This document shows, piece by piece, positions 1 to 64,000 of a stretch of DNA of 64,000 nucleotides. The stretch is taken from the NCBI GenBank assembly GCA_965153455.1, contig OZ234494.1, forward strand, positions 7,750,001 through 7,814,000, written 5' to 3'. The DNA comes from Sphagnum compactum. Its lineage: Eukaryota. Both the position numbers and the translations under genes were made by a program. The notes beneath the pieces were generated by a model. The model ran no database searches and had not been told where the DNA came from. It worked only from the letters and a program-made list of their open reading frames with translations. Each line of letters begins with the position of its first letter. The stretch's first letter is position 1.

Positions 1-158
1 AACTCATCTTTCACATGCAGATGGTTGATTGGAGCTTCCTGCTCTCCCCAAATTCTTTCCCGTCAAGTAAGCAGTTTCCAATTGCGTATTGAGAAGATTC
101 AATTTGTAGTGTTCTTCATGCAAGTGTTGGAAGCTCTTGTCCTGCACTTGATGACTAG

Positions 159-1735
<1,577 letters not shown>

Positions 1736-2459
1736 TTTTACTGAGTTGTAAGGTCAGATATGAGAGCTGAGGTGCTGTGGTATTTTGTGGTAGGAGTGCT
1801 GGATGTCAATGGTTCAATGGCAAGCAGAGTTTAAGGTACTACATGTTTAAGGAAGATTATAGTAGAAATGATGTCATGTTGTTTGCATCTTAGACACTGA
1901 TCCTAGAACATGACATCAGCCCTGGATGTATGCTAACAAAAATGTAATATGTTTCCTTAAGTCATAACCAGGAGAGAGATAATACCATTGTAACATAAGT
2001 TAGTACATGATCATGATGCATTTGCACGCAGGTTGTTGTTGATATACTGCTTTGTACTGATACACATTCCTGTATTGTGAATGTTAAGCTTATTGTCTGA
2101 TTACAAGCATGGATACGTACAATTCTTCTAGCTAGGGGTTTCCTATTGCTTCCAGAAATGCAAGAGACTCAGGATGCAGATTTGTAAATGATTTGCCCAA
2201 AATTTTGAGCAAACATCAATTAGTTCTATAGGTAAAAAAAGATTGACAATTCACATGGCTATAATGGACCACAACACGTGCAAGACATGCAAGATCAAAA
2301 TTGGTTAAATTTAGTTTTTGACAATGTAAACATATATCTATGAGCTAAAATTACAAGGAACATCTTTATGATCTTAAATAAACACAAGGTTAATCTTTAA
2401 ATCAATAAAACAATCCAGTGATCTTTTTTGTTATGCCAAATATGAAAGATTGTCCTCCA

Positions 2460-3270
2460 ACATATTGTCAACTTCAATCCCACACAATGACACATGCATA
2501 AGAACATCCAATGTGTCCAGTGTCAAACATGATCAAAGCTGACTCTTTATAACATTTTGCTTGGAAATCTTCGTTCGCATATGGATACACTCATTGAAAT
2601 AACAAGTACCTTTTGCTATAGGTTAATCAAAATTGGCCAATTGGTATGTTAGCAATCATTATGCTCACAAAAAGTGCCATGATTCAATCAAGCCTTAGTT
2701 TTCATATTCACGTTTCAAAGTTTCTAAAAATTCAATTTAACCTTATACAAAGTGCTATCGTTCTCTGAAATCGTGAATATTCTGATCAACCTCTCTAGCC
2801 ATTGGGTTGTCATTTGATGTTGGTCATCATCATCATTGGGATTGCTTAGGATTGACCAACTTTGAAACATTGAAAATTCGTAAGTTGGGAAATTATTCAT
2901 TTAGGTTGTGCACAATTGCCTACACTTACTCTCCAACCATTATTTTTATCTCCTCCAACAAGTCAAGTCATATTTCTTTTTCTCAAGAATATGAGAAGTA
3001 GGTCATTCCTCTAGGATATTAGGCTAGCTATTTTCATTAGATTCCAAACATGAATCATGTCACATTAACATTTCAAAACAATGACTACAAAAAAATTCAC
3101 ATTAGTGACTACATTGTGATTTATAATCACATGTTCACATTGATGCCTTTAAGGCATCAGTGTGTTTATAAACTAATTTCAATAATAATAACAAGCAGCT
3201 CATCGTGTAATGGCTCTACCCAATGTTATATGACCATGATCAATATTTTATTCCAAAGGCCAACTCCTTA
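2460..3270 (-). mobile_element. Degraded hAT-superfamily transposase, C-terminal (dimerisation) region
   Basis: Minus strand 2640-2460 reads NWPILINL*QKVLVISMSVSICERRF/[frameshift]SKQNVIKSQL*SCLTLDTLDVLMHVSLCGIEVDNM. This matches the hAT C-terminal pattern SxxCERxFSxxNxIKxxxRxxLxxxxLDxLM. Upstream HNLNE*FPNLRIF is consistent. Outer limit approximate. Confidence 0.7.
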
Positions 3271-3389
3271 GGAAGGAAGGTAAAGAATTTTTAGGAGTAT
3301 TTTATTTTCAAAAATTGAATATTCTAAATTAATTAATTGTTTGGGAAGCATGTGCCAAACCCGCCAAGGTACTATAGTATATGGAATGT

Positions 3390-3510
3390 TTAGAATTTAA
3401 AATTTTGAAAATTGAAATGTTTGAATTCCGATGTGTCAATAATGAAAGCATTATGTCTAAATACTGAAAACTGAAATGTTTGAATATTGAAAATTGAAAA
3501 TTGAAATGTC
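3390..3510. repeat. AT-rich degenerate short-period repeat (TTGAAAATTGAAATGTTTGAA-like) at the break point of the GST pseudogene
   Basis: Repeated TGAAAA(T/C)TGAAATGTTTGAA units visible directly. Confidence 0.6.
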
Positions 3511-4885
3511 TGATCCAAACACGTTGTGCATATGGGCAGAGAGCACCATAATACAGTTTGTTCACACAAACATCCCCACAAGGTTACTATTTGCTTTGAA
3601 CCTTCAAAACCAAAGTAAAGCTAGAATATATTCAGATATGGGTTGCTACACATATAGGTTGACAGGGTATGTGAACTCTAACACCCAAATTTTGCTCAAG
3701 TCATGATAGATTATTGCATCTAGATACCACAAAATAAAAGAAAAATGATTGATTGACCAATTTCTACCACATCCAAATTGGGCCACAGGGTTTCATCATT
3801 ACCAACAAACAAAAACGAGGTCTAGAAGATCTTGAAAGTAACAATAGAAAATCAGGATAGTACAGGGACCACTGTTGAATTATTGCGAACATAAAGACAT
3901 ATAGAATAAAATTGCTAGAAACTAGTAACTTGCATAGAGCACAACTCAAAACATGGACCGAATGTGCAACAAAGGGGTCACACACCTAGTTGTGCCATCA
4001 AAAAGAGGTGGGCACTCTGACTTAAAGTTTAGGTCTTGGGAATTCACATAGCTACAAATCATCCCTCCCCCACAACCCAATAGGTTTTTAAGTTCCAAAA
4101 TCCCATCACAAATATCACTAACAATCAATAGCCTCTTCCCACAAAAACCAAAGAAGACTAAAACACAAGACAGATATATATATGTGAGATTGCAAAGAAA
4201 TTCAACAAACAACAGGTTGAAGCTAACTATTGTGTCAGTTCTTACAAGAGTAAGATATGGTCATAACCTTATGAGCATCACTCACAAATCATCAAGCTAT
4301 ATCACCTTCACCATGAAGGTTGTTGCGAGTCTTTCCCACTAACTTCATCAACTCTTAAACTGTAGGATAACCACAACACCTTAGACTACACAATTGATTC
4401 TTTTATGAACCACCCATAACAAAATAACAAACAAATATAATTTTTGCCACACTCCAGAAAAATTTGTCATCACCACAGTGCCCTTCTTACAACACAAGAA
4501 TTTGGAAGTGCAGTAGACTACGTGCAAAAAAGAATACACACAACAACAAAATTTTGAATTGGCAGTAGTTTACAGTAAATGCATGCACAAAAAAACCTCT
4601 TTCGATGCATTATTATCTCTTTCTTTCTTTAAACCCAAGAAGAAAGAGGTACATATTTGCAGAGGATATATGTTGGAATGAAATGTAGCTCACATAGAGG
4701 TAGCCGACGCAACAAGAACCAAGAAAAAACCCCTTTTATATATTGATCTATCATGTCTCTCACATACCTATCTTTATGAATTTTAGAATCAATGCTTGCA
4801 CATACCCATCAATGAACTTAGATCATGAAGTAGTTTCAACTATAGTAGTAGTGAGATTGTACCTGGCTACTACTGTTGGAGCCAT
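3511..4885 (-). pseudogene. 5' fragment of a lambda-class glutathione transferase: exon 1 4885-4863, exon 2 4051-3986, partial exon 3 3557-3511
   Basis: In-phase splicing gives MAPTVVAS-YVNSQDLNFKSECPPLFDGTTR-LYYGALCPYAQRVWI, matching the GSTL N-terminus PPLFDGTTRLY...CP(F/Y)AQRVWI. The exon 3 acceptor is AA instead of AG, and similarity stops abruptly in an AT-rich repeat. Confidence 0.85.
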
Positions 4886-4949
4886 GCTATGAATCGATAA
4901 ATACCCTTTTCTGTGTACAAGTTGTGAATTCAAACACAAAAATGAGCGT

Positions 4950-6219
4950 GTTGGGAAATGCCCTTCCTTGTAAAAGGTGTTGCCTTTCTGGTATGTTGCA
5001 CTCCTAATCACACCTGCAGGAGGGGGACCAAGACCTTCCAACTCTATCGTAACATCTTCATTCTCAAAAGAGCTGTTGTTTGCAATAACACTAAATTCCT
5101 CACCCCATCCATCATGGACCGGATCACTAGCTTTTGCAATAGAAGGTGCTTCAGAACTTGAGAACATTGCTTCAAGCGGGTTCTCATGGGCTCTAGACAC
5201 TGAAGATTTGCCAAAACCGAACAATGTTGAAAATTGGTCAACCCCTCCAAGTGTACCCTCCCAAGAGGCTACAAGTATAGAACTTGGAACTCTAGGTTAA
5301 TGTGGTTGGGTTTTAGTTTGTGAATTACTAGCAAACACAAATGGATCCACTGAAGGGGCAAATGGATCAGTTTTTAGACCTGAGGCACCAATAGGACCAA
5401 AAATGGGCTTTGAAAATGAGAGACATGCAAAGGGATCCACCTTTGATTGGGATTTTGCACCCATAAAGAAAGGTTCTAGAGAGGCCTGTTTAATAGGTGG
5501 AGGGTTATTAAATAATAGGTGGAGCTAGTGTCTTTTTAGCAATCTCTGCAAGACTTTTTGGGAGTGATGATTTCAAGTTGCCCACTCCATGCAGGCCTAA
5601 AGGTGTTGAGTTATGTTCCTTTGGAGGCCCAAATGATCATCCTAAAGCACCCCCAGCAAATCCCCGAGCACATCCTCCTTATTTGAAGGAGCTATACATG
5701 AAATTCCAATTACTGATTTAGATGTTGGAATCTGTCCCCAACTCCTGCTTGTAAGATCCAACCCTTTTGATTGGGTTGTAACTGCCCAAAAACCCCATGT
5801 GTGCCATAAAGATTACCTACTATAGATTTTGAATTGTTATAAAAGCCATCTCCAGTCCCAGTTGATGTGATTCCACCTGCATTCGAAAAACCAAGAAATT
5901 CATGTGTATTTGCAATACCTGTAGGTTTGGATTGACTTGGCATACCACTACCATATAAATTAGGTTTAGATGGCCCTAGTTGATATTCGCTCAAAAACTC
6001 AAAGTTATGGTTTGATATTTGTGTTTAGCTTGGCCCCAAGCCACTTTAGGATGTTGACCAACTTGCAGATGCTTGAGATGAAATATTTGCGGGTTGTTTT
6101 TTTTAATCTCTTAAGATCCTAGTTGGTTGTGGTTTTGATAGACCTGGTCCAAGTTCAAAATCAAACTGGTAATCGTTCAGTGGTGTTGTTGCGTGTTGCA
6201 TATTCTTGGTTCGCTTCAT
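4950..6219 (-). pseudogene. Decayed 5' fragment of a plant protein with a low-complexity N-terminus and C-terminal TPR domain
   Basis: Starts MKRTKNMQHATTPLNDYQFDFELGPGLSKPQPTRILRD*KKQP with many stops. Ends ...DDGWGEEF..IELEGLGPPPAGVIRSATYQKGNTFYKEGHF, i.e. an EGLGPPPxGV linker followed by the first helix of a TPR (KGNxxYKEGxF), then truncation. Confidence 0.65.
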
Positions 6220-8479
6220 GATTGTAGAACTTGTAAATTGTATTTTTCAATACAAGATTAAGAGATAGAAATGCATGGTTGGCTTTGTCATTTAACAAAT
6301 CTCTACACATAAAAAACTAAAGGAAGGTAGTTCTAACCTCAAAAATCACACTATTCCTAATAAAAGATCATGGACACAAACCATGTTCCACACACTAATG
6401 TAATTAGAAAATGCCAATGCACAACCTAGATTCTCTAAAAGTTCTTCCAAGCTGTTGCACACTTTTGTAGCTCTAGAGAGCCAAATAGAAGAAAGGATCT
6501 TGGAGAGGACAAAAGTGAAGGCAGAGAGGATAGAAAAAGACCATGCAAGACATAATAATGGTGGAGTAGGAAGAGCAACAACAGTAGTAGCATCTTTGGA
6601 TGATGAATCCAGCCAAAGTTATAATTCCAATAGCAGAAAACTTGGTTGAAGAAAAAAATCTTTTCAGCTTTTGCAATGGTTATCAAAACCTACAATGTTC
6701 AATTACTTGAAAACCTAATGTATTTAGGGTTACTTTCACTCAAACATGGAAAATTATATCCATGTGAAAATTTTCATTCTGTGAACACTTGTCATCTCCA
6801 CATTGGCCAATGAGTGAGCAAATTTTTTTATCCCAATCCAAATCTTGCACAAATGCGTAGTCTCTTCCCTATGGGCAGAGCCAACAAACATATGCAATCA
6901 TATGTAAACAATGTGTAATTATGAACTTGAACTCTTATAGGAATAGGATGGTTTCATTGGCTAAAGCCTTACAATGCCCAAAATGTCAATATAAATTGTT
7001 GACGATCATCTCTCCTACAACCTTTAGGACTTGGCCCACTAGATGTGAAGTTAACTCCTAAATTATGGGACATCTAAATTTTAAAAGAACTTGGGATGTG
7101 AAACTTACTTTGTAAAATGTTACATGAATCTCATGCAATATTTGTCAAAAAAATGGATTGACGACCTTACATTTACAATTGTGGATAAATTCAAGATATC
7201 CAAAGCATAAAAGTTGCCAAATTCTATCAACTAAAATTTCAACCCCAAAAAAAAAAAAAACCCCCCCAATGCATGTGCAACATAGTGTTCAAATACACAA
7301 ATAATGTTCTCTTCATGTGGCCACAAAATATTAGCAATTTCAAAGATATCAAGCAATGGGTGAAGTGTGATACTTGTAATGAAGAAAATTCAAATCAAAG
7401 GATGGGTGTGAAGCCACATGCAAGTGTGGGGGCTTGAAGATCATAACCCACAAAACCCCCAAAACAAATACTAACAACAAATGGGCCAACATTCAAAACA
7501 AAAACCAAAGGCATATTAGGGAGTTTGAAAAACAAATCGTTGTCATTTAACTCCTTGCTAAGCTCTCTTTGGCACCAAAACACAAATCATGTTTTCTTTG
7601 GAATAATACAATTGGTTTACATTATTATGCTAACTGAATCCTTATTATAGTACAACAAGCTAGCCATGGTAAATTTTGGTAAAGCCCTTTTGGGTGGCTT
7701 TGGATGAGTTTTTCTTAATTGAATACAATTTTGGACATTAAACGCACAAAACAAATGAGAAACAAGTAATGGGTGAAGAGCGTGTGTACTTATAACAAAG
7801 AAAAATCAACTCAAAAGGGTGGGTGTGCACTGTGAAGCCACATGTGAATGTAGGAGTATAAAGATCATAGTCCTCAAATGAAGGTTGGCACCCAAAACAA
7901 GGTGTCAAGTGACATGTGAGCCCTGCCAATACAAAGATTTGAAAATAATGGAAAAAAATTTGATATGTTTGGAAACCTTTCGATGGCAATTATTTCCTGA
8001 ATGGATGGGATAATAAATTGAGGAGTATTTTGATTTAATGAATAATTACATTTTTCATCCATTCATTTAATGTCTTTTGGTGTTCTTTAAATTTTTATAA
8101 TGATTTTTTGAATATTTGTGAAGAATAAATGAAACAAAATAAATAATTTTATTATGTATATGTTTTTTTAATGATTTAGTATTATAATCAGCAAAAATTA
8201 TTGCTAAAATAAAATGGTTTAAACTTTTTAGTTACGATTGTAGGATGTTAAATGGCAATGAACAACAATTTATTAGGTGATGTTTGTGTTGCATACATGC
8301 ACATATATATTTACATGATTGAAGTATTAAAAATCATAGAAATTTCAAAAAAGGTTATATAAATATTTGAAGCTTTAGAATTTGTGTATTTTTCGTACTA
8401 TAACATTGCAAATAAAACATTATTACTTTTTAGATATTTTTGTAATTTCATTTGGATTGGAATTTATTTATTTGTCCAT

Positions 8480-11400
8480 TTTTTTTCATTAATGGATGGT
8501 ATAATAAATTGAGGAATATAGTCAAATAATTTACATGCAAATATACAGGGTTATGATCTGTAAAATAAGCTTGTATTGATCCAACATTGCATTGGTGTGT
8601 TGGGGCATTAGTCCACATATGGTTGATTTGTGTATTATTAGGTGTTGTGCTTTCTATGATATAATATGGAAATTATGGGTATTCATATAACTTTATAATG
8701 TTATTGATTCAATTGTATTTGTTAACATTTTTTTGTTAAAATCTCCAATTATTATGGTTAAACAGTTTGTAGGAAATTTTGTAATTATGTTTTCTAAAAT
8801 GGAAATGAAAAAAATTGTGTTCATTTGTGGTGGTTTGTAAATTGCAATTATGTACAAAGCTTGTCGTGTGTTTTCATTGAAAAAACCAATGAAAAACTCA
8901 ACACATGAATTTGTTTTTGAAAATGTATGTGATAAGAACATATTTGTATCATAAAGTATCATCATGCTGTGCTTGTCATAACATGAAAGAATTTTGAATT
9001 TATTTGAAATAACGTTATAAATTTCATATGTTTGAATATTTTATATTCTTTTTGGTTTAAACAAAGAATATGTGATGTAAATAAATTTGGATCATTAAGA
9101 ATGTCTTGAAAGTGTAATTTTAAAAAATGAATATTTAAGGATTGTATGACAATAAATTTTTTACAATAAGATTGTATTAAAGTGTCTACTTTTGACAATG
9201 GAGAAATTAAGTATAAATGTTCTTTTGAACGGACTCAAGATAATGTAGTGTATGTTAAGCTATGGTTGGTTATGCCACTTGGATCAAATGCAAAACCATC
9301 AAAAGTTAAACCTTGTGCTTGATGAATAGTGTATGCTACAACTAATTGGATGGCAAATTGAATTATTGTGATGATATGAAAAGGATTATTACCAATTTGT
9401 ATTTTTGCAAATTTTTGTTTTATCGGTCTCCATTTTTTAACCATTGTAGGGAATTGTTTATAAATGTTAATATGTGTATTTGTTCCAATTTGTGGATTAT
9501 GGAAATATGTTCAAATCAATGGTTTTGGATTATTTTCTGCATAATTTTCAAAGGTGCCATCTACACCATTTACAAGAACATATAATGTTGCATAATTGTC
9601 AACACATAATTCCACTAACATTTTAAAAAAAATAACAATTCATGATGGAGGCCACCTGTGTGAGATGATATCATTGATAATTTGAAATGAAAAGGACATG
9701 TTTCAAAATGAACATCTTTTGTAAGAAATTTGAATGTTTCACCAAGTGTTTTGTGATACACAATTTTGTTGTGGGTAGTGGTTTTAAGGTTTGTATAAAA
9801 TAAATGTGGTAATGTGTTATCCATTGGTGGTGGTTTTAAACAAAAAATTGGACATAAAATGTATGTCATCATTTGTTTATGGAGTGGGTCAAAACCTATT
9901 TGTAACAATTAACATTTAATTCGTAATCTTGTTCCTACACCTCTTGTTAAGAAAATGTGTAAGGTTTTGAAGGATATTTATTTTTTAATATATAATATCA
10001 TCTATAATGAGTTTTTGTTCATCATTAAGTTTCTTCATATTTGTTGAAAATTCTTCTTATGGAATGCGTTCATCCATTTGTTGAGAAATATCATGAATTG
10101 GTGTTTTGTTTTTCTTAAGTTTGTTTTTTTAATATATATGGATATTGATCATATGTTAAATCGTATAGATCAACTTCTTTGGTATTTGCAAACATGTTTA
10201 TTTTTGGGTTACTTGCACGAAGATTTATTTTATTAATAATGATATTTTCCCATCCTTTATTTCATTTTTTGGGTGTATTCTTGTATTTGTGACTATAAAT
10301 TATACCATTCATCACCATAATTGTTTAAAATATTAAAATTATATATGACTTTTTAAATTATTTTCTAATCCATGAGAAGGTTTAAATAAATGAAATAATT
10401 TTTAATAATAATTTTTAAAATCTTTATGAAGATTAAATGAAACCCAACGTATTATTTATTTATTTTTATGACAATTTATATAGTAATTAACAACAATTTT
10501 TGCTAAAGAAATATGGTTTAATGATTAATTCCATATTTTATGTTTTTACAATTAATGATTTGCAATGGATGTGTGTTGAATTTGGAGATAATTTTTAAAA
10601 TATTTGTTGTGGCAATAAAACAAATGTTCTATCATTTTCTTCACAAGTATTTATGAATTTGAATGATCTTGTTGAATGATATAATGGAATGGATAAATAT
10701 ATATGTACTTCTTATTGAATTGACATTTGTTGAGCATTTAAAAATGCATTTCTTAGTTTTAAATTTGTTCAAATGGTTCAATTTTTTCACATTTACATTT
10801 GTCCAATATGATTTGCATTTCTCATGTCACAAATTTATTTATTTTTGTTAAATAAGAAGTGCAATAGGTTGTTGCATATGGATTTAAAATGAATATTTGC
10901 TTCCCACAAAGATCTTGCATGCATATTAAAAACATTTGTTCGTACATCATTTGGTTTATGTTTCAAAAACAATGTTAATTTTCATATTGTACGTAATAAA
11001 GCAAGTAGATAAATCTATTCATTTAATTGTAAATATGAAAAAAATTAGTCAAACAAAATTTCTACACTTAATCCCATATCAACAGGGTTTTTTTTAATTT
11101 CAAAAAGCTATTTCACAAATATTTGAATTATTATCGTTTTCATTTAAACATGATAATATTTTTGTACATTTCATTAGTGGTTTTGGATATTGGAATTGAC
11201 AAATTGTTTGTTGTTTTTTTTGACATGTTCATTTGTGTTGATGTATTTGACTATTACAAATCTATGTAATGAAAATGCTTTGATTAGTTGTTAAATATTT
11301 TTCAACAAATTTTTTGATTTCTTAATTTGTAAAAATTCTAAATTTAGGAGCATTTTTAGACCATAACAATCATGATCATGGGTTAAACTTGTGGATTGGA

Positions 11401-13150
11401 ATTCCATTACAAAAAAAATTCATTTATTTTGCCAAATAAAACATTATTACTTAAAAAAATATTTTTGAAAGCTATTCATCCTATGTTCATAATAACGCAC
11501 ATAAGTGAAAGGGTCATTTTTAACAAGATCTTTTATTTTGGTAAATCTTCATTTTTTGTATTAAGATTTTGAACATGTTGAATATGTAAATAATTTAATG
11601 TATTTACAAGAATAGGCCAATTATTTACACTTGTTGTAAATGTTACACAAAAAATGGAGGTCCAAGTTGTCTAATCATTGCAAAAACATCTTTTTGAAGT
11701 TACTTTGAATAATCTAGAAATGTTCTAATACAACTTAATTATTTATAACCTAAATTAAATTTCAATCTTTTGTTTAAATTTACATTCTTTGAAACGTCAC
11801 TAGCTAAGGATTTAACCAAATAATTTTGCTTTTTGTATACGAATCTAATCAAAAGATAATATAAAATGTATTCAAATTTTTATTTTTAAAAAATATATCT
11901 TTGTTATACGATATGCAAATTTTCTATTAACATTTGTTAACTTAATTTGTACTATCTTTTGATATGAACATGTAAAAGATGGTCTTGGATTCCTATAAAA
12001 TAACGTTAGGAAGTTGTATTCTTCTAAATATGGATCATGGGATAATATAAGTGGCCGAAAACCTTTTCATGGAGCAATTGTTGGAGTTTTTGAATCATCA
12101 TCAATAATTTATTCACGATTCAATACGTTTTGTAACAATGTTTCTCAAGAGTTTTTTTTAATGAATTATTCAAATTTCTTTAAATTATGCAAATCAAAAG
12201 TTTGTTCAATTGTCATTTTTGAAATCATTATTTCCACTTGCATTTGTAACTTCTATTAAACTTTATTAATTTGGTTTCATTGCAACATTTGCAACTACAT
12301 ATAAAGGCATTTTACAATTTTTTCGTAATGCTTCCATGACTATGTTAGTTTGAACATAACCAAACAAAAAAATATATATATATATATAATATTTATTTTT
12401 AAGGAAAAAAATTGAATAATTTTCATATGGCATATGAGGTAAAACAATTTGAATAATATTCAAATTTGTTGGGACATCGACAATACTTCCATGTAATTCA
12501 TATTATCCATACCTTTGTAATTGAAATACTCATGCAAATGTTGAATGTGGTGCAATTAGATGTTCTTTTATTTAATTTAACATTAAAAGAAATTTCATAT
12601 TAAGTTTATTGATTATGATATGATTTTGTAAAAGTAAGTCAAATTATTTTTACAAGATTTACATATTAGTACACATTTTATAGTTTTATCATTTTTTATA
12701 TCATCAGAAGTTTTCAATATATGGTTTTGATGCAACAGAAATTTGATATTTCAATTGTAACCTTTAACAACAATCACATACATGTTTTGCAACATTTTTG
12801 ATATTAAAATTATATTTAAAAATAATTTTATGAGAAATATATATATTTCATTACTATATGGGAAAAATAATAATTTTATGAACATTATTTACTATTTATT
12901 TTTAAAATTAAATTAGTTGACAAATTTTATTCTTTTTATCATTGTTTTTTAATTCTCTTTTCAATTGCACATTAATTTTCTAATGAATTATATTACATGA
13001 TAATATGTTTCTTGAAGTATTGTTGATATGTTATGTTATAATGTTTTCAATTACATTATTAAAAAAATGTTCATTATGTTCGGAATAAATATCAATATTT
13101 ACATGAGTTTTGTTTTATTTTGATTCAAAGTATTTCAAATGTCGCCATAT
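8480..13150 (-). mobile_element. Degraded Helitron2/Helentron-like element: DUF6570-like region, HUH Rep, Pif1 helicase, C-terminal AP endonuclease
   Basis: Minus-strand motifs in order: EHLIAPHSTF...HGSIVDVPTNL (~12560-12460); FFVMEFQS...HDH/LLWSKNAP, Rep motif 2 (~11415-11345); decayed Walker A LHIFLTRGVGT (~9960-9927); FAIQLVVAYTIHQAQGLTFD, helicase motif VI (~9360-9300); IIAIYKPP...IIIGDFN (8850-8735). Many stops and frameshifts, and an internal deletion after Walker A. Ends not identified. Confidence 0.85.
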
Positions 13151-15420
13151 TTTAATGGGTGAAAGCACATTATGGGGGGCCACTTTGGGCACTTTCACGA
13201 CACGTATGTAATATATATATTTGGAAAACAAGTTGCATTTAATTTTGGGTTTCAGTTTTGGTGTTTGGGTTTGATATTTTGATTTTCACAAAGTTAATGA
13301 TATCTAATATTATTTGAAAAACAAAAATAAAAACATTAAATTCAAGGAATAAAAGGTATATTTATGGTACATGTAGTATAATAGAGCTTGTTTCTACTTT
13401 TGAACTGCACTGGGTTTGGGTTTGAATTTGTTAGTTAAAAAACGTTTGCAGAGAAATTTAATAAAATGACCCACCTCACCTATCTTGTCATCTTTCATTT
13501 GAAAGTGACAGTTTGTCAAAATGTTAATTTACCACATACTTATGGTCATCACCCCCAAAAACACCCATTTGTGAGATGATACTTATCAAACTTTTCACAT
13601 CGTTCACAAAATTATTATAATCATATGGAATCACAATGTTTAATAAATATTACAAAGTTCATAAAAACTAAAAATCATTTCAATCATTTTTTGAGTATAT
13701 TTGCATTTTTTAGTATGTTGTGATGTATATATTTTTGGCACAAATATATTCTAACATCACATCATATTATATTTAAAAATGTAGTTTATTTCGAATTTTA
13801 TTTATTTGGGTTTTGACCTACCATAATATGCAAAACAATTGTGAAAATCCTTTATAATAATGACATGGTTGAAGTTCAAACATGGGGCCCCTTAAAAAAA
13901 AACAATGTGACCACAATTTTGGGCCTCCCCATAGTGTGCTTTCACCTTAATGTGTTTAAATGCATATGTGGATGTTTTATAATGAATATCGAAGCAATTT
14001 TTTGCAGCGTCCATGTAAAGGGGTGAAAATGTGATCCGTTGACATTACCATCTTCAAGAAAGTAATGTTGAAGGAACAAGTTCTTCTTCTTATTTTTAAT
14101 AAAAGCTATCACTTACTAACTTTATTACAACTACTCAAGTGGTACTAAAGACTTATGTAAAGAAAAAAATAAGAATGTAGGGTCTATCATTTAGGCACAA
14201 ACCTATCATCCTTATTATAGGCCACTTTAGTAGTGTGAGAAGAAGGAAGTATAGAAAGCAAAAAAAAAGATAAGAGGGATTAAGAAATAACTACCCTCCA
14301 AGTCTCTATAGTACCTTTAGTGCATCAGAATGGTGTCTAGTGGGTCTGCAAGCCTTCCATAGATGCTATCTAACCTTTACAGTGTTTGCATACCATCTAG
14401 TGGCATTGTCTACAATCTACAATCCCTTGAAAAGCCTCCTCGACAATTCCTATTATCTATAGCCACTTTAGACTTTCATGGTTTTGACCTACCATCTGTA
14501 GAAGTCCCATTTATCCTATCGACTATCCTTTTCACAATTTGGAAGCTCTAACATGTTGAAAGAGTTTTGCTTGTGAATTTGAAAGATAGATTGTGAATCC
14601 AAACCTTGCACCATAGCTTTGTGAATTTGGGCAAGTTAATTTTGGTGGGAATGGGATGTGCTTGAATTTCGGGGGAAATTGAAAGTTCTTCCCTAATTAA
14701 TGTGTAGTTGCTATTCTTACATTGGATTGTTGAAAACCCTAATCCTTGTTTATGGTCAGTTGTGTGCTATTTAACATGACCTTTGCACCCAAGCACCAAA
14801 CTGGTGATGCTCATTTTAATGTGTAGTCCAATTGCCTATGACCAAACACTCATTCCCACCCCAAACTTGGGGTTGCTACAAAATTAGACCATTTTTTTCC
14901 CATTGCCAAACTTTAAAAGTATCCTTCATGTTCCCCCCTTGCATAATGAAAATCAACTCATGGCCCATCACTAAACTAGTCCCTTGGGGAATTATTCAAC
15001 TTTTTTACAAATGAACCCACCTAAACCCCTAATACCAAACACTTAAATTTGATGGTTGGTCACCAATATGACAAACCTAGAACAATTGTTTTCTCAAGCG
15101 AGCATTTGGTAATGGGCTAAAAAGACAACACCCATAAGCAATTTTTTTGTTCTAACATAGGCTAGTTGCCGCACTACATGGGTGCTTGGTGACCGGCCTC
15201 TGTTTGGTGGTGGGCCAGTTTACCCTAATCTGATACCCACCCAACATTGGTATCCATCCACCTCTGCCTCCTAACTATGTGCCAAATACCCACCCCGAAA
15301 TGGTCCTATTAAACAATTAATCCTTGTTTATGATTTTAAATAGAAAAAATGATCCAAATTTACTAGATTTCTCAGATTAAATAAATTCCAATTTGCAAAT
15401 TTTTTATGATAAGGGTCCGC

Positions 15421-15537
15421 GATGTAGCCAAGAAAAAAATAAAGATCCTCTCTTTTTCTTTTTTTTTTCATATCTGGTATGTATGTAGCCAGATTTGGCT
15501 AAATTATTCTCTGGATGATCGCCACCTTGGCTACATC
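15421..15537. repeat. Short non-autonomous repeat with 12-bp perfect inverted repeats (GATGTAGCCAAG / CTTGGCTACATC) and an internal TAGCCA-TGGCTA hairpin
   Basis: Inverted repeat at 15421-15432 and 15526-15537; GGATGATCGCCA motif repeated near 15646. Confidence 0.55.
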
Positions 15538-16082
15538 ACAAAACCCTTAAGAAAGACTAAGAATGCTTGAGAGCAGTTTTTCAAAATCGTGAAAACAAAA
15601 AAAATAAATCCAATGTGGATGATCCAATTGCTTAGTCCTTTTGTGGATGATCGCCAACTCACCTACCTCACAAATTTCAAGAGAAAAATATGTTGGTTGA
15701 GAGTCGAGAAGTTTTCAGTTTTTGCAATAATATTGGTAGCGTAACACTTGACCAATGATTGCATAATATCGAGGATCCGCGTTACTACCGACACACACAC
15801 ACGCAGCAATAGCTGGGCAGGAGGAGAGGGATCAGCGAGCATTATCCATGATCCATCTGCTTTGCCTATCTCTTGCTGTAGAGCATACAGTTGCACGAAG
15901 TTGACGAGCCACGTCCAGATGCGGAAACCGTAGCTACTGCTTCAGGTGCATGTTATGAAGCTTGAAGGATCGGCGGCGACAGCAGCAGCGTGTTTGCGGT
16001 ATGGGAGGGTTGTTTAGGGTTTGGTGGTTTTATGCTCTTCTTTTCCGTGTCTTGTATCTTTGAGCGCGTCTGTCTGTCTGTC

Positions 16083-16085
<3 letters not shown>

Positions 16086-16113
<28 letters not shown>
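16086..16113 (+). repeat. (GA)14 microsatellite in the AKR 5' leader (probable 5'UTR intron ~15946-16122)
   Basis: Direct reading. CAG|GT at 15946 and TTTTAG at 16117-16122 suggest a UTR intron (inferred). Confidence 0.85.
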
Positions 16114-16116
<3 letters not shown>

Positions 16117-16135
16117 TTTTAGGTCGGCGATTTGA

Positions 16136-18672
16136 ATGGAGCGCAAGCGGGAGTCCTTTACTCTGAATACAGGGGCGAGGATACCGGCTGTAGGGTTAGG
16201 GACATGGCAAGCGGACGGAGCTTCATGCCAGGCTGCCGTGGCTACGGCCCTGGAAGTAGGGTACAGGCACCTGGACTGTGCGCATCTTTACGGCAACGAG
16301 ACCGATGTGGGCCAAGCTCTGTCTGAAGCTCTCAATGGTGGTGTGCCGGGGTTGAAGCGCGAGGATGTTTTCGTGACATCTAAGTTGTGGTGCACCACCA
16401 ACACTCCGAAGCGCATCGGGCGCGCGGTCGAAATCTCGCTCAAGAATTTAGGGTTGCAGTACCTGGACCTGTACCTGATGCACTGGCCTGTGTTTTCGCC
16501 TCTCGGTGATGCGACAGATCCTCCCTCGCACCGCAGTGAGGAGCTGATGAAGCCGCCCCCGCGACGGATGGAAGCGACGTGGCGGGCCATGGAGGACCTA
16601 GTGCGGAAAGGGCTCGTACGTGCCATAGGGCTCAGCAATTTTAACATCGCCCAGATGGAGGAGATTCTCAGTTATGCCAAAATTGTGCCTGCTGTGAATC
16701 AGGTAGGTCTGCATCACAAAGAAAATCATTTGCAAGACATTCGGCATTCTGGTTTTGAGGATTGGTACAAGCTGTGGCAAGGAACATTCAAAATGCACAA
16801 TTGACTCTCTTTATGCTGCCCTATGGTTCCAATTCCTTCATTGGGATGTTGATCTCTTTACCTACATGATCAGTTGTATGATTGAATTGAAAATCATGTT
16901 CAGCACATCAATTAATTCAGAAATGTGGTGTGTAACTGTAGTTTTTCAACCCCCACATATTATTTGAGGATTTGTTGAATTGCAGTCAGAATAGGAATGG
17001 GCTTAGTTAAGAACCCTAAACTCATTTTGTTCTTCAGAAGGTATTTTACACTACATGTCTTCAGTCTAGCCAACATCATGACTATGTCTTGTCTTTGCTT
17101 CAAAAAATTCAGCAGAAACTCAGGATGCCAATGTTTGTATCATTTGTTTGTGGCAAATTCTGAGCATATTGTCATTGGGAGTTCTGATGAAGTCATGGGA
17201 AGTAATGGCAGCTAGTCACTGCATTCATGATCAAGTCTGATACCTTGTGTGGGACACTCACAAGGTTGTGACTGCATTCATTCTTGTCCTGTTTGTTTTG
17301 TTTTGGCAGGAACTTGCACAAAAGTTACCTTCAAACTGTTATTTCATAGTTTTTTTTTGCAGTTGTGGATGTATAATCTTATCTGGGAAATAAGAATCTG
17401 ATGATGTCCAGCATTCTTGCTGCAACAGGTTGAGCTTCACCCTTTCTGGAGGCAAGATAAAGTCGTGCAGTTTTGTCAGTCAAGAGGGATTCACCTGTCA
17501 GCACACACACCACTTGGTATTCCAGGTGGGCGGGATTCTGGGTATGGTTCTTCTTCTGAAGATGAGGTGGAGTCCCCTGCTGCATCTATAGTCTATTCAA
17601 GGTCCCGATCTGTGCATGGCCCCATGCTGAAGAGTTCTGTTGTTGCTGATATTGCTGTACGACTTGGACGAACCCCTGCACAGGTGAACATTCTTCCCTT
17701 GGAATTTGTTGCCTGTAAGGTAAAATCACTGAAGTGGATGGGGAGTGATTCTATCTTGTCCCTGCTATCCAATGTGAATGTGAAAGTCTTGTACTTTGTG
17801 GGCTATAGTTACAGAGTTAAGGTTGCACTCTGTCCTGTTGTGTCTAGTTTAGATTATAAGCTGGATGATGCAGTAGTTGGTTACCTTACAGGTTTGTCTC
17901 CATATCCTGAAATAGTTTTTCATATGGATTGAATGGCTCTTCAAGGGTGTAACAGGCTATCTTTCTAGACTTCCATAAGGTCTTTCACTCAAATGTTTGC
18001 TTGTTACAGGAGATAGCTGAAGTGACAATCACATCGTCAAAACCGTACTCCCTTGTGTTGATCTATGGTCAGTAGTTTGTTGGTTAGATGCAAACTTTAG
18101 TTGGTTGCCTTAAGTGTATATGTGATTCAATTTTTCATTTCCATCAACGCAATGGCTACATCTTGGTATCTGTATCATGGAGTAAACTTTGTGTTCATAC
18201 TGTGATGTGTTTGGGGTTGCAAGTAATCCATGACTTCATGGAAAACTTCCAACAAATGTGGTGGTAATCGGAGGATATGATGGGTATGCAGGTTATACTG
18301 CGGTGGGGAGTGCAACGTGGGACAAGTGTGTTGCCTCGTAGTCTGCGATCAGACCACATCAAGGCTAACTTTGACATTCTCAACTGGTCTCTATCAGAGA
18401 GCGATTGGATGAAAATCAACACCCTAGAGCCACAGCTCCGACTGGTTGATGGGAACCACTCATATCTGTCGGAGATTGGGCCATTACAAGCAGTTGCAGA
18501 AACAGATGTAGAGTCAATTTCAGAGACAGATGTTGAGTCAATTCCGGAGACAGAGATTGAAGTGATTTCAGAGCCAGAAATGGAGTCAATCCCAGAGACA
18601 GAGAGTGAACCAATCTCTGAGTTGGAGACCGAAGCAGAGGCTGAACATGAGATAAATACTAGGTTGTATTAG
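16136..18672 (+). CDS. Aldo-keto reductase family protein (~400 aa); exons 16136-16702, 17429-17683, 18292-18672
   Basis: GARIPAVGLGTW; catalytic tetrad HLDCA (D), LYGNE (Y), TSKLW (K), LMHWP (H); GLVRAIGLSNF; PAVNQ|VELHPFW; TPAQ|VILRWGVQRG. Phase-0 GT-AG introns. Acidic repeat tail. Confidence 0.95.
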
Positions 18673-19204
18673 CTTCATCATGTACCCTGAAAGGTCGGAC
18701 AAGTGTTGGTGGTTTTTCAGGCAGGTGAGTGAAGTGATACAAGGCTTCACATTGTTTTAGGATTTATGGTGTTTCCAGGGTTCTGAGCTTTTATAGTGGG
18801 AATTGCTGATGATTTTTCTTCAAATTTCTTAAGTCAGTCAAATCCTTCTAGATATTGAACGTTCCGCTGCCTGGAACAGTCTCTGTTTGCAGGAGTTCAA
18901 GCTGCCAATCTTGAATTTCTGGGATTATGTACTTTTATAGTAGGTTTGCATAGATTTCTCTAAGGTCTCTAAGAAGTTTCCAGATGGTTTGTTACAATGT
19001 GATCCACACATTGTTCAGATACTCTTCCAGTTGTGAACAAAAGGAAGGTGGTGGGGCTTAGTGCAAAGTTTGGCTACATGTAATATACTTTTCATCAAAC
19101 AACTGTTTCCTCAATTGAAAGCTATTTTACTCTGCTTCTTGGAGGCAGCTTTGTTTCTTCCATCAAGCACGTATGAATGCTGTTGTTGACAGAACATGGG
19201 CTCA

Positions 19205-19275
19205 TGGTGTGGTGGTTTTGAACCTGCAACCACTTTTCAAGGTAGCCAGGAATCTAAACCAGCAGGCTAATGCTT
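19205..19275 (-). other. Possible degenerate tRNA-derived SINE head (Pol III A and B boxes)
   Basis: Minus strand TAGCCTGCTGG (19269-19259, A-box-like) and GGTTCAAAACC (19224-19214, B-box-like) 34 nt apart; no intact cloverleaf. Confidence 0.35.
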
Positions 19276-22200
19276 GAAGCCTCAGATCTGCTTTGAATGT
19301 TGGATGCAATTTCTATAGCATCTCTTCCTGAATTGGTTCAACTTTAAAACTTACTGCAGATTGTGATGGCTCAGGCTGTAGATTGTTTTGTCAAGCTGTG
19401 AGTGCATCAGTCCTCTGGACTCAATAACTTGCAATTCCAGGTCTGTCCTTCCCTCCACCTGGTGACAGTATCAAACCGTCACTGCAGTTAGTTAATTTTT
19501 GTCATAGGGGACTTGTACACAGTAACCAGTGTGCTGTTGCAAAATTCACAAACAATGGTGAAACATCTATCGCTAGAAGGAATACCTGGAAGGAATTTGA
19601 GTATATGTACTTGACCATCTATTCTACTAATCTGATGTTTGAGACAATCGTGAGAAGTGTATTTTTCTCATCCTTTTGCCTTCGTGTTGACATAGGAATT
19701 TATAGCAGCATGCTTAGATGCTGGTTATTTGTCATGTTTGGTGGACAATTGATCTGTACATCCCTATCTCTCCTCTTTCTTGTCTTCCCTTATGTGTACG
19801 TTGTTGTTTTATTTGGCAAACTTTTTGGATCCAAATCTCATCAGTTTGCGATCTCTTATGCATTTTTAGCTGTTGCTAAGGAAGATAGAAAGAGAGGGGG
19901 GGGGAGGGGGGTGGGTAGGGGTGTTCTTGATTATACATGCACAATGGCTAGTGATGGTTTGAAAGTAGGAAACTCCAGTGAGGTTCCTTGTCCTACCTTT
20001 GGACTTACAATGAAGAAGACTGTTTGCTGTTGTCACTTGTTTTCATTTTTTTGGTCATTTGTTGTCTTTGTATGTTTTGTGGGTGTTAAGGCATCAGACT
20101 AGACATGTGTCTCTCTTTCCACAAAGCACATAGGTGCATGCAAGAGTGTGAAATTGTTGACAAGTGATGGGATTACCTGGTGTATGTGGATCTTTGATCA
20201 TCTTCATCTTCTTAGGAAATTGTGTTATTATGTATGTTATTTTATTGAGAGTCTTGGTTTAGGTTTAAGCTGTTCAGTTTGTAACAGTTGTGATTTTTTG
20301 AATCTTTTCTGATCGGAAGATTGCATGCTTATCTGTCCAATGGATGGTGCTTCAACTTTGTAAGAAATCTGTATATCTTAGTGCACCCCTCTTATCTGTA
20401 ATTTCTCTCTTATGGCTACCAATGAGCAAGGTGGTGGTAACGTTGATGTCTTTGACAAGCCTTCTCAACCAGAATATGCAGTCATTAACATGATCTTGGT
20501 CTTCTTGTTCTCTTTTAGGTTTTGTTGAGCTAGCTACTGTCATGGCCAAGCCTTCCTGTTACTGGCAGTATTGTGACAAACTCAGTACATTGGTTACTAA
20601 TTTCAACAAGTGCTGGGAGCTGATCACTACCATGTATGTTGCTGTTGAAGGTATGTTGACCTCTCTACTCACTGCTGGGAGCTGACCCCTACTATACATC
20701 TTGAAGGTATCTGAACATGTGTGTAACTGTTGTTGCTGTTGTCCCAACTGCTCCTAAGTTTTTGTTTTTGGTTTTCTCTGTTCTTTATGTTTGGGTTTCC
20801 TCTTTTTCCAGTTTGCTAATATCTTGTCAGTTTTGGAACCTCTAGAACCTTGTGATAGCTTAACCTCTAAATTGTAAGTGTAGGGAAGTTCTAGTACTTT
20901 TAGGGTTTTTTACAGAGTGTTAGATCTTGCTGGGTACTTCAGGTGATGCTGCTTCAAGAAAGGAAGTTTGCATTTATGGAGGTGTGAAATGATGACAAGT
21001 CTAGCTACTGCTTGTGATGGTAATCATATTTGAGGTATGTTTACTTTACTATAATGTAGTTGGGAAGTACAACTCAAAGTTTGCTTGGATCATGTGTCTA
21101 GGATGAAAACTCTGTATCATGTCTCTATTGTTGCTTGATCAATAAGCCTCCTTCCTCAAACCACTTTCTTTTGAGAAATACTCCAGTGTCACCGGCAGCA
21201 GTATCTGTGGATAGATATGGTTTCATTGAAAAAGAGGAAACACAACCCCAAAGAACAGATCTTGGTCTGAGATTACATGATTCTTTATTCTCAAATACTT
21301 ATTTTGTTTGTTCTTGTCTCATGTGTTTTGCATGGAGATTCAATCAGAAAATTGAAAAGAGGACTCTTCACATTGTCCATAGTGGAATCCTATGCCTGCC
21401 TTTGTCCTCTAATTTTGTTTTTCTGTCTGTCTTATGTGATCCTTTTCTTCTATGTCTGCATGTTTGTGTCATCTATAAGTCATTATTTTTCGTCTTTTTT
21501 TTTTTTGGAGTGCTGCTGGAGGTGCTGGAGATGGTCCTGACCATGCTTTTGTTGGAGGATTGCCTTAATATTTGTCAGAGGCCCAGATCAAGGTGTTGCT
21601 CAAGTGATTTGGGCATGCAACTGACTACCAGAACAAGTTGCTGCTGTGCCTTTTCTGATTCTTTTCTTGTTAGGTGTTAGTGTTGTTATTCGTTACAATA
21701 AATCCAGGTGTTGTTTGAGCTGTGAGGTCTTGTTTGGTTGAGTGCCTGTTGCCTGCTAGCCAGCATCGTTGCTGATTCTTCCTCTTGCTTACAGAAACTT
21801 GACAGAAACTCAGGATGCAGATGTTTGTAGAATGGTTTGCCTGGAATTTGGGGCTGACTAATATATACCTATTTACACCTTCTGTCAGGAGCTGATAAAG
21901 TCAGTTGGGGAATCATGGGAGCTCATCACTGCTATTCACGATGATGATGGTCTGACATGTCATGATCAACTCTCATGAGGTTACGATCTCTCACTCATTG
22001 TCATGCTACCTTCCAAAGTCTTGTTGTGCAGTTTTCTCCACAATCTTATAGATATTGTATCATCTGTGTATTTTTCTTATACCATGTTTTTAAGGTTTCT
22101 GCAACTTTTTTGAAATTGCAGGATCCAGTTGTAACAGACACTGCTATTGCAGCACAAGACTTCAAAAATATGTGACATGCACTTAACAACACTTGCGTGT

Positions 22201-22837
22201 GTCATGCATCTACCAGGTGGGTTGCAGCATAGTTGCTCTCTCATTTTTGGCTTTTCCTTGTCGGTCCAGTCTGTGAGGACCTGTTGTTTGTTGTGGGTTT
22301 TCTTCCTGCACAATTGAGGCCACAATTGAGGGAATGAGGAGAAACTAATGATGCTGCATCAATGCAGGAGGGCTGGTTTTCATCTGGTCCAATGCCCAAA
22401 GCTTGACTTTTGCCCTGTGTAGTTTTGCATGTTGATAAGATCTGTAATAGACTTTGATTTGATACCACAAAGACACTGAGTAGATATGCTAATGTTCAAC
22501 ATGAAGGTATGTCAAGAGACAGATCATCTATGTGCAGCATAAACCTCTACATGCCAAAGTTTTATGCAACTGTATGCTGTACTCTAGAATCCAAACAAAG
22601 GTGTAGACAGCAAAGCTGCCTCAAGGAAGGTCCCTTGAAGTTTGAGCAATCTGAACTGTTCATATGACTGAAGAGTTCCCCCAACATCCAAGAGTCCTTT
22701 TCAATTGAAACTTACTGGAGCCCAAGCTTTGTTGAAATACTCTGATGAATGTCTAGTTACTTCTGATTCATCCTTGCTAACATTCTATATTGTGCACACA
22801 ATATTACATAGAACAGATTCCATTGTAGGAGGTTAGG

Positions 22838-23009
22838 TCTAGGTATCTCTGTGATGAGTGTGGACATTTTAGAAAAGTTTGATAAGTCTTTCTAATAGTT
22901 GCTAGAATATTTGGGTGCTGGAGATCTAGGTATCTCTGTGATGAGTGTGGACGTTTTAGAAAAGTTTGATAAGTCTTTCTAACAGTTGCTAGAATATTTG
23001 GGTGCTGGA
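22838..23009. repeat. Tandem duplication, 87-bp period, 2 copies
   Basis: TCTAGGTATCTCTGTGATGAGTGTGGAC...GGGTGCTGGA at 22838 and 22925, about 2 mismatches. Confidence 0.9.
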
Positions 23010-26000
23010 TTTGGTGATGCAGGAAACCTTGCAAAGCTCATAATTCTCGGACCATTTGAGGAAGTCCCTGTTTGCAGCAAGGTGTGTATACTGTATTTAA
23101 TCCTCTCACTTTATTGTGGGAGCTTTGCCTGTCAAGATTATTCTAGTAGTGTTGTAAATTAAGAGATGGGAATGTGTGCAAATTCTGAGCATTTCTTGGT
23201 TCTTCCTTCCTGGTAAACAGTTCTGTTCTGAATGCTCTTTTAAACTTTAATGTCTTTGTGATTTCGAGTAAAGATCCACCAGAAATTTCCTAGTGTATTT
23301 GGACATGTTATAACACAGTTTTTCCACGGGCAGCAGAGCAGACATTATGATCTTGGAGCTGGCTGTTGTGACTTTGGAGCGGGCTTTACAATTTTGTGTT
23401 GTGCCTTGTAAAATCTGCCTATGCTTAAAGAAAATTTCTGGCAGATCTTTACTCTGGGTAAAGCCCTTGATCTCAGACTTTATTACCCTAAGCTTAATGT
23501 TTTGCACTCCTACACAGGTACTGAAACTACTCATCGCACCATGTGCTTCTAAGTGTAAATGAGTGTTGTGTGGGCAGCACTTCATTCAGACTGGTTGTTT
23601 CACTACCATTTGAAGGGATTGTGGTTTTCAAAATGTTCAGGCAATTGTCTACCAAGTAGGCTTGTAACCCATGGTTTAGTGCCTTTAGAGTTTAGCCTGG
23701 ATTACACCAACATGGAGATGTTGTGCTTTGATCAAGAAGAATAAAAACCATGTTGCAACATTATGGCTTAACTTGAGTCTTTTGAATAGAATGTTAGAAG
23801 GAATTTGCATTTATTTTGTGCCTCATTAAAAAAAATGGTGATATTATTAAGCAAGAGATTGAAAGGGTCTCTTCAGATGAAAAGAGAAACGGGGCATTTA
23901 AAAGAAATAAAACCAAAAGAAAGCTCTTTTTGTTTTTTTTAGTTGAAATAATTTAGGTGGGAAAAAATTATATATTCTCCTTTTTTTTTAAAGCACTTTT
24001 TTCATGCTCACTTCTGATTTGGTCCCCAATTTTGACCACTCTATGAATGACTGTATTATGAGCAATGCTTTTTCATATATGAATTAACGTTTGTGTAATT
24101 TGAACAGCTCACAAATTAAACACTCACACATTAAACACTCACAAATGCTCTGCTTTGGCACTACCAACCATAGTACCATGGCAAGTTCAACATTGCAGTG
24201 TCGAATACTTGTTTTTATTTTGAAGCTTCCATGCTGAAAAGTATAATAATTTTCAGAAAATTTTAAAAGATTATCTAATTTTCTTTTTGACAAATTTTCT
24301 GTTCTTTGAAGAAAAAAAATTTGGTTGAAAATTTCAACATTTCTGAAAATAATATAATTAGTGTGGAAGCTGCCAAGGTACTACAAATATTTAACTAGAG
24401 AAACACGGATAGTGTATCTATGTCTTCTAGACCATGTATTGTCACTCTACACACCACCTCTGGTGGCAGAATTGGCACCGATTGCAGATTCTGGCTCTGA
24501 ATATGACCACAACAAAAGCTTAATCAGCCACCCCTGCATTACAGAACGGTTAACCCCTAAACGGTCAGGGCAGACCAATTTGGTCCACTTTTCAGTGTAT
24601 ATTTGTCTACCCAGAAAACAATAACTTAGCTAGAACTTTTCTGAAGGATAATGTGACAATCTCTCCAGACAATAATACTAGCTACCTATCCATGGAGTAA
24701 TATTGGAGCTCTGAAATAGCTACGCATTCTAATTGGCCGTAACCAGCTTTCCCTCTCAATCTGCCTTAAGAAAATTTATACACAGCACAACGAATGTGTG
24801 AAACACAGATTTGCATTACGGGAACTTGAAGATCAAAAACTAGAACTGGTCCCTACTCCCGACATGAAGGACCCATCTCATAGCCCTACACAATGACCAT
24901 TCCTTGGACATGGCAAATTGAGATGGTGATGGGAAGTGGGTACCACATGGCAACCCAATAATGTTGACTTTAACATGGCATAGATGGCGAGTTAGAATGA
25001 GATCGTCACATTCGAATTATTTGCTTTCACTTAGGATCAAGCCGAAATTCAGTTTATAGATATTCTCTTAGTTAATATCTTATTGCTACCCCACAACACA
25101 AAAAGGGTAGTTGCAAGAAAATATACGTGGAACACCTTTGACCTGCTTATCCTTCAATGAGGGAAAATTTGTTCAAACTATCCCAATTATGATGATTAAG
25201 AGATGAAATAGTGATTGTGTACCATTCACAAGAGATAGGCTGAATTTATCTCAATGGACAACATAGTCATTTTAAATGATGATGTGAACTACTATCACAA
25301 AAAGAAGGTTGAATTTAGTTCAGTTCCCAATGTTTTCATTAAGTCATGTCTGCAAATGATAAGGTGAAGATCAACCATCACACTCACAAGATAACCTCCC
25401 ATACTGAAATGAACTCGACCTGGACATTGTATTTTGAGTAACTATTCCAACACAAAATTACGATGGCCCACATTTAGACAACTACATGAACAAAAGGTCA
25501 TGTGTGTGGGTTCCATTTGACACAAGCAAATAGGTGGTTCAATTGAGAAGGGTTTTAATGACAATGATATCTCCAAAGTGGTTTTCATTCTATCTATATA
25601 TTTTTACCAAGAGTTAATTCTATCTCAAATTATGCTCGGTGTTATCTCATGAGTAATTTCAGCCTTTTTCTACAATGACTCTCCGATGCTTTGCACATCA
25701 TACACTCCATTTAGATAACCTTGGGTAGAGAATTAAAATGTTATAAACTCCAACAAGTTAGCTGAATCTACTTAACAAGTTCATTGATCTTATGTTAAGG
25801 ACATTTTATTTTTTGGTTTTTTTCATGTGGTTCCTTTATCATATCAGCTTGGACATGGCAATAGGTTGATAAAGTACTCCACAATTTTTATTATTGGAGA
25901 AAAATGATGAATACCTCAAAATATCTTACATAATTGTTTTTTTTCAAAAAAATTCCCAAATTATAGTGGGATGCAAGACTTGTGGTACCTTAATATTGAC

Positions 26001-28799
26001 TACTTATAAACGTATTTTTTTTTGTGGGTTATTGGGTTAAATCCAATTCCCAACTCAACATAGGAAAACACAAAGTGATCCCTTTCAATAAATTGGTATT
26101 CTAAACAACATCAATATAATAGCCAGAGTGCCAGGGACTCATTAGGTCATGATGCTGAGTGTGCTTCATCAAAGGACTTGGTTACGTAATTTAAGGAAAA
26201 GACAAGTAGCACAAAACAAACATTCAAAATCCAAAACATTAAACATGTCTTATAATCAAGATGAAGACTGAAAACATAACAATAGCCTCAAAGTTCACAG
26301 AACAATATTTAATGTAATCATTGGGCAACTTTTAATCATGGTAGCTTTGATGTCTACCTAAGAGAGAGAATGCAGAGAACTAGGAGACAATGAAGCCCTA
26401 AACCCTAAACCCTAAACCAAAGAGGTAATGATCTCGAGTTTATAGGTGTAACTTCAAGAGCTGCTTTCAAGTGGAGATAGGTAGCATAATCACCTTGCTT
26501 TGGCACTTTCCCTTTACAACCTACCATATTGATCTGCTGATGATAATAATGATGTTGTTGATGTTGACTTATAATGTACAATAATACTAACCCTAGAAAT
26601 GATGAAGGTCTCTGACTCTCCCATACTTCTTAAATGGGTATAAAGCAGCTTGCAACTCAAAGGAAGAGAAACCCAAAACAGATTTGTAGTACATTATGTT
26701 TTGCTTGCTACTACAGCTTTGTAACTTGATTGTTCAGAGGACTGCTTCTTAAGAAATGTAGGAAGGTACTATGCCATCGATATTGGGTTGCCTGGGTATT
26801 CTACTCAGGCATCTGACAAATAATTTGTGTGCTTTTTAAGTCTCAGATTGTCTGCTTCTGATGATGGTATGTTTGGCTTGCCTTATAAGACATTACCAGT
26901 TGTCATGCTTACATTCCATGCTGCAGATTGCCTTGTAGAGATTGTGGTAAATAACTACACATTTGATGGATGCTCCAAAGAAATTTCAGGTACCAGATTC
27001 CCTCACAAGTAACCATTCCCTCAGGAAATTGAGCTTGATCTACAGTTCCATAAATGACTTTGCTATATTTGTCTGCTACAATGATCACAAATTCTATTGT
27101 TGAACAAGATATGTTCTACATAATTCCAAAGATCAATTGATCTGATATGATGGGTGAGGGTGGGGGGTGGGGGGGGTGTATTCAGGATTGGTATACCACG
27201 ACCCCATCAGAGTGGAGATGCATAAATCCCAACTTGCAAACACTGCACAAAGTGTGCTGACAATGAGGTTGCAACGGTGTTTGTCACGGAGTTCAACCCT
27301 CCAGGACAATGACAACAACCAAAATGGATGAAACCATCTCACACCTCATGTCAGGAGCTTCAAAACTTTTGATCTGTAGGTCGCATGCAGAATTACACAA
27401 AAAATTGCATTAGACTAGACCTGCTGCAGGTTGTGATGAAGGTTATCTTGAAGCAGTTGTTGCCCACAGTTTACAAATGTTGAGAATGGGTCAGGTTGTG
27501 TGACTGAGGTATGAACCCTAGTAATTCTTTGGAGCATAAATCAAGTATGTAGTTATATACGCTAGCTCTATGAAGCGTCCTGCAATGTCGACAGTAACCA
27601 CGAGGACTTGTATTGGGACGTCTGGTAGTCCATATACCACCTATGGTAGCATACGGTTAAGTAGGGTACACATGTATGTATCTGTGGACATGTTTCTTCT
27701 TTTATATGAAGTCCTGGCAAAACTTAGGCAGCAGGCTCAAAAGATGTCAGTAACTGTACAAACAACGTTGACTATAAATGCTCACGTATTGGGTTGATAA
27801 TTTCTCATGTGTGTTTCTCTTATATTTTGCAGATGTCCATAGCAAATTGCTGAACTTTTTATTGCATTGTATAATGTTTATGCCAACAAATTGAAAATGC
27901 CATGGTCCTTAAGGTAGAGAAAGAAAGTTCCACCCAATGGAAGGAATGTTATGCTACTACCTGGAGCTATACAGTGAAGCAATCTAATTAGAAATGGAGT
28001 AGGACACATTTTGAAAATGTTTTAGGGTTAGGGTTACACAACGTACTTCTTCACATATACTTAGAAACCTTGAATCCGTACATAAAAAACGTTCTGAGAA
28101 GGGAGTATGGCATTTTTTGTTACACTGTGCGCACGTAAGTTCAAGAAGGTCTTGACAGCGGCGGGCAGAGTACTCACATGTGTGATGCGAACAGGCACCT
28201 TGCAAGGATGTTGGCTGAACACATTAGAGCAGCATACAAACATGCCCACAATTGTGAAAACAGTTCTGGAAGCAAAATCTACAGCATTGCATTGAATAAC
28301 ACACCTGCATGCAAGGATCAGATTTACGAAAGCAGGGATCATGAGTTGTCTAAATGGCACAGATCCGATCACAGTTTCAAAATGGAGTAACATCGTGTAC
28401 TTATACAAAACTTAATCATCAAAATTTCCAAAGATTTAAAGCAAAGAATAGACAAACACAACACCATCAACCATGTATATGGTGACTTCAAACCTTTTTA
28501 TCCTCATGATGTGGTGGTCCCTGGCCCGACTAAAATCTTATTGGACTTTTTGGATTTTTCGTATTTTTGTCACATTTTGTTACATGCATACAATTGCATA
28601 TTTTGGTATCTCAATATGTCATTTCCATTGATATCTTTGTCCAATCATTTTTTCATTTTGGCATATCTTTCAAAAAAATTCCCACATTATTTCCCCATAT
28701 TTTGGCAATTTTTTCCATCTCTCCCATATGACTACAACACAAAAGGTTTTGTCTTTTATAAAAGTCGAAAAATTAAAATGACATTAGATGAATCAAGAT

Positions 28800-30400
28800 A
28801 ATATTGGTTTGTTACTATAAATTGGAAATGTGCCTGGTAGTTTGAATGCCATATAAATAGGTTTGTGAAAATCTAGTCAATATGCTTTTGAAACACTTGA
28901 TTTGGATTCATTCCCTAGCACATTTGACCGTATATGGTCTAATTGTGATCCAACTTTTGTTGTGATATTTCTGAATTGGGATTTTAATTTTAATTTATTC
29001 ATAAAAATTATTATTTGTTGTTTATTGTCCTTATGATTATTATCATCTAAAACGTTGACATTAAAATCTCCTGAAACAATGATTGGGCAATCATTTGAGG
29101 ACTTTTGAATCAATGTTTCTAATGTGTTCAAGAACATAGAAATCAAAGAAGAATGACTTTTATAAACACATATTATATGAATCGCTCTTCGAGTTCTTAT
29201 GTTAAATGTAGCTAATATATATTTTGATCCATTACATGTTGTTGTGTAATAAGAATGTAAGAACATTTGTGCATTGTACATTGTTATCAAACCATGACCA
29301 TCATAAATTGAAATGTATGAATATTTTGATGTATTTATGAAATTATGTACATCATTTGATGATTGTATTCTAGTTTTCAAAATGCAAAGAACATATGATA
29401 CCTGTAGGTTGGGGTCATGATTTATATCTTGGTGATGTTGTTTTAAAGAATTTTTGTTGAAAGCTTGTATAATAACATGTGAATGATAAAAAGTTTTTAA
29501 ATTGAGGAACAAAAGTTCTCCAATTTGCAAAAGTTTTTAAATTATCCATTTCTTCAACTACACGTTGATCGATGTAAAAGTTTTGATGTTGGAATGGAGT
29601 CAACAAATATAATCCTTCTTTATTTGAATGTGAGCAAAAACAGAATATGATAGTACTTGTTTTCTTACATTGGTAGGATCCAAAGCTAATTCATCTAATG
29701 TGATCAATGAATGGTTCTTGTTGCTGTTAATTGAATTGGAAATTGAATTATTGTTATAATATGAGATCAATTTTTGCCAAATTTTATGTATTTGATAATT
29801 GACTCAATTGGTGTCCAATTTTATTGAATATTGTTTGTATAAAGGTGGGTAGACTTTTTTTTAACTAACATTCTTATTTTTGGATTTGGGACCAATATCC
29901 AAACTATGGTTTTGTTATGAAAGATGTTGATATTTTGAATGCACCATCAGCTCCATTAACAAGGTCATCATATGTTGCATAATTTCCAACACATAATTCA
30001 ACTACCATAGTTTGTTTGATACGAATTATAATATGTAAGCCTACAGTTTTACTTGGATCATTTGGAAGTTTATACGATGATGGGCGTGAATGATGATGAA
30101 TGTCTACAGCTTCAAAATTGAATATTAGGCCAGTTGTTTTGTTAAACACAATTTTATTATGTTCTTGCACTAAAATATTTGTATAAAATAAATGTGGTTT
30201 AGTTAAAATGTTTGGTATTTCTTGACAACAACTTGAATTGTTATATTTGATGTCTTTTAAAGTTTGTGTGCACGTGTGAATTTGTTCAAAGTTTTTATAA
30301 ATTTTGTATCAATTTGTCACATAATTGAAGTTAATTCATAACATTTAACATTATTTTTTCAAAAGTTTAATGCCGAAAGTGAAATGTTCAAAAATTGTGA
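28800..30400 (-). mobile_element. Second Helitron2/Helentron-like remnant (C-terminal helicase + AP endonuclease)
   Basis: PHLFYTN..VQEHN...VELCVGNYATYDDLVNGADG (Pif1). Then IQAFNKNSLKQHHQDI..DPNL..SYVLCI, ICVYKSH, IIVSGDFN, QLDHI, DFHKPIYMAFKLP (EEP/AP-endonuclease motifs). Paralogous to 8500-9900. Confidence 0.85.
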
Positions 30401-30419
30401 ATCGGAAGCATCATTGGCA

Positions 30420-30950
30420 TTTAGAATCGAAATTCTAAATTGACTATGAAAATTCTAGAAAATTCAAAATTTAGCTATTGAAATCCCAAAAAACTATGAA
30501 AATTCCAAAGAACTTAAAACTTAGCTCCTAAAATTCGAAATAACTATGAAATTCCAGAGAATTCCAAAACTCAAAATTTTAAATTTTAAAGAAAAACTAT
30601 GAAATTTCCAAATAATTCAAAAGCTCAAGTTTTGAGAAAATATTAAATATGAAAATTTGGAAAAAATCAAACAGCTCTTGGAATCCTAAACAATTATGAA
30701 AATTCCAAAGAATTCAAATTTAACTCTTGAAATTTTAAACAACTATGAAAATTCTAAAGAATTCAAAACTTAGCTTTTGAAATTCTAAACAACCATGAAA
30801 ACTTTAGAAAATTCAAAACTTAGCTCTTGAAATTCTAAACAACTATGAAAATTCTAGAAAATTCAAAACTTAGGTCTTGAAATTCTAAAGAACTATGAAA
30901 AATCCAAAGAATTCAAATTTTAACTATTGAAATTCCAAAATTTAACTATT
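30420..30950. repeat. Degenerate ~50-bp tandem array (~10-11 copies)
   Basis: Unit approx. AACTATGAAAATTCTAGAAAATTCAAAACTTAGCTCTTGAAATTCTAAAC, best preserved at 30740-30900. Confidence 0.85.
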
Positions 30951-31005
30951 AGAATCATGACTTTGTTATTTTTGGATTAGGTTTGTGAACATCAAAATCA
31001 AGTTT

Positions 31006-31475
31006 TCATTTTGTTGATATAGGCTCCAAATCAATAAAAAGATTTGATAAGGATGGAAGAGAAGAGGTCAAATCAAATGGAGGCTCAATGTGTTCCTTAA
31101 CACTAACAAGTTGAGAAGTAGGAGTTAATTGAAATTTACCTTGTAATTTGGTCTTGATTAAAAGCTGAACTTGTTTTGGACGTGGTCGAATGAGGAAATC
31201 AGCTTCTGACATACCCACCATAGCTTTTAACCACTTGCCCTCAACAGTAAAGAAAACAGATCTCCAATTGTTGGTGCAATTGAAGCTTATAAAAAACCAA
31301 CCTTCTTCTCGATGGTTGTTTTCACACCACACACATTACAATGCACATTGTCATTTGTAGATGCAACAACAATATCCAACATATGACATTTTGCACATAA
31401 TTTTCGGAGAGGAAGGGTTGTTGGATTGAATATAGATAAAATCAATAGAATGGTATGGAAATCACAATCTTCCAT
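31006..31475 (-). pseudogene. Frameshifted ORF with a CxxC...CxxC zinc finger, possibly an RPA70 C-terminal OB-fold-like fragment
   Basis: DFHTILLILSIF...CAKC...HCNVCG, then in a shifted frame FISFNCTNNWRSVFFTV...AMVGMSEADF. The spacing resembles RPA1-C; pattern recognition only. Confidence 0.35.
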
Positions 31476-31684
31476 TCGGATAGATTGTGAGAAAGTATCA
31501 AAATGTTTTTACTTGTTTTCCAATTCCATTCTTGCATTGTCCAATGGATAGAATGGTAGGGAAATCACAATCTTCCATTGAGATAGATTGTGAGAGAGTA
31601 TCAAATGGTTTAGGGTTTAGCCTTGTTTTCTATATTGCCCTTCAACTACACTACAAAAACCCCACCTGATGCTGATCCTAGCTG

Positions 31685-32385
31685 ATCCATTCATCTATTC
31701 ACTCCCAACAGTGGTTGGATGACTATTCCTTGTTATTCATTCATGTCTTCACTCCAAAGAGTTGGTTAGATGATTAATTTTTTGGTCATTCATTCGTCTC
31801 TTCACTCCAAAACAAGTGGTTGGATGACTATTTCTTGTTTACATCTTCGTTCCAAACGGTTTGGATGACTAATTTCCTGTTACTATTCGTTCGTTCATGT
31901 CTGCACTCCAAGATAGTGAGTGGTTGGATGACTACCTATTTCTTGTTATTCATTCATTCATTTGTTCATGTCTTAACTCCAAAATAGTGGTTGGATGATT
32001 AAAATTTGCTGCAAAAGAGGATGACAGTATGGGCTACAGGTTTTGTCATCCACTTCCGGTGTAAATTTTCATCCCATCGGGTTCTAATCTACCTATTCTT
32101 GTTACTCATTCATTCATTCATTCATGTCTTCACTCCAAATTGCGGTTGGATGATTAAAATTTGCTTGAAAAAGAGGATGATAGTATGAGCCACACATCTG
32201 GTGGAGATTTTTCATCCCATCTGGTTCTAAGCTACCTAATCATGTTATTTCATTCATTCATTCATCTCTTCACTCCACATCGCAGTTGGATGATTAAAAT
32301 TTGGTCGAAAAAGAGGATGATAGTATGGGCCACGTGTTTTGTCATCCACTTCTGGAGTAGATTTTCATCCCATCTGGTTCTAAGA
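31685..32385. repeat. Cluster of ~55-bp degenerate repeats (TTGTTATTCATTCATTCATGTCTTCACTCCAA...GGTTGGATGA) plus longer units with nested GGATGA/TCATCC inverted motifs
   Basis: About 8 copies of the CACTCC...GGTTGGATGA core seen directly upstream of the ABM gene. Confidence 0.8.
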
Positions 32386-32409
32386 TTAGTTCCAGACCAG
32401 TCCACGTGG
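32331..32409 (+). promoter_or_regulatory. Two G-box (CACGTG) motifs upstream of the plastid ABM gene
   Basis: CACGTG at 32331-32336 and CCACGTGG at 32402-32409, about 260-340 bp before the ATG. Function inferred. Confidence 0.4.
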
Positions 32410-32667
32410 CCGACTCCTATTGACGGACTGTAAGACTGTGGATAGTGCCCGCCCGCAGTTCGAATCTCGTCGCTCCTCTCCTCCTTCTTCTTCCTCTTCC
32501 GCCTCCTCCATCTCCATCGTCCTCTCCTTTTGCCGATTGCAATTTCTGGCTGTTTTTTTCCTGTTGCGGAAAATCCAGGGATCGTGAAGCCGTTCTTGTT
32601 GTTGTCAGGGTGCGAATTTCTGCTTTTTTTTTTTTTTTGGCACCGTCCGCAGCAAATTATCATCACA

Positions 32668-35478
32668 ATGGCAACCACATCCTGTTCGCAGTCTTTAGTT
32701 TTCGCGAGCTCACATGTGTCTTCTTCTTCTTCTGCTGCTTCTTCTTCTTCTTCTTCTTCTTCTGCTTCTTCGTCGTTGTCTGCTAGAAATGCTCTTGGGA
32801 ATTGTAGTACTACTTCGGCTACAGCTTCGTCAGTGCGGAGAGCTTCTTCGACAAGGGGGCGTGGTTGTGGTGGAGGGTTTCAGAAGGGATCACATCTAGG
32901 AACCACGACGTTCGTGGTGCGAGAATGTCGTCGCGTAGCGCCTTTCATGTACCGGGCGGGAGGGTTAGTGGTGGAGGCGGCGAAGAGAGTGGCATCCGGG
33001 CGGAGTTATGTCTTGAGCTCCACCTTGAAGATTCAAGAGGGGAATGAAGAGGAAGTGAGCAGCTTGTGCAAAAGCATACTACAATGGGCTGTCGAGAAGC
33101 AGGTATGATGAACAATTTCCCCTGCTTTTTTTCAGTTGGCTGCGGAGAGTCTCCAGATGCACACAGTCCCTCTTCTCCCTGACACTTTCAAACATTGATG
33201 CGGCACATGTGTGGCACATGTTTGTGTTGTTGTACTTCACTAACAAAACTGTGCAAAAAATTACGAACTTGTGGAAAGTTTGAAGACCCTAACCCTTTCA
33301 TGTTGAATGGTAAAGACATTCTGATGGAGAACTTTTAGGAGCAAGCTGTCAGTTGGCTCAGCTCTTCTTCTTTGGCCACTCCAGAATTCAGACTTTAAAG
33401 GGGTTGAGCAATGCATTTAGCATTAGTGTTCATGTCTTGTGGACAGCCTTGCTTGCAGCTCACTGGCGCTGCCATTCTTTGGAGCTGTTGAAGTCAGTGG
33501 GAAATAAATGGCAGCTAGTCCACTGCCATTTGCGATGAAAGTGATGATGGTATGGTACTCTGCAAGCCAGGGACACTCACAAGGTTACGTCCACACATGT
33601 TCTTATCATGTCTGATTTGGTTTGCCAAGAACAGAGACATTTTAACAGTAGTTATCTTCAAAGTGCTTGTGTGGAGTTTTCTCTGCAATCCCATAAAGAT
33701 ACCATTCGTCTTTGTAAGGCAAGGGAAGCATATGTGTATGTTGTGTATCCTGTACTTGTCATAGTCATATTTTCTAGTTTCTTTAGCTGTTAAGAAATGT
33801 TTTGATCTATGTGCTGGAATTGGGGTTGACTTGCCATTTTCATTGGAGATTACAGTTAGGACACATTTCTGCAATAATTATTTACTCGCAGACTGTTTGT
33901 TACAACAATAACCATCTGGTTGCCTCCACCTACGACTCTTCCTTAAAGCATTTTGGGCCTGGTGTCTACTGTTGGATGGCTTTCTTTTCCTGTATTCATG
34001 AGAGCATCCAGGGTTCATTTTATTAAAGTATTCAAACTCAATTTGAATGTGTACTTTTTGACTTAGGTTCAAGCTTGCAAGGCAAGTAATGGGTTCTATA
34101 TGACCATATGTTGGAGTTAGATACCTTGAGACTGCACTGTCAACCACAGGAATTTCTAAGTGTAAATGCACTACTTAGAGAAGCATGATCTCTTTCACAG
34201 TTTGAGAGGCATACAGGATATAATAGTGATCACCCAATAATTGTTGCATAAACTCACTTGAGTATTACTCTTGGTGGCATCTCCAGAATTTCTTGTCCAC
34301 TAATCTGGCTATCTGACAACTATTGGGGTAATTGGTGAACAGACAGATAAGAAATCAGGCATCCAATGCTTTGAGTGCAATGTGGATCCATTTGAGAAGA
34401 ACGTATTTCATTTCTGGGAACGATATGAAAGCTTTCAAGCAATGAATGATATACGTGCCTCTCTTGAGCATACCAAATTCATGACTGATGTATGTATACA
34501 CCTGTCTCATTTTTGTCTTGTATGACCACATGCTGTCCATCTAGTCCAGGCAATTCTTTTGAGAGGAAGTCATTTTGTCAATGAGTAGCAATTGAAGTGT
34601 GTTGTGGGCTTGTAGCAGCTATCCTAGTGCTGAGAGTGTGGACAGATTGAGGCATGGGAATGTATTTCAGGGATCTGTAGCTATCCATACTTGTAATAGA
34701 GCACATGCAAACTTGGAAGAGCATCTTCTGTGTTGGTCACCAATATGTGGAAATCAATTGTGCCTGTCTTCACTGGTTGGATATGCAAGAGGATATGGTG
34801 TTCAGTTGCACTCCTCATACTTCCCCCCTTTCTAGTCACAGACATGGCACAAGCAGCTTGAATGGCCAACATGAGACTATTCTTGAGAACCTGGAAGAGA
34901 AAAGTGTCAATAGGCAAGTATTTTGATGTTCTACTGTCCTAAGACATAGCTCTTTATTCTATAGAATGAACTTAGCATAAACAAAGTTGGATTTGGATGC
35001 AGGTGAGGCCATTGCTGACAGGACCCATTGGTCTTGCTGTATATGAGTACAAGGACGGGCAAATTGGACACATGATGAACCCTATTGGTATGTCTGGCCC
35101 CCCTTTTCCATTTTGTGTTCCTCAAAGTCCTAGCAGAAATTTTGAACAGATTCCATATGCATCAATTTATGATTATCAAGACTTGTGAAGATTGTTCAGG
35201 TCTGCTTTTATGGCATACCTCACATTAAGATGTGTGGCCTGTAAATTGTAGGTCCCAAGGGAGAAGGAGGGCTGGATGATGCAACAGGGCAATCAGGCAG
35301 CAAACAACAATCATCAGCTATGAATCAGGGCCTTGGGGATACTACCGATAGGGAGCAATGGGGCCTGCAGTCCATGCTAGATAAGGTCATTGGAAAGGAG
35401 AAGCAAGAAAAGGCAGAGAAGGCAAAGAAGGTAGAGGGCTGGAGCTTGAAGACATTGTTCGGAGGTGGCAAAAAGTGA
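32668..35478 (+). CDS. Predicted plastid-targeted ABM (antibiotic biosynthesis monooxygenase-like) / dimeric alpha-beta barrel protein (~297 aa); exons 32668-33102, 34343-34489, 35003-35087, 35252-35478
   Basis: Ser/Arg-rich transit-peptide-like N-terminus. Then YVLSSTLKIQEGNEEEVSSLCK...SGIQCFECNVDPFEKNVFHFWERYESFQAMNDIRASLEHTKFM, an ABM-like pattern (F-x-F-W-E-x-Y...H). All four exons join in phase with GT-AG; TGA at 35476-35478. Confidence 0.85.
32719..32770 (+). repeat. (TCT)n microsatellite encoding poly-Ser in the transit peptide
   Basis: Direct reading; interrupted by GCT codons. Confidence 0.85.
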
Positions 35479-38400
35479 AGAGGCTCTTCAACCAAGCCCT
35501 ACTGGCCAAGAACAATAGAGAGTTCTCTAGATGAAGCTTGGTTTACTGTAGGTGAAAAAGGAGTGTGATTTTTTGTCGGCATCAGTGGGGAGGACATAGA
35601 GACTCATCTTCAAAGGTATCTTCATCATCTTAGAGAACTTTTCAACACCTTTTTTGTTGTGCAATAGTTGAGAATCCTAGTACAGTACAAGCATCCAGTG
35701 CCTAGTTTAACTATTGTCATTATTTAGACAGATGGGTATCAAGCGAAGGATGTTGTCCCATGCTTTCTTTTTGCAGGTCATTCGCCTGTAATTATGAATG
35801 CATCATGCTCACAAATAGGAATGGGATCTGGGAACATTCCTCAAGCTAGGACAGTGTGACAAGGTAGTTCCCTGAAGTCTAGTTGCCAAAACCATGTAGA
35901 TGTGTGGGGGAACTTCATCTGCATATTGATGCCTAGTGACTGTTTGATAGAAATTGAAAGCAAGAGAATCCATGGAAGTTACTCACAACAGAAGCTCATC
36001 TGCAGCCTTCACTTTTGGAGGGGTGTGAGCTTGCATCAAATGTCTGCTCAGGGAAGAATGCACAAGTCTATAAAGAGATGAATGAATGGGAGATAAGGAT
36101 CAATAAAAAGAGGTACTAATTATAATAAGCATACAGAGCTTAAACTAGATGTGGTTACAAAGTCTGAATTTCTCAACAAGACCTTCTCCTTTCTTTTGCT
36201 TACCTCTTTAGTTTTATCTGCCCACTAGTTTCTCAAACCTTGTCCCCAAAGTAGGTTGTACAATCACTCATATGTTATGGGTTGCAATGAACACACCAAT
36301 AGATGGACATCTTCAATGTCTTCCGAAATCCAGCTAGTCCTTAGTCCTTACTATTTGAACATGAAAGAGTCTTGATCTATTTCATTTTGGTCATGGCATG
36401 TGTAAAATTTGTCAACATATTCACATATGCCTTTTTTTCATTCTAAGATTGAAATATTTTATCCTAACTACAAGATAGGTTTTGTAAACACTTGAACGCC
36501 CAACAAGAGGACATTGTGACAATCATATCATGCATGCTATACAATTGATAATTTCCCATTTTAATGATGCAAAGTCAACTATTATTTAGTATGTGAAATG
36601 ATCTTCCAACACATTTTGCCCATACATTTTGAATCTTTCATGCACAAAACAATGCTTCAAAAAGGTGTAGCAACATACACATTAACAATGTATTTCCCAT
36701 CATTTCATGAGGTAGGCAATCTTTCAATCAATTTGAACATCATTTATGATGTTTACATATTTGCTTTTATGTATATCCCTTGTGATCCAATCCAAATTTC
36801 CTAGTGCATATAAGATTTCTTAAAAAACATTGTCAAGGGTCAATGTTTCCCAAGATATTGAAACATTAGGGTAGGATACTAGTTTTGCCCATGCCTATTC
36901 AATTTGATTAAGAACCATGATACTTTGTACACATGACCTCATACATTGAAAGTGGCATCCACCCACTATCATAGGTTTATTATGGGAAATCTGCTATCGT
37001 AATAATTTCAATTGATGATGCCTTCATGCCCATATCTTCAAGAAGAACATGCTTGGAAGCTCTTTTTTTAGTCTTTTCATTGGCATGTATTCCACTCATT
37101 GAGAAGTAGCAATTTTTTTATGGTGCAAAATTTTGGCAAAATGTGAAAAATAAAAATAAAAAGGGAATATTGTGTCACTATATTCCCCTTTTTTGGAAAA
37201 AATCACCATATTTTGAGAAAAAAATTGAAGTTTGATAGCATTTTTTACTATTTAGACAAGTTCCAAAAACTTGTCACCATTTAATGTTAAATCTTTCTTG
37301 GGATGCTAGGCAGTGACACAATATCAAAGATTTATTGGAGAAAACATCATTGTTGAGAAGGGGTTAGGGCACACTCACATTGCAAATTGCAAAACATCTT
37401 TCCACAAGCCTTTTAGCATTGCACTACATTTAATAGATCAAAAAACATTTTTTTGGTTGAGACTTGCAGAGGATTGAACTTTCAAATTAATGTTGTAGGA
37501 TAAGATTAAGACTTGCAATTCACATGCTTGTTGTAATTTGGATTTCATGGTCTTGACACAAATTGATTTGACAATGGAATGTGTGACATGATTGAATATT
37601 CCCAACCCAATAGTACTTTCCCAACAAACTTGGCCACTCATTTACATTAAAGGACATATCTAATTATGCAATGCAAAATAACAACACAATTTCAATTATT
37701 TTCATGAGGTATTGATTAAATGGCTATTCAAAATCCTTTTATATGGAAATATGAGATATAGAATTTTGTATTTGATTGGAGCAATTTAGATGGTAAATGA
37801 AACAAAAATTGGTCCTCATGTCAAAAATGGTAATTTGCATGGAAAAAAAATTTCATATTGGTTGGTGAATATTATTGTATTGTGCATTGGGCATAGGGGT
37901 TTTGTTTTTCAATTTTGTGATACACAAAATTATTCCAAATTTTTAGGAAAATTAGCTAAATTACATAAGGAAAAGAATCCCTAGTTTTGTTGTTGAAAAA
38001 AAAATAAAAATCATCAAAATAAAAATCACTAAATGGGTGTGGACAATTGGGTGCATGCATAAGTTAATGACTTCACCCTTTTGTGACCCTTGGACATAAA
38101 TGGAACATAGTCCCCTTTGCAAAACAAATACACACTTAAAATCTTTGTGTTTGCAAAATTTAAAACGTAATGATTAAATGCATTTGGCAATCCTTAGTAA
38201 AAATGTTGAACATGACCACCCAATAGATTTAATCATCTTTGAAATGTCATACTGGGATCACTTTCCTTTTAAGAAAAGTCAAAATTATCCATGCCTTTCA
38301 CTATATTTAGAAAAAAAGCCAGAAAAAACCTTGTTGACTAATTAGAATGAAAAATCTTCAAATATCACTTATGAAGCAAAATACTTTTAAAGCATTTTTT

Positions 38401-38949
38401 CATATACCAATAGTTTTTTATGATTTTAAACAACACCATGTGAATATTTAATGTTCAAAACAATGTCAAGAATAGAAGTAGGATCGAATTGAAAACGAAG
38501 CTACCAAGATTATGCATTGTCAAAGACATGGATAGTCTTGATTCCATTGATGACTTTGAGAATTAAAGTGAGCACACACAACTCTTGTACAAGGACCTTT
38601 TTCCTATTTTCCTATTTTCATTGTTATGGTTGGCTTCACATTTATCAACCTCTAGACTTTGAGGTTCAATGTAATTTAATTATGTATGTTTGTACGTTTG
38701 TATTTTGGAGAGCATTCCATAAATCTTTTTTGGATTTTGGTATTTAAATGTTTTCTTTAGTTACACATGTACAAGGATGTTGGGGAGGGATACATGGTGG
38801 TACCACAAATGTTAGGGGAATATTATCAATGAACATTCAATCAAATCACACTAAAATAGATAGCAAACACTAAATCGTAGGTGGCATTTGAGTTGGCACC
38901 AATGGTAGGTTGTAGTTTCATAGCAAAAATAAATGTTAAAATAACATAA

Positions 38950-39346
38950 AATGTTAAAAAGTGCAAGATTTTACACTTCAACAACAATGTTACATAAAAT
39001 TACAAAAAATGGCAAGCGTATGTTAAGGTCATTGCTTATTTCTCCCTTTCCATCCCTTAGCAAGCCAACCTATAAAGACAAGTGGGGAACTATCTATAGA
39101 TATCAGAAAAAAAGTTTTTATTACATGAATAGCATCGGCCCCAATGAAAAGTATTGGAAAATTGTCACAAAAGATAATATTGAATCGGGATCACTAAAAC
39201 ACTTCACCAAAATAAACTATGAAATGATTGACACATTTATGAATGCCACTAGGCCATGCAAAAATCGTCAACACTTGAAAATTTTAATGAAGGTACATGA
39301 TAGTGTATACCAAGTGCAACCATGCATTTGCAACCAAATGTTTTAA
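38950..39346 (+). mobile_element. Degraded Myb/SANT (trihelix-like) DNA-binding ORF, likely PIF/Harbinger ORF1 remnant
   Basis: KDKWGTIY...YYMNSIGPNEKYWKI...KHF...YEMIDTFM matches the trihelix/Myb-SANT pattern CxDKWxxxxxDxKKIxDY...YWxM...LPxxF. No partner transposase recognised. Confidence 0.55.
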
Positions 39347-41181
39347 AAAGGTGATTAACTCAACTTCTAGGCAAAGGATTATGAAATAAAATCATCTCCA
39401 TTACTTGTGTACAACATTGTCCTACGGTTGTAAAGGAAAACAATCGAGTTAACCCCCAAACACATTGCAAGTCTCATGTCATTGAAAGTTCCAATCATAA
39501 ATTAGCAAGTACCCCTACAATTCAAACCTCACATCAATTTATATTTGTGAATACAATTGTAGAAGATGGATGAACTACTCCAACATTTTGCATTCCAAGG
39601 AGAATTGTTCCTACATTGCCAAACAATGCAAACGAAATTACAAAGCTAATTGACCAAATAAAAAGTGGATAATTTGGGCACCAAGTGACCGGAAGCACAA
39701 GAATGAAAAAGAATTGTGCAACATCGCAAAGTAGTTATCCATATTTCAACTGTTAGACTCTCTTGAAAGCTCAACTTCTAACACAAAAAGATTTTTTAGA
39801 CTAATGCATTCTAGTCATGTTCCTTCTAGTCCTTTGTGCCTCAATGTCTTGCATGGCTTCAAATTGTGTCACCCTCATGACTTGTTCAACATCAACTTCA
39901 TTCCTTCCAAATGTTAGGTTATGTTAAAGACAACACACAATAAAGGCAAATTAGGAACAATGGTATGGTGCAAACACACTAACAAGAGTCATGCTTACCA
40001 CTTAAGGTGATACTTATAAAGTAATCGGTTTGTTTGCCAAAATGATGCGACAAACAAAAATTGATTGCCAAAAGCAATGGATTAGAAATATTCCATGACT
40101 TTTACAATGACTACAAATATTCACAACAAAAAAATGTGATGATATATTATTGTGTATAGGGTTATACATGACATGTTAGTCTATCTAACACATCACATCA
40201 ATTTTGACATTGATGCGCCTTGATGTCGCATTTATATTAAATGTTGTGCAATAGAATTTAAATATGCTTTGAAATAAATACTTTAAATGAATGAATCTTA
40301 TCCAATTTTTGACTATTACAAGATGTGTCCTCATTTCACGACACATTTCACTCGCATTCCACCTAACACTGAATGGGAAAAAGCCTTGTAATAAATTTGT
40401 ATCATAAATTACAAATAATTACATAAAATACCATTATATTTCCATACTTTTTTGAGGGCATGTAAATAACCATTTTGGGATCTAAATCCGGGTTATAAAT
40501 CATTAATCTTCAGCCACATAATTTATTTCTTACATGTGACCAAAATTTTGGTAACAAGTAAATTCTATTGCATTTAAATTGTAAATGCAACCAAAATTTG
40601 AATCCCACTCAATTTGTAATTTTGGTCCCATGTGAATTTTAGATGGGATCAAAATTTGTAATCCATGTAGAATTACATGGGACCATGTAAATTTTACATG
40701 CCATGTAAAATTCATGAATTATACATGAAACCAAAATTTCAATCACATGTAGAATTACATGGGACCAGACATGTACATGGGATTGAAATTGGGACCAAAC
40801 TTATGTAATTTTACATGTGACAAAAAATTTGGACCCATGTAAAAATTTAGGTTCCATGTAGAAGTTTTCCAAATAATTGAACACATGGGATTGAAACTTC
40901 AATCCCAATCTTAATCCCATTATATTTTAGTTAAATTTCACCAAAGTTTTGACAACAAAAAAATGAAAAATTGTGGAAGGCTTCCATTTGCATAAAAAAT
41001 TATTGCTTCAAATGAATATTTATCGATTATGTTCCATTATTTGATATTTATGAACTTTCATCCGAGCATTTTGTATCTTGACATGGACACATGGATTTTC
41101 CAACATGTTAAAATATTGGCAACAAAATAGTTTGGGGACATGAAATGATAGGATTTATATCACAAATTTAACATGCGACAA

Positions 41182-41379
41182 ATTCATAGGTTTGTACATT
41201 TCACACATGAATGTCATGCGTTGAAAACATGTTTGACACACGAATAAATGTGTTGACGAATTAGGTACAAACCTATGAATGAAAAAATGTTGCATGAATT
41301 TTGCATCTTCCTATAAATTTGTGTGTCAAATGTGTTTTCAATGCACAATATCAATACATGAAATGTACGAATTATGAAT
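41182..41379. repeat. Fold-back / MITE-like inverted repeat
   Basis: ATTCATAGGTTTGTAC (41182-41197) is a perfect inverted repeat with 41265-41280. The ~64-bp arm 41182-41245 also pairs imperfectly with 41317-41379. Confidence 0.7.
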
Positions 41380-41769
41380 GAACAAATTTTGCCCGATTTC
41401 CATTACTAAGTCATGAGATGTTAAGTTTGTGATGTATGCTACTACTTATACCTTTAACATGTGTACAAAGAGAATCACAATATTAATGCAAGTGAACCAA
41501 AACTTCTAAAATTTTAATCGTGTTCAATGAAAAGCCCAATACTATTCAAATTTTAAATATAATAACACATGACATCGTGATTCCTTCGCAAAACTTCATT
41601 TCATTAAATCAACAAGTCTAAACCACATCACCTCCGCCATTTCATATAAACTACACCAAATTTCATATGCACTAACTACAAATAATCTATGGTTCCCTTT
41701 AGTAACATTCTTTAGGTGGAGTCTAGTTGTATGGAGGCCCCATCAACATGCACATGACATGTTGGATGG

Positions 41770-42229
41770 TTTTTCATGCCTTTGGATTCACTTTGTACAT
41801 ATAATGAATCACCTTGGCAAATGACATTTTGGTTGAATTGTCCAAAAAATATTTTGTATCCCACTTTTCACCCCATATGGCATTTACAAGTTTGCCCACT
41901 AAATATGCTTCAAACCATAAATTTGTTTAGTGTCATTTCACCATACGCCAAGTAGTTCCTAATTCGCCATGAACAAAAAACAATTATAGGGCCACCCACT
42001 AGTGTGTTTTCCTTGCATTGATGGCATTGTGTTCCTTGGCAAAAAATATGTAAAGATGGATCTCTTGCATGTATCCAACTTCACCCCAATTGCACAGAAC
42101 AATGTACACAATATTTAGTTTGTTGAACAAACAATGTAACAACATGTCCTTCCACAAATCATTGTGCAAAATCCCACTATGGTGCATTGCATTCATGATG
42201 TTCACGAATGCCCGGCATATCTCGCTCAT
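41770..42229 (-). pseudogene. Degraded protein-kinase-like domain fragment
   Basis: MHHSGILHNDL (catalytic loop HxDL), VYIVLCNWG (decayed DWG/DFG position), WVAL*LF (decayed APE), EAYLVGKL. Contains stops. Confidence 0.6.
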
Positions 42230-45200
42230 TTTTGGGTCAAATTATGCAATTTTTATGTCATTGAAAGTGCTAGGTCAAGGGCTACAATTGTTCTTTGAAC
42301 CCAAAAATCAAATTCCCAATGTGTGGGGATTCAACCTCCTTAGAACCATTAAGTGTTCAGTGATATGTGTAATTAACCTAGTGGTGTTATGTTTTCATTA
42401 TTTACATTGTTGAATATAATGGAATACAAACACATACAAAAGGATTTTATATAATTGGTAGAATGAGTTCATTGATTAACGTTCTTTTAATAAACTACAA
42501 CAAAAATAATGAAAAATGAACTAAATTGTTGGACACATATGGCAAAAAATGGAAAGAATATTCAAAATATTAGGGGTTGTGTGACAAACATAAATAATAT
42601 AGTAATTTAGAATGAAAGGAAAATTCATCTTTTTAGTATAATTTGAAAACCATGGATTTTTGCATGAGGTCATTTTTAAAAATATTTTTTGAAACTCTTG
42701 ACGTAAAGGGGTATCTTGTGGTATACTATGAAATAATGAAAATATATATAAACAATAAAATCCATAAATATTCTTTCAATATTTAAATTTGAAAATATTT
42801 AAAAAATAATCTAGAATTATTTTCATAATGACTTTCAAGCATGTTATTTACATTTAAATAAGTTATATAATTTACTTCTTAATGAAGAAATTGTGCCTTA
42901 TATTTTTTTACACACCATTTGGAAGAAAATGTAAGTTACTTCCCCAAGGATTTTTTTAATGTGGTATTTAAATGTTTTCTCTTTTCCACCCACCTTGCCA
43001 AAATGTTGTATATAGAGAACAAAAGATATGAAATACACATGAGGATTACTTATTTTAGATCTTTTAGGAATTTTCAAAGGATACAAATCCAACATGTCAA
43101 GTTGTTTGCGTTTTCAATGTATGCCAAGTTTGCAATAGAAATTATTGATGTAGTCAATAACTATTTGATCAAAAGGTCATGGGTTAGCCAAAATTTTGAA
43201 ACCTTGGAAGAAGAATCGGAAATGATGTGCATTGCCTTTGGTTCTAAAACGCCATTTTTTGATAAACATTTATTAGCACCAAAAATTGGGATCATAGGCA
43301 GGGATTTTTTAAGGGATAAAATTTGTGAACAAAAAATTGGGAAAATGTTGTAAAAGTGTGTTTTATTAGCATAAACTGGAATAATTTTGCTAATCCTTTG
43401 GAAAATTTTGCATCAAAAATTTGAAGAAGGATTCATGGATGTTGATGTTTCAATAATTATGAAATCATTAGCTTGCCCAACTTTCATAGTGATTGGTTCA
43501 AATTTGATTGTGTACCTTATTATTGGAATTTTGGGGGACATGTTATCATGTTTGTAATATTGACCGATAGTATTTTTTGTTTTTTATTTTTAATTATTTA
43601 TTTTGAAAGAAATAATAAAAAATTTCATAGAACCTTGCATCAATAGGGCATGCCAATTATTATATTGGACATTATCTGCAATCTTAGACCATAACAAAGG
43701 GTAAAATATGTTCAAGTGGCAAATGAAAAAAAATGAGCAGTTTGAAATTTGTCCTTCAAGTGAAAGAACATGTTTCAATGAAAATATTTGTAATAAATGA
43801 CCAATTAGCTCATATTAATGCATTCAATAATATTTTATAGCCAAATGGATTTATCAAACCTTAAGGTGACATGCAAGAAGAACTCATGCATAGGTGAGTT
43901 ACACAATTCAATGTTGGGCAAATGGAACATTTCAAGTTTAGTTGATGTGCCCACTTAATTTCATGGCCACAATTGCATTCGTGTCATATTTGTCAGACAA
44001 ATTGCAATGCACCCAATGAAGTTTCATTTTCTTAAGACTAATGAATTTCTTTGACCACAGCAAGGTAGTGGGATACAAAGATCTACACAAATTTTGGACA
44101 AACAATTACATTCTTTCAGTTCCTATTGCAATCTAAGATGCAACACCAAAACAAATTATTGTGTTGGCTAGCACCCAAAAGACATAGTAAGTTTAGTTTT
44201 ATCCAACATTTTGAATCGTGTAGCAAATCATGAAGGCATTGTTGAATTCTGATAAACATTTTGGGATCATGTCTTGAAACCATCAACTAGATCTCAGACA
44301 AAGGCATTGTGGGCGCATGAATGACCTTGCCCACAAAGGCAAAGAGGAAAGCATACTTTCATTCAAGATATTATTTTAGTGGAACAAGTTATTACACTCT
44401 TTGGGAAGAAGTAAACCAAGAAATTCTTTGTGGGCATGAAGGAAATATTGCAAAAATTATTTATACTTGTGTATTGTAGCCATTAGATGACATAAATTGT
44501 AGGATAACAAGAAAAAAATTTAAACCTTAAATTTCCAACTATTCATCTTTACCATGTGGAATAAAATTGTCAATTCTATGAAATAAAAAAATCCCAGTAC
44601 ATAATTTAACACCACGAAGCACATGTCAAGGTCTAGGTCAATCCATTCATCTAAAAAAAAACGTGGATTTACAGAAAGTATATATATGTTGAACTAACTC
44701 GTTCAAAATGACAAAAAATAATCATTCATCTTGCACATGTGACATAACTTGGATGATAAAAGAAGGTGACAAACCTTGTTACAAAAGTGATGTAAGGGTC
44801 ACAAATTATGCATCTTTGAATGTGTATCATATATGACAATGTATACGATGATGCATCTCCACATTTGTGAGACAAAATGAAAAATATTCCAAGGGAAATA
44901 GGTACCAAAAAGATGAAGTCTCAATTCCCAATGACACCTCTGAACATCCATCCCTCAAAATGTGAGACCAAATGAAAACTACATCATTCTAGTCTCTCCC
45001 CAAAATTCCAATGTGAATTCCAATGTCCCTGCACTAACACTTGATGAAGAAGATGAACATTTCTCAAAATGTGAAGGGGGACCAAATGAGAACTACATCT
45101 TTTAGTAATCTCTCTCTCTCTCTCCCCCTTAGAGGGAGAGCCAAAACTTTTGATGTGACATATTTCGTAACCTTCATCACCAGCAGAGTATCATAGTAAT

Positions 45201-48200
45201 CAAACAATTTCGGCAACAAACTGTTGAATAATTAATTAAATCTTAAATCTTAATTTCAGCAATTGATTTTTTAAATCATCTTCACACAATTTTGCCTAAA
45301 GGTGACAAGTCATTTTTACCCTTCCATATTTGGCCTTGATTCCTATAATAACATTCAATTCTCCATAATGAATGAATACTTTGTGTTGTAATCCAACATT
45401 TCTTGAAGCATGCCCCCATTTCACAACAATGTGTAAGCCTCCAAGGTTCTTGAATGGATGGCAAGGAACTTGATGACACCTATATGTTCGCATGGGTAAG
45501 TCAATGCTTTAATGAATGTTACTTATGTGCTTCTTGTTTCTCATTTATTTTGGGTGTTTTCTTCACCAACTCAATGGTGTTTAACTTGTAATCAAACTTT
45601 TCAATTCACACCTTATGCACCACACCATAACCATTTTGATTGTTTAGACCCAACAAAGGAAACACATTCGTTGGCTTGGAATCCATATGTTTGGAATTCA
45701 TTGTGCCTTGACTTCCTATTTGGGAAAGAAGATTTTGAACCGCTTCTTCCATCCATGGTGCCAATCGTGCCTTCTTTTTCAAAATTTTTTTGTTAAATTT
45801 GGCCCACCATGTCACGTTATCCCATAATTTCACCACCTCCATAGGTCAATTTGCCTTATCCTTTTGCTAGATAAAAGACTTCAAGCCATTGTGCCAAATT
45901 TGATGTTATGTTCTTAACCTTGCATTCAAGCCACTTCAAAAACCCTTGAGAATTTTGTAGTTCAATGTACTTTGGGGAATTGTTTAGTTCCATAATTTTT
46001 TCCTCTTCATGACTTATTTGTACTTATTTAGGCCATATGTTTGCTTGTTCACAAAAGCGTACTCGAGGTAAACCATTTTATGTTCCTTGAAAAAGTCCAA
46101 AACAATTTCTTGGGATGATCACATGGTAATCCATTTAAGGTCATTTATCACAAGCCTTTATTGCTTTTGAAATGGGTTGATGAAGTGTTCTCACCTTTAA
46201 ACATCTCTTATGCCCTTCACTTTTGCGTGGTTTTTGAGGGCACACTAAAATGCCTTCCATGTGAATCACTCAATGTTTAAAATAAAGGGTTTAGGGGTTT
46301 AGGGCCAAATTGTCCCCTTGAAGGTTGGTCAGACAACATCACTTTAATTTAGGATGCTCAAAATTTTCTAAAACCTTCCAATCATTAATTGTTATGAACA
46401 ACTTGAGTTTCAAAAGGTCAAGGACCAAGGTTATCCAAATTTTGTGAAAAGGCCAACAAAACCCCCCATATATTCAAGGTTTCAGCCTCCTTAAGTCACT
46501 TAAGGTTATAAGCAATGATTGTAAGGGTGCAACCAAAAACACAAAACCCAAAGGGGGAAAAGGTAGTGAAGAAATTATCTGCATGATTATTTGGGCAATG
46601 AGCAAGTGTTTGTGCGAGCTCTAGAAAACTGAATTGAGTGACCATTTCCAGTACTTAAGTTAAATGATTATTGTACAAGCATTCCTGTAGCAACGCGAGA
46701 GGAGACTTAAATAGTGGTGTAACACAATAATCTCTAGTCATTGATTTTACTTTCAGAAGAAATCTTATGTTGAGCTTATCACTATCTTTAGTTGTGGAAG
46801 TTGGGTTCATAGTGTGACAGGGTGGTGAATATTTGGCCTTTGGAAGAAGTTGCAATCTTTATGGAGATAGCATCCCTCGTTTTGTTTCTCCCCTCCTTCT
46901 GAGGACTTTTTGCAAAAAGCTATCAATGTTCCTGAAGAGGATGTCCTTTACAATTGGACAAACATGTCCTCTATGTCTATGTCAAAGACTGGAAAGTCAT
47001 TTTGGGCAGCCAAGGAATTCCATCCATTCACCCTCTAAGCCCTCATTGAGATGTGTTTTAAAGTAGGGTCTTTTGTTGTGACTTGTCCACTTCCACATGC
47101 TTGTTTCCTCCCTTCTCCCCAACTCTTGTTTTGTTGTTTGCTTCTAGTCTTGGTTTTCATTCTCATTCCTTTTATAGGCAACAACATTAGGGCATGGCAT
47201 GCCCTTCATCGTCATGTTTTTGGCTTTGGAGTCGGACATGGACATCTTCATTGAAGTTTTTAAGCCCTTGGTTGTTGCTCCAATCCCTGAGACAACCCAC
47301 CTAGTTGGTAACATTCATGATGAAGATTCACTAGTGGAAAGGTGACCCAAAAGAATTTTGGATTGTGAGTAAGTTTGCATCTTCTATTTTCTGTTGCTAT
47401 TTCTTACTCTTCCATTTTAGTTCTTTGAAGTCCTTATGCTTTCCTTGTTTTGAAATGCAGAAGTGTTTCCAAAACATTACCTTTTTTTGCAACAGAGGAT
47501 TTCAACTTTAGTCCCCCAAGGGATTTTATATTGCTTTCGTTTGTTGAGGCTCAAGCCCAAGTCTTTGCTTCCTGTGTTTCCCTGCCTAGGGTTAGAATCC
47601 TATTTTGTATGATCTTGCAGTCAAAACATTCATAGATGATGAGGCTCAAGAGTGAGATAGGTTATCTCTATGTTGAACTCAGGGGTGGACCACTCTAGCG
47701 TAAGCCTTTGTGAAGTCCTTAGGTTGGGTGGAGAGTTATAATAAAAATGTTCTTTTCTCATTCTGATTCTTGTGTTACACTTTCTTACATGGCATTTGTA
47801 CTTTTCTTTCCCTTTCCTCATCACCGCCATTTTCATGTGAATTTTTTACTTTACTTCCTATACTTTCCACTGGAAATATCTTCCATTATTTATACTACAA
47901 CAATATTTGTTTAACGGATTTGGCCCTGCTAAATATATGTGTCAATAACTATATAGTTTCCAAAGAATGCTTATGGGACAGTTGCATTGTTCCAAGAAAT
48001 TTTTAAAAATCCAAAATTTAGGTTGAATGTTTGAAAGCATACCATCTATAATTATGGATTCCCATTTTTCTCCAATCTTTGTCTTTATTTTTTCCCAAAC
48101 ATTTTGCTACTTTCGGTGTTGAGAGTAGATGATCGAAAGTCGTTGAAATTCCCAAGTAGGTTACTGAGTGTCCCATTTTCAGAAGGAGTCAAGATTTTGA

Positions 48201-50878
48201 TGGCCAACCATAAGCTTCTTGGGTGGCAATATGGTGCATGATTGCTAGAAAGTAGATGTTAGGATTTGAGTATATGCATTGATATTGGCTCCTAGAATTT
48301 TATTTACAAAGGAATGAATGTTTCACAGCATACATAATTCATAAATCCAAAATCTGGCCTTACAAATGGTGACTTAAAAGATTGTAAGAACTCCCCTATG
48401 ATATAATAGCCACTGTTGATCATCATGTCTCTTTTTTTTATCACATTCTTTTTCCCTATTCTTGGTGTCGAAAATAGAAGATTGAGATATAAAAATCCCC
48501 TGGGCCAAATTTGAGCTTTGATGGGTTTCAAATTCACCCAAATTTATTGATTAGTGTTAAAACATTGGGATATGGATATTAGTAAATGCAGCAATATTGG
48601 GTGTCGGGGTTTAATTTACCAAAGAATGAAAGTTTGAAAGAATCTAAAGTTTGGCCTTGCAATTTTTTCAAATTTTGGTTGAAAAGATTGCAAAAACTCC
48701 CTACCACATAGCAACCAATATTGTTCATCATGTGTTTATATTTTTATCCCACATTTTTTCCCTACTCTTGGTGCCAAGAGTATACAATTGACACATGTAG
48801 TTTCCAAGCATGTTAGTTAATGTCTCCTTTTACATTAGGAGTCAGGGATAAAAATGCTTGGGTAATTTGATGGGTTTCAAATTCACCCAAATTTGTTCGT
48901 AAATTCAACATCACTACTACCTTAGGGCAATAATAAATTTTCATTATATAAAACAATAACTCAAAGAAATTAATCATTAACAAAGAAATTTTTTCATGAT
49001 TTTTTATAAATATTCATCAAAGCCATCCTTAAGTTTTTTAGGTGACAACAAATTAGTTAAAAACATTTGTGTCTCAAAGATGAATCTTATGTTAAAATGT
49101 TAATTTGCTTTCGATTTTTTGTGTTTTTTTTAGTCAATTCTTGCATAAATTTTGAATTCAGTTTTCGAGATTTAGATTTAAAGGAATTGAAGGTAATTAC
49201 TTGTATATTTCTCAAACGAAATTTATTTTAAAAATAGGACATATGGATAGTTTTTTATAATTCATATTAATATGCCACTTGCTGAAACAAACAACACAAG
49301 TGCCAAGCAAAAAAATAAAAATAAAATGGAGGTATGATTAATTTGGTTACCCAACATTCATATTTGGATAAGAAACCCAACAAGTAGATGGTTGGTGTTC
49401 AAATGAACTTATTTATTGGATGGGTGCACCCAAAATCCACACGTCATACTACATACACATTCTGTGATGTTTCAAGCCTCAGCTCTTGAATCCACACGAA
49501 GTTTATCATCACTTCTCCTTTTGGTTTATAAATTGTTTTACACGTTATGCTGCTTTTTCTTTTAACTATCATCAATATTGTCTTTCTTTGTGGTAGACAT
49601 ATTGAGTAGAGCCAACTTTTCTAGGTGTGTTGTTCACATCATTTAAACCCGTTTCTATCCTTGGTGTTGCTAGTTATGGGCCTTCCTCTTCCTCATTTGT
49701 CATGTTTTCTTCTGGGTTTTGTGTTTTCAACATTGTGCTTCCTTCTTTATCATTTGATTATGTCATTTCGGCATTTACACATGTTGCAAAGTCTTCCTCT
49801 TCCACTTTGCTGGTAATTGTATTGGCCTCCACCAACTAGCCCATTTCCTTGTTGTATGCAAATGTTAGTGTTTCATATGGATCGTGTTTTGCATCTGATT
49901 TGTTTCTTGGCCATTTCTTTTCTAAGATTAAATCGTTTATTTTTTTGGGCGCTTGGAATCCTAAGAGGTAATCGCATCGTTGATGAAGTCTTGTTCTAAA
50001 ATTTTTATTTGTTGAATGTGTTAACCATGGATTGTCTCTAGGTGGTTGTGGCAAGCTGTTCAGAAATTTTGGCATAAACATTTTGATCTTTGTCCCATAT
50101 ATCTTATAGTCTTACAAGTGGTTAGTAGATGCCCAATATCCAACCTCTGCCTGGAACTATGCATCTACATTCTTCAACTTTCCTTTTGTTATAGACGGGT
50201 ACAAATCCAAATTCGATGGTGTTTGACAAAAATGTTGTGGATATGGATATTGTGACATTTTGCAAACGAAAAATTTCTATCCTAGGTTTTTTTGAGTTGA
50301 ACCTTTCAACTTGAAAATAAAATTACACTGAATGCAATTCATAACCCATTTTGGAAACATGTTGGGTTAGTGACATATTTCTAGTTGTCCACTCCAATTT
50401 TTGATTTAGATTTACCATGATATCCATTGGTTTTCATTGGACCAATTGGTTGGTAGTGATGAATTTAGAACAGCAGCATTTGCCACAACGGCTCCTAATG
50501 GAAAAATAACTGCACGTGTATCAACAACCACAAAATCATGTACTTGCATATGATAATCATTTATTGCTTTGATCTTATTTTGTCTATGATTGTTTCCCTC
50601 AATAGTCAATGTGCATTTGTTCAACATGCAATTTTAGTGTTTAAGTTCAGCCTTCCTTTTATTTCTTTTTTTCACAATTGTATATTTCTTTCTAAGATCA
50701 CTATTTTGAAGAAATATTCATATTAACATGTGTATTGCATTATAATTTAATGCAAACAATTGAGTTTTAGTCCCTCCTTCATTTTTCGACATGTCTTCGT
50801 TTTCGACTATTGTACACCTCTTGTGGTTTCGGGGCCAGCCTTATCATCTAACAATTCACAAGCTAGTTTAACACTTTG

Positions 50879-51182
50879 TGTTATGGACCGACTACAAACA
50901 AGTGGAGAATTACAAGACAAGACAAGCTTTATTGACCCATCAACTGGTGTTGATCTGCTAAAGGGTTGTTCCCCAGACTATCTCCTTTTATAACCCTGAG
51001 CCATACTAGTCCCAAAATATCCTAGGCCATGATATTGCCAAAAGTATCCCGAAATATCCTAGGCCATGATATTGCCAAAAGTATCCCAAAATATCCTAGG
51101 CCATGATATTGCCAAAAGTATCCCAAAATATCCTAGGACATGACATTGCCAAAAGTATCCCAAAATATCCTAGGCCATGACA
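50879..51182 (-). repeat. 3' LTR (304 bp; 4 full + 1 partial 37-bp U3 repeats)
   Basis: Identical by eye to 57496-57762 except for one extra CCCAAAATATCCTAGGCCATGATATTGCCAAAAGTAT unit. Confidence 0.97.
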
Positions 51183-54100
51183 TTATCCTCTCCTCAAGCG
51201 ACATCTTCTAGATGGAGCCGGTTTGTTAGGATATCGTTGGTGAAACCGATTAACTAAGTCTTGGGCATGAACTAGGTTTCCAGCAGGCTCCCAAGTAGCT
51301 TCAGAAGGAGGATAACCTCGCCAAAAGACAAGGTACAGGAGCTTTCCACGAATCTTCTTGGAGTCCAAGACCTCCTGAATTTCAAACTCTTCTTGGCCTT
51401 CAATTTCGACTGGAGCTGGGGGTTCTTGATGACGTTCTGGGATCAGGTTTTCATGATAGGGCTCAAGCAGGGAGACATGGAAAACATTGTGGATTTTGAA
51501 CTGGGGTGGAAGCTCCAACTGGCAAGCCACTAGACCAACCAATTTTGCGATTTTGAAAGGTCCGAGGCGCTTGTAATCCAACTTGGCACATGGGCGAGTG
51601 GTAGCAATGTTCTTTCTGAGAAGCCAGACCTTGTCTCCAACCTTGAAGTTTGGATGGTCCTTGCGTCGGCGGTCTGCTTGCTTCTTTTGCCACTCCTGTG
51701 TTAGCTTGAGTTTTGCCATAAGGTTCTGTTGAACCTGTCCAAGCCTCGTGGCCCTTTCTTCAGCCGAGGGGTTTACGGAATCTCCAGGAATTTCAAGGCT
51801 GAACCTGGGATGAAAACCGTAATTGGCAAAGAATGGACTGATCCCGGTCGATGCATGTGTTGTGTTATTATAAGCAAACTCTGCTTGAGATAGTAGGTCC
51901 AGCCAGTCGTCCTGTTGGTAGTTCACAGTGCAGCGAAGGTATTGCTCGAGTGTCTGGTTTGTCCGTTCGGTTTGTCCATCTGTCTCAGGGTGGAAAACTG
52001 AAGATAGCCGAATGTCAACTCCAAGAAGCTCGAATAGACGATGCCAGAACTTGGATGCAAACTGAGGACCTCTGTCGGACACAATTTCCTCGGGGAGTCC
52101 ATGCAGTCGGACGATCCCGTCCAGAATTAATTGAGCTGTCTCTTCTGCCGTGATTGACTTGGAACAAGGGGTGAAATGGGCCATTTTGGTGAGTCGATCA
52201 ACCACAACCAGTATTGAATTCTTGGTTCTGACAATAGGGAGGTCCGTGATGAAGTCCATTGCAATAGATCCCCAAGGTCGGCTAGGAATCGACAGAGGCT
52301 GTAGGAGTCCAAACGGGCGATGCCTGGGAGCTTTGGATCGAGCACATGTATCACTAGACTTGACATATTCCCCTAGCATCTTGTTCATTTTGGGCCACCA
52401 GTAAGTCCTTGACACTAGTTCGTGAGTCCGTGCCATTCCAAAGTGACCTGCCAGGGTGTTGTCGTGGCATTCCCTCAGGATTTTTAGGCGTATAGGTCCT
52501 TCGGGTACATAAATCAGGTTATTTCGAAGGAGAAGTCTGTCTTGCTGCTCAAATTGATCCAAGTCATCACGATTTGGGTTCCTTGGTCGTTCTTGGAGTT
52601 CCTTCTTGATGTTGGTAGCCCAGGTGTCTTCCTCAGTTGCCATCTTGATGTCCCTGACAAGGTATGAGTCTGGGAGGGTGCTGATTGTTGCTGCAACTCG
52701 AAATTGCTTGGGGTTGAGTAAAGTCTGGTTCTGCTGGCCGTAGGCCTCAGCCCCCGCTCGAAGTTCATATTCTGAACGACGAGATAGCGCGTCAGCTTTC
52801 CCTTGCTGGGTGCCGGGTTGATACTGAATCTCAAAGTCGAAATCAGCTAGGAAGATAGACCAGCGTGCCTGGCGACGATTTAAGGTCCGAGTAGTTGTGA
52901 AATAAAGAAGATTCTTGTGATCTGTCAAAACTTGGACTCGATGTTGAGCTCCGGCAAGATACGGTCTCCACTGCTCGAATGCCGTGATGATTGCCAGAAG
53001 TTCCTTATTGTAGACCTGGTAGTTGATTTCGGCACTGGTTAACTTCCGTGAATAAAAAACAACTGGATGCAGCAACCCATCTATTCCAAATTGAGATAGA
53101 ATAGCTCCCAAGGCAAAATCTGAAGCGTCCGTTTCCACAATGAATGGCTTGGCAGGATCGGGATGTATCAGGATGGGTGCAGAGGTGAATGCCATCTTGA
53201 GAGTATCAAAAGCAGCTTGGGCCATTGGATTCCACGAGAAGGGCTTGTCTTTGCAAGTCAGGGTTATTAACGGTGTTGTGATCTTGGAGTAGCCTTTGAT
53301 AAACCGACGATAGAAGTTGGCAAACCCTAGGAAGCGTTGAACGTCCTTGACCGAGGATGGAGTAGCCCAACACTCGATGGTCTCGACCTTTGATTTGTCC
53401 ATGAAAATGCCATCTAGAGAGATCACGTAGCCGAGGAACGCCACTGAAGATTTGTCGAATTCACATTTTTCCAACTTGGTGTATAAGCCATGCTCCCGCA
53501 ACGTCGCAAGCACCAATCGTACATGTTTGTCGTGGGTTTCCTGGTCCTTGGAAAAGATTAAAATGTCATCCAAATAGACCACGACAAATTCGTCCATGTA
53601 ATCCCGGAAGATATCATTCATCAGATGCTGAAAGACTGCGGGTGCATTGGTGAGGCCGAAGGGCATGACCGTGTATTCGAAGTGGCCATAGCGTGTGCGG
53701 AAAGCTGTCTTCCATTCATCACCAGGGCGAATCCTGAGTAAGTTGTAGGCTCCACGGAGGTCAAGCTTGGTGAAGATCTTCCCGGTACGTAGTCGATCTA
53801 GGAGACCTGAAATCAAGGGCAAAGGATATCGATTCTTTTTGGTTATCTTGTTGAGTCCACGATAATCCACACAGAGTCGAAGGGAGCCATCCTTTTTCTT
53901 GACAAACAAAATTGGGGCGCCGGCTGGAGACTTGGAATGCTGAATGAACCCCTTGGCAAGATTTTCAGTAAGGTAATCACGTAGGGCTTGGAGTTCCGGT
54001 TCTGATAGGCCATAGATAGGACCAAAGGGTGGTGAGTGTCCTTCTTCTAGATCAATCGGGCAGTCATATGGACTATGGGCGGGGAGCTGATCAGCATTAA

Positions 54101-54941
54101 TCTTTTCAAAAACATCAACAAAGTCCTTGTACTTCTTGGGAAGTTTGACAGGTGTTGGTTCTGATTGGGGGTTTGTGGTGTTGGCTGGGTTGACATGGAT
54201 GGCGAAGACTTGAAGATTCTTAGCAGCCCGATAGAAAAGGACAGCTCTATCAACGAAGATCTGGACAGGGTTGGTTTTCTGGGCAGGATTCTTGACAAGA
54301 TTCTTGACAGGACAAGGTTTCGTTCTGACCAACCGGGGGTTCTTGACTGCAGGATTTGACATAACAGACTTGATAAAATTGGAATTGGTTCCGACCCTCT
54401 TTGGGTTCTCGACCACAGGGTTCTTGGCAGGACTGGACAAAGTGTTTTTCTGAGCGTGGGGTTCTTGAGAGGTGCATCGTTGTGCGCTGAAGGTGAGGGT
54501 TCTAGATCGTCAATCAATGATAGGGTTGTGTGCTTCTAGCCAAGGCAGACCAAGGATGATGGGATGGTGAGGGGTGGAAATGATGTTGAGAACAATCTTC
54601 TCCGTGTGCTTGCCGATACAGAGTTCTAGAGGGGTTGTCTCGTGTGTGATTGCACCAGAAGCAATGGTTCTCCCATCAATAACCTCTACCGGAACAGGGG
54701 TTGACTTCTTGACCACAGGGATGTTGTGTTGGACGACAAATGTTTGGTCGATGAAAGAAGAGGTGGCGCCGGAGTCCACCAAAGCTGACACTTGTGGTAT
54801 GTCTTCTGGAATACGAATGATGTCCACATACTAAGTGAAACTGGGACTGGGACCAACAGCGGAACAGGAGCCTTTGCAAAGGTGGTGTTGGGTGAGATCC
54901 AGTCGCACGGCTCCTACTATGACTGGATGTTCTTGTTTTCC
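51183..54941 (-). CDS. pol: pol polyprotein (aspartic protease, RT, RNase H, integrase, chromodomain) in the -1 frame relative to gag; interrupted by in-frame stops at 54833-54831 and 54512-54510
   Basis: ALVDSGATSSF (PR); LCVDYRGLN, KLDLRGAY, MPFGLTNAPA, VYLDDILI (RT); ETDASD (RH); H..GH, MDFITDLP, SDRGPQF, ETDGQTER, GPF (IN); FEIQEVLDSK..LYLVFWRGY..EATWEP (chromodomain). ORFs 54831-55037, 54510-54827 and 51183-54440 share one frame. Confidence 0.95.
54866..54941 (-). promoter_or_regulatory. Predicted -1 programmed ribosomal frameshift signal (G_GAA_AAC + 6-nt spacer + H-type pseudoknot)
   Basis: Heptamer at 54941-54935. Stem 1 AUCCAGUC (54928-54921)/GACUGGAU (54904-54897). Stem 2 AGGAGCC (54915-54909)/GGCUCCU (54872-54866). 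Confidence 0.75.
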
Positions 54942-55888
54942 AACTCCTGGGGAGTTTCCACAGCTTGTACCTGAAGTTTGACAAGCTTTTGAGGGCATTG
55001 ACGAGTTATATGCCCTGGGTTGCCACAGTAAAGACATAGATTGTTTGTCCTTCGGCGAAGTTTCTCGGCTTCTGTCAAAGATTTAAACTTAGCTGTGTCG
55101 ATCTGCATCGGAGCAGGTCCAAAAGAGGCAGGTCGGGCAACTGGTGTTGTTTGGGGAACTAAGGGGAGCGTAGTAGGCCGACTGTTCCAAAGCTGGGCGT
55201 TGGAGGTGACTTTCTTTTCCTGGCGACGTTCGAATAGACGATTATCGCACCGAATTGCCTGGGTGATGGCTTCACTGAAGGAAGAAGGGTCTGCGAGTGT
55301 CAACAAAAGATCTTGAACATCATCACGAAGCCCACAGCGAAACTGATCAATCAAGGCAGCTTCTCCCCAATTGACGTCACAAGCAAGCTGCCTGAATTCT
55401 GAGGCATAGACGATGGCCGAACGTGTCCCTTGCTGGAGGCGACGCAGCTTGTTGGTTGAAGTCCTGGCCTTATCACTGTCCCCAAATACTGCTTCAAATT
55501 CCGCCATAAAGGCGTTGAAATCTTGTAGAAGAGGGGATGATGTTTCCAGGATGGGAGCAAACCATGCTGCAGCTGTCCCAGTGAGTAGGGTTCCAACGAA
55601 TCCTACACGAGTGGTGTCATCAAAATAACGACGGGGGTGTAGTTGCATGATCAGGCGTACCTGGCTGACAAAGCCTCGAAATTTGAGGCGCGTTCCATCA
55701 AACTTTTCTGGCAGACTGATCTTGGGCTCTTGGGCGGCCATTGCAAGAGCAGGAAGTACTGGGGTAGGAGGTGGTGGCTGATTCTGTAGGCGGGTCACCG
55801 AGTCTCTAAGCACGGCATTTTCTTGTTGAAGGTGCTGAAGGGCGGCGAGGATTTGAGTGAGATCGATGTTGGATTCTGAGTTGTCCAT
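54917..55888 (-). CDS. gag: Gag (323 aa): Ty3-type capsid with CCHC zinc knuckle
   Basis: ATG in ACCATGG context; PEKFDG...LLTGTAAAW...LQQGTRSAIVYASEF...FRCGL; PMQID; CLYCGNPGHITRQC; ends in TAG TAG. Confidence 0.95.
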   Translation of the reverse strand: MDNSESNIDLTQILAALQHLQQENAVLRDSVTRLQNQPPPPTPVLPALAMAAQEPKISLPEKFDGTRLKFRGFVSQVRLIMQLHPRRYFDDTTRVGFVGTLLTGTAAAWFAPILETSSPLLQDFNAFMAEFEAVFGDSDKARTSTNKLRRLQQGTRSAIVYASEFRQLACDVNWGEAALIDQFRCGLRDDVQDLLLTLADPSSFSEAITQAIRCDNRLFERRQEKKVTSNAQLWNSRPTTLPLVPQTTPVARPASFGPAPMQIDTAKFKSLTEAEKLRRRTNNLCLYCGNPGHITRQCPQKLVKLQVQAVETPQELENKNIQS

Positions 55889-55926
55889 GGTGGTAGTTCT
55901 CACACTTTTGCGCTTTCAATCTTCAA

Positions 55927-57353
55927 ACTTGAAACTTCAGATGCTTGGATCTCTCTCAATACAAGTCCAAATGACATGAAATTTCTCTCACACATATATT
56001 CCTATATGATCTATAAGATCACAAAGTTACAGACCTAAAAAAACTTAAACAAAGGAGATATGACCAAAAAACCAGATCTGCACTTGAAACTTCAGATGCT
56101 TGGATATCTCTCAATATAAGTCCAAATGACATGAAATTTCTCTCACACATATATTCGTATATGATCTATAAGATCACAAAGTTACAGACCCAAAAAAGCT
56201 TACACAAAGGAGATATGACCAAAAACCAGATCTGCACTTGAAACTTCAGATGCTTGAATCTCTCTCAATACAAGTGCAAATGACATGAAATTTCTTTCAC
56301 ACATATATTCGTATATGATATATAAGATCACAAAGTTACAGACCCAAAAAAGCTTACACAAAGGAGATATGACCAAAAAACCAGATCTGCACTTGAAACT
56401 TCAGATGCTTGAATCTCTCTCAATACAAGTGCAAATGACATGAAATTTCTTTCACACATATATTCGTATATGATATATAAGATCACAAAGTTACAGACCC
56501 AAAAAAGCTTACACAAAGGAGATATGACCAAAAAACCAGATCTGCACTTGAAACTTCAGATGCTTGAATCTCTCTCAATACAAGTCGAAATGACATGAAA
56601 TTTCTCTCACACATATATTCGTATATGATCTATAAGATCACAAAGTTACATACCCAAAAAAGCTTACACAAAGGAGATATGACCAAAAAACCAGATCTGC
56701 ACTTGAAACTTCAGATGCTTGGATCTCTCTCAATACAAGTCCAAATGACATGAAATTTCTCTCACACATATATTCGTATATGATCTATAAGATCACAAAG
56801 TTACATACCCAAAAAAGCTTACACAAAGGAGATATGACCAAAAAACCAGATCTGCACTTGAAACTTCAGATGCTTGGATCTCTCTCAATACAAGTCCAAA
56901 TGACATGAAATTTCTTTCACACATATATTCGTATATGATCTATAAGATCACAAAGTTACAGACCCAAAAAAGCTTACACAAAGGAGATATGACCAAAAAA
57001 CCAGATCTGCACTTGAAACTTCAGATGCTTGGATCTCTCTCAATACAAGTCCAAATGACATGAAATTTCTCTCACACATATATTCGTATATGATCTATAA
57101 GATCACAAAGTTACATACCCAAAAAAGCTTACACAAAGGAGATATGACCAAAAAACCAGATCTGCACTTGAAACTTCAGATGCTTGGATCTCTCTCAATA
57201 CAAGTCCAAATGACATGAAATTTCTTTCACACATATATTCGTATATGATCTATAAGATCACAAAGTTACAGACCCAAAAAAGCTTACACAAAGGAGATAT
57301 GACCAAAAAACCAGATCTGCACTTGAAACTTCAGATGCTTGGATCTCTCTCAA
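55927..57353. repeat. Tandem array of 155-bp monomers (9 full + partial) inside the retrotransposon 5' leader
   Basis: ACTTGAAACTTCAGATG starts at 55927, 56082, 56236, 56391, 56546, 56701, 56856, 57011, 57166, 57321. Confidence 0.98.
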
Positions 57354-57483
57354 AACATATCCTTTTCTTTTGAAACTTTGAGAGTAGAAGCGTCCTATAG
57401 TCTTCTATAACCTTTTCCAAGTTTCACTCCAATATACCTCTAGCTACTTACTGAAACAACAAAACAAACAAACAAGAAGAAGG

Positions 57484-57493
57484 AGCAGATCAA
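57484..57493 (-). promoter_or_regulatory. Primer-binding site complementary to the element's own R-region 5' end (self-priming type)
   Basis: TTGATCTGCT lies 2 nt inside the 5' LTR end and is complementary to AGCAGATCAA at 57576-57567. No TGG-initiated tRNA PBS is present. Confidence 0.75.
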
Positions 57494-57495
57494 AC

Positions 57496-57762
57496 TGTTA
57501 TGGACCGACTACAAACAAGTGGAGAATTACAAGACAAGACAAGCTTTATTGACCCATCAACTGGTGTTGATCTGCTAAAGGGTTGTTCCCCAGACTATCT
57601 CCTTTTATAACCCTGAGCCATACTAGTCCCAAAATATCCTAGGCCATGATATTGCCAAAAGTATCCCGAAATATCCTAGGCCATGATATTGCCAAAAGTA
57701 TCCCAAAATATCCTAGGACATGACATTGCCAAAAGTATCCCAAAATATCCTAGGCCATGACA
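57496..57762 (-). repeat. 5' LTR (267 bp; 3 full + 1 partial 37-bp U3 repeats; TATAAAA at 57609-57603; AATAAA at 57550-57545)
   Basis: Direct comparison with the 3' LTR; TATA and polyA motifs read on the minus strand. Confidence 0.97.
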
Positions 57763-58556
57763 CTTTGTTCCTTAATTATTGTGGCACCCAATCTCGCTTG
57801 CTTGAAGTTGCATAAAATTGTCTTTTGGGTTTCATGAATTTTATTGATAGTAAGTTACTAAGGGTTATCAAATCTTCTATCGACAAATCGTTAAGTAAAC
57901 TTGTGAAAAAATGTTCTGGAATTGACTTCTTCAAACTCGCACATTCTTTGAAGAAATCCATGGCATGTGTAAACATTGCCAAATTGTAATCTTCCATATC
58001 TTCCTTGAAAATGTGTACAATCTATTTAAATAATGCAAAACTTTTTTTGTTTATCTTTGCATTAGCCCATTGCCATGCCGCCCATTCATATGTTTTGTCA
58101 ATTACCTTTTTCCATTTTGTTCCCCATGTTTCGATTTTGAACAAATGCCAAAGGGGGTTTAGTCTGGTATCATCTCTTGGATATTCCAACGGGTTTTTTT
58201 GTCATTTCACAAATTTTATTTAGTATGGTTGAGATTAATGTGTATTCAATCATTGATTCCAAAGTGTTTGGTGTGACATTTGGTCTCAGTTTTCTTCTTC
58301 CCATTGTACAATAAAGGTTTCATGATTACAAACACGTGGTAGAGGTAGAAAGGATTCAACTAAACAATAAGGGTAGAATAAATGTAACTTCAGGTATAGA
58401 TTGGGAAAATTAGTAGTAGAGGGGGGAAAATGCAATTTGATTGTACAAGTTGCAAGAATGGTGCTAAATGCAAGAGGTTGAGAATGTGAATGAAAATAAC
58501 GAATAATTTGAAATGGTATAAACAATGTTAAGTGTTAGTGGCTACTTGGTATTGTT

Positions 58557-58734
58557 TCAATTCTTAATGGGCACATGCCTCTTGGTGGTGAATGGGTAAT
58601 GTATGGATTGGCACATACCTTTTGGTGGGTCACTAGGTTTATAATTAAGTATTGTTGTCTCAATTCCTAATGGGCACATGCTTCTTGGTGGTGAATGGGT
58701 AGTGTATGGATTGGCACATACCTATTGGTGGGTC
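58557..58734. repeat. Direct duplication of ~75 bp (period ~103 bp)
   Basis: TCAATTC(T/C)TAATGGGCACATGC..CTTGGTGGTGAATGGGTA.TGTATGGATTGGCACATACCT.TTGGTGGGTCA occurs twice. Confidence 0.85.
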
Positions 58735-59373
58735 AACATGTTTATATGCCACTGAATTGGATTTAGTTCAAAATTTGAAATGGTTTAAATGTTGCAAAAA
58801 TTCATGTTAAGGAAATATGAAGTATAAATTGAAAATTGCATTAACATGTTCAAGATAAACGAACATGAAATTATTCCATCCTATTTCTTTTGTTCAATTT
58901 TTTGCAAAAACAATTTTGTTGCCAACATTCATTTGAAAGTTCATCCATTTGATTTATCATCCATTTATCATCTAAGAATATCATTAATCCATGACATGTG
59001 GTAGAATATTCCTCCATGTCATCAAATATTTTGTTTCGTGTGTCAAATAGTATTTTGTCGATGTTAGCAAGATATTCCTGAAAAGATTCACTTGGGCTCA
59101 CTTGTTCACACCCATGTGTTCATTGCTTATGCTCACAAGATAACAACCCTGTGGACAAACACAAACACTTATAAAATACCATGCAAAATTAATGCATTTA
59201 ATCCACTTTTTGAAATCATGATTTTATAATTGTGTTTAAGAACATATTTCATTTAGAACAATGTTATAATCATTTCAAAATCGTTAATTATGGTATTTTC
59301 CACCCAAAAAATTACAAAAAGTTATTTAATTTTTTTTTTTTGAATAGGATTGAGATCGATAATTTCATAACAT

Positions 59374-60037
59374 AGTAAACCCCCCTTTATAATCACACCC
59401 ATTTTAGTCACATTCTTGTTTATGTCACAAACTTCTTGGTAACCATTTGTTTTAGTAAGAAACACCATTCTTTAGAGTCATTATCACACTTGTTAGTAGC
59501 ACAAAATATTTGCAAAGTTTTTTTATGTAAATGTGCCTATAATGGGGGAAATTGAGGGCAAATATTAGGGTTTTGTAAATTGTAGTTTCTTTTGGCATTT
59601 TTAATGTTGTTTTGTGCTCAAGTTGTGTAAATTAACAACAATGAATCCAATTGAAAAGAAAAGAAAAAAACAACTTTCTTGTGAACTTGCCAAGAAAGCA
59701 AAAAATCTTAATTAAAAAACTCTAGTTGACAAGATACACAAGCTAATAGTAAAAGAGCTCCAACTCAATGTAAACCATAACATTAAAATAGACAAAAATC
59801 ACAACCTTCTTCAAGTCTGATAATGCATAGTAGAATTTAGAATAACCCATGTAGGAAATTTAAACAATTGACACCTTTATTCTAACATTAAAGAGTTGTT
59901 TTGTAAAGTTTTTTTTTGCCTATAGTCACAATCTTGTAAGGGTTTATATGGAATGTGATTATACATGTTTAAATCACAATTTGTTAATGTCACAAAAAAA
60001 GTGGTCACCAAGGGCATGATTATAAAGAGGGTTTACT
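59374..60037. mobile_element. Non-autonomous TIR element (~660 bp), pogo/Tc1-mariner-like termini
   Basis: Left AGTAAACCCCCCTTTATAATCACACCC (59374-59400) versus reverse complement of 60012-60037, AGTAAACCCTCTTTATAATCATGCCC. No intact TA TSD. Confidence 0.6.
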
Positions 60038-60703
60038 CGAAATGAAAAATTCATCACTCTCCAAAATACTTGGAAAAGCTTTCCTCCCAACCTACTCAAA
60101 GCAATCTAAAACGAGTATCAACGTGTTGATACATGGTGGTCTAGTTTGATAAAATAGGTCTAGATTCTCAATGAATCCTTCCTTCACTCTAGGATGGTTT
60201 GTAGCAAATTTTCCAATCAACAACATCAAATGGGAAAGATCTATATACTCATTAACACATGGAATTCAGGATGGATATTCAAATTTATTTGTAAACAAAC
60301 TTCAAACTGCACATTTAGACAGATTGAAATATGCAGTTGCAACTCTAGACAATGCCTAGCCTCTTGTGACCTAGAAGCTCAAGTAGACAATAAGGCTTAA
60401 GCAAGCTCAACAATGATCTAGCAAAACATGGAATAGATCAATAAAAAGTAGATTGATCTTGAGAGCAAAACTTGTAGATTTTGTGGTATGCAACATGATA
60501 GTATATGAATTTGCAAAGATACAATTCTTGATCTGCAAAGATACATCTCTCATTTATAGAGAGATATCTAGATGATGTAATTTTTTTATTGTACACGAGT
60601 TGAAAGATCTGGCATCAATCTTATACTATCTGATCATTGGTTAGCTTGATTAGAGGTGAGATGATGTAGTTTTATTTGTATAGTTCAAAGATCTGCCAGA
60701 AAT

Positions 60704-62484
60704 CTACAGCAGATTGTTGATTAGCTCGTAGAGGTGATTGTGAAAGGCGAGAAGGAATCGAGAAGGGAGGCAAAACATCAAGTTCAAGCCGCCATCGTTA
60801 GTTCCATTCGATACCAACAATGCAAAGCCTTCTCCGCTAGGTACTGGTGGTCCTGCAAACGTGGGTTTGCCCCACCCATAATCCATCTCGTAAAATGGAA
60901 ATCTCCACCATGTTGATAGTAGTACTGCATTGTTGCCCATGGCAGGCAATCCCGTTGGATGAAGTTCTAGCCAGTCAATTGCTGATCTCACATACTCATT
61001 GTCAACTCTTGCCATTGCTTCCTGCACTTTGGTTACACAATATGATAATGGCTTTTTGCGAAGCTCATCAGCCAACACACTTGCACATGGTGAAAGAATT
61101 GCATTCCCCACAAAAGATTCTGGGATCGATGGCTTTATCTGAAGTTCAAGACACCCCAATCACCTTATCAGTGGAATGGAATTGCATAGACATAATATTG
61201 CCCAGTGTTGGAATCAACAAAACCTCAGAATTAATTCAACTCCTGCCAAGATCTTTGTACAACCTTCAAGGCAAGTCTAGGTGCATGCAGAGAAGTGTGC
61301 ATAGGTTTACTCCTTACCCGATCTCGAAAGTTGACTGAAAACAAGATCTTGGAGTGTTCTCCTGGCTTGAAGTTGATGGTTTTTGTGCGTGCAAGCCAGA
61401 AATTCGCCACAACTACTTCAAATGTAGTGCACTTGGCAACAGTTCCATCATCCATGGCCACCTTCTTCAACTGTTCAATCATGGTCGGTGTAAATGGAAA
61501 GAGCTTAGTGACAAGCTCTGCCTGGACACCAGTCAGTGTTCTTGATCTGTCAAGACCATGTTGATTTGGAGGGGCAGCTGGATCAGATGGTGGCAAACAC
61601 ATCTCCGGGTGATCAAACACTACCATAGGAGGATTGCGAGCTTTCAAGAGACTCCTGAGGTTTGATTCTGGATTGTGCAAAACTGTGTTGTTGCGAGCCA
61701 GAGAACAAAAATCTCTGTAAAATTGTACCACTGCAATTCCATCTAACATTGAATGGCTCATCCTCGACCCAACAGCAAAACCGCCACATTTGAATCTTGT
61801 TACCTGAAAAAATCAAGCAATCTCTGAGGTTGCATAATAAGGTTTCAATAACTGGAGCAACTTGATAGCCCAAACTTTCTTCCATTGCAAAGAGCCACAT
61901 TGCTTTGATGCAAATGATTATGAGTAAGTACAAGCCGTATTCAAAAGTGTTCTTTGACAATTGGATTTTACCTGAATCATAAGAAGAGGACCATGTATGT
62001 CTTCAACATCAGGGAGAGGAGCTGGAAGGACTTGTCGTAAGGCAGGATTCAAGTTGTGGAAAATGTCTCCCAAATCATGAACTGTGGATTCAGTGGAAGC
62101 AGCAATAAAGATTGCTCCTTCTCGATTGCATGCAATGTCAAGTCGTCCCCCATCCTTTTTGTTGAGCTTGAACCTACCAGCCATGAAGTGATAGGGGACC
62201 AGCAACTTTGCCATTGCTTCTCGCAGCACATCAAAAATGCCTTCAGAACTTTTGCATGGATTAGGAGGATAAATGAAAAACAACTCCACTGGGTATTGAA
62301 CCATGCGATCAATGTTGGACATGTAGATCACTTCCTCTTTGGTGGGTTGTTGTGGATACACAATCCAAACTTTGTTCACCTTCACTACCAAACTTTTGGT
62401 AGATTCAGCAGATTCAAGAGTTTCTTCTTCAATGACTGGATCATCTTGCTGGTGATCATCTTCAAGAGCAAGTTCATGAGCCAT
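60704..62484 (-). CDS. BAHD acyltransferase (~477 aa), most like the omega-hydroxyacid/aliphatic hydroxycinnamoyl-transferase group; exons 62484-61972, 61803-61318, 61138-60704
   Basis: YMSNID, YHFMAGRF, PLLMIQ|VTRFKCGGF (conserved Q intron), HSMLDG (HxxxD), FVGNA, EYVRSAIDW, DYGWGKP (DFGWG variant). Phase-0 GT-AG introns; stop at 60706-60704. An acceptor at 62497-62496 suggests an upstream UTR intron. Confidence 0.93.
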
Positions 62485-62682
62485 TGTTTCTTCCTCTGAA
62501 AGCAGATAATCATCCCCAAACATGCCCCTTACATATATACTGTATCGAAGGGGAAAATGATTCATTACTTCCATGTATACATGCAAACTGTGTGATCTTC
62601 TTGTACATATCTAGCTCTCTAATGGCTCATCATCACCACTGCCAACAGTGGGGCTTTGAATACCAAAACTGACAGGACTAGA

Positions 62683-62918
62683 GACTCGATTACCCATCAA
62701 AGGATCATACTCACCAACAATTCAGCCCCAAAACAACAAGCAGTAAAGACTTGATTACCCATCAAAGTACCATGCTCACTAACAATTCAGCCAAAAGACA
62801 ACAGGATCAAAGACCAAATTACCCATCAAGGTACCATTCTCACCAACAATGCAGCCCAAAAACAGCAGAATTACAGACTTGATTACCCATCAATGTATCA
62901 TACTCATAAACAATTCAG
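62683..62918. repeat. Tandem repeat, ~64-65-bp unit, about 3.7 copies, upstream of the BAHD start codon
   Basis: GAC...ATTACCCATCAA.G...CAT.CTCA..AACAAT.CAGC at 62683, 62748, 62812, 62876. Confidence 0.85.
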
Positions 62919-64000
62919 CACGGTCAACCGGTTTTCTTCTGGGTCAGAAAGAGATTGCATGCAATTCATGCTGACAATACGATTTCTGCCTCTAAACATT
63001 TCCTCCTCCTACCAACTCTTGACTCAGTAGTCACATCATTGGTGCTGCCTGCCTGCCTGCCTGCCACTTTGTGCAACTTGTGAACTTGGTATCATTCATA
63101 ACCCAGTAATGTACTCTAGCAAGATGTCAAAAAAATCTCAAAGCTGTTGTTGTTGTGAGTTTGGATTCAGAAGCCAATGCTATTTAGACAGACACGAAAA
63201 TCTCTTTACTTAGCAAGCTAGTTTTAGCTGAAGAATTTACCATTCTCTTGTAACCATTGTCCTGACTGAGATCCAAAACTAGATCTAACTCAGTTTGAAG
63301 ATGGAGCTTGTGGACCAGTCCTTGGAAAGCTTCAAGGACTTAGAAAAGTTGCTAAAGAGATAGATATATCTGAATATCAGATGTTTGCAAAAAGGAAAGT
63401 TGATAATGAGATAGATATATTTGAATATCAGATGTTTGCAAATGCTTTTGGGTATATTTTTCATCACAATTGCATGTTTGAGGGCTCAAGGATTCTGCTG
63501 CTCACATTACCATGGCCACAATTAGCTGGAGTCAGGATTAGATTACTGTTCTGGATTTTGCTGAAATTCAAGCAAGCTTCGGCAGTTCTCAACGTGCAAG
63601 GAATGCAGGGAGCACAAGTTCTGATCCTCCATGATGCTGATGTCAAAGGTTATCACAAAAAGCCCTTGAGTCAGCTGCAATTTCTTTACTGGGGGGCACA
63701 AAGCAAGGTTGCCCCAGATGCTCAAATCCCTTTCCTGATGGAGAAACTGCATAAGCTGGAAATGGCCATTCTTTGTGCTCCTGAGATTGACCTTACTATC
63801 AAGGTGTGGCCTAGAGTTGATGCATTCTAAGTCTGAGTAGGATCAATCAGGGAAAACCAAAAAACAGTTCCTGTTGATTTTTTGTGAGCTGGAAGAGCTT
63901 TCGCTCTCTGGCTCTAAGTGGCTGGAGAAATAGTCAAAGGAAATCCGGCTGCTGTTCTGGTCTTCTCAGGCTGAATTTTGGGGCTCATGCACAGATCTCA

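Follow-up and report, generated by a model that had tools for sequence, protein, structure and literature searches.

A 155-bp tandem array in the 5' leader of a Sphagnum chromovirus is most likely a local expansion of an older leader module that also occurs in a Ty1/copia family

The array of 155-bp repeats described here lies in the 5' leader of an LTR retrotransposon, in a window of 64,000 nucleotides from Sphagnum compactum (contig OZ234494.1, positions 7,750,001 to 7,814,000). We propose that it is the in-register local expansion of one unit of an old leader module, that it is transcribed and borne by the element, and that it most likely has no function of its own. We put the probability of this reading at about 0.75. 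As a feature, the array itself is ordinary. What is unusual is the module to which its unit belongs, since it crosses from one retrotransposon superfamily to another, and this module shared by gypsy and copia elements is the point most worth following up.

The host element occupies positions 50879-57762 on the minus strand (6884 bp; Table 1). It has TG..CA ends, a 5-bp target-site duplication and a polypurine tract at the 3' LTR, as LTR elements do. The order of protease, RT, RNase H and integrase, with a chromodomain at the C-terminus, is that of a Ty3/gypsy chromovirus. Pfam finds RVT_1, RNase H, Integrase_H2C2, rve and Chromo (E=2e-13, residues 1042-1092) in the pol ORF, so the first-pass annotation was right to name a chromodomain-integrase element as the host. 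The two LTRs are 98.9% identical over 267 bp, and their difference in length is one copy of the 37-bp U3 repeat. Protein relatives of pol are up to 66% identical; those with organism names in the hit list are fungal, amoebozoan, charophyte and fish entries at 44-56% identity. In seven of eight related copies gag and protease are in one frame, whereas their frames differ in the window copy, which is a frame change relative to single-ORF relatives. The codon at 54510-54512, a stop in the window copy, is TGG in five, TAG in three and GGC in one of nine related copies. Programmed read-through at this stop between protease and RT was considered and rejected, because the relatives mostly have a Trp codon there. 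With the frame change between gag and protease and the in-frame stop, the window copy is, judged from its sequence, defective. Elsewhere the window holds exons of an aldo-keto reductase and of a BAHD acyltransferase; the aldo-keto reductase exon is 94% identical to a Sphagnum magellanicum protein and 97-98% identical to other database entries.

Table 1. Features of the host element and its leader array (coordinates are those of the window)
Feature	Position	Strand	Basis
Target-site duplication, left copy, 5 bp, same as 57763-57767	50874-50878		identical 5-mers flank TG..CA LTR ends
3' LTR, 304 bp, with 4.7 copies of the 37-bp U3 repeat (51010-51184)	50879-51182	minus	TRF, TG..CA ends
Polypurine tract abutting the 3' LTR, overlaps pol stop codon	51183-51195	minus	purine run directly upstream of LTR
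pol ORF, 1108 aa: RT, RNase H, integrase, SH3, chromodomain	51183-54509	minus	Pfam
In-frame stop codon between protease and RT	54510-54512	minus	adjacent ORFs, one frame
Aspartyl protease ORF	54513-54830	minus	RVP_2 E=7e-8
gag ORF, ATG 55888-55886, other frame than protease-pol	54917-55888	minus	Retrotrans_gag E=1.3e-16
Spacer from array to gag ATG, 38 nt; first ~26 nt within shared leader module	55889-55926	minus	
Leader module common to the Ty1/copia family, extent in window copy	55901-57438 (approximate)	minus	705-nt L075/L011 alignment and boundary alignments
Tandem array, 9 monomers of 155 bp + 37 bp	55927-57357	minus	TRF, BLAST, register alignment
Array end monomers	m1 55927-56081 ... 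m9 57166-57320	minus	
Two-monomer (310-bp) block, exact duplication	56701-57320	minus	string identity
Non-repeated leader, 138 nt; from ~57438 downward in shared module	57358-57495	minus	
Candidate self-priming PBS	57485-57493	minus	complement inside LTR, centroid fold
5' LTR, 267 bp, 37-bp U3 repeat x3.6 (57627-57760)	57496-57762	minus	
Predicted RNA start	~57575	minus	
TATA-like box in 5' LTR	57601-57609	minus	
Target-site duplication, right copy	57763-57767		

The 5' LTR is not followed by a tRNA-type PBS. The 9 nt directly after this LTR are complementary to 9 nt inside it that lie 34 nt downstream of the TATA-like box, and in the centroid fold this post-LTR site is paired with the opening 9 nt of the predicted RNA. 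In silico, all 9 positions are complementary in 9 of 34 related loci, and 7-8 of the 9 in the remaining 25; three loci show paired changes. Thus, the earlier placement of the array between the PBS and the gag ATG holds for its position, 138 nt from the 5' LTR and 38 nt from the ATG, but the PBS is not of the tRNA type and a candidate self-priming site takes its place. A self-priming layout has been predicted for the Tcn1 clade of moss and club-moss chromoviruses (Neumann et al. 2019, PMC6317226). The likeness to this clade, and to the Tf1-Sushi group, as they are portrayed in passages of PMC6317226 and PMC2864245, lies in the chromodomain, the lack of a tRNA-type PBS and an RNA start that is complementary to the post-LTR site. 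The best named protein relatives of the window element also point this way, as they belong to fungi and other organisms that are not seed plants. The difference is in the leader, where tandem repeats go unmentioned in the portions of Neumann et al. and of Novikova et al. 2010 (PMC2864245) drawn on here; the word 'tandem' has 0 occurrences in the latter. We therefore say that, by its layout and hit list, the element looks Tcn1-like and self-priming.

From LTR to gag ATG the leader measures 1607 nt, made up of 138 nt of unique sequence, 37 of a partial unit, 1394 of nine units and 38 of spacer. It contains 22 upstream ATGs, and each unit adds two or three. Tandem Repeats Finder (TRF) reports a single array (period 155, 9.2 copies, 97% matches, score 2701), and BLAST with one monomer against the window gives nine full copies, of which m2 has 154 bp, and one 37-bp partial copy; no further match longer than 14 nt was found elsewhere in the 64 kb. 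The nine or more near-identical monomers of the first-pass annotation are therefore real features of the assembled sequence. In their register alignment 13 columns vary, and pairs of monomers differ at 0-8 positions. The variants that had been noticed as common to m3 and m4 extend to complete identity of the two, and the duplication of 56701-57010 at 57011-57320, seen by eye, is exact letter for letter. What had been called a higher-order repeat is this one exact duplication of an A-B block, in two copies, with A and B differing at 2 of 155 positions; a 310-bp period does not appear in the TRF output for the array. The variants shared among m3-m9 form an ordered mosaic. The count of nine units is read from the assembly, and raw RNA reads confirm the head-to-tail junction, not the count.

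The history of the array can be read from its variants. On the plus strand, m2-m9 all have G at position 76 of the unit and C at position 122, where m1 has the common C and A. Among the matches listed, G76 occurs in 1/136 and C122 in 0/136 metagenome monomers. In the maximum-likelihood unit tree m2-m9 form a clade (support 99/92), and m1 clusters with the gag-proximal units of three related loci (L052, L103 and L117). Since m2-m9 are one private clade, the expansion was local, and eight of the nine units come from one founder. In two chromovirus sub-lineages the units group by array position, not by locus. Short arrays of at least two units have therefore been inherited through retrotransposition. 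This grouping of same-position monomers from different loci agrees with the earlier idea that the element is a vehicle of the repeat. The differences within m2-m9 (up to 7/155) are not clearly below the divergence of the LTRs (3/267), so the expansion may predate or postdate integration. The mosaic of variants in m3-m9 would fit unequal exchange.

Relatives were collected by an exact-match 33-mer scan of metagenome contigs, which gave at least 120 loci; a scan of this kind could miss diverged or very long free arrays. By their family-specific flanks, and among the matches listed, 58 of the loci lie in the leader of this chromovirus, 53 in the leader of a Ty1/copia element, 8 in contigs with short flanks and 1 in a fragment. 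All 8 short-flank loci run on into the shared module, and the fragment (L041), which lies outside both leader contexts, is a truncated copy. No stand-alone array was present among these matches. The number of full units varies among family members. In the 17 chromovirus loci that run from leader to gag, it is one in 7, two in 7, three in 2 and four in 1, against nine in the window (among the matches listed); these relatives' counts of 1-4 are lower bounds, because short-read contigs collapse or break in such arrays, and many end inside the array. The array position is identical in 17/17 complete leaders among these matches. A fixed position with variable copy number is the behavior of a UTR-internal retrotransposon array, here in the 5' leader and not in the 3' UTR.

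The layout of the family is the same in every copy examined: the LTR, some 57 nt that include the priming site, a decayed partial unit, one to four full 155-nt units, often about 2.7 decayed units, and gag. The partial unit (model positions ~114-152) stands ahead of the first full one in the window and in 13 of 14 scanned leaders from relatives. Decayed units follow the full ones in 5 of these 14 (E=4e-4 to 8e-3), with a local score of 29 against 15.2 +/- 3.0 for shuffles (maximum 28). Because the decayed partial unit ends in a 37-nt stretch that repeats the end of the next unit, copies with one unit also hold a 37-nt direct repeat, 155 nt apart. The sub-lineage of the window (L052, L103, L117 and L120) has lost about 400 nt of decayed units, and its array therefore abuts the spacer.

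The 155-bp unit belongs to a module of about 700 nt that consists of about 4.5 decayed units. This module has a second carrier, a Ty1/copia family (L011, L024, L068 and others) with Retrotran_gag_2, Pol_BBD, rve, SH3_retrovirus and RVT_2 in that order. Its LTR of 313 nt has TG..CA ends and is followed by a 12-nt site, which we take to be a PBS of the tRNA-Met type. The module begins about 230 nt after this putative PBS. It comprises the last ~80 nt of the 'unique' leader of the chromovirus, the partial unit, one full unit, decayed units and the start of the spacer. Alignment of a chromovirus copy (L075) with a copia copy (L011) covers 705 nt at 87% identity, and whole-module alignment of 33 copia and 4 chromovirus loci gives 85-90% identity between the families. 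The module boundaries are sharp, and the boundary alignments find no similarity outside them. On the chromovirus side the module reaches to 12 nt before the gag ATG, and so it is nearly the whole leader. A SINE-like insertion was considered and rejected, as neither a poly(A) nor a target-site duplication was found at the module ends. Divergence among the copia copies is about 9-12%, and they derive from many contigs, so that an assembly chimera is excluded as the source of the shared module. In DNA contigs of two other species labels, loose ends at 57432 match the copia-specific junction. A single full unit is present in all 53 copia loci (among the matches listed), and in the unit tree these units sit next to two chromovirus variants, L061 and L026 (99/91); the tree has no outgroup and names no donor.

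The array is included in sense transcripts of the leader. The stretch compared with reads, 57166-58000, covers one unit and the partial unit, followed by the unique leader, the 5' LTR and some flank. Of raw poly(A) RNA reads from the same species label, 438 fall on it, about 10:1 in the direction that sense RNA should have, and 83 reads go back by 155 nt, that is, they cross a head-to-tail unit junction. RNA depth is about 170-208 on the single unit versus 31-49 on the unique leader. Unit position 76 reads C in 205/221 RNA reads, where m2-m9 have G, and most of the RNA therefore comes from other copies. The earlier suggestion that the array could be a spliced-out intron receives no support, as the RNA reads contain no skipping joints over 57166-57500, the 330 nt of leader nearest the LTR. 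Summed depth in the DNA contigs of two other species labels is ~124,000-211,000 and 17,000-42,000 on the unit, ~24,000-41,000 and 2,700-14,000 on the unique leader, and tens to hundreds on the flank. The ratio of unit to unique leader in these two labels, ~3.5-6, compares summed contig depths and not copy numbers. It suggests about 4-6 units per leader and, in order of magnitude, a high-copy family and not a bulk satellite.

Several origins and roles of the unit were tried on the sequence. Derivation from the LTR or the unique leader was rejected, with scores of 16 in sense (shuffles 15.1 +/- 2.5) and 12 in antisense (11.6 +/- 1.7). An antisense ORF of 90-121 aa across the module was rejected as coding, since it is open in only 12/37 copies and its differences are spread over the codon positions as 216/232/205 (p=0.43). 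We also reject a stable or conserved structured RNA. Fold stability against shuffles gave z of +0.25 to +1.06 for one unit, for two units on both strands and for the start of the leader. The alignment of 129 distinct units gives a weak fold (-12 kcal/mol, covariation term -1.9), and Rfam gave no match at E<=1. The one pair that is frequently 'compensated' comes from a block-substituted unit end and holds no independent changes. The exact-match search pattern itself forces some of the conservation seen in mid-unit.

In the reading we favor, nearly all of the 5' leader in a self-priming, Tcn1-like chromovirus family of Sphagnum is an old tandem-repeat module, in which units would be gained and lost by misaligned pairing of repeats. 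Template switching of the reverse transcriptase, between co-packaged RNAs or within one, is a possible route. After integration, unequal exchange or replication slippage may act as well, and the mosaic of m3-m9 would suit such a process. An expansion of this kind needs no function. Its effect on the element was most likely neutral or mildly harmful, since 22 ATGs stand upstream of gag and the copy is already defective.

The unit could nevertheless do something, given that a copia family keeps the same module and that units have re-expanded in at least two chromovirus sub-lineages. A cis-acting leader cassette, working as a downstream enhancer at the DNA level or in export, translation or stability at the RNA level, with extra copies favored, would explain why one module of ~700 nt is found in two unrelated superfamilies at 85-90% identity, with sharp edges and nothing similar outside. 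It would also sit well with a module that is nearly the entire chromovirus leader, with the independent re-expansions in two sub-lineages, and with the U3 of the same element, which multiplies a 37-bp unit of its own. We consider such a cassette unlikely. The copia copies make do with one full unit in all 53 loci (among the matches listed), the window's sub-lineage deleted about 400 nt of decayed units and still produced several copies, and every added unit brings two or three upstream ATGs. Nor was a stable or conserved RNA structure or an Rfam match found, and the mid-unit conservation owes something to the search pattern. A more specific form, in which the ~700-nt module moved between chromovirus and copia and was kept through a host factor for transcription, RNA export or translation, with unit number tuning the effect, is likewise doubtful. 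An over-expansion by the assembler, or a mis-join of reads from different copies, could give two exactly identical blocks through a loop, and the count of nine comes from the assembly alone. We nonetheless regard an artefact in array length as very unlikely, since about 7% of the independent RNA reads on the unit carry G76, which is private to m2-m9, and the ordered mosaic over m1-m9 is unlike a simple loop product. In addition, relatives' arrays are resolved up to four units even in short-read contigs, and the depth ratios suggest an average of about 4-6 units.

CentO and CentC are plant centromeric satellites with a unit of about 155 bp, which form very long free arrays at centromeres. The first-pass annotation had drawn this analogy, and had seen the element as an incubator or vehicle of a nucleosome-phased satellite; in such a reading the unit would seed or resemble centromeric arrays. 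The unit does lie in the size range of plant centromeric satellites, and the element does spread arrays. However, the likeness to CentO and CentC is solely in the unit length of ~155 bp and the head-to-tail order, whereas the Sphagnum unit was found inside retrotransposon leaders only, in 1-9 copies (among the matches listed). The 155-bp period is inherited from the older, decayed array in the same leader, and it says nothing on nucleosomes either way. Arrays in retrotransposon UTRs are known to yield satellites (Vondrak et al. 2020, PMC7004042), but here none of the at least 120 loci is stand-alone (among the matches listed) and the depth of the unit is only ~3.5-6 times that of the leader, so that the satellite reading is not supported. 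The centromere analogy finds no support either, since the window carries genes and the putative centromeres of Sphagnum are reported to lie at clusters of RLC5 Copia elements, with repeat-rich pericentromeres absent (Healey et al. 2023, PMC9946827). The review PMC13120521 places the putative Sphagnum centromeres at RLC5 Copia as well. We thus consider a satellite-seeding role highly improbable. If the copia carrier were an RLC5-type family, the 155-bp unit would, hypothetically, be part of a centromere-marking retroelement.

Hypervariable tandem repeats in the 3' UTR of Tat/Ogre elements were reportedly described by Macas et al. in 2009. These Ty3/gypsy arrays vary between copies and sometimes grow into satellites, and abnormal strand transfer between co-packaged RNAs has been proposed as their origin (Vondrak et al. 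2020, PMC7004042). As in the account of Tat/Ogre given there, the Sphagnum family has a short array at a fixed untranslated site, with variable copy number and spread by the element. The window array differs in that it lies in the 5' leader of a moss chromovirus and not in the 3' UTR (PMC7004042), and in that no expanded free satellite of the 155-bp unit was found in at least 120 loci (among the matches listed). The CRM1TR and CRM4TR repeats of maize, as set out by Sharma et al. 2013 (PMC3648361), are also tied to the LTR-UTR region of a chromovirus, are transcribed and have variation shaped by exchange between units. The maize unit, however, comprises LTR and UTR and occurs at separate loci (PMC3648361), whereas the Sphagnum unit has no detectable similarity to LTR or unique leader and stays in elements. 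The window array is thus of the same kind as the Tat/Ogre and CRM arrays, in the 5' leader of a moss chromovirus and still bound to the element. Tandem repeats in retrotransposon UTRs are a known source of satellite DNA, and the Sphagnum case shows an early, element-bound stage in a bryophyte, in which unit number grades from 1 to 9, arrays are inherited by position and a local burst has occurred recently.

No description of a leader shared between gypsy and copia elements, or of leader arrays in Tcn1-type elements, was found in a limited literature search. The presence of the module in the leaders of two superfamilies with different priming means either that very different co-packaged RNAs recombined or that a common leader element was selected for. 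Each of these origins would bear on the evolution of the non-coding regions of retrotransposons. Template switching would produce just such an exchange of a segment with sharp edges, as in the co-packaged recombinants of Sabot and Schulman 2007 (PMC1950507). Those recombinants, as presented in that paper, arose within one family or between close families, whereas here the partners are Ty3/gypsy and Ty1/copia elements.

Smaller observations come from other contigs and runs. In a contig of another species label the match begins only at the last LTR bases and continues into the flank, which fits an empty site of which one side is seen. Moss and plant metatranscriptome runs hold small shares of the stretch (0.12-0.14), and the metatranscriptome X16 has a 365-nt contig in which one unit is followed by unlike sequence.

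The leader module of the chromovirus, a stretch of about 700 nt made up of partial, full and decayed 155-nt units, is also present in a Ty1/copia family, with about 87% identity between the two and with sharp boundaries. Among the metagenome contig loci listed as matching an exact 33-mer of the 155-bp unit, at least 53 are copia carriers of the module, namely L011, L024, L068, L017 and 49 further loci. These carriers encode copia gag, Pol_BBD, integrase and RVT_2 domains, and have an LTR of 313 nt and a primer binding site (PBS) that we take to be of the tRNA-Met type. In one of the metagenome loci, L059, the copia LTR together with about 60 nt downstream, including the PBS-like site, is present twice in tandem. 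Five chromovirus variants (L026, L028, L033, L036 and L040) have a module that retains, at its gag-proximal end, about 25 nt of additional copia-like sequence. In the window-type chromovirus this stretch has been deleted between short direct repeats.

The chromovirus also carries a signature of self-priming. The site immediately past its 5' LTR is the complement of the 9 nt with which the predicted chromovirus RNA begins. Among 34 related loci, 9 show full complementarity and three have paired changes.

The chromovirus copy in the window is defective: it contains a nonsense codon, and its gag and protease lie in different reading frames. Since the 37-bp tandem repeat in U3 differs in copy number between the two LTRs, one unit has been gained or lost after integration. 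A 370-nt DNA contig labeled as another species matches the window only at 57760-57971. The match begins at the last three bases of the LTR and runs into the flank, and it is preceded by 158 unmatched letters. As judged from this sequence, in which one half of the site is seen, the contig is consistent with an insertion site that would be unoccupied in that species.

Pieces of host genes occur in the remainder of the window: one exon of an aldo-keto reductase and, about 3 kb from the chromovirus, exons of BAHD-type acyltransferase. A LINE-like endonuclease fragment is present as well. In a BLAST search of the monomer against the window, none of the four other tandem repeats listed below was related to the 155-bp unit.

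Positions of features in the window and in related metagenome loci
Feature	Sequence	Position	Remark
37-bp U3 tandem repeat, 3' LTR	window	51010-51184	4.7 copies
37-bp U3 tandem repeat, 5' LTR	window	57627-57760	3.6 copies
Nonsense codon	window	54510-54512	Trp in most relatives (related chromovirus copies)
Gag-protease frame change	window	~54830-54944	absent from 7/8 relatives
TATA-like box	window	57601-57609	
Self-priming signature	window	57566-57575 + 57485-57493	predicted RNA start vs site after 5' LTR
Tandem repeat	window	30429-30939	50/100-bp period x10
Tandem repeat	window	31932-32384	140 bp x3
Tandem repeat	window	58552-58746	103 bp x1.9
Tandem repeat	window	62682-62919	64 bp x3.7
Host gene pieces and LINE-like fragment	window	16136-16804, 60704-62610, 28877-29536	
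Copia element	L011	starts at sense position 3251	minus strand
Copia element	L024	3255-8033	
Tandem copia LTR copies	L059	sense 2885-3254 and 3255 onward	directly upstream of the element's own 5' LTR

Follow-up and report, generated by a model that had tools for sequence, protein, structure and literature searches.

A moss Ty3/gypsy chromovirus that probably primes reverse transcription with the 5' end of its own RNA

The window, by which we mean the whole 64-kb stretch of DNA that was analyzed, contains a recently inserted Ty3/gypsy chromovirus, a 6.9-kb LTR retrotransposon on the minus strand (57762-50879), and this is the sole LTR retrotransposon of such a type within it. Its sequence indicates that the primer for minus-strand cDNA synthesis is probably the RNA of the element itself and not a tRNA, and we give this reading a probability of roughly 0.85. 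Tf1-type self-priming in a moss chromovirus is not new, and mechanism, clade, and the moss prediction have all been published. The window supplies a clean base-level example of it in a plant chromovirus, with an unusually clear compensatory comparison, and the result lends support to the prediction already made for the Tcn1 clade.

The features of the element are listed in Table 1. A global alignment of the LTR pair gave no mismatches over 267 aligned nt, and the sole difference between the 5' and 3' LTRs was one additional 37-nt U3 repeat in the 3' LTR. The R region likely ends about 10-30 nt past the AATAAA. The order of the pol domains was RVP_2, RVT_1, RT_RNaseH, Integrase_H2C2, rve, SH3_Tf2-1, and Chromo (E = 2e-13), that is, the Ty3/gypsy order with a C-terminal chromodomain.

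Table 1. Features of the element and its flanks, with positions numbered along the forward strand of the window
Feature	Position	Strand	Basis or remark
Target-site duplication CAAAG, 5' side	57763-57767	(-)	Flank comparison
5' LTR, 267 nt, TGTCATGG...CCATAACA	57496-57762	(-)	Direct repeat with 3' LTR
37-nt tandem repeats, U3 of 5' LTR, 3.6 copies	57627-57760	(-)	Tandem repeat detection
TATAAAA box	57603-57609	(-)	Sequence; LTR position 154
AGCAGATCAA, predicted first 10 nt of transcript (start of R), putative self-primer	57567-57576	(-)	RNA 5' end predicted
CACCAGTT block, directly 3' of primer arm	57559-57566	(-)	Identical in L001 and L002
AATAAA, likely polyadenylation signal	57545-57550	(-)	LTR position 213; putative role
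GT spacer, LTR end to primer-binding site	57494-57495	(-)	Sequence
Primer-binding site TTGATCTGCT	57484-57493	(-)	Complementary to 57576-57567
155-nt tandem array, leader between primer-binding site and gag	55927-57357	(-)	9.2 copies, 97% matches
gag open frame, 332 codons between stops	54917-55915	(-)	Retrotrans_gag/Ty3 capsid, CCHC knuckle; TAG 54919-54917
pol frame start, -1 relative to gag, overlaps gag end	54831-55082	(-)	In-frame TAG 54833-54831 before protease
Aspartic protease (RVP_2)	54510-54830	(-)	Domain match; closed by in-frame TGA 54512-54510
RT, RNase H, integrase (H2C2, rve, SH3_Tf2-1), C-terminal chromodomain	51183-54509	(-)	1108 codons
Polypurine tract GAGGAGAGGA	51186-51195	(-)	Overlaps pol end, 3 nt before 3' LTR; putative role
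37-nt tandem repeats, U3 of 3' LTR, 4.7 copies	51010-51184	(-)	Tandem repeat detection
3' LTR, 304 nt	50879-51182	(-)	Direct repeat; own AGCAGATCAA copy at 50959-50950
Target-site duplication CAAAG, 3' side	50874-50878	(-)	Flank comparison

The 5' LTR ends in CCATAACA and is followed by GT and then by TTGATCTGCT, which is complementary to AGCAGATCAA at 10 of 10 nt. The distance from the first T of the TATAAAA (57609) to the start of the AGCAGATCAA arm is 33 nt. The initial annotation had placed the primer-binding site (PBS), its complement, and the TATA box at these positions with this spacing, and every one of its coordinates proved right on the minus strand. It had also stated that a tRNA-type PBS with TGG is missing. 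We found no TGG within the 56 nt after the 5' LTR, which means that a PBS complementary to the CCA end of a tRNA is absent. The element thus lacks the TGG-type PBS for tRNA-Met by which the seed-plant chromoviruses Tekay, CRM, Reina, and Galadriel are recognized. No tRNA genes were detected in the 64-kb window or in the 103 related loci described below.

Shuffles of the LTR (mononucleotide) yielded a complement of at least 10 nt to the 16 nt that follow it in 7 of 5000 cases, and this was before requiring the spacing of about 33 nt from the TATA box. Over the 6.3-kb interior, three distinct 10-mers had a complement in the LTR: the PBS, one in the 155-nt unit, and one in pol. By an arithmetic estimate, about 1.5 such 10-mers are expected by chance, and because three against about 1.5 is roughly the chance level, it is the location of the match, and not its mere existence, that counts. 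Both the minimum-free-energy and the centroid folds of R-U5-PBS paired the 5' end with the PBS, in the window and in the related locus L002 alike. The stability of the window fold was ordinary (z = -1.02; 32 of 200 shuffles folded as well), and the L002 fold was more stable than its shuffles (z = -3.21; 0 of 200 as good). If the complementarity of the window copy were a coincidence, the two further interior 10-mers and the unremarkable fold energy of its leader would be in keeping with it; the rarity of the match in shuffled LTRs, the compensatory pattern in L002, and the number of related loci with the same arrangement (20 of 80, against a shuffle mean of 0.7) speak against coincidence, which we regard as scarcely credible.

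The locus L002 is the closest relative that has a 5' end, with 67% pol identity. Its LTR starts with TGTCATGG and ends in TTAACA, after which come GT and TTGTTCACCTT. The exactly complementary arm, AAGGTGAACAA, is located 31 nt downstream of the T of a TATAAAT and immediately precedes CACCAGTT. The corresponding stretches of the window are AGCAGATCAA running into CACCAGTT, and AACAGT running into TTGATCTGCT. Because these flanks are identical, the register of the arms is fixed; it was read from the flanks, and a MAFFT alignment of the LTR-PBS stretch of the window and L002 shifted the 5' arms against each other. Numbered from these flanks, arm positions 4, 7, and 8 have changed on both sides and all three pairs are kept, which makes three double changes and no one-sided change. 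L002 has an eleventh base pair, compared with 10 in the window. L001, from nearly the same family as L002, carries AAGGTGAACAA followed by CACCAGTT after the TATA box of its 3' LTR.

A wider survey was done with 80 loci from metagenome contigs, scanned with a pol alignment; 23 more came from two scans of viral contigs, for a total of 103; one of these two scans, made with the single protein, gave two distant loci only. A strict filter required an exact pair of at least 9 nt, a CA located 0-3 nt upstream of the 3' arm, and a TATA-like box located 20-42 nt upstream of the 5' arm. It was passed by 20 of the 80 loci, whereas twenty rounds of dinucleotide shuffling let through 0-2 loci (mean 0.7). 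Among the 20 passing loci, the distance from TATA to arm was 31-38 nt, the offset from CA to PBS was 2 nt in 16, and the PBS arms were of 16 different sequences, every one of them matched by a complement of its own. A single compensated pair distinguishes L081 from L082. The window values (33 nt, offset 2, 10 nt) fall in the middle of this range. The remaining 60 loci failed the filter, and many of them may lack a 5' LTR. The signal was separated from noise only once the condition on the TATA distance was added: unfiltered CA-anchored complements of at least 10 nt occurred in 32 of 80 loci and in 25 of 80 reversed sequences, which is hardly better. With LTR boundaries taken from BLAST alone, several of them visibly imprecise, the 17 two-LTR loci included four in which the zone after the LTR had a complement of at least 9 nt within the LTR (12, 12, 10, and 9), six in which it had 8 nt in a constant position, and seven in which it had no more than 7 nt. 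Compensatory change has preserved the complementarity in diverged relatives, both in L002 and across the passing loci.

These comparisons also bear on the possibility that a fragment of a host tRNA (one half of it or an internal piece, as in certain copia lineages) acts as primer and that the match to the LTR is incidental. Half-tRNA PBSs are known in plant LTR elements, where, according to the survey by Neumann et al. (2019), they make up about 2% and are confined to Ty1/copia lineages (PMC6317226). A tRNA model does not predict that the L002 PBS should differ at 3 of 10 positions while the LTR arm has changed in exactly the complementary way, nor that each of 16 different PBS arms in relatives should find its complement roughly 33 nt downstream of a TATA box. 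We consider priming by a tRNA fragment highly improbable.

In the mechanism that we propose, transcription would start at or near 57576, judging by the 33-nt spacing from the TATA box only. The first 10 nt of the RNA (AGCAGAUCAA) would loop back across some 70 nt of R and U5 to form a 10-bp duplex with UUGAUCUGCU, 2 nt past the end of the LTR. By analogy with Tf1, the RNase H of the element would cut the RNA just 3' of the duplex, before the conserved CACCAGUU, and the freed 10-mer would be extended by reverse transcriptase through U5 and R. The tRNA-independent self-priming proposed in the initial annotation is supported by the absent TGG, the compensatory change, and the affinity of the protein described below.

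The pairing of the 5' end with the PBS could also be real and selected and yet serve another role, such as RNA circularization for packaging, dimerization, or translation control, with a different molecule as primer. What is observed is the pairing, from which priming is predicted; in addition, Novikova et al. (2010) report that neither kind of PBS was found in SM-Tcn1 of Selaginella (PMC2864245). Against another role stand the location of the 3' arm at the exact place of a PBS, 2 nt past the LTR end in the window and in 16 of 20 relatives, the lack of any alternative PBS candidate after the LTR, and the experimental demonstration that in Tf1 the same arrangement provides the primer (PMC7175516). 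Such a role is very unlikely, and self-priming is the reading that we retain.

The founding examples of self-priming among Ty3/gypsy elements are those of fission yeasts. In Tf1, the PBS is bound by the initial 11 bases of the RNA, and the RNase H cut falls between bases 11 and 12 (PMC7175516); for Tj1 of Schizosaccharomyces japonicus self-priming was read from the same kind of complementarity (PMC4600332). Like the element described here, Tf1/Tf2 of Schizosaccharomyces pombe and Tj1 have, just past the 5' LTR, a PBS that complements the first bases of their own RNA, and no tRNA PBS; they also share the gag-PR-RT-RH-IN order and a chromodomain at the end of the integrase. The element differs from Tf1 in its duplex (10 bp instead of 11 bp), in its plant host, and in that its priming is predicted. 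Its gag and pol are in different frames (-1), unlike those of Tf1, which form a single frame. A Tf1-like self-priming has also been proposed for Tcn1 of Cryptococcus neoformans and for vertebrate sushi elements (PMC7175516, PMC4600332). The element resembles this Tcn1/sushi group in that fish and fungal proteins are among its named relatives, and the hosts differ.

Another close parallel is the plant Tcn1 clade (PpatensLTR, SM-Tcn1; 'chromovirus|Tcn1' in REXdb), which likewise consists of chromoviruses of non-seed plants, mostly without a tRNA PBS. For most moss and club-moss chromoviruses of the Tcn1 clade, which cluster with the fungal and vertebrate Tf1/sushi elements, Neumann et al. (2019) describe the lack of a tRNA PBS and predict self-priming (PMC6317226). 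Because that prediction already covers the plant Tcn1 clade, self-priming is not new here, and the family of the element may already be listed among the PBS types given for the elements in that study. The window copy differs from this clade in its 1.4-kb leader tandem array and its two in-frame stops, and the clear pairing of its arms contrasts with SM-Tcn1, in which neither type of PBS was detected (PMC2864245). Another plant LTR lineage with predicted self-priming is the TAR lineage of Ty1/copia (Houba, Osr-1) (PMC6317226); it belongs to another superfamily, with the copia domain order and no chromodomain, and is unrelated to the element beyond RT. A full-text literature search found no experimental test of self-priming in a plant.

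The pol protein had 7991 matches, the best of them 59-66% identical and located on contigs of 5-6 kb. The named relatives among the best 120 of the 7991 were from Closterium, a chytrid, a mucoromycete, and a catfish, with 42-57% pol identity, and no seed-plant name occurred among these 120. In a FastTree tree of 106 rows, which contained no named Tf1, sushi, Tcn1, or seed-plant references and from which L002 was absent (below the coverage limit), the window fell in a starred group of five rows with L001 and three proteins, adjoining a chytrid protein. The nearest named rows were Powellomyces and Cunninghamella, with fish and Closterium further off. The nearest Atlas clusters were Basidiomycota, Streptophyta, and Chordata, and the PDB and Atlas searches indicated a Ty3-like polyprotein and nothing further. 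The chromodomain reads EFEIQEV...YLVFWRGY, with F, W, and Y at the putative places of the aromatic cage. A complete aromatic cage is reported for 95% of Tcn1-clade elements (PMC6317226). The protein sequence therefore lies nearest to fungal, vertebrate, and algal chromoviruses, in agreement with the fungal-related affinity first suggested for the element, and is probably that of a Ty3/gypsy chromovirus of the Tf1/sushi-Tcn1 kind. The result bears on the old question of whether non-seed plants acquired the Tcn1 clade from fungi by horizontal transfer.

The pol frame, in -1 and overlapping the end of gag, is common to the window element and L002, and pol of L002 is open across both stop sites (TAG, TGA) of the window copy. 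With two in-frame stops in pol, the window copy could at best use proteins from other members of its family. The combination of mismatch-free LTRs with two stops suggests that the copy is defective, was mobilized by its relatives, and was inserted very recently; the stops may also have arisen by mutation after insertion, or be read through. A stop at the end of gag is described for Tj1 (PMC4600332). It is doubtful that the window copy represents a non-autonomous derivative that moves in trans, or that its stop or stops are read through by design like the gag stop of Tj1. If a derivative moved in trans were the case, the self-primer/PBS pair and the LTRs would suffice for mobilization in a moss; if the stops were read through by design, the leader array would be an addition in cis that a self-priming leader tolerates or even benefits from.

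L002 is without the 155-nt array, and about 45 nt separate its PBS from the gag ATG. Each 155-nt unit of the window contains a 10-mer complementary to LTR positions 158-167, which adjoin the TATA box, and this may be due to chance. In the RNA run X18, an 878-nt contig covers 57300-57432 and "goes back 58"; the array therefore occurs in RNA libraries.

The RNA data came from contigs of three metatranscriptome runs, which are short over 57300-57900 and in which no transcription start near 57576 was seen. Within the same interval, neither these runs nor one DNA run had a molecule start or end that was informative on the transcription start. In the RNA contigs, U3 is continuous with the end of pol and the polypurine tract, as loose ends in X15 and X18 at 57762 indicate, and the 3' LTR is therefore present in RNA libraries. 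Variant rows occurred at 57544, 57553, 57577, and 57581 and in neither arm, a missing row being no proof of sameness. Six RNA runs contained 26-33% of the words of the element, and their labels were moss or plant metagenome. Contigs of relatives with terminal repeats were considered as R-to-R transcripts and rejected: because they start at arbitrary places in the LTR, the repeats are assembly overlaps and not R.

The RNA run X15 had loose ends at 57475 and 57507, which flank the end of U5, the GT, and the PBS region. If both ends belong to one contig, as we infer, they suggest a contig that shares just this region with the element and is unlike it on both sides. It may belong to a different family with the same PBS.

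A PBS-like copy, GTTCACCTTG, is located between the TATA box and the predicted start in L002 (1970-1996) and L001 (4408-4436), where together with the primer arm it forms a hairpin that spans the predicted start site. The window element has no such second copy between its TATA box and predicted start.

The family of the element is high-copy in the DNA run X2, with LTRs in excess over interiors: the depth was about 1000-4700 in the LTR and about 270-440 in the leader. The flank adjoining the 5' LTR (57783-57900) had zero depth in this run, a hole in coverage that proves nothing by itself. Further upstream, at 58552-58746, the flank contains two 92-nt direct repeats that are 91% alike and 103 nt apart.
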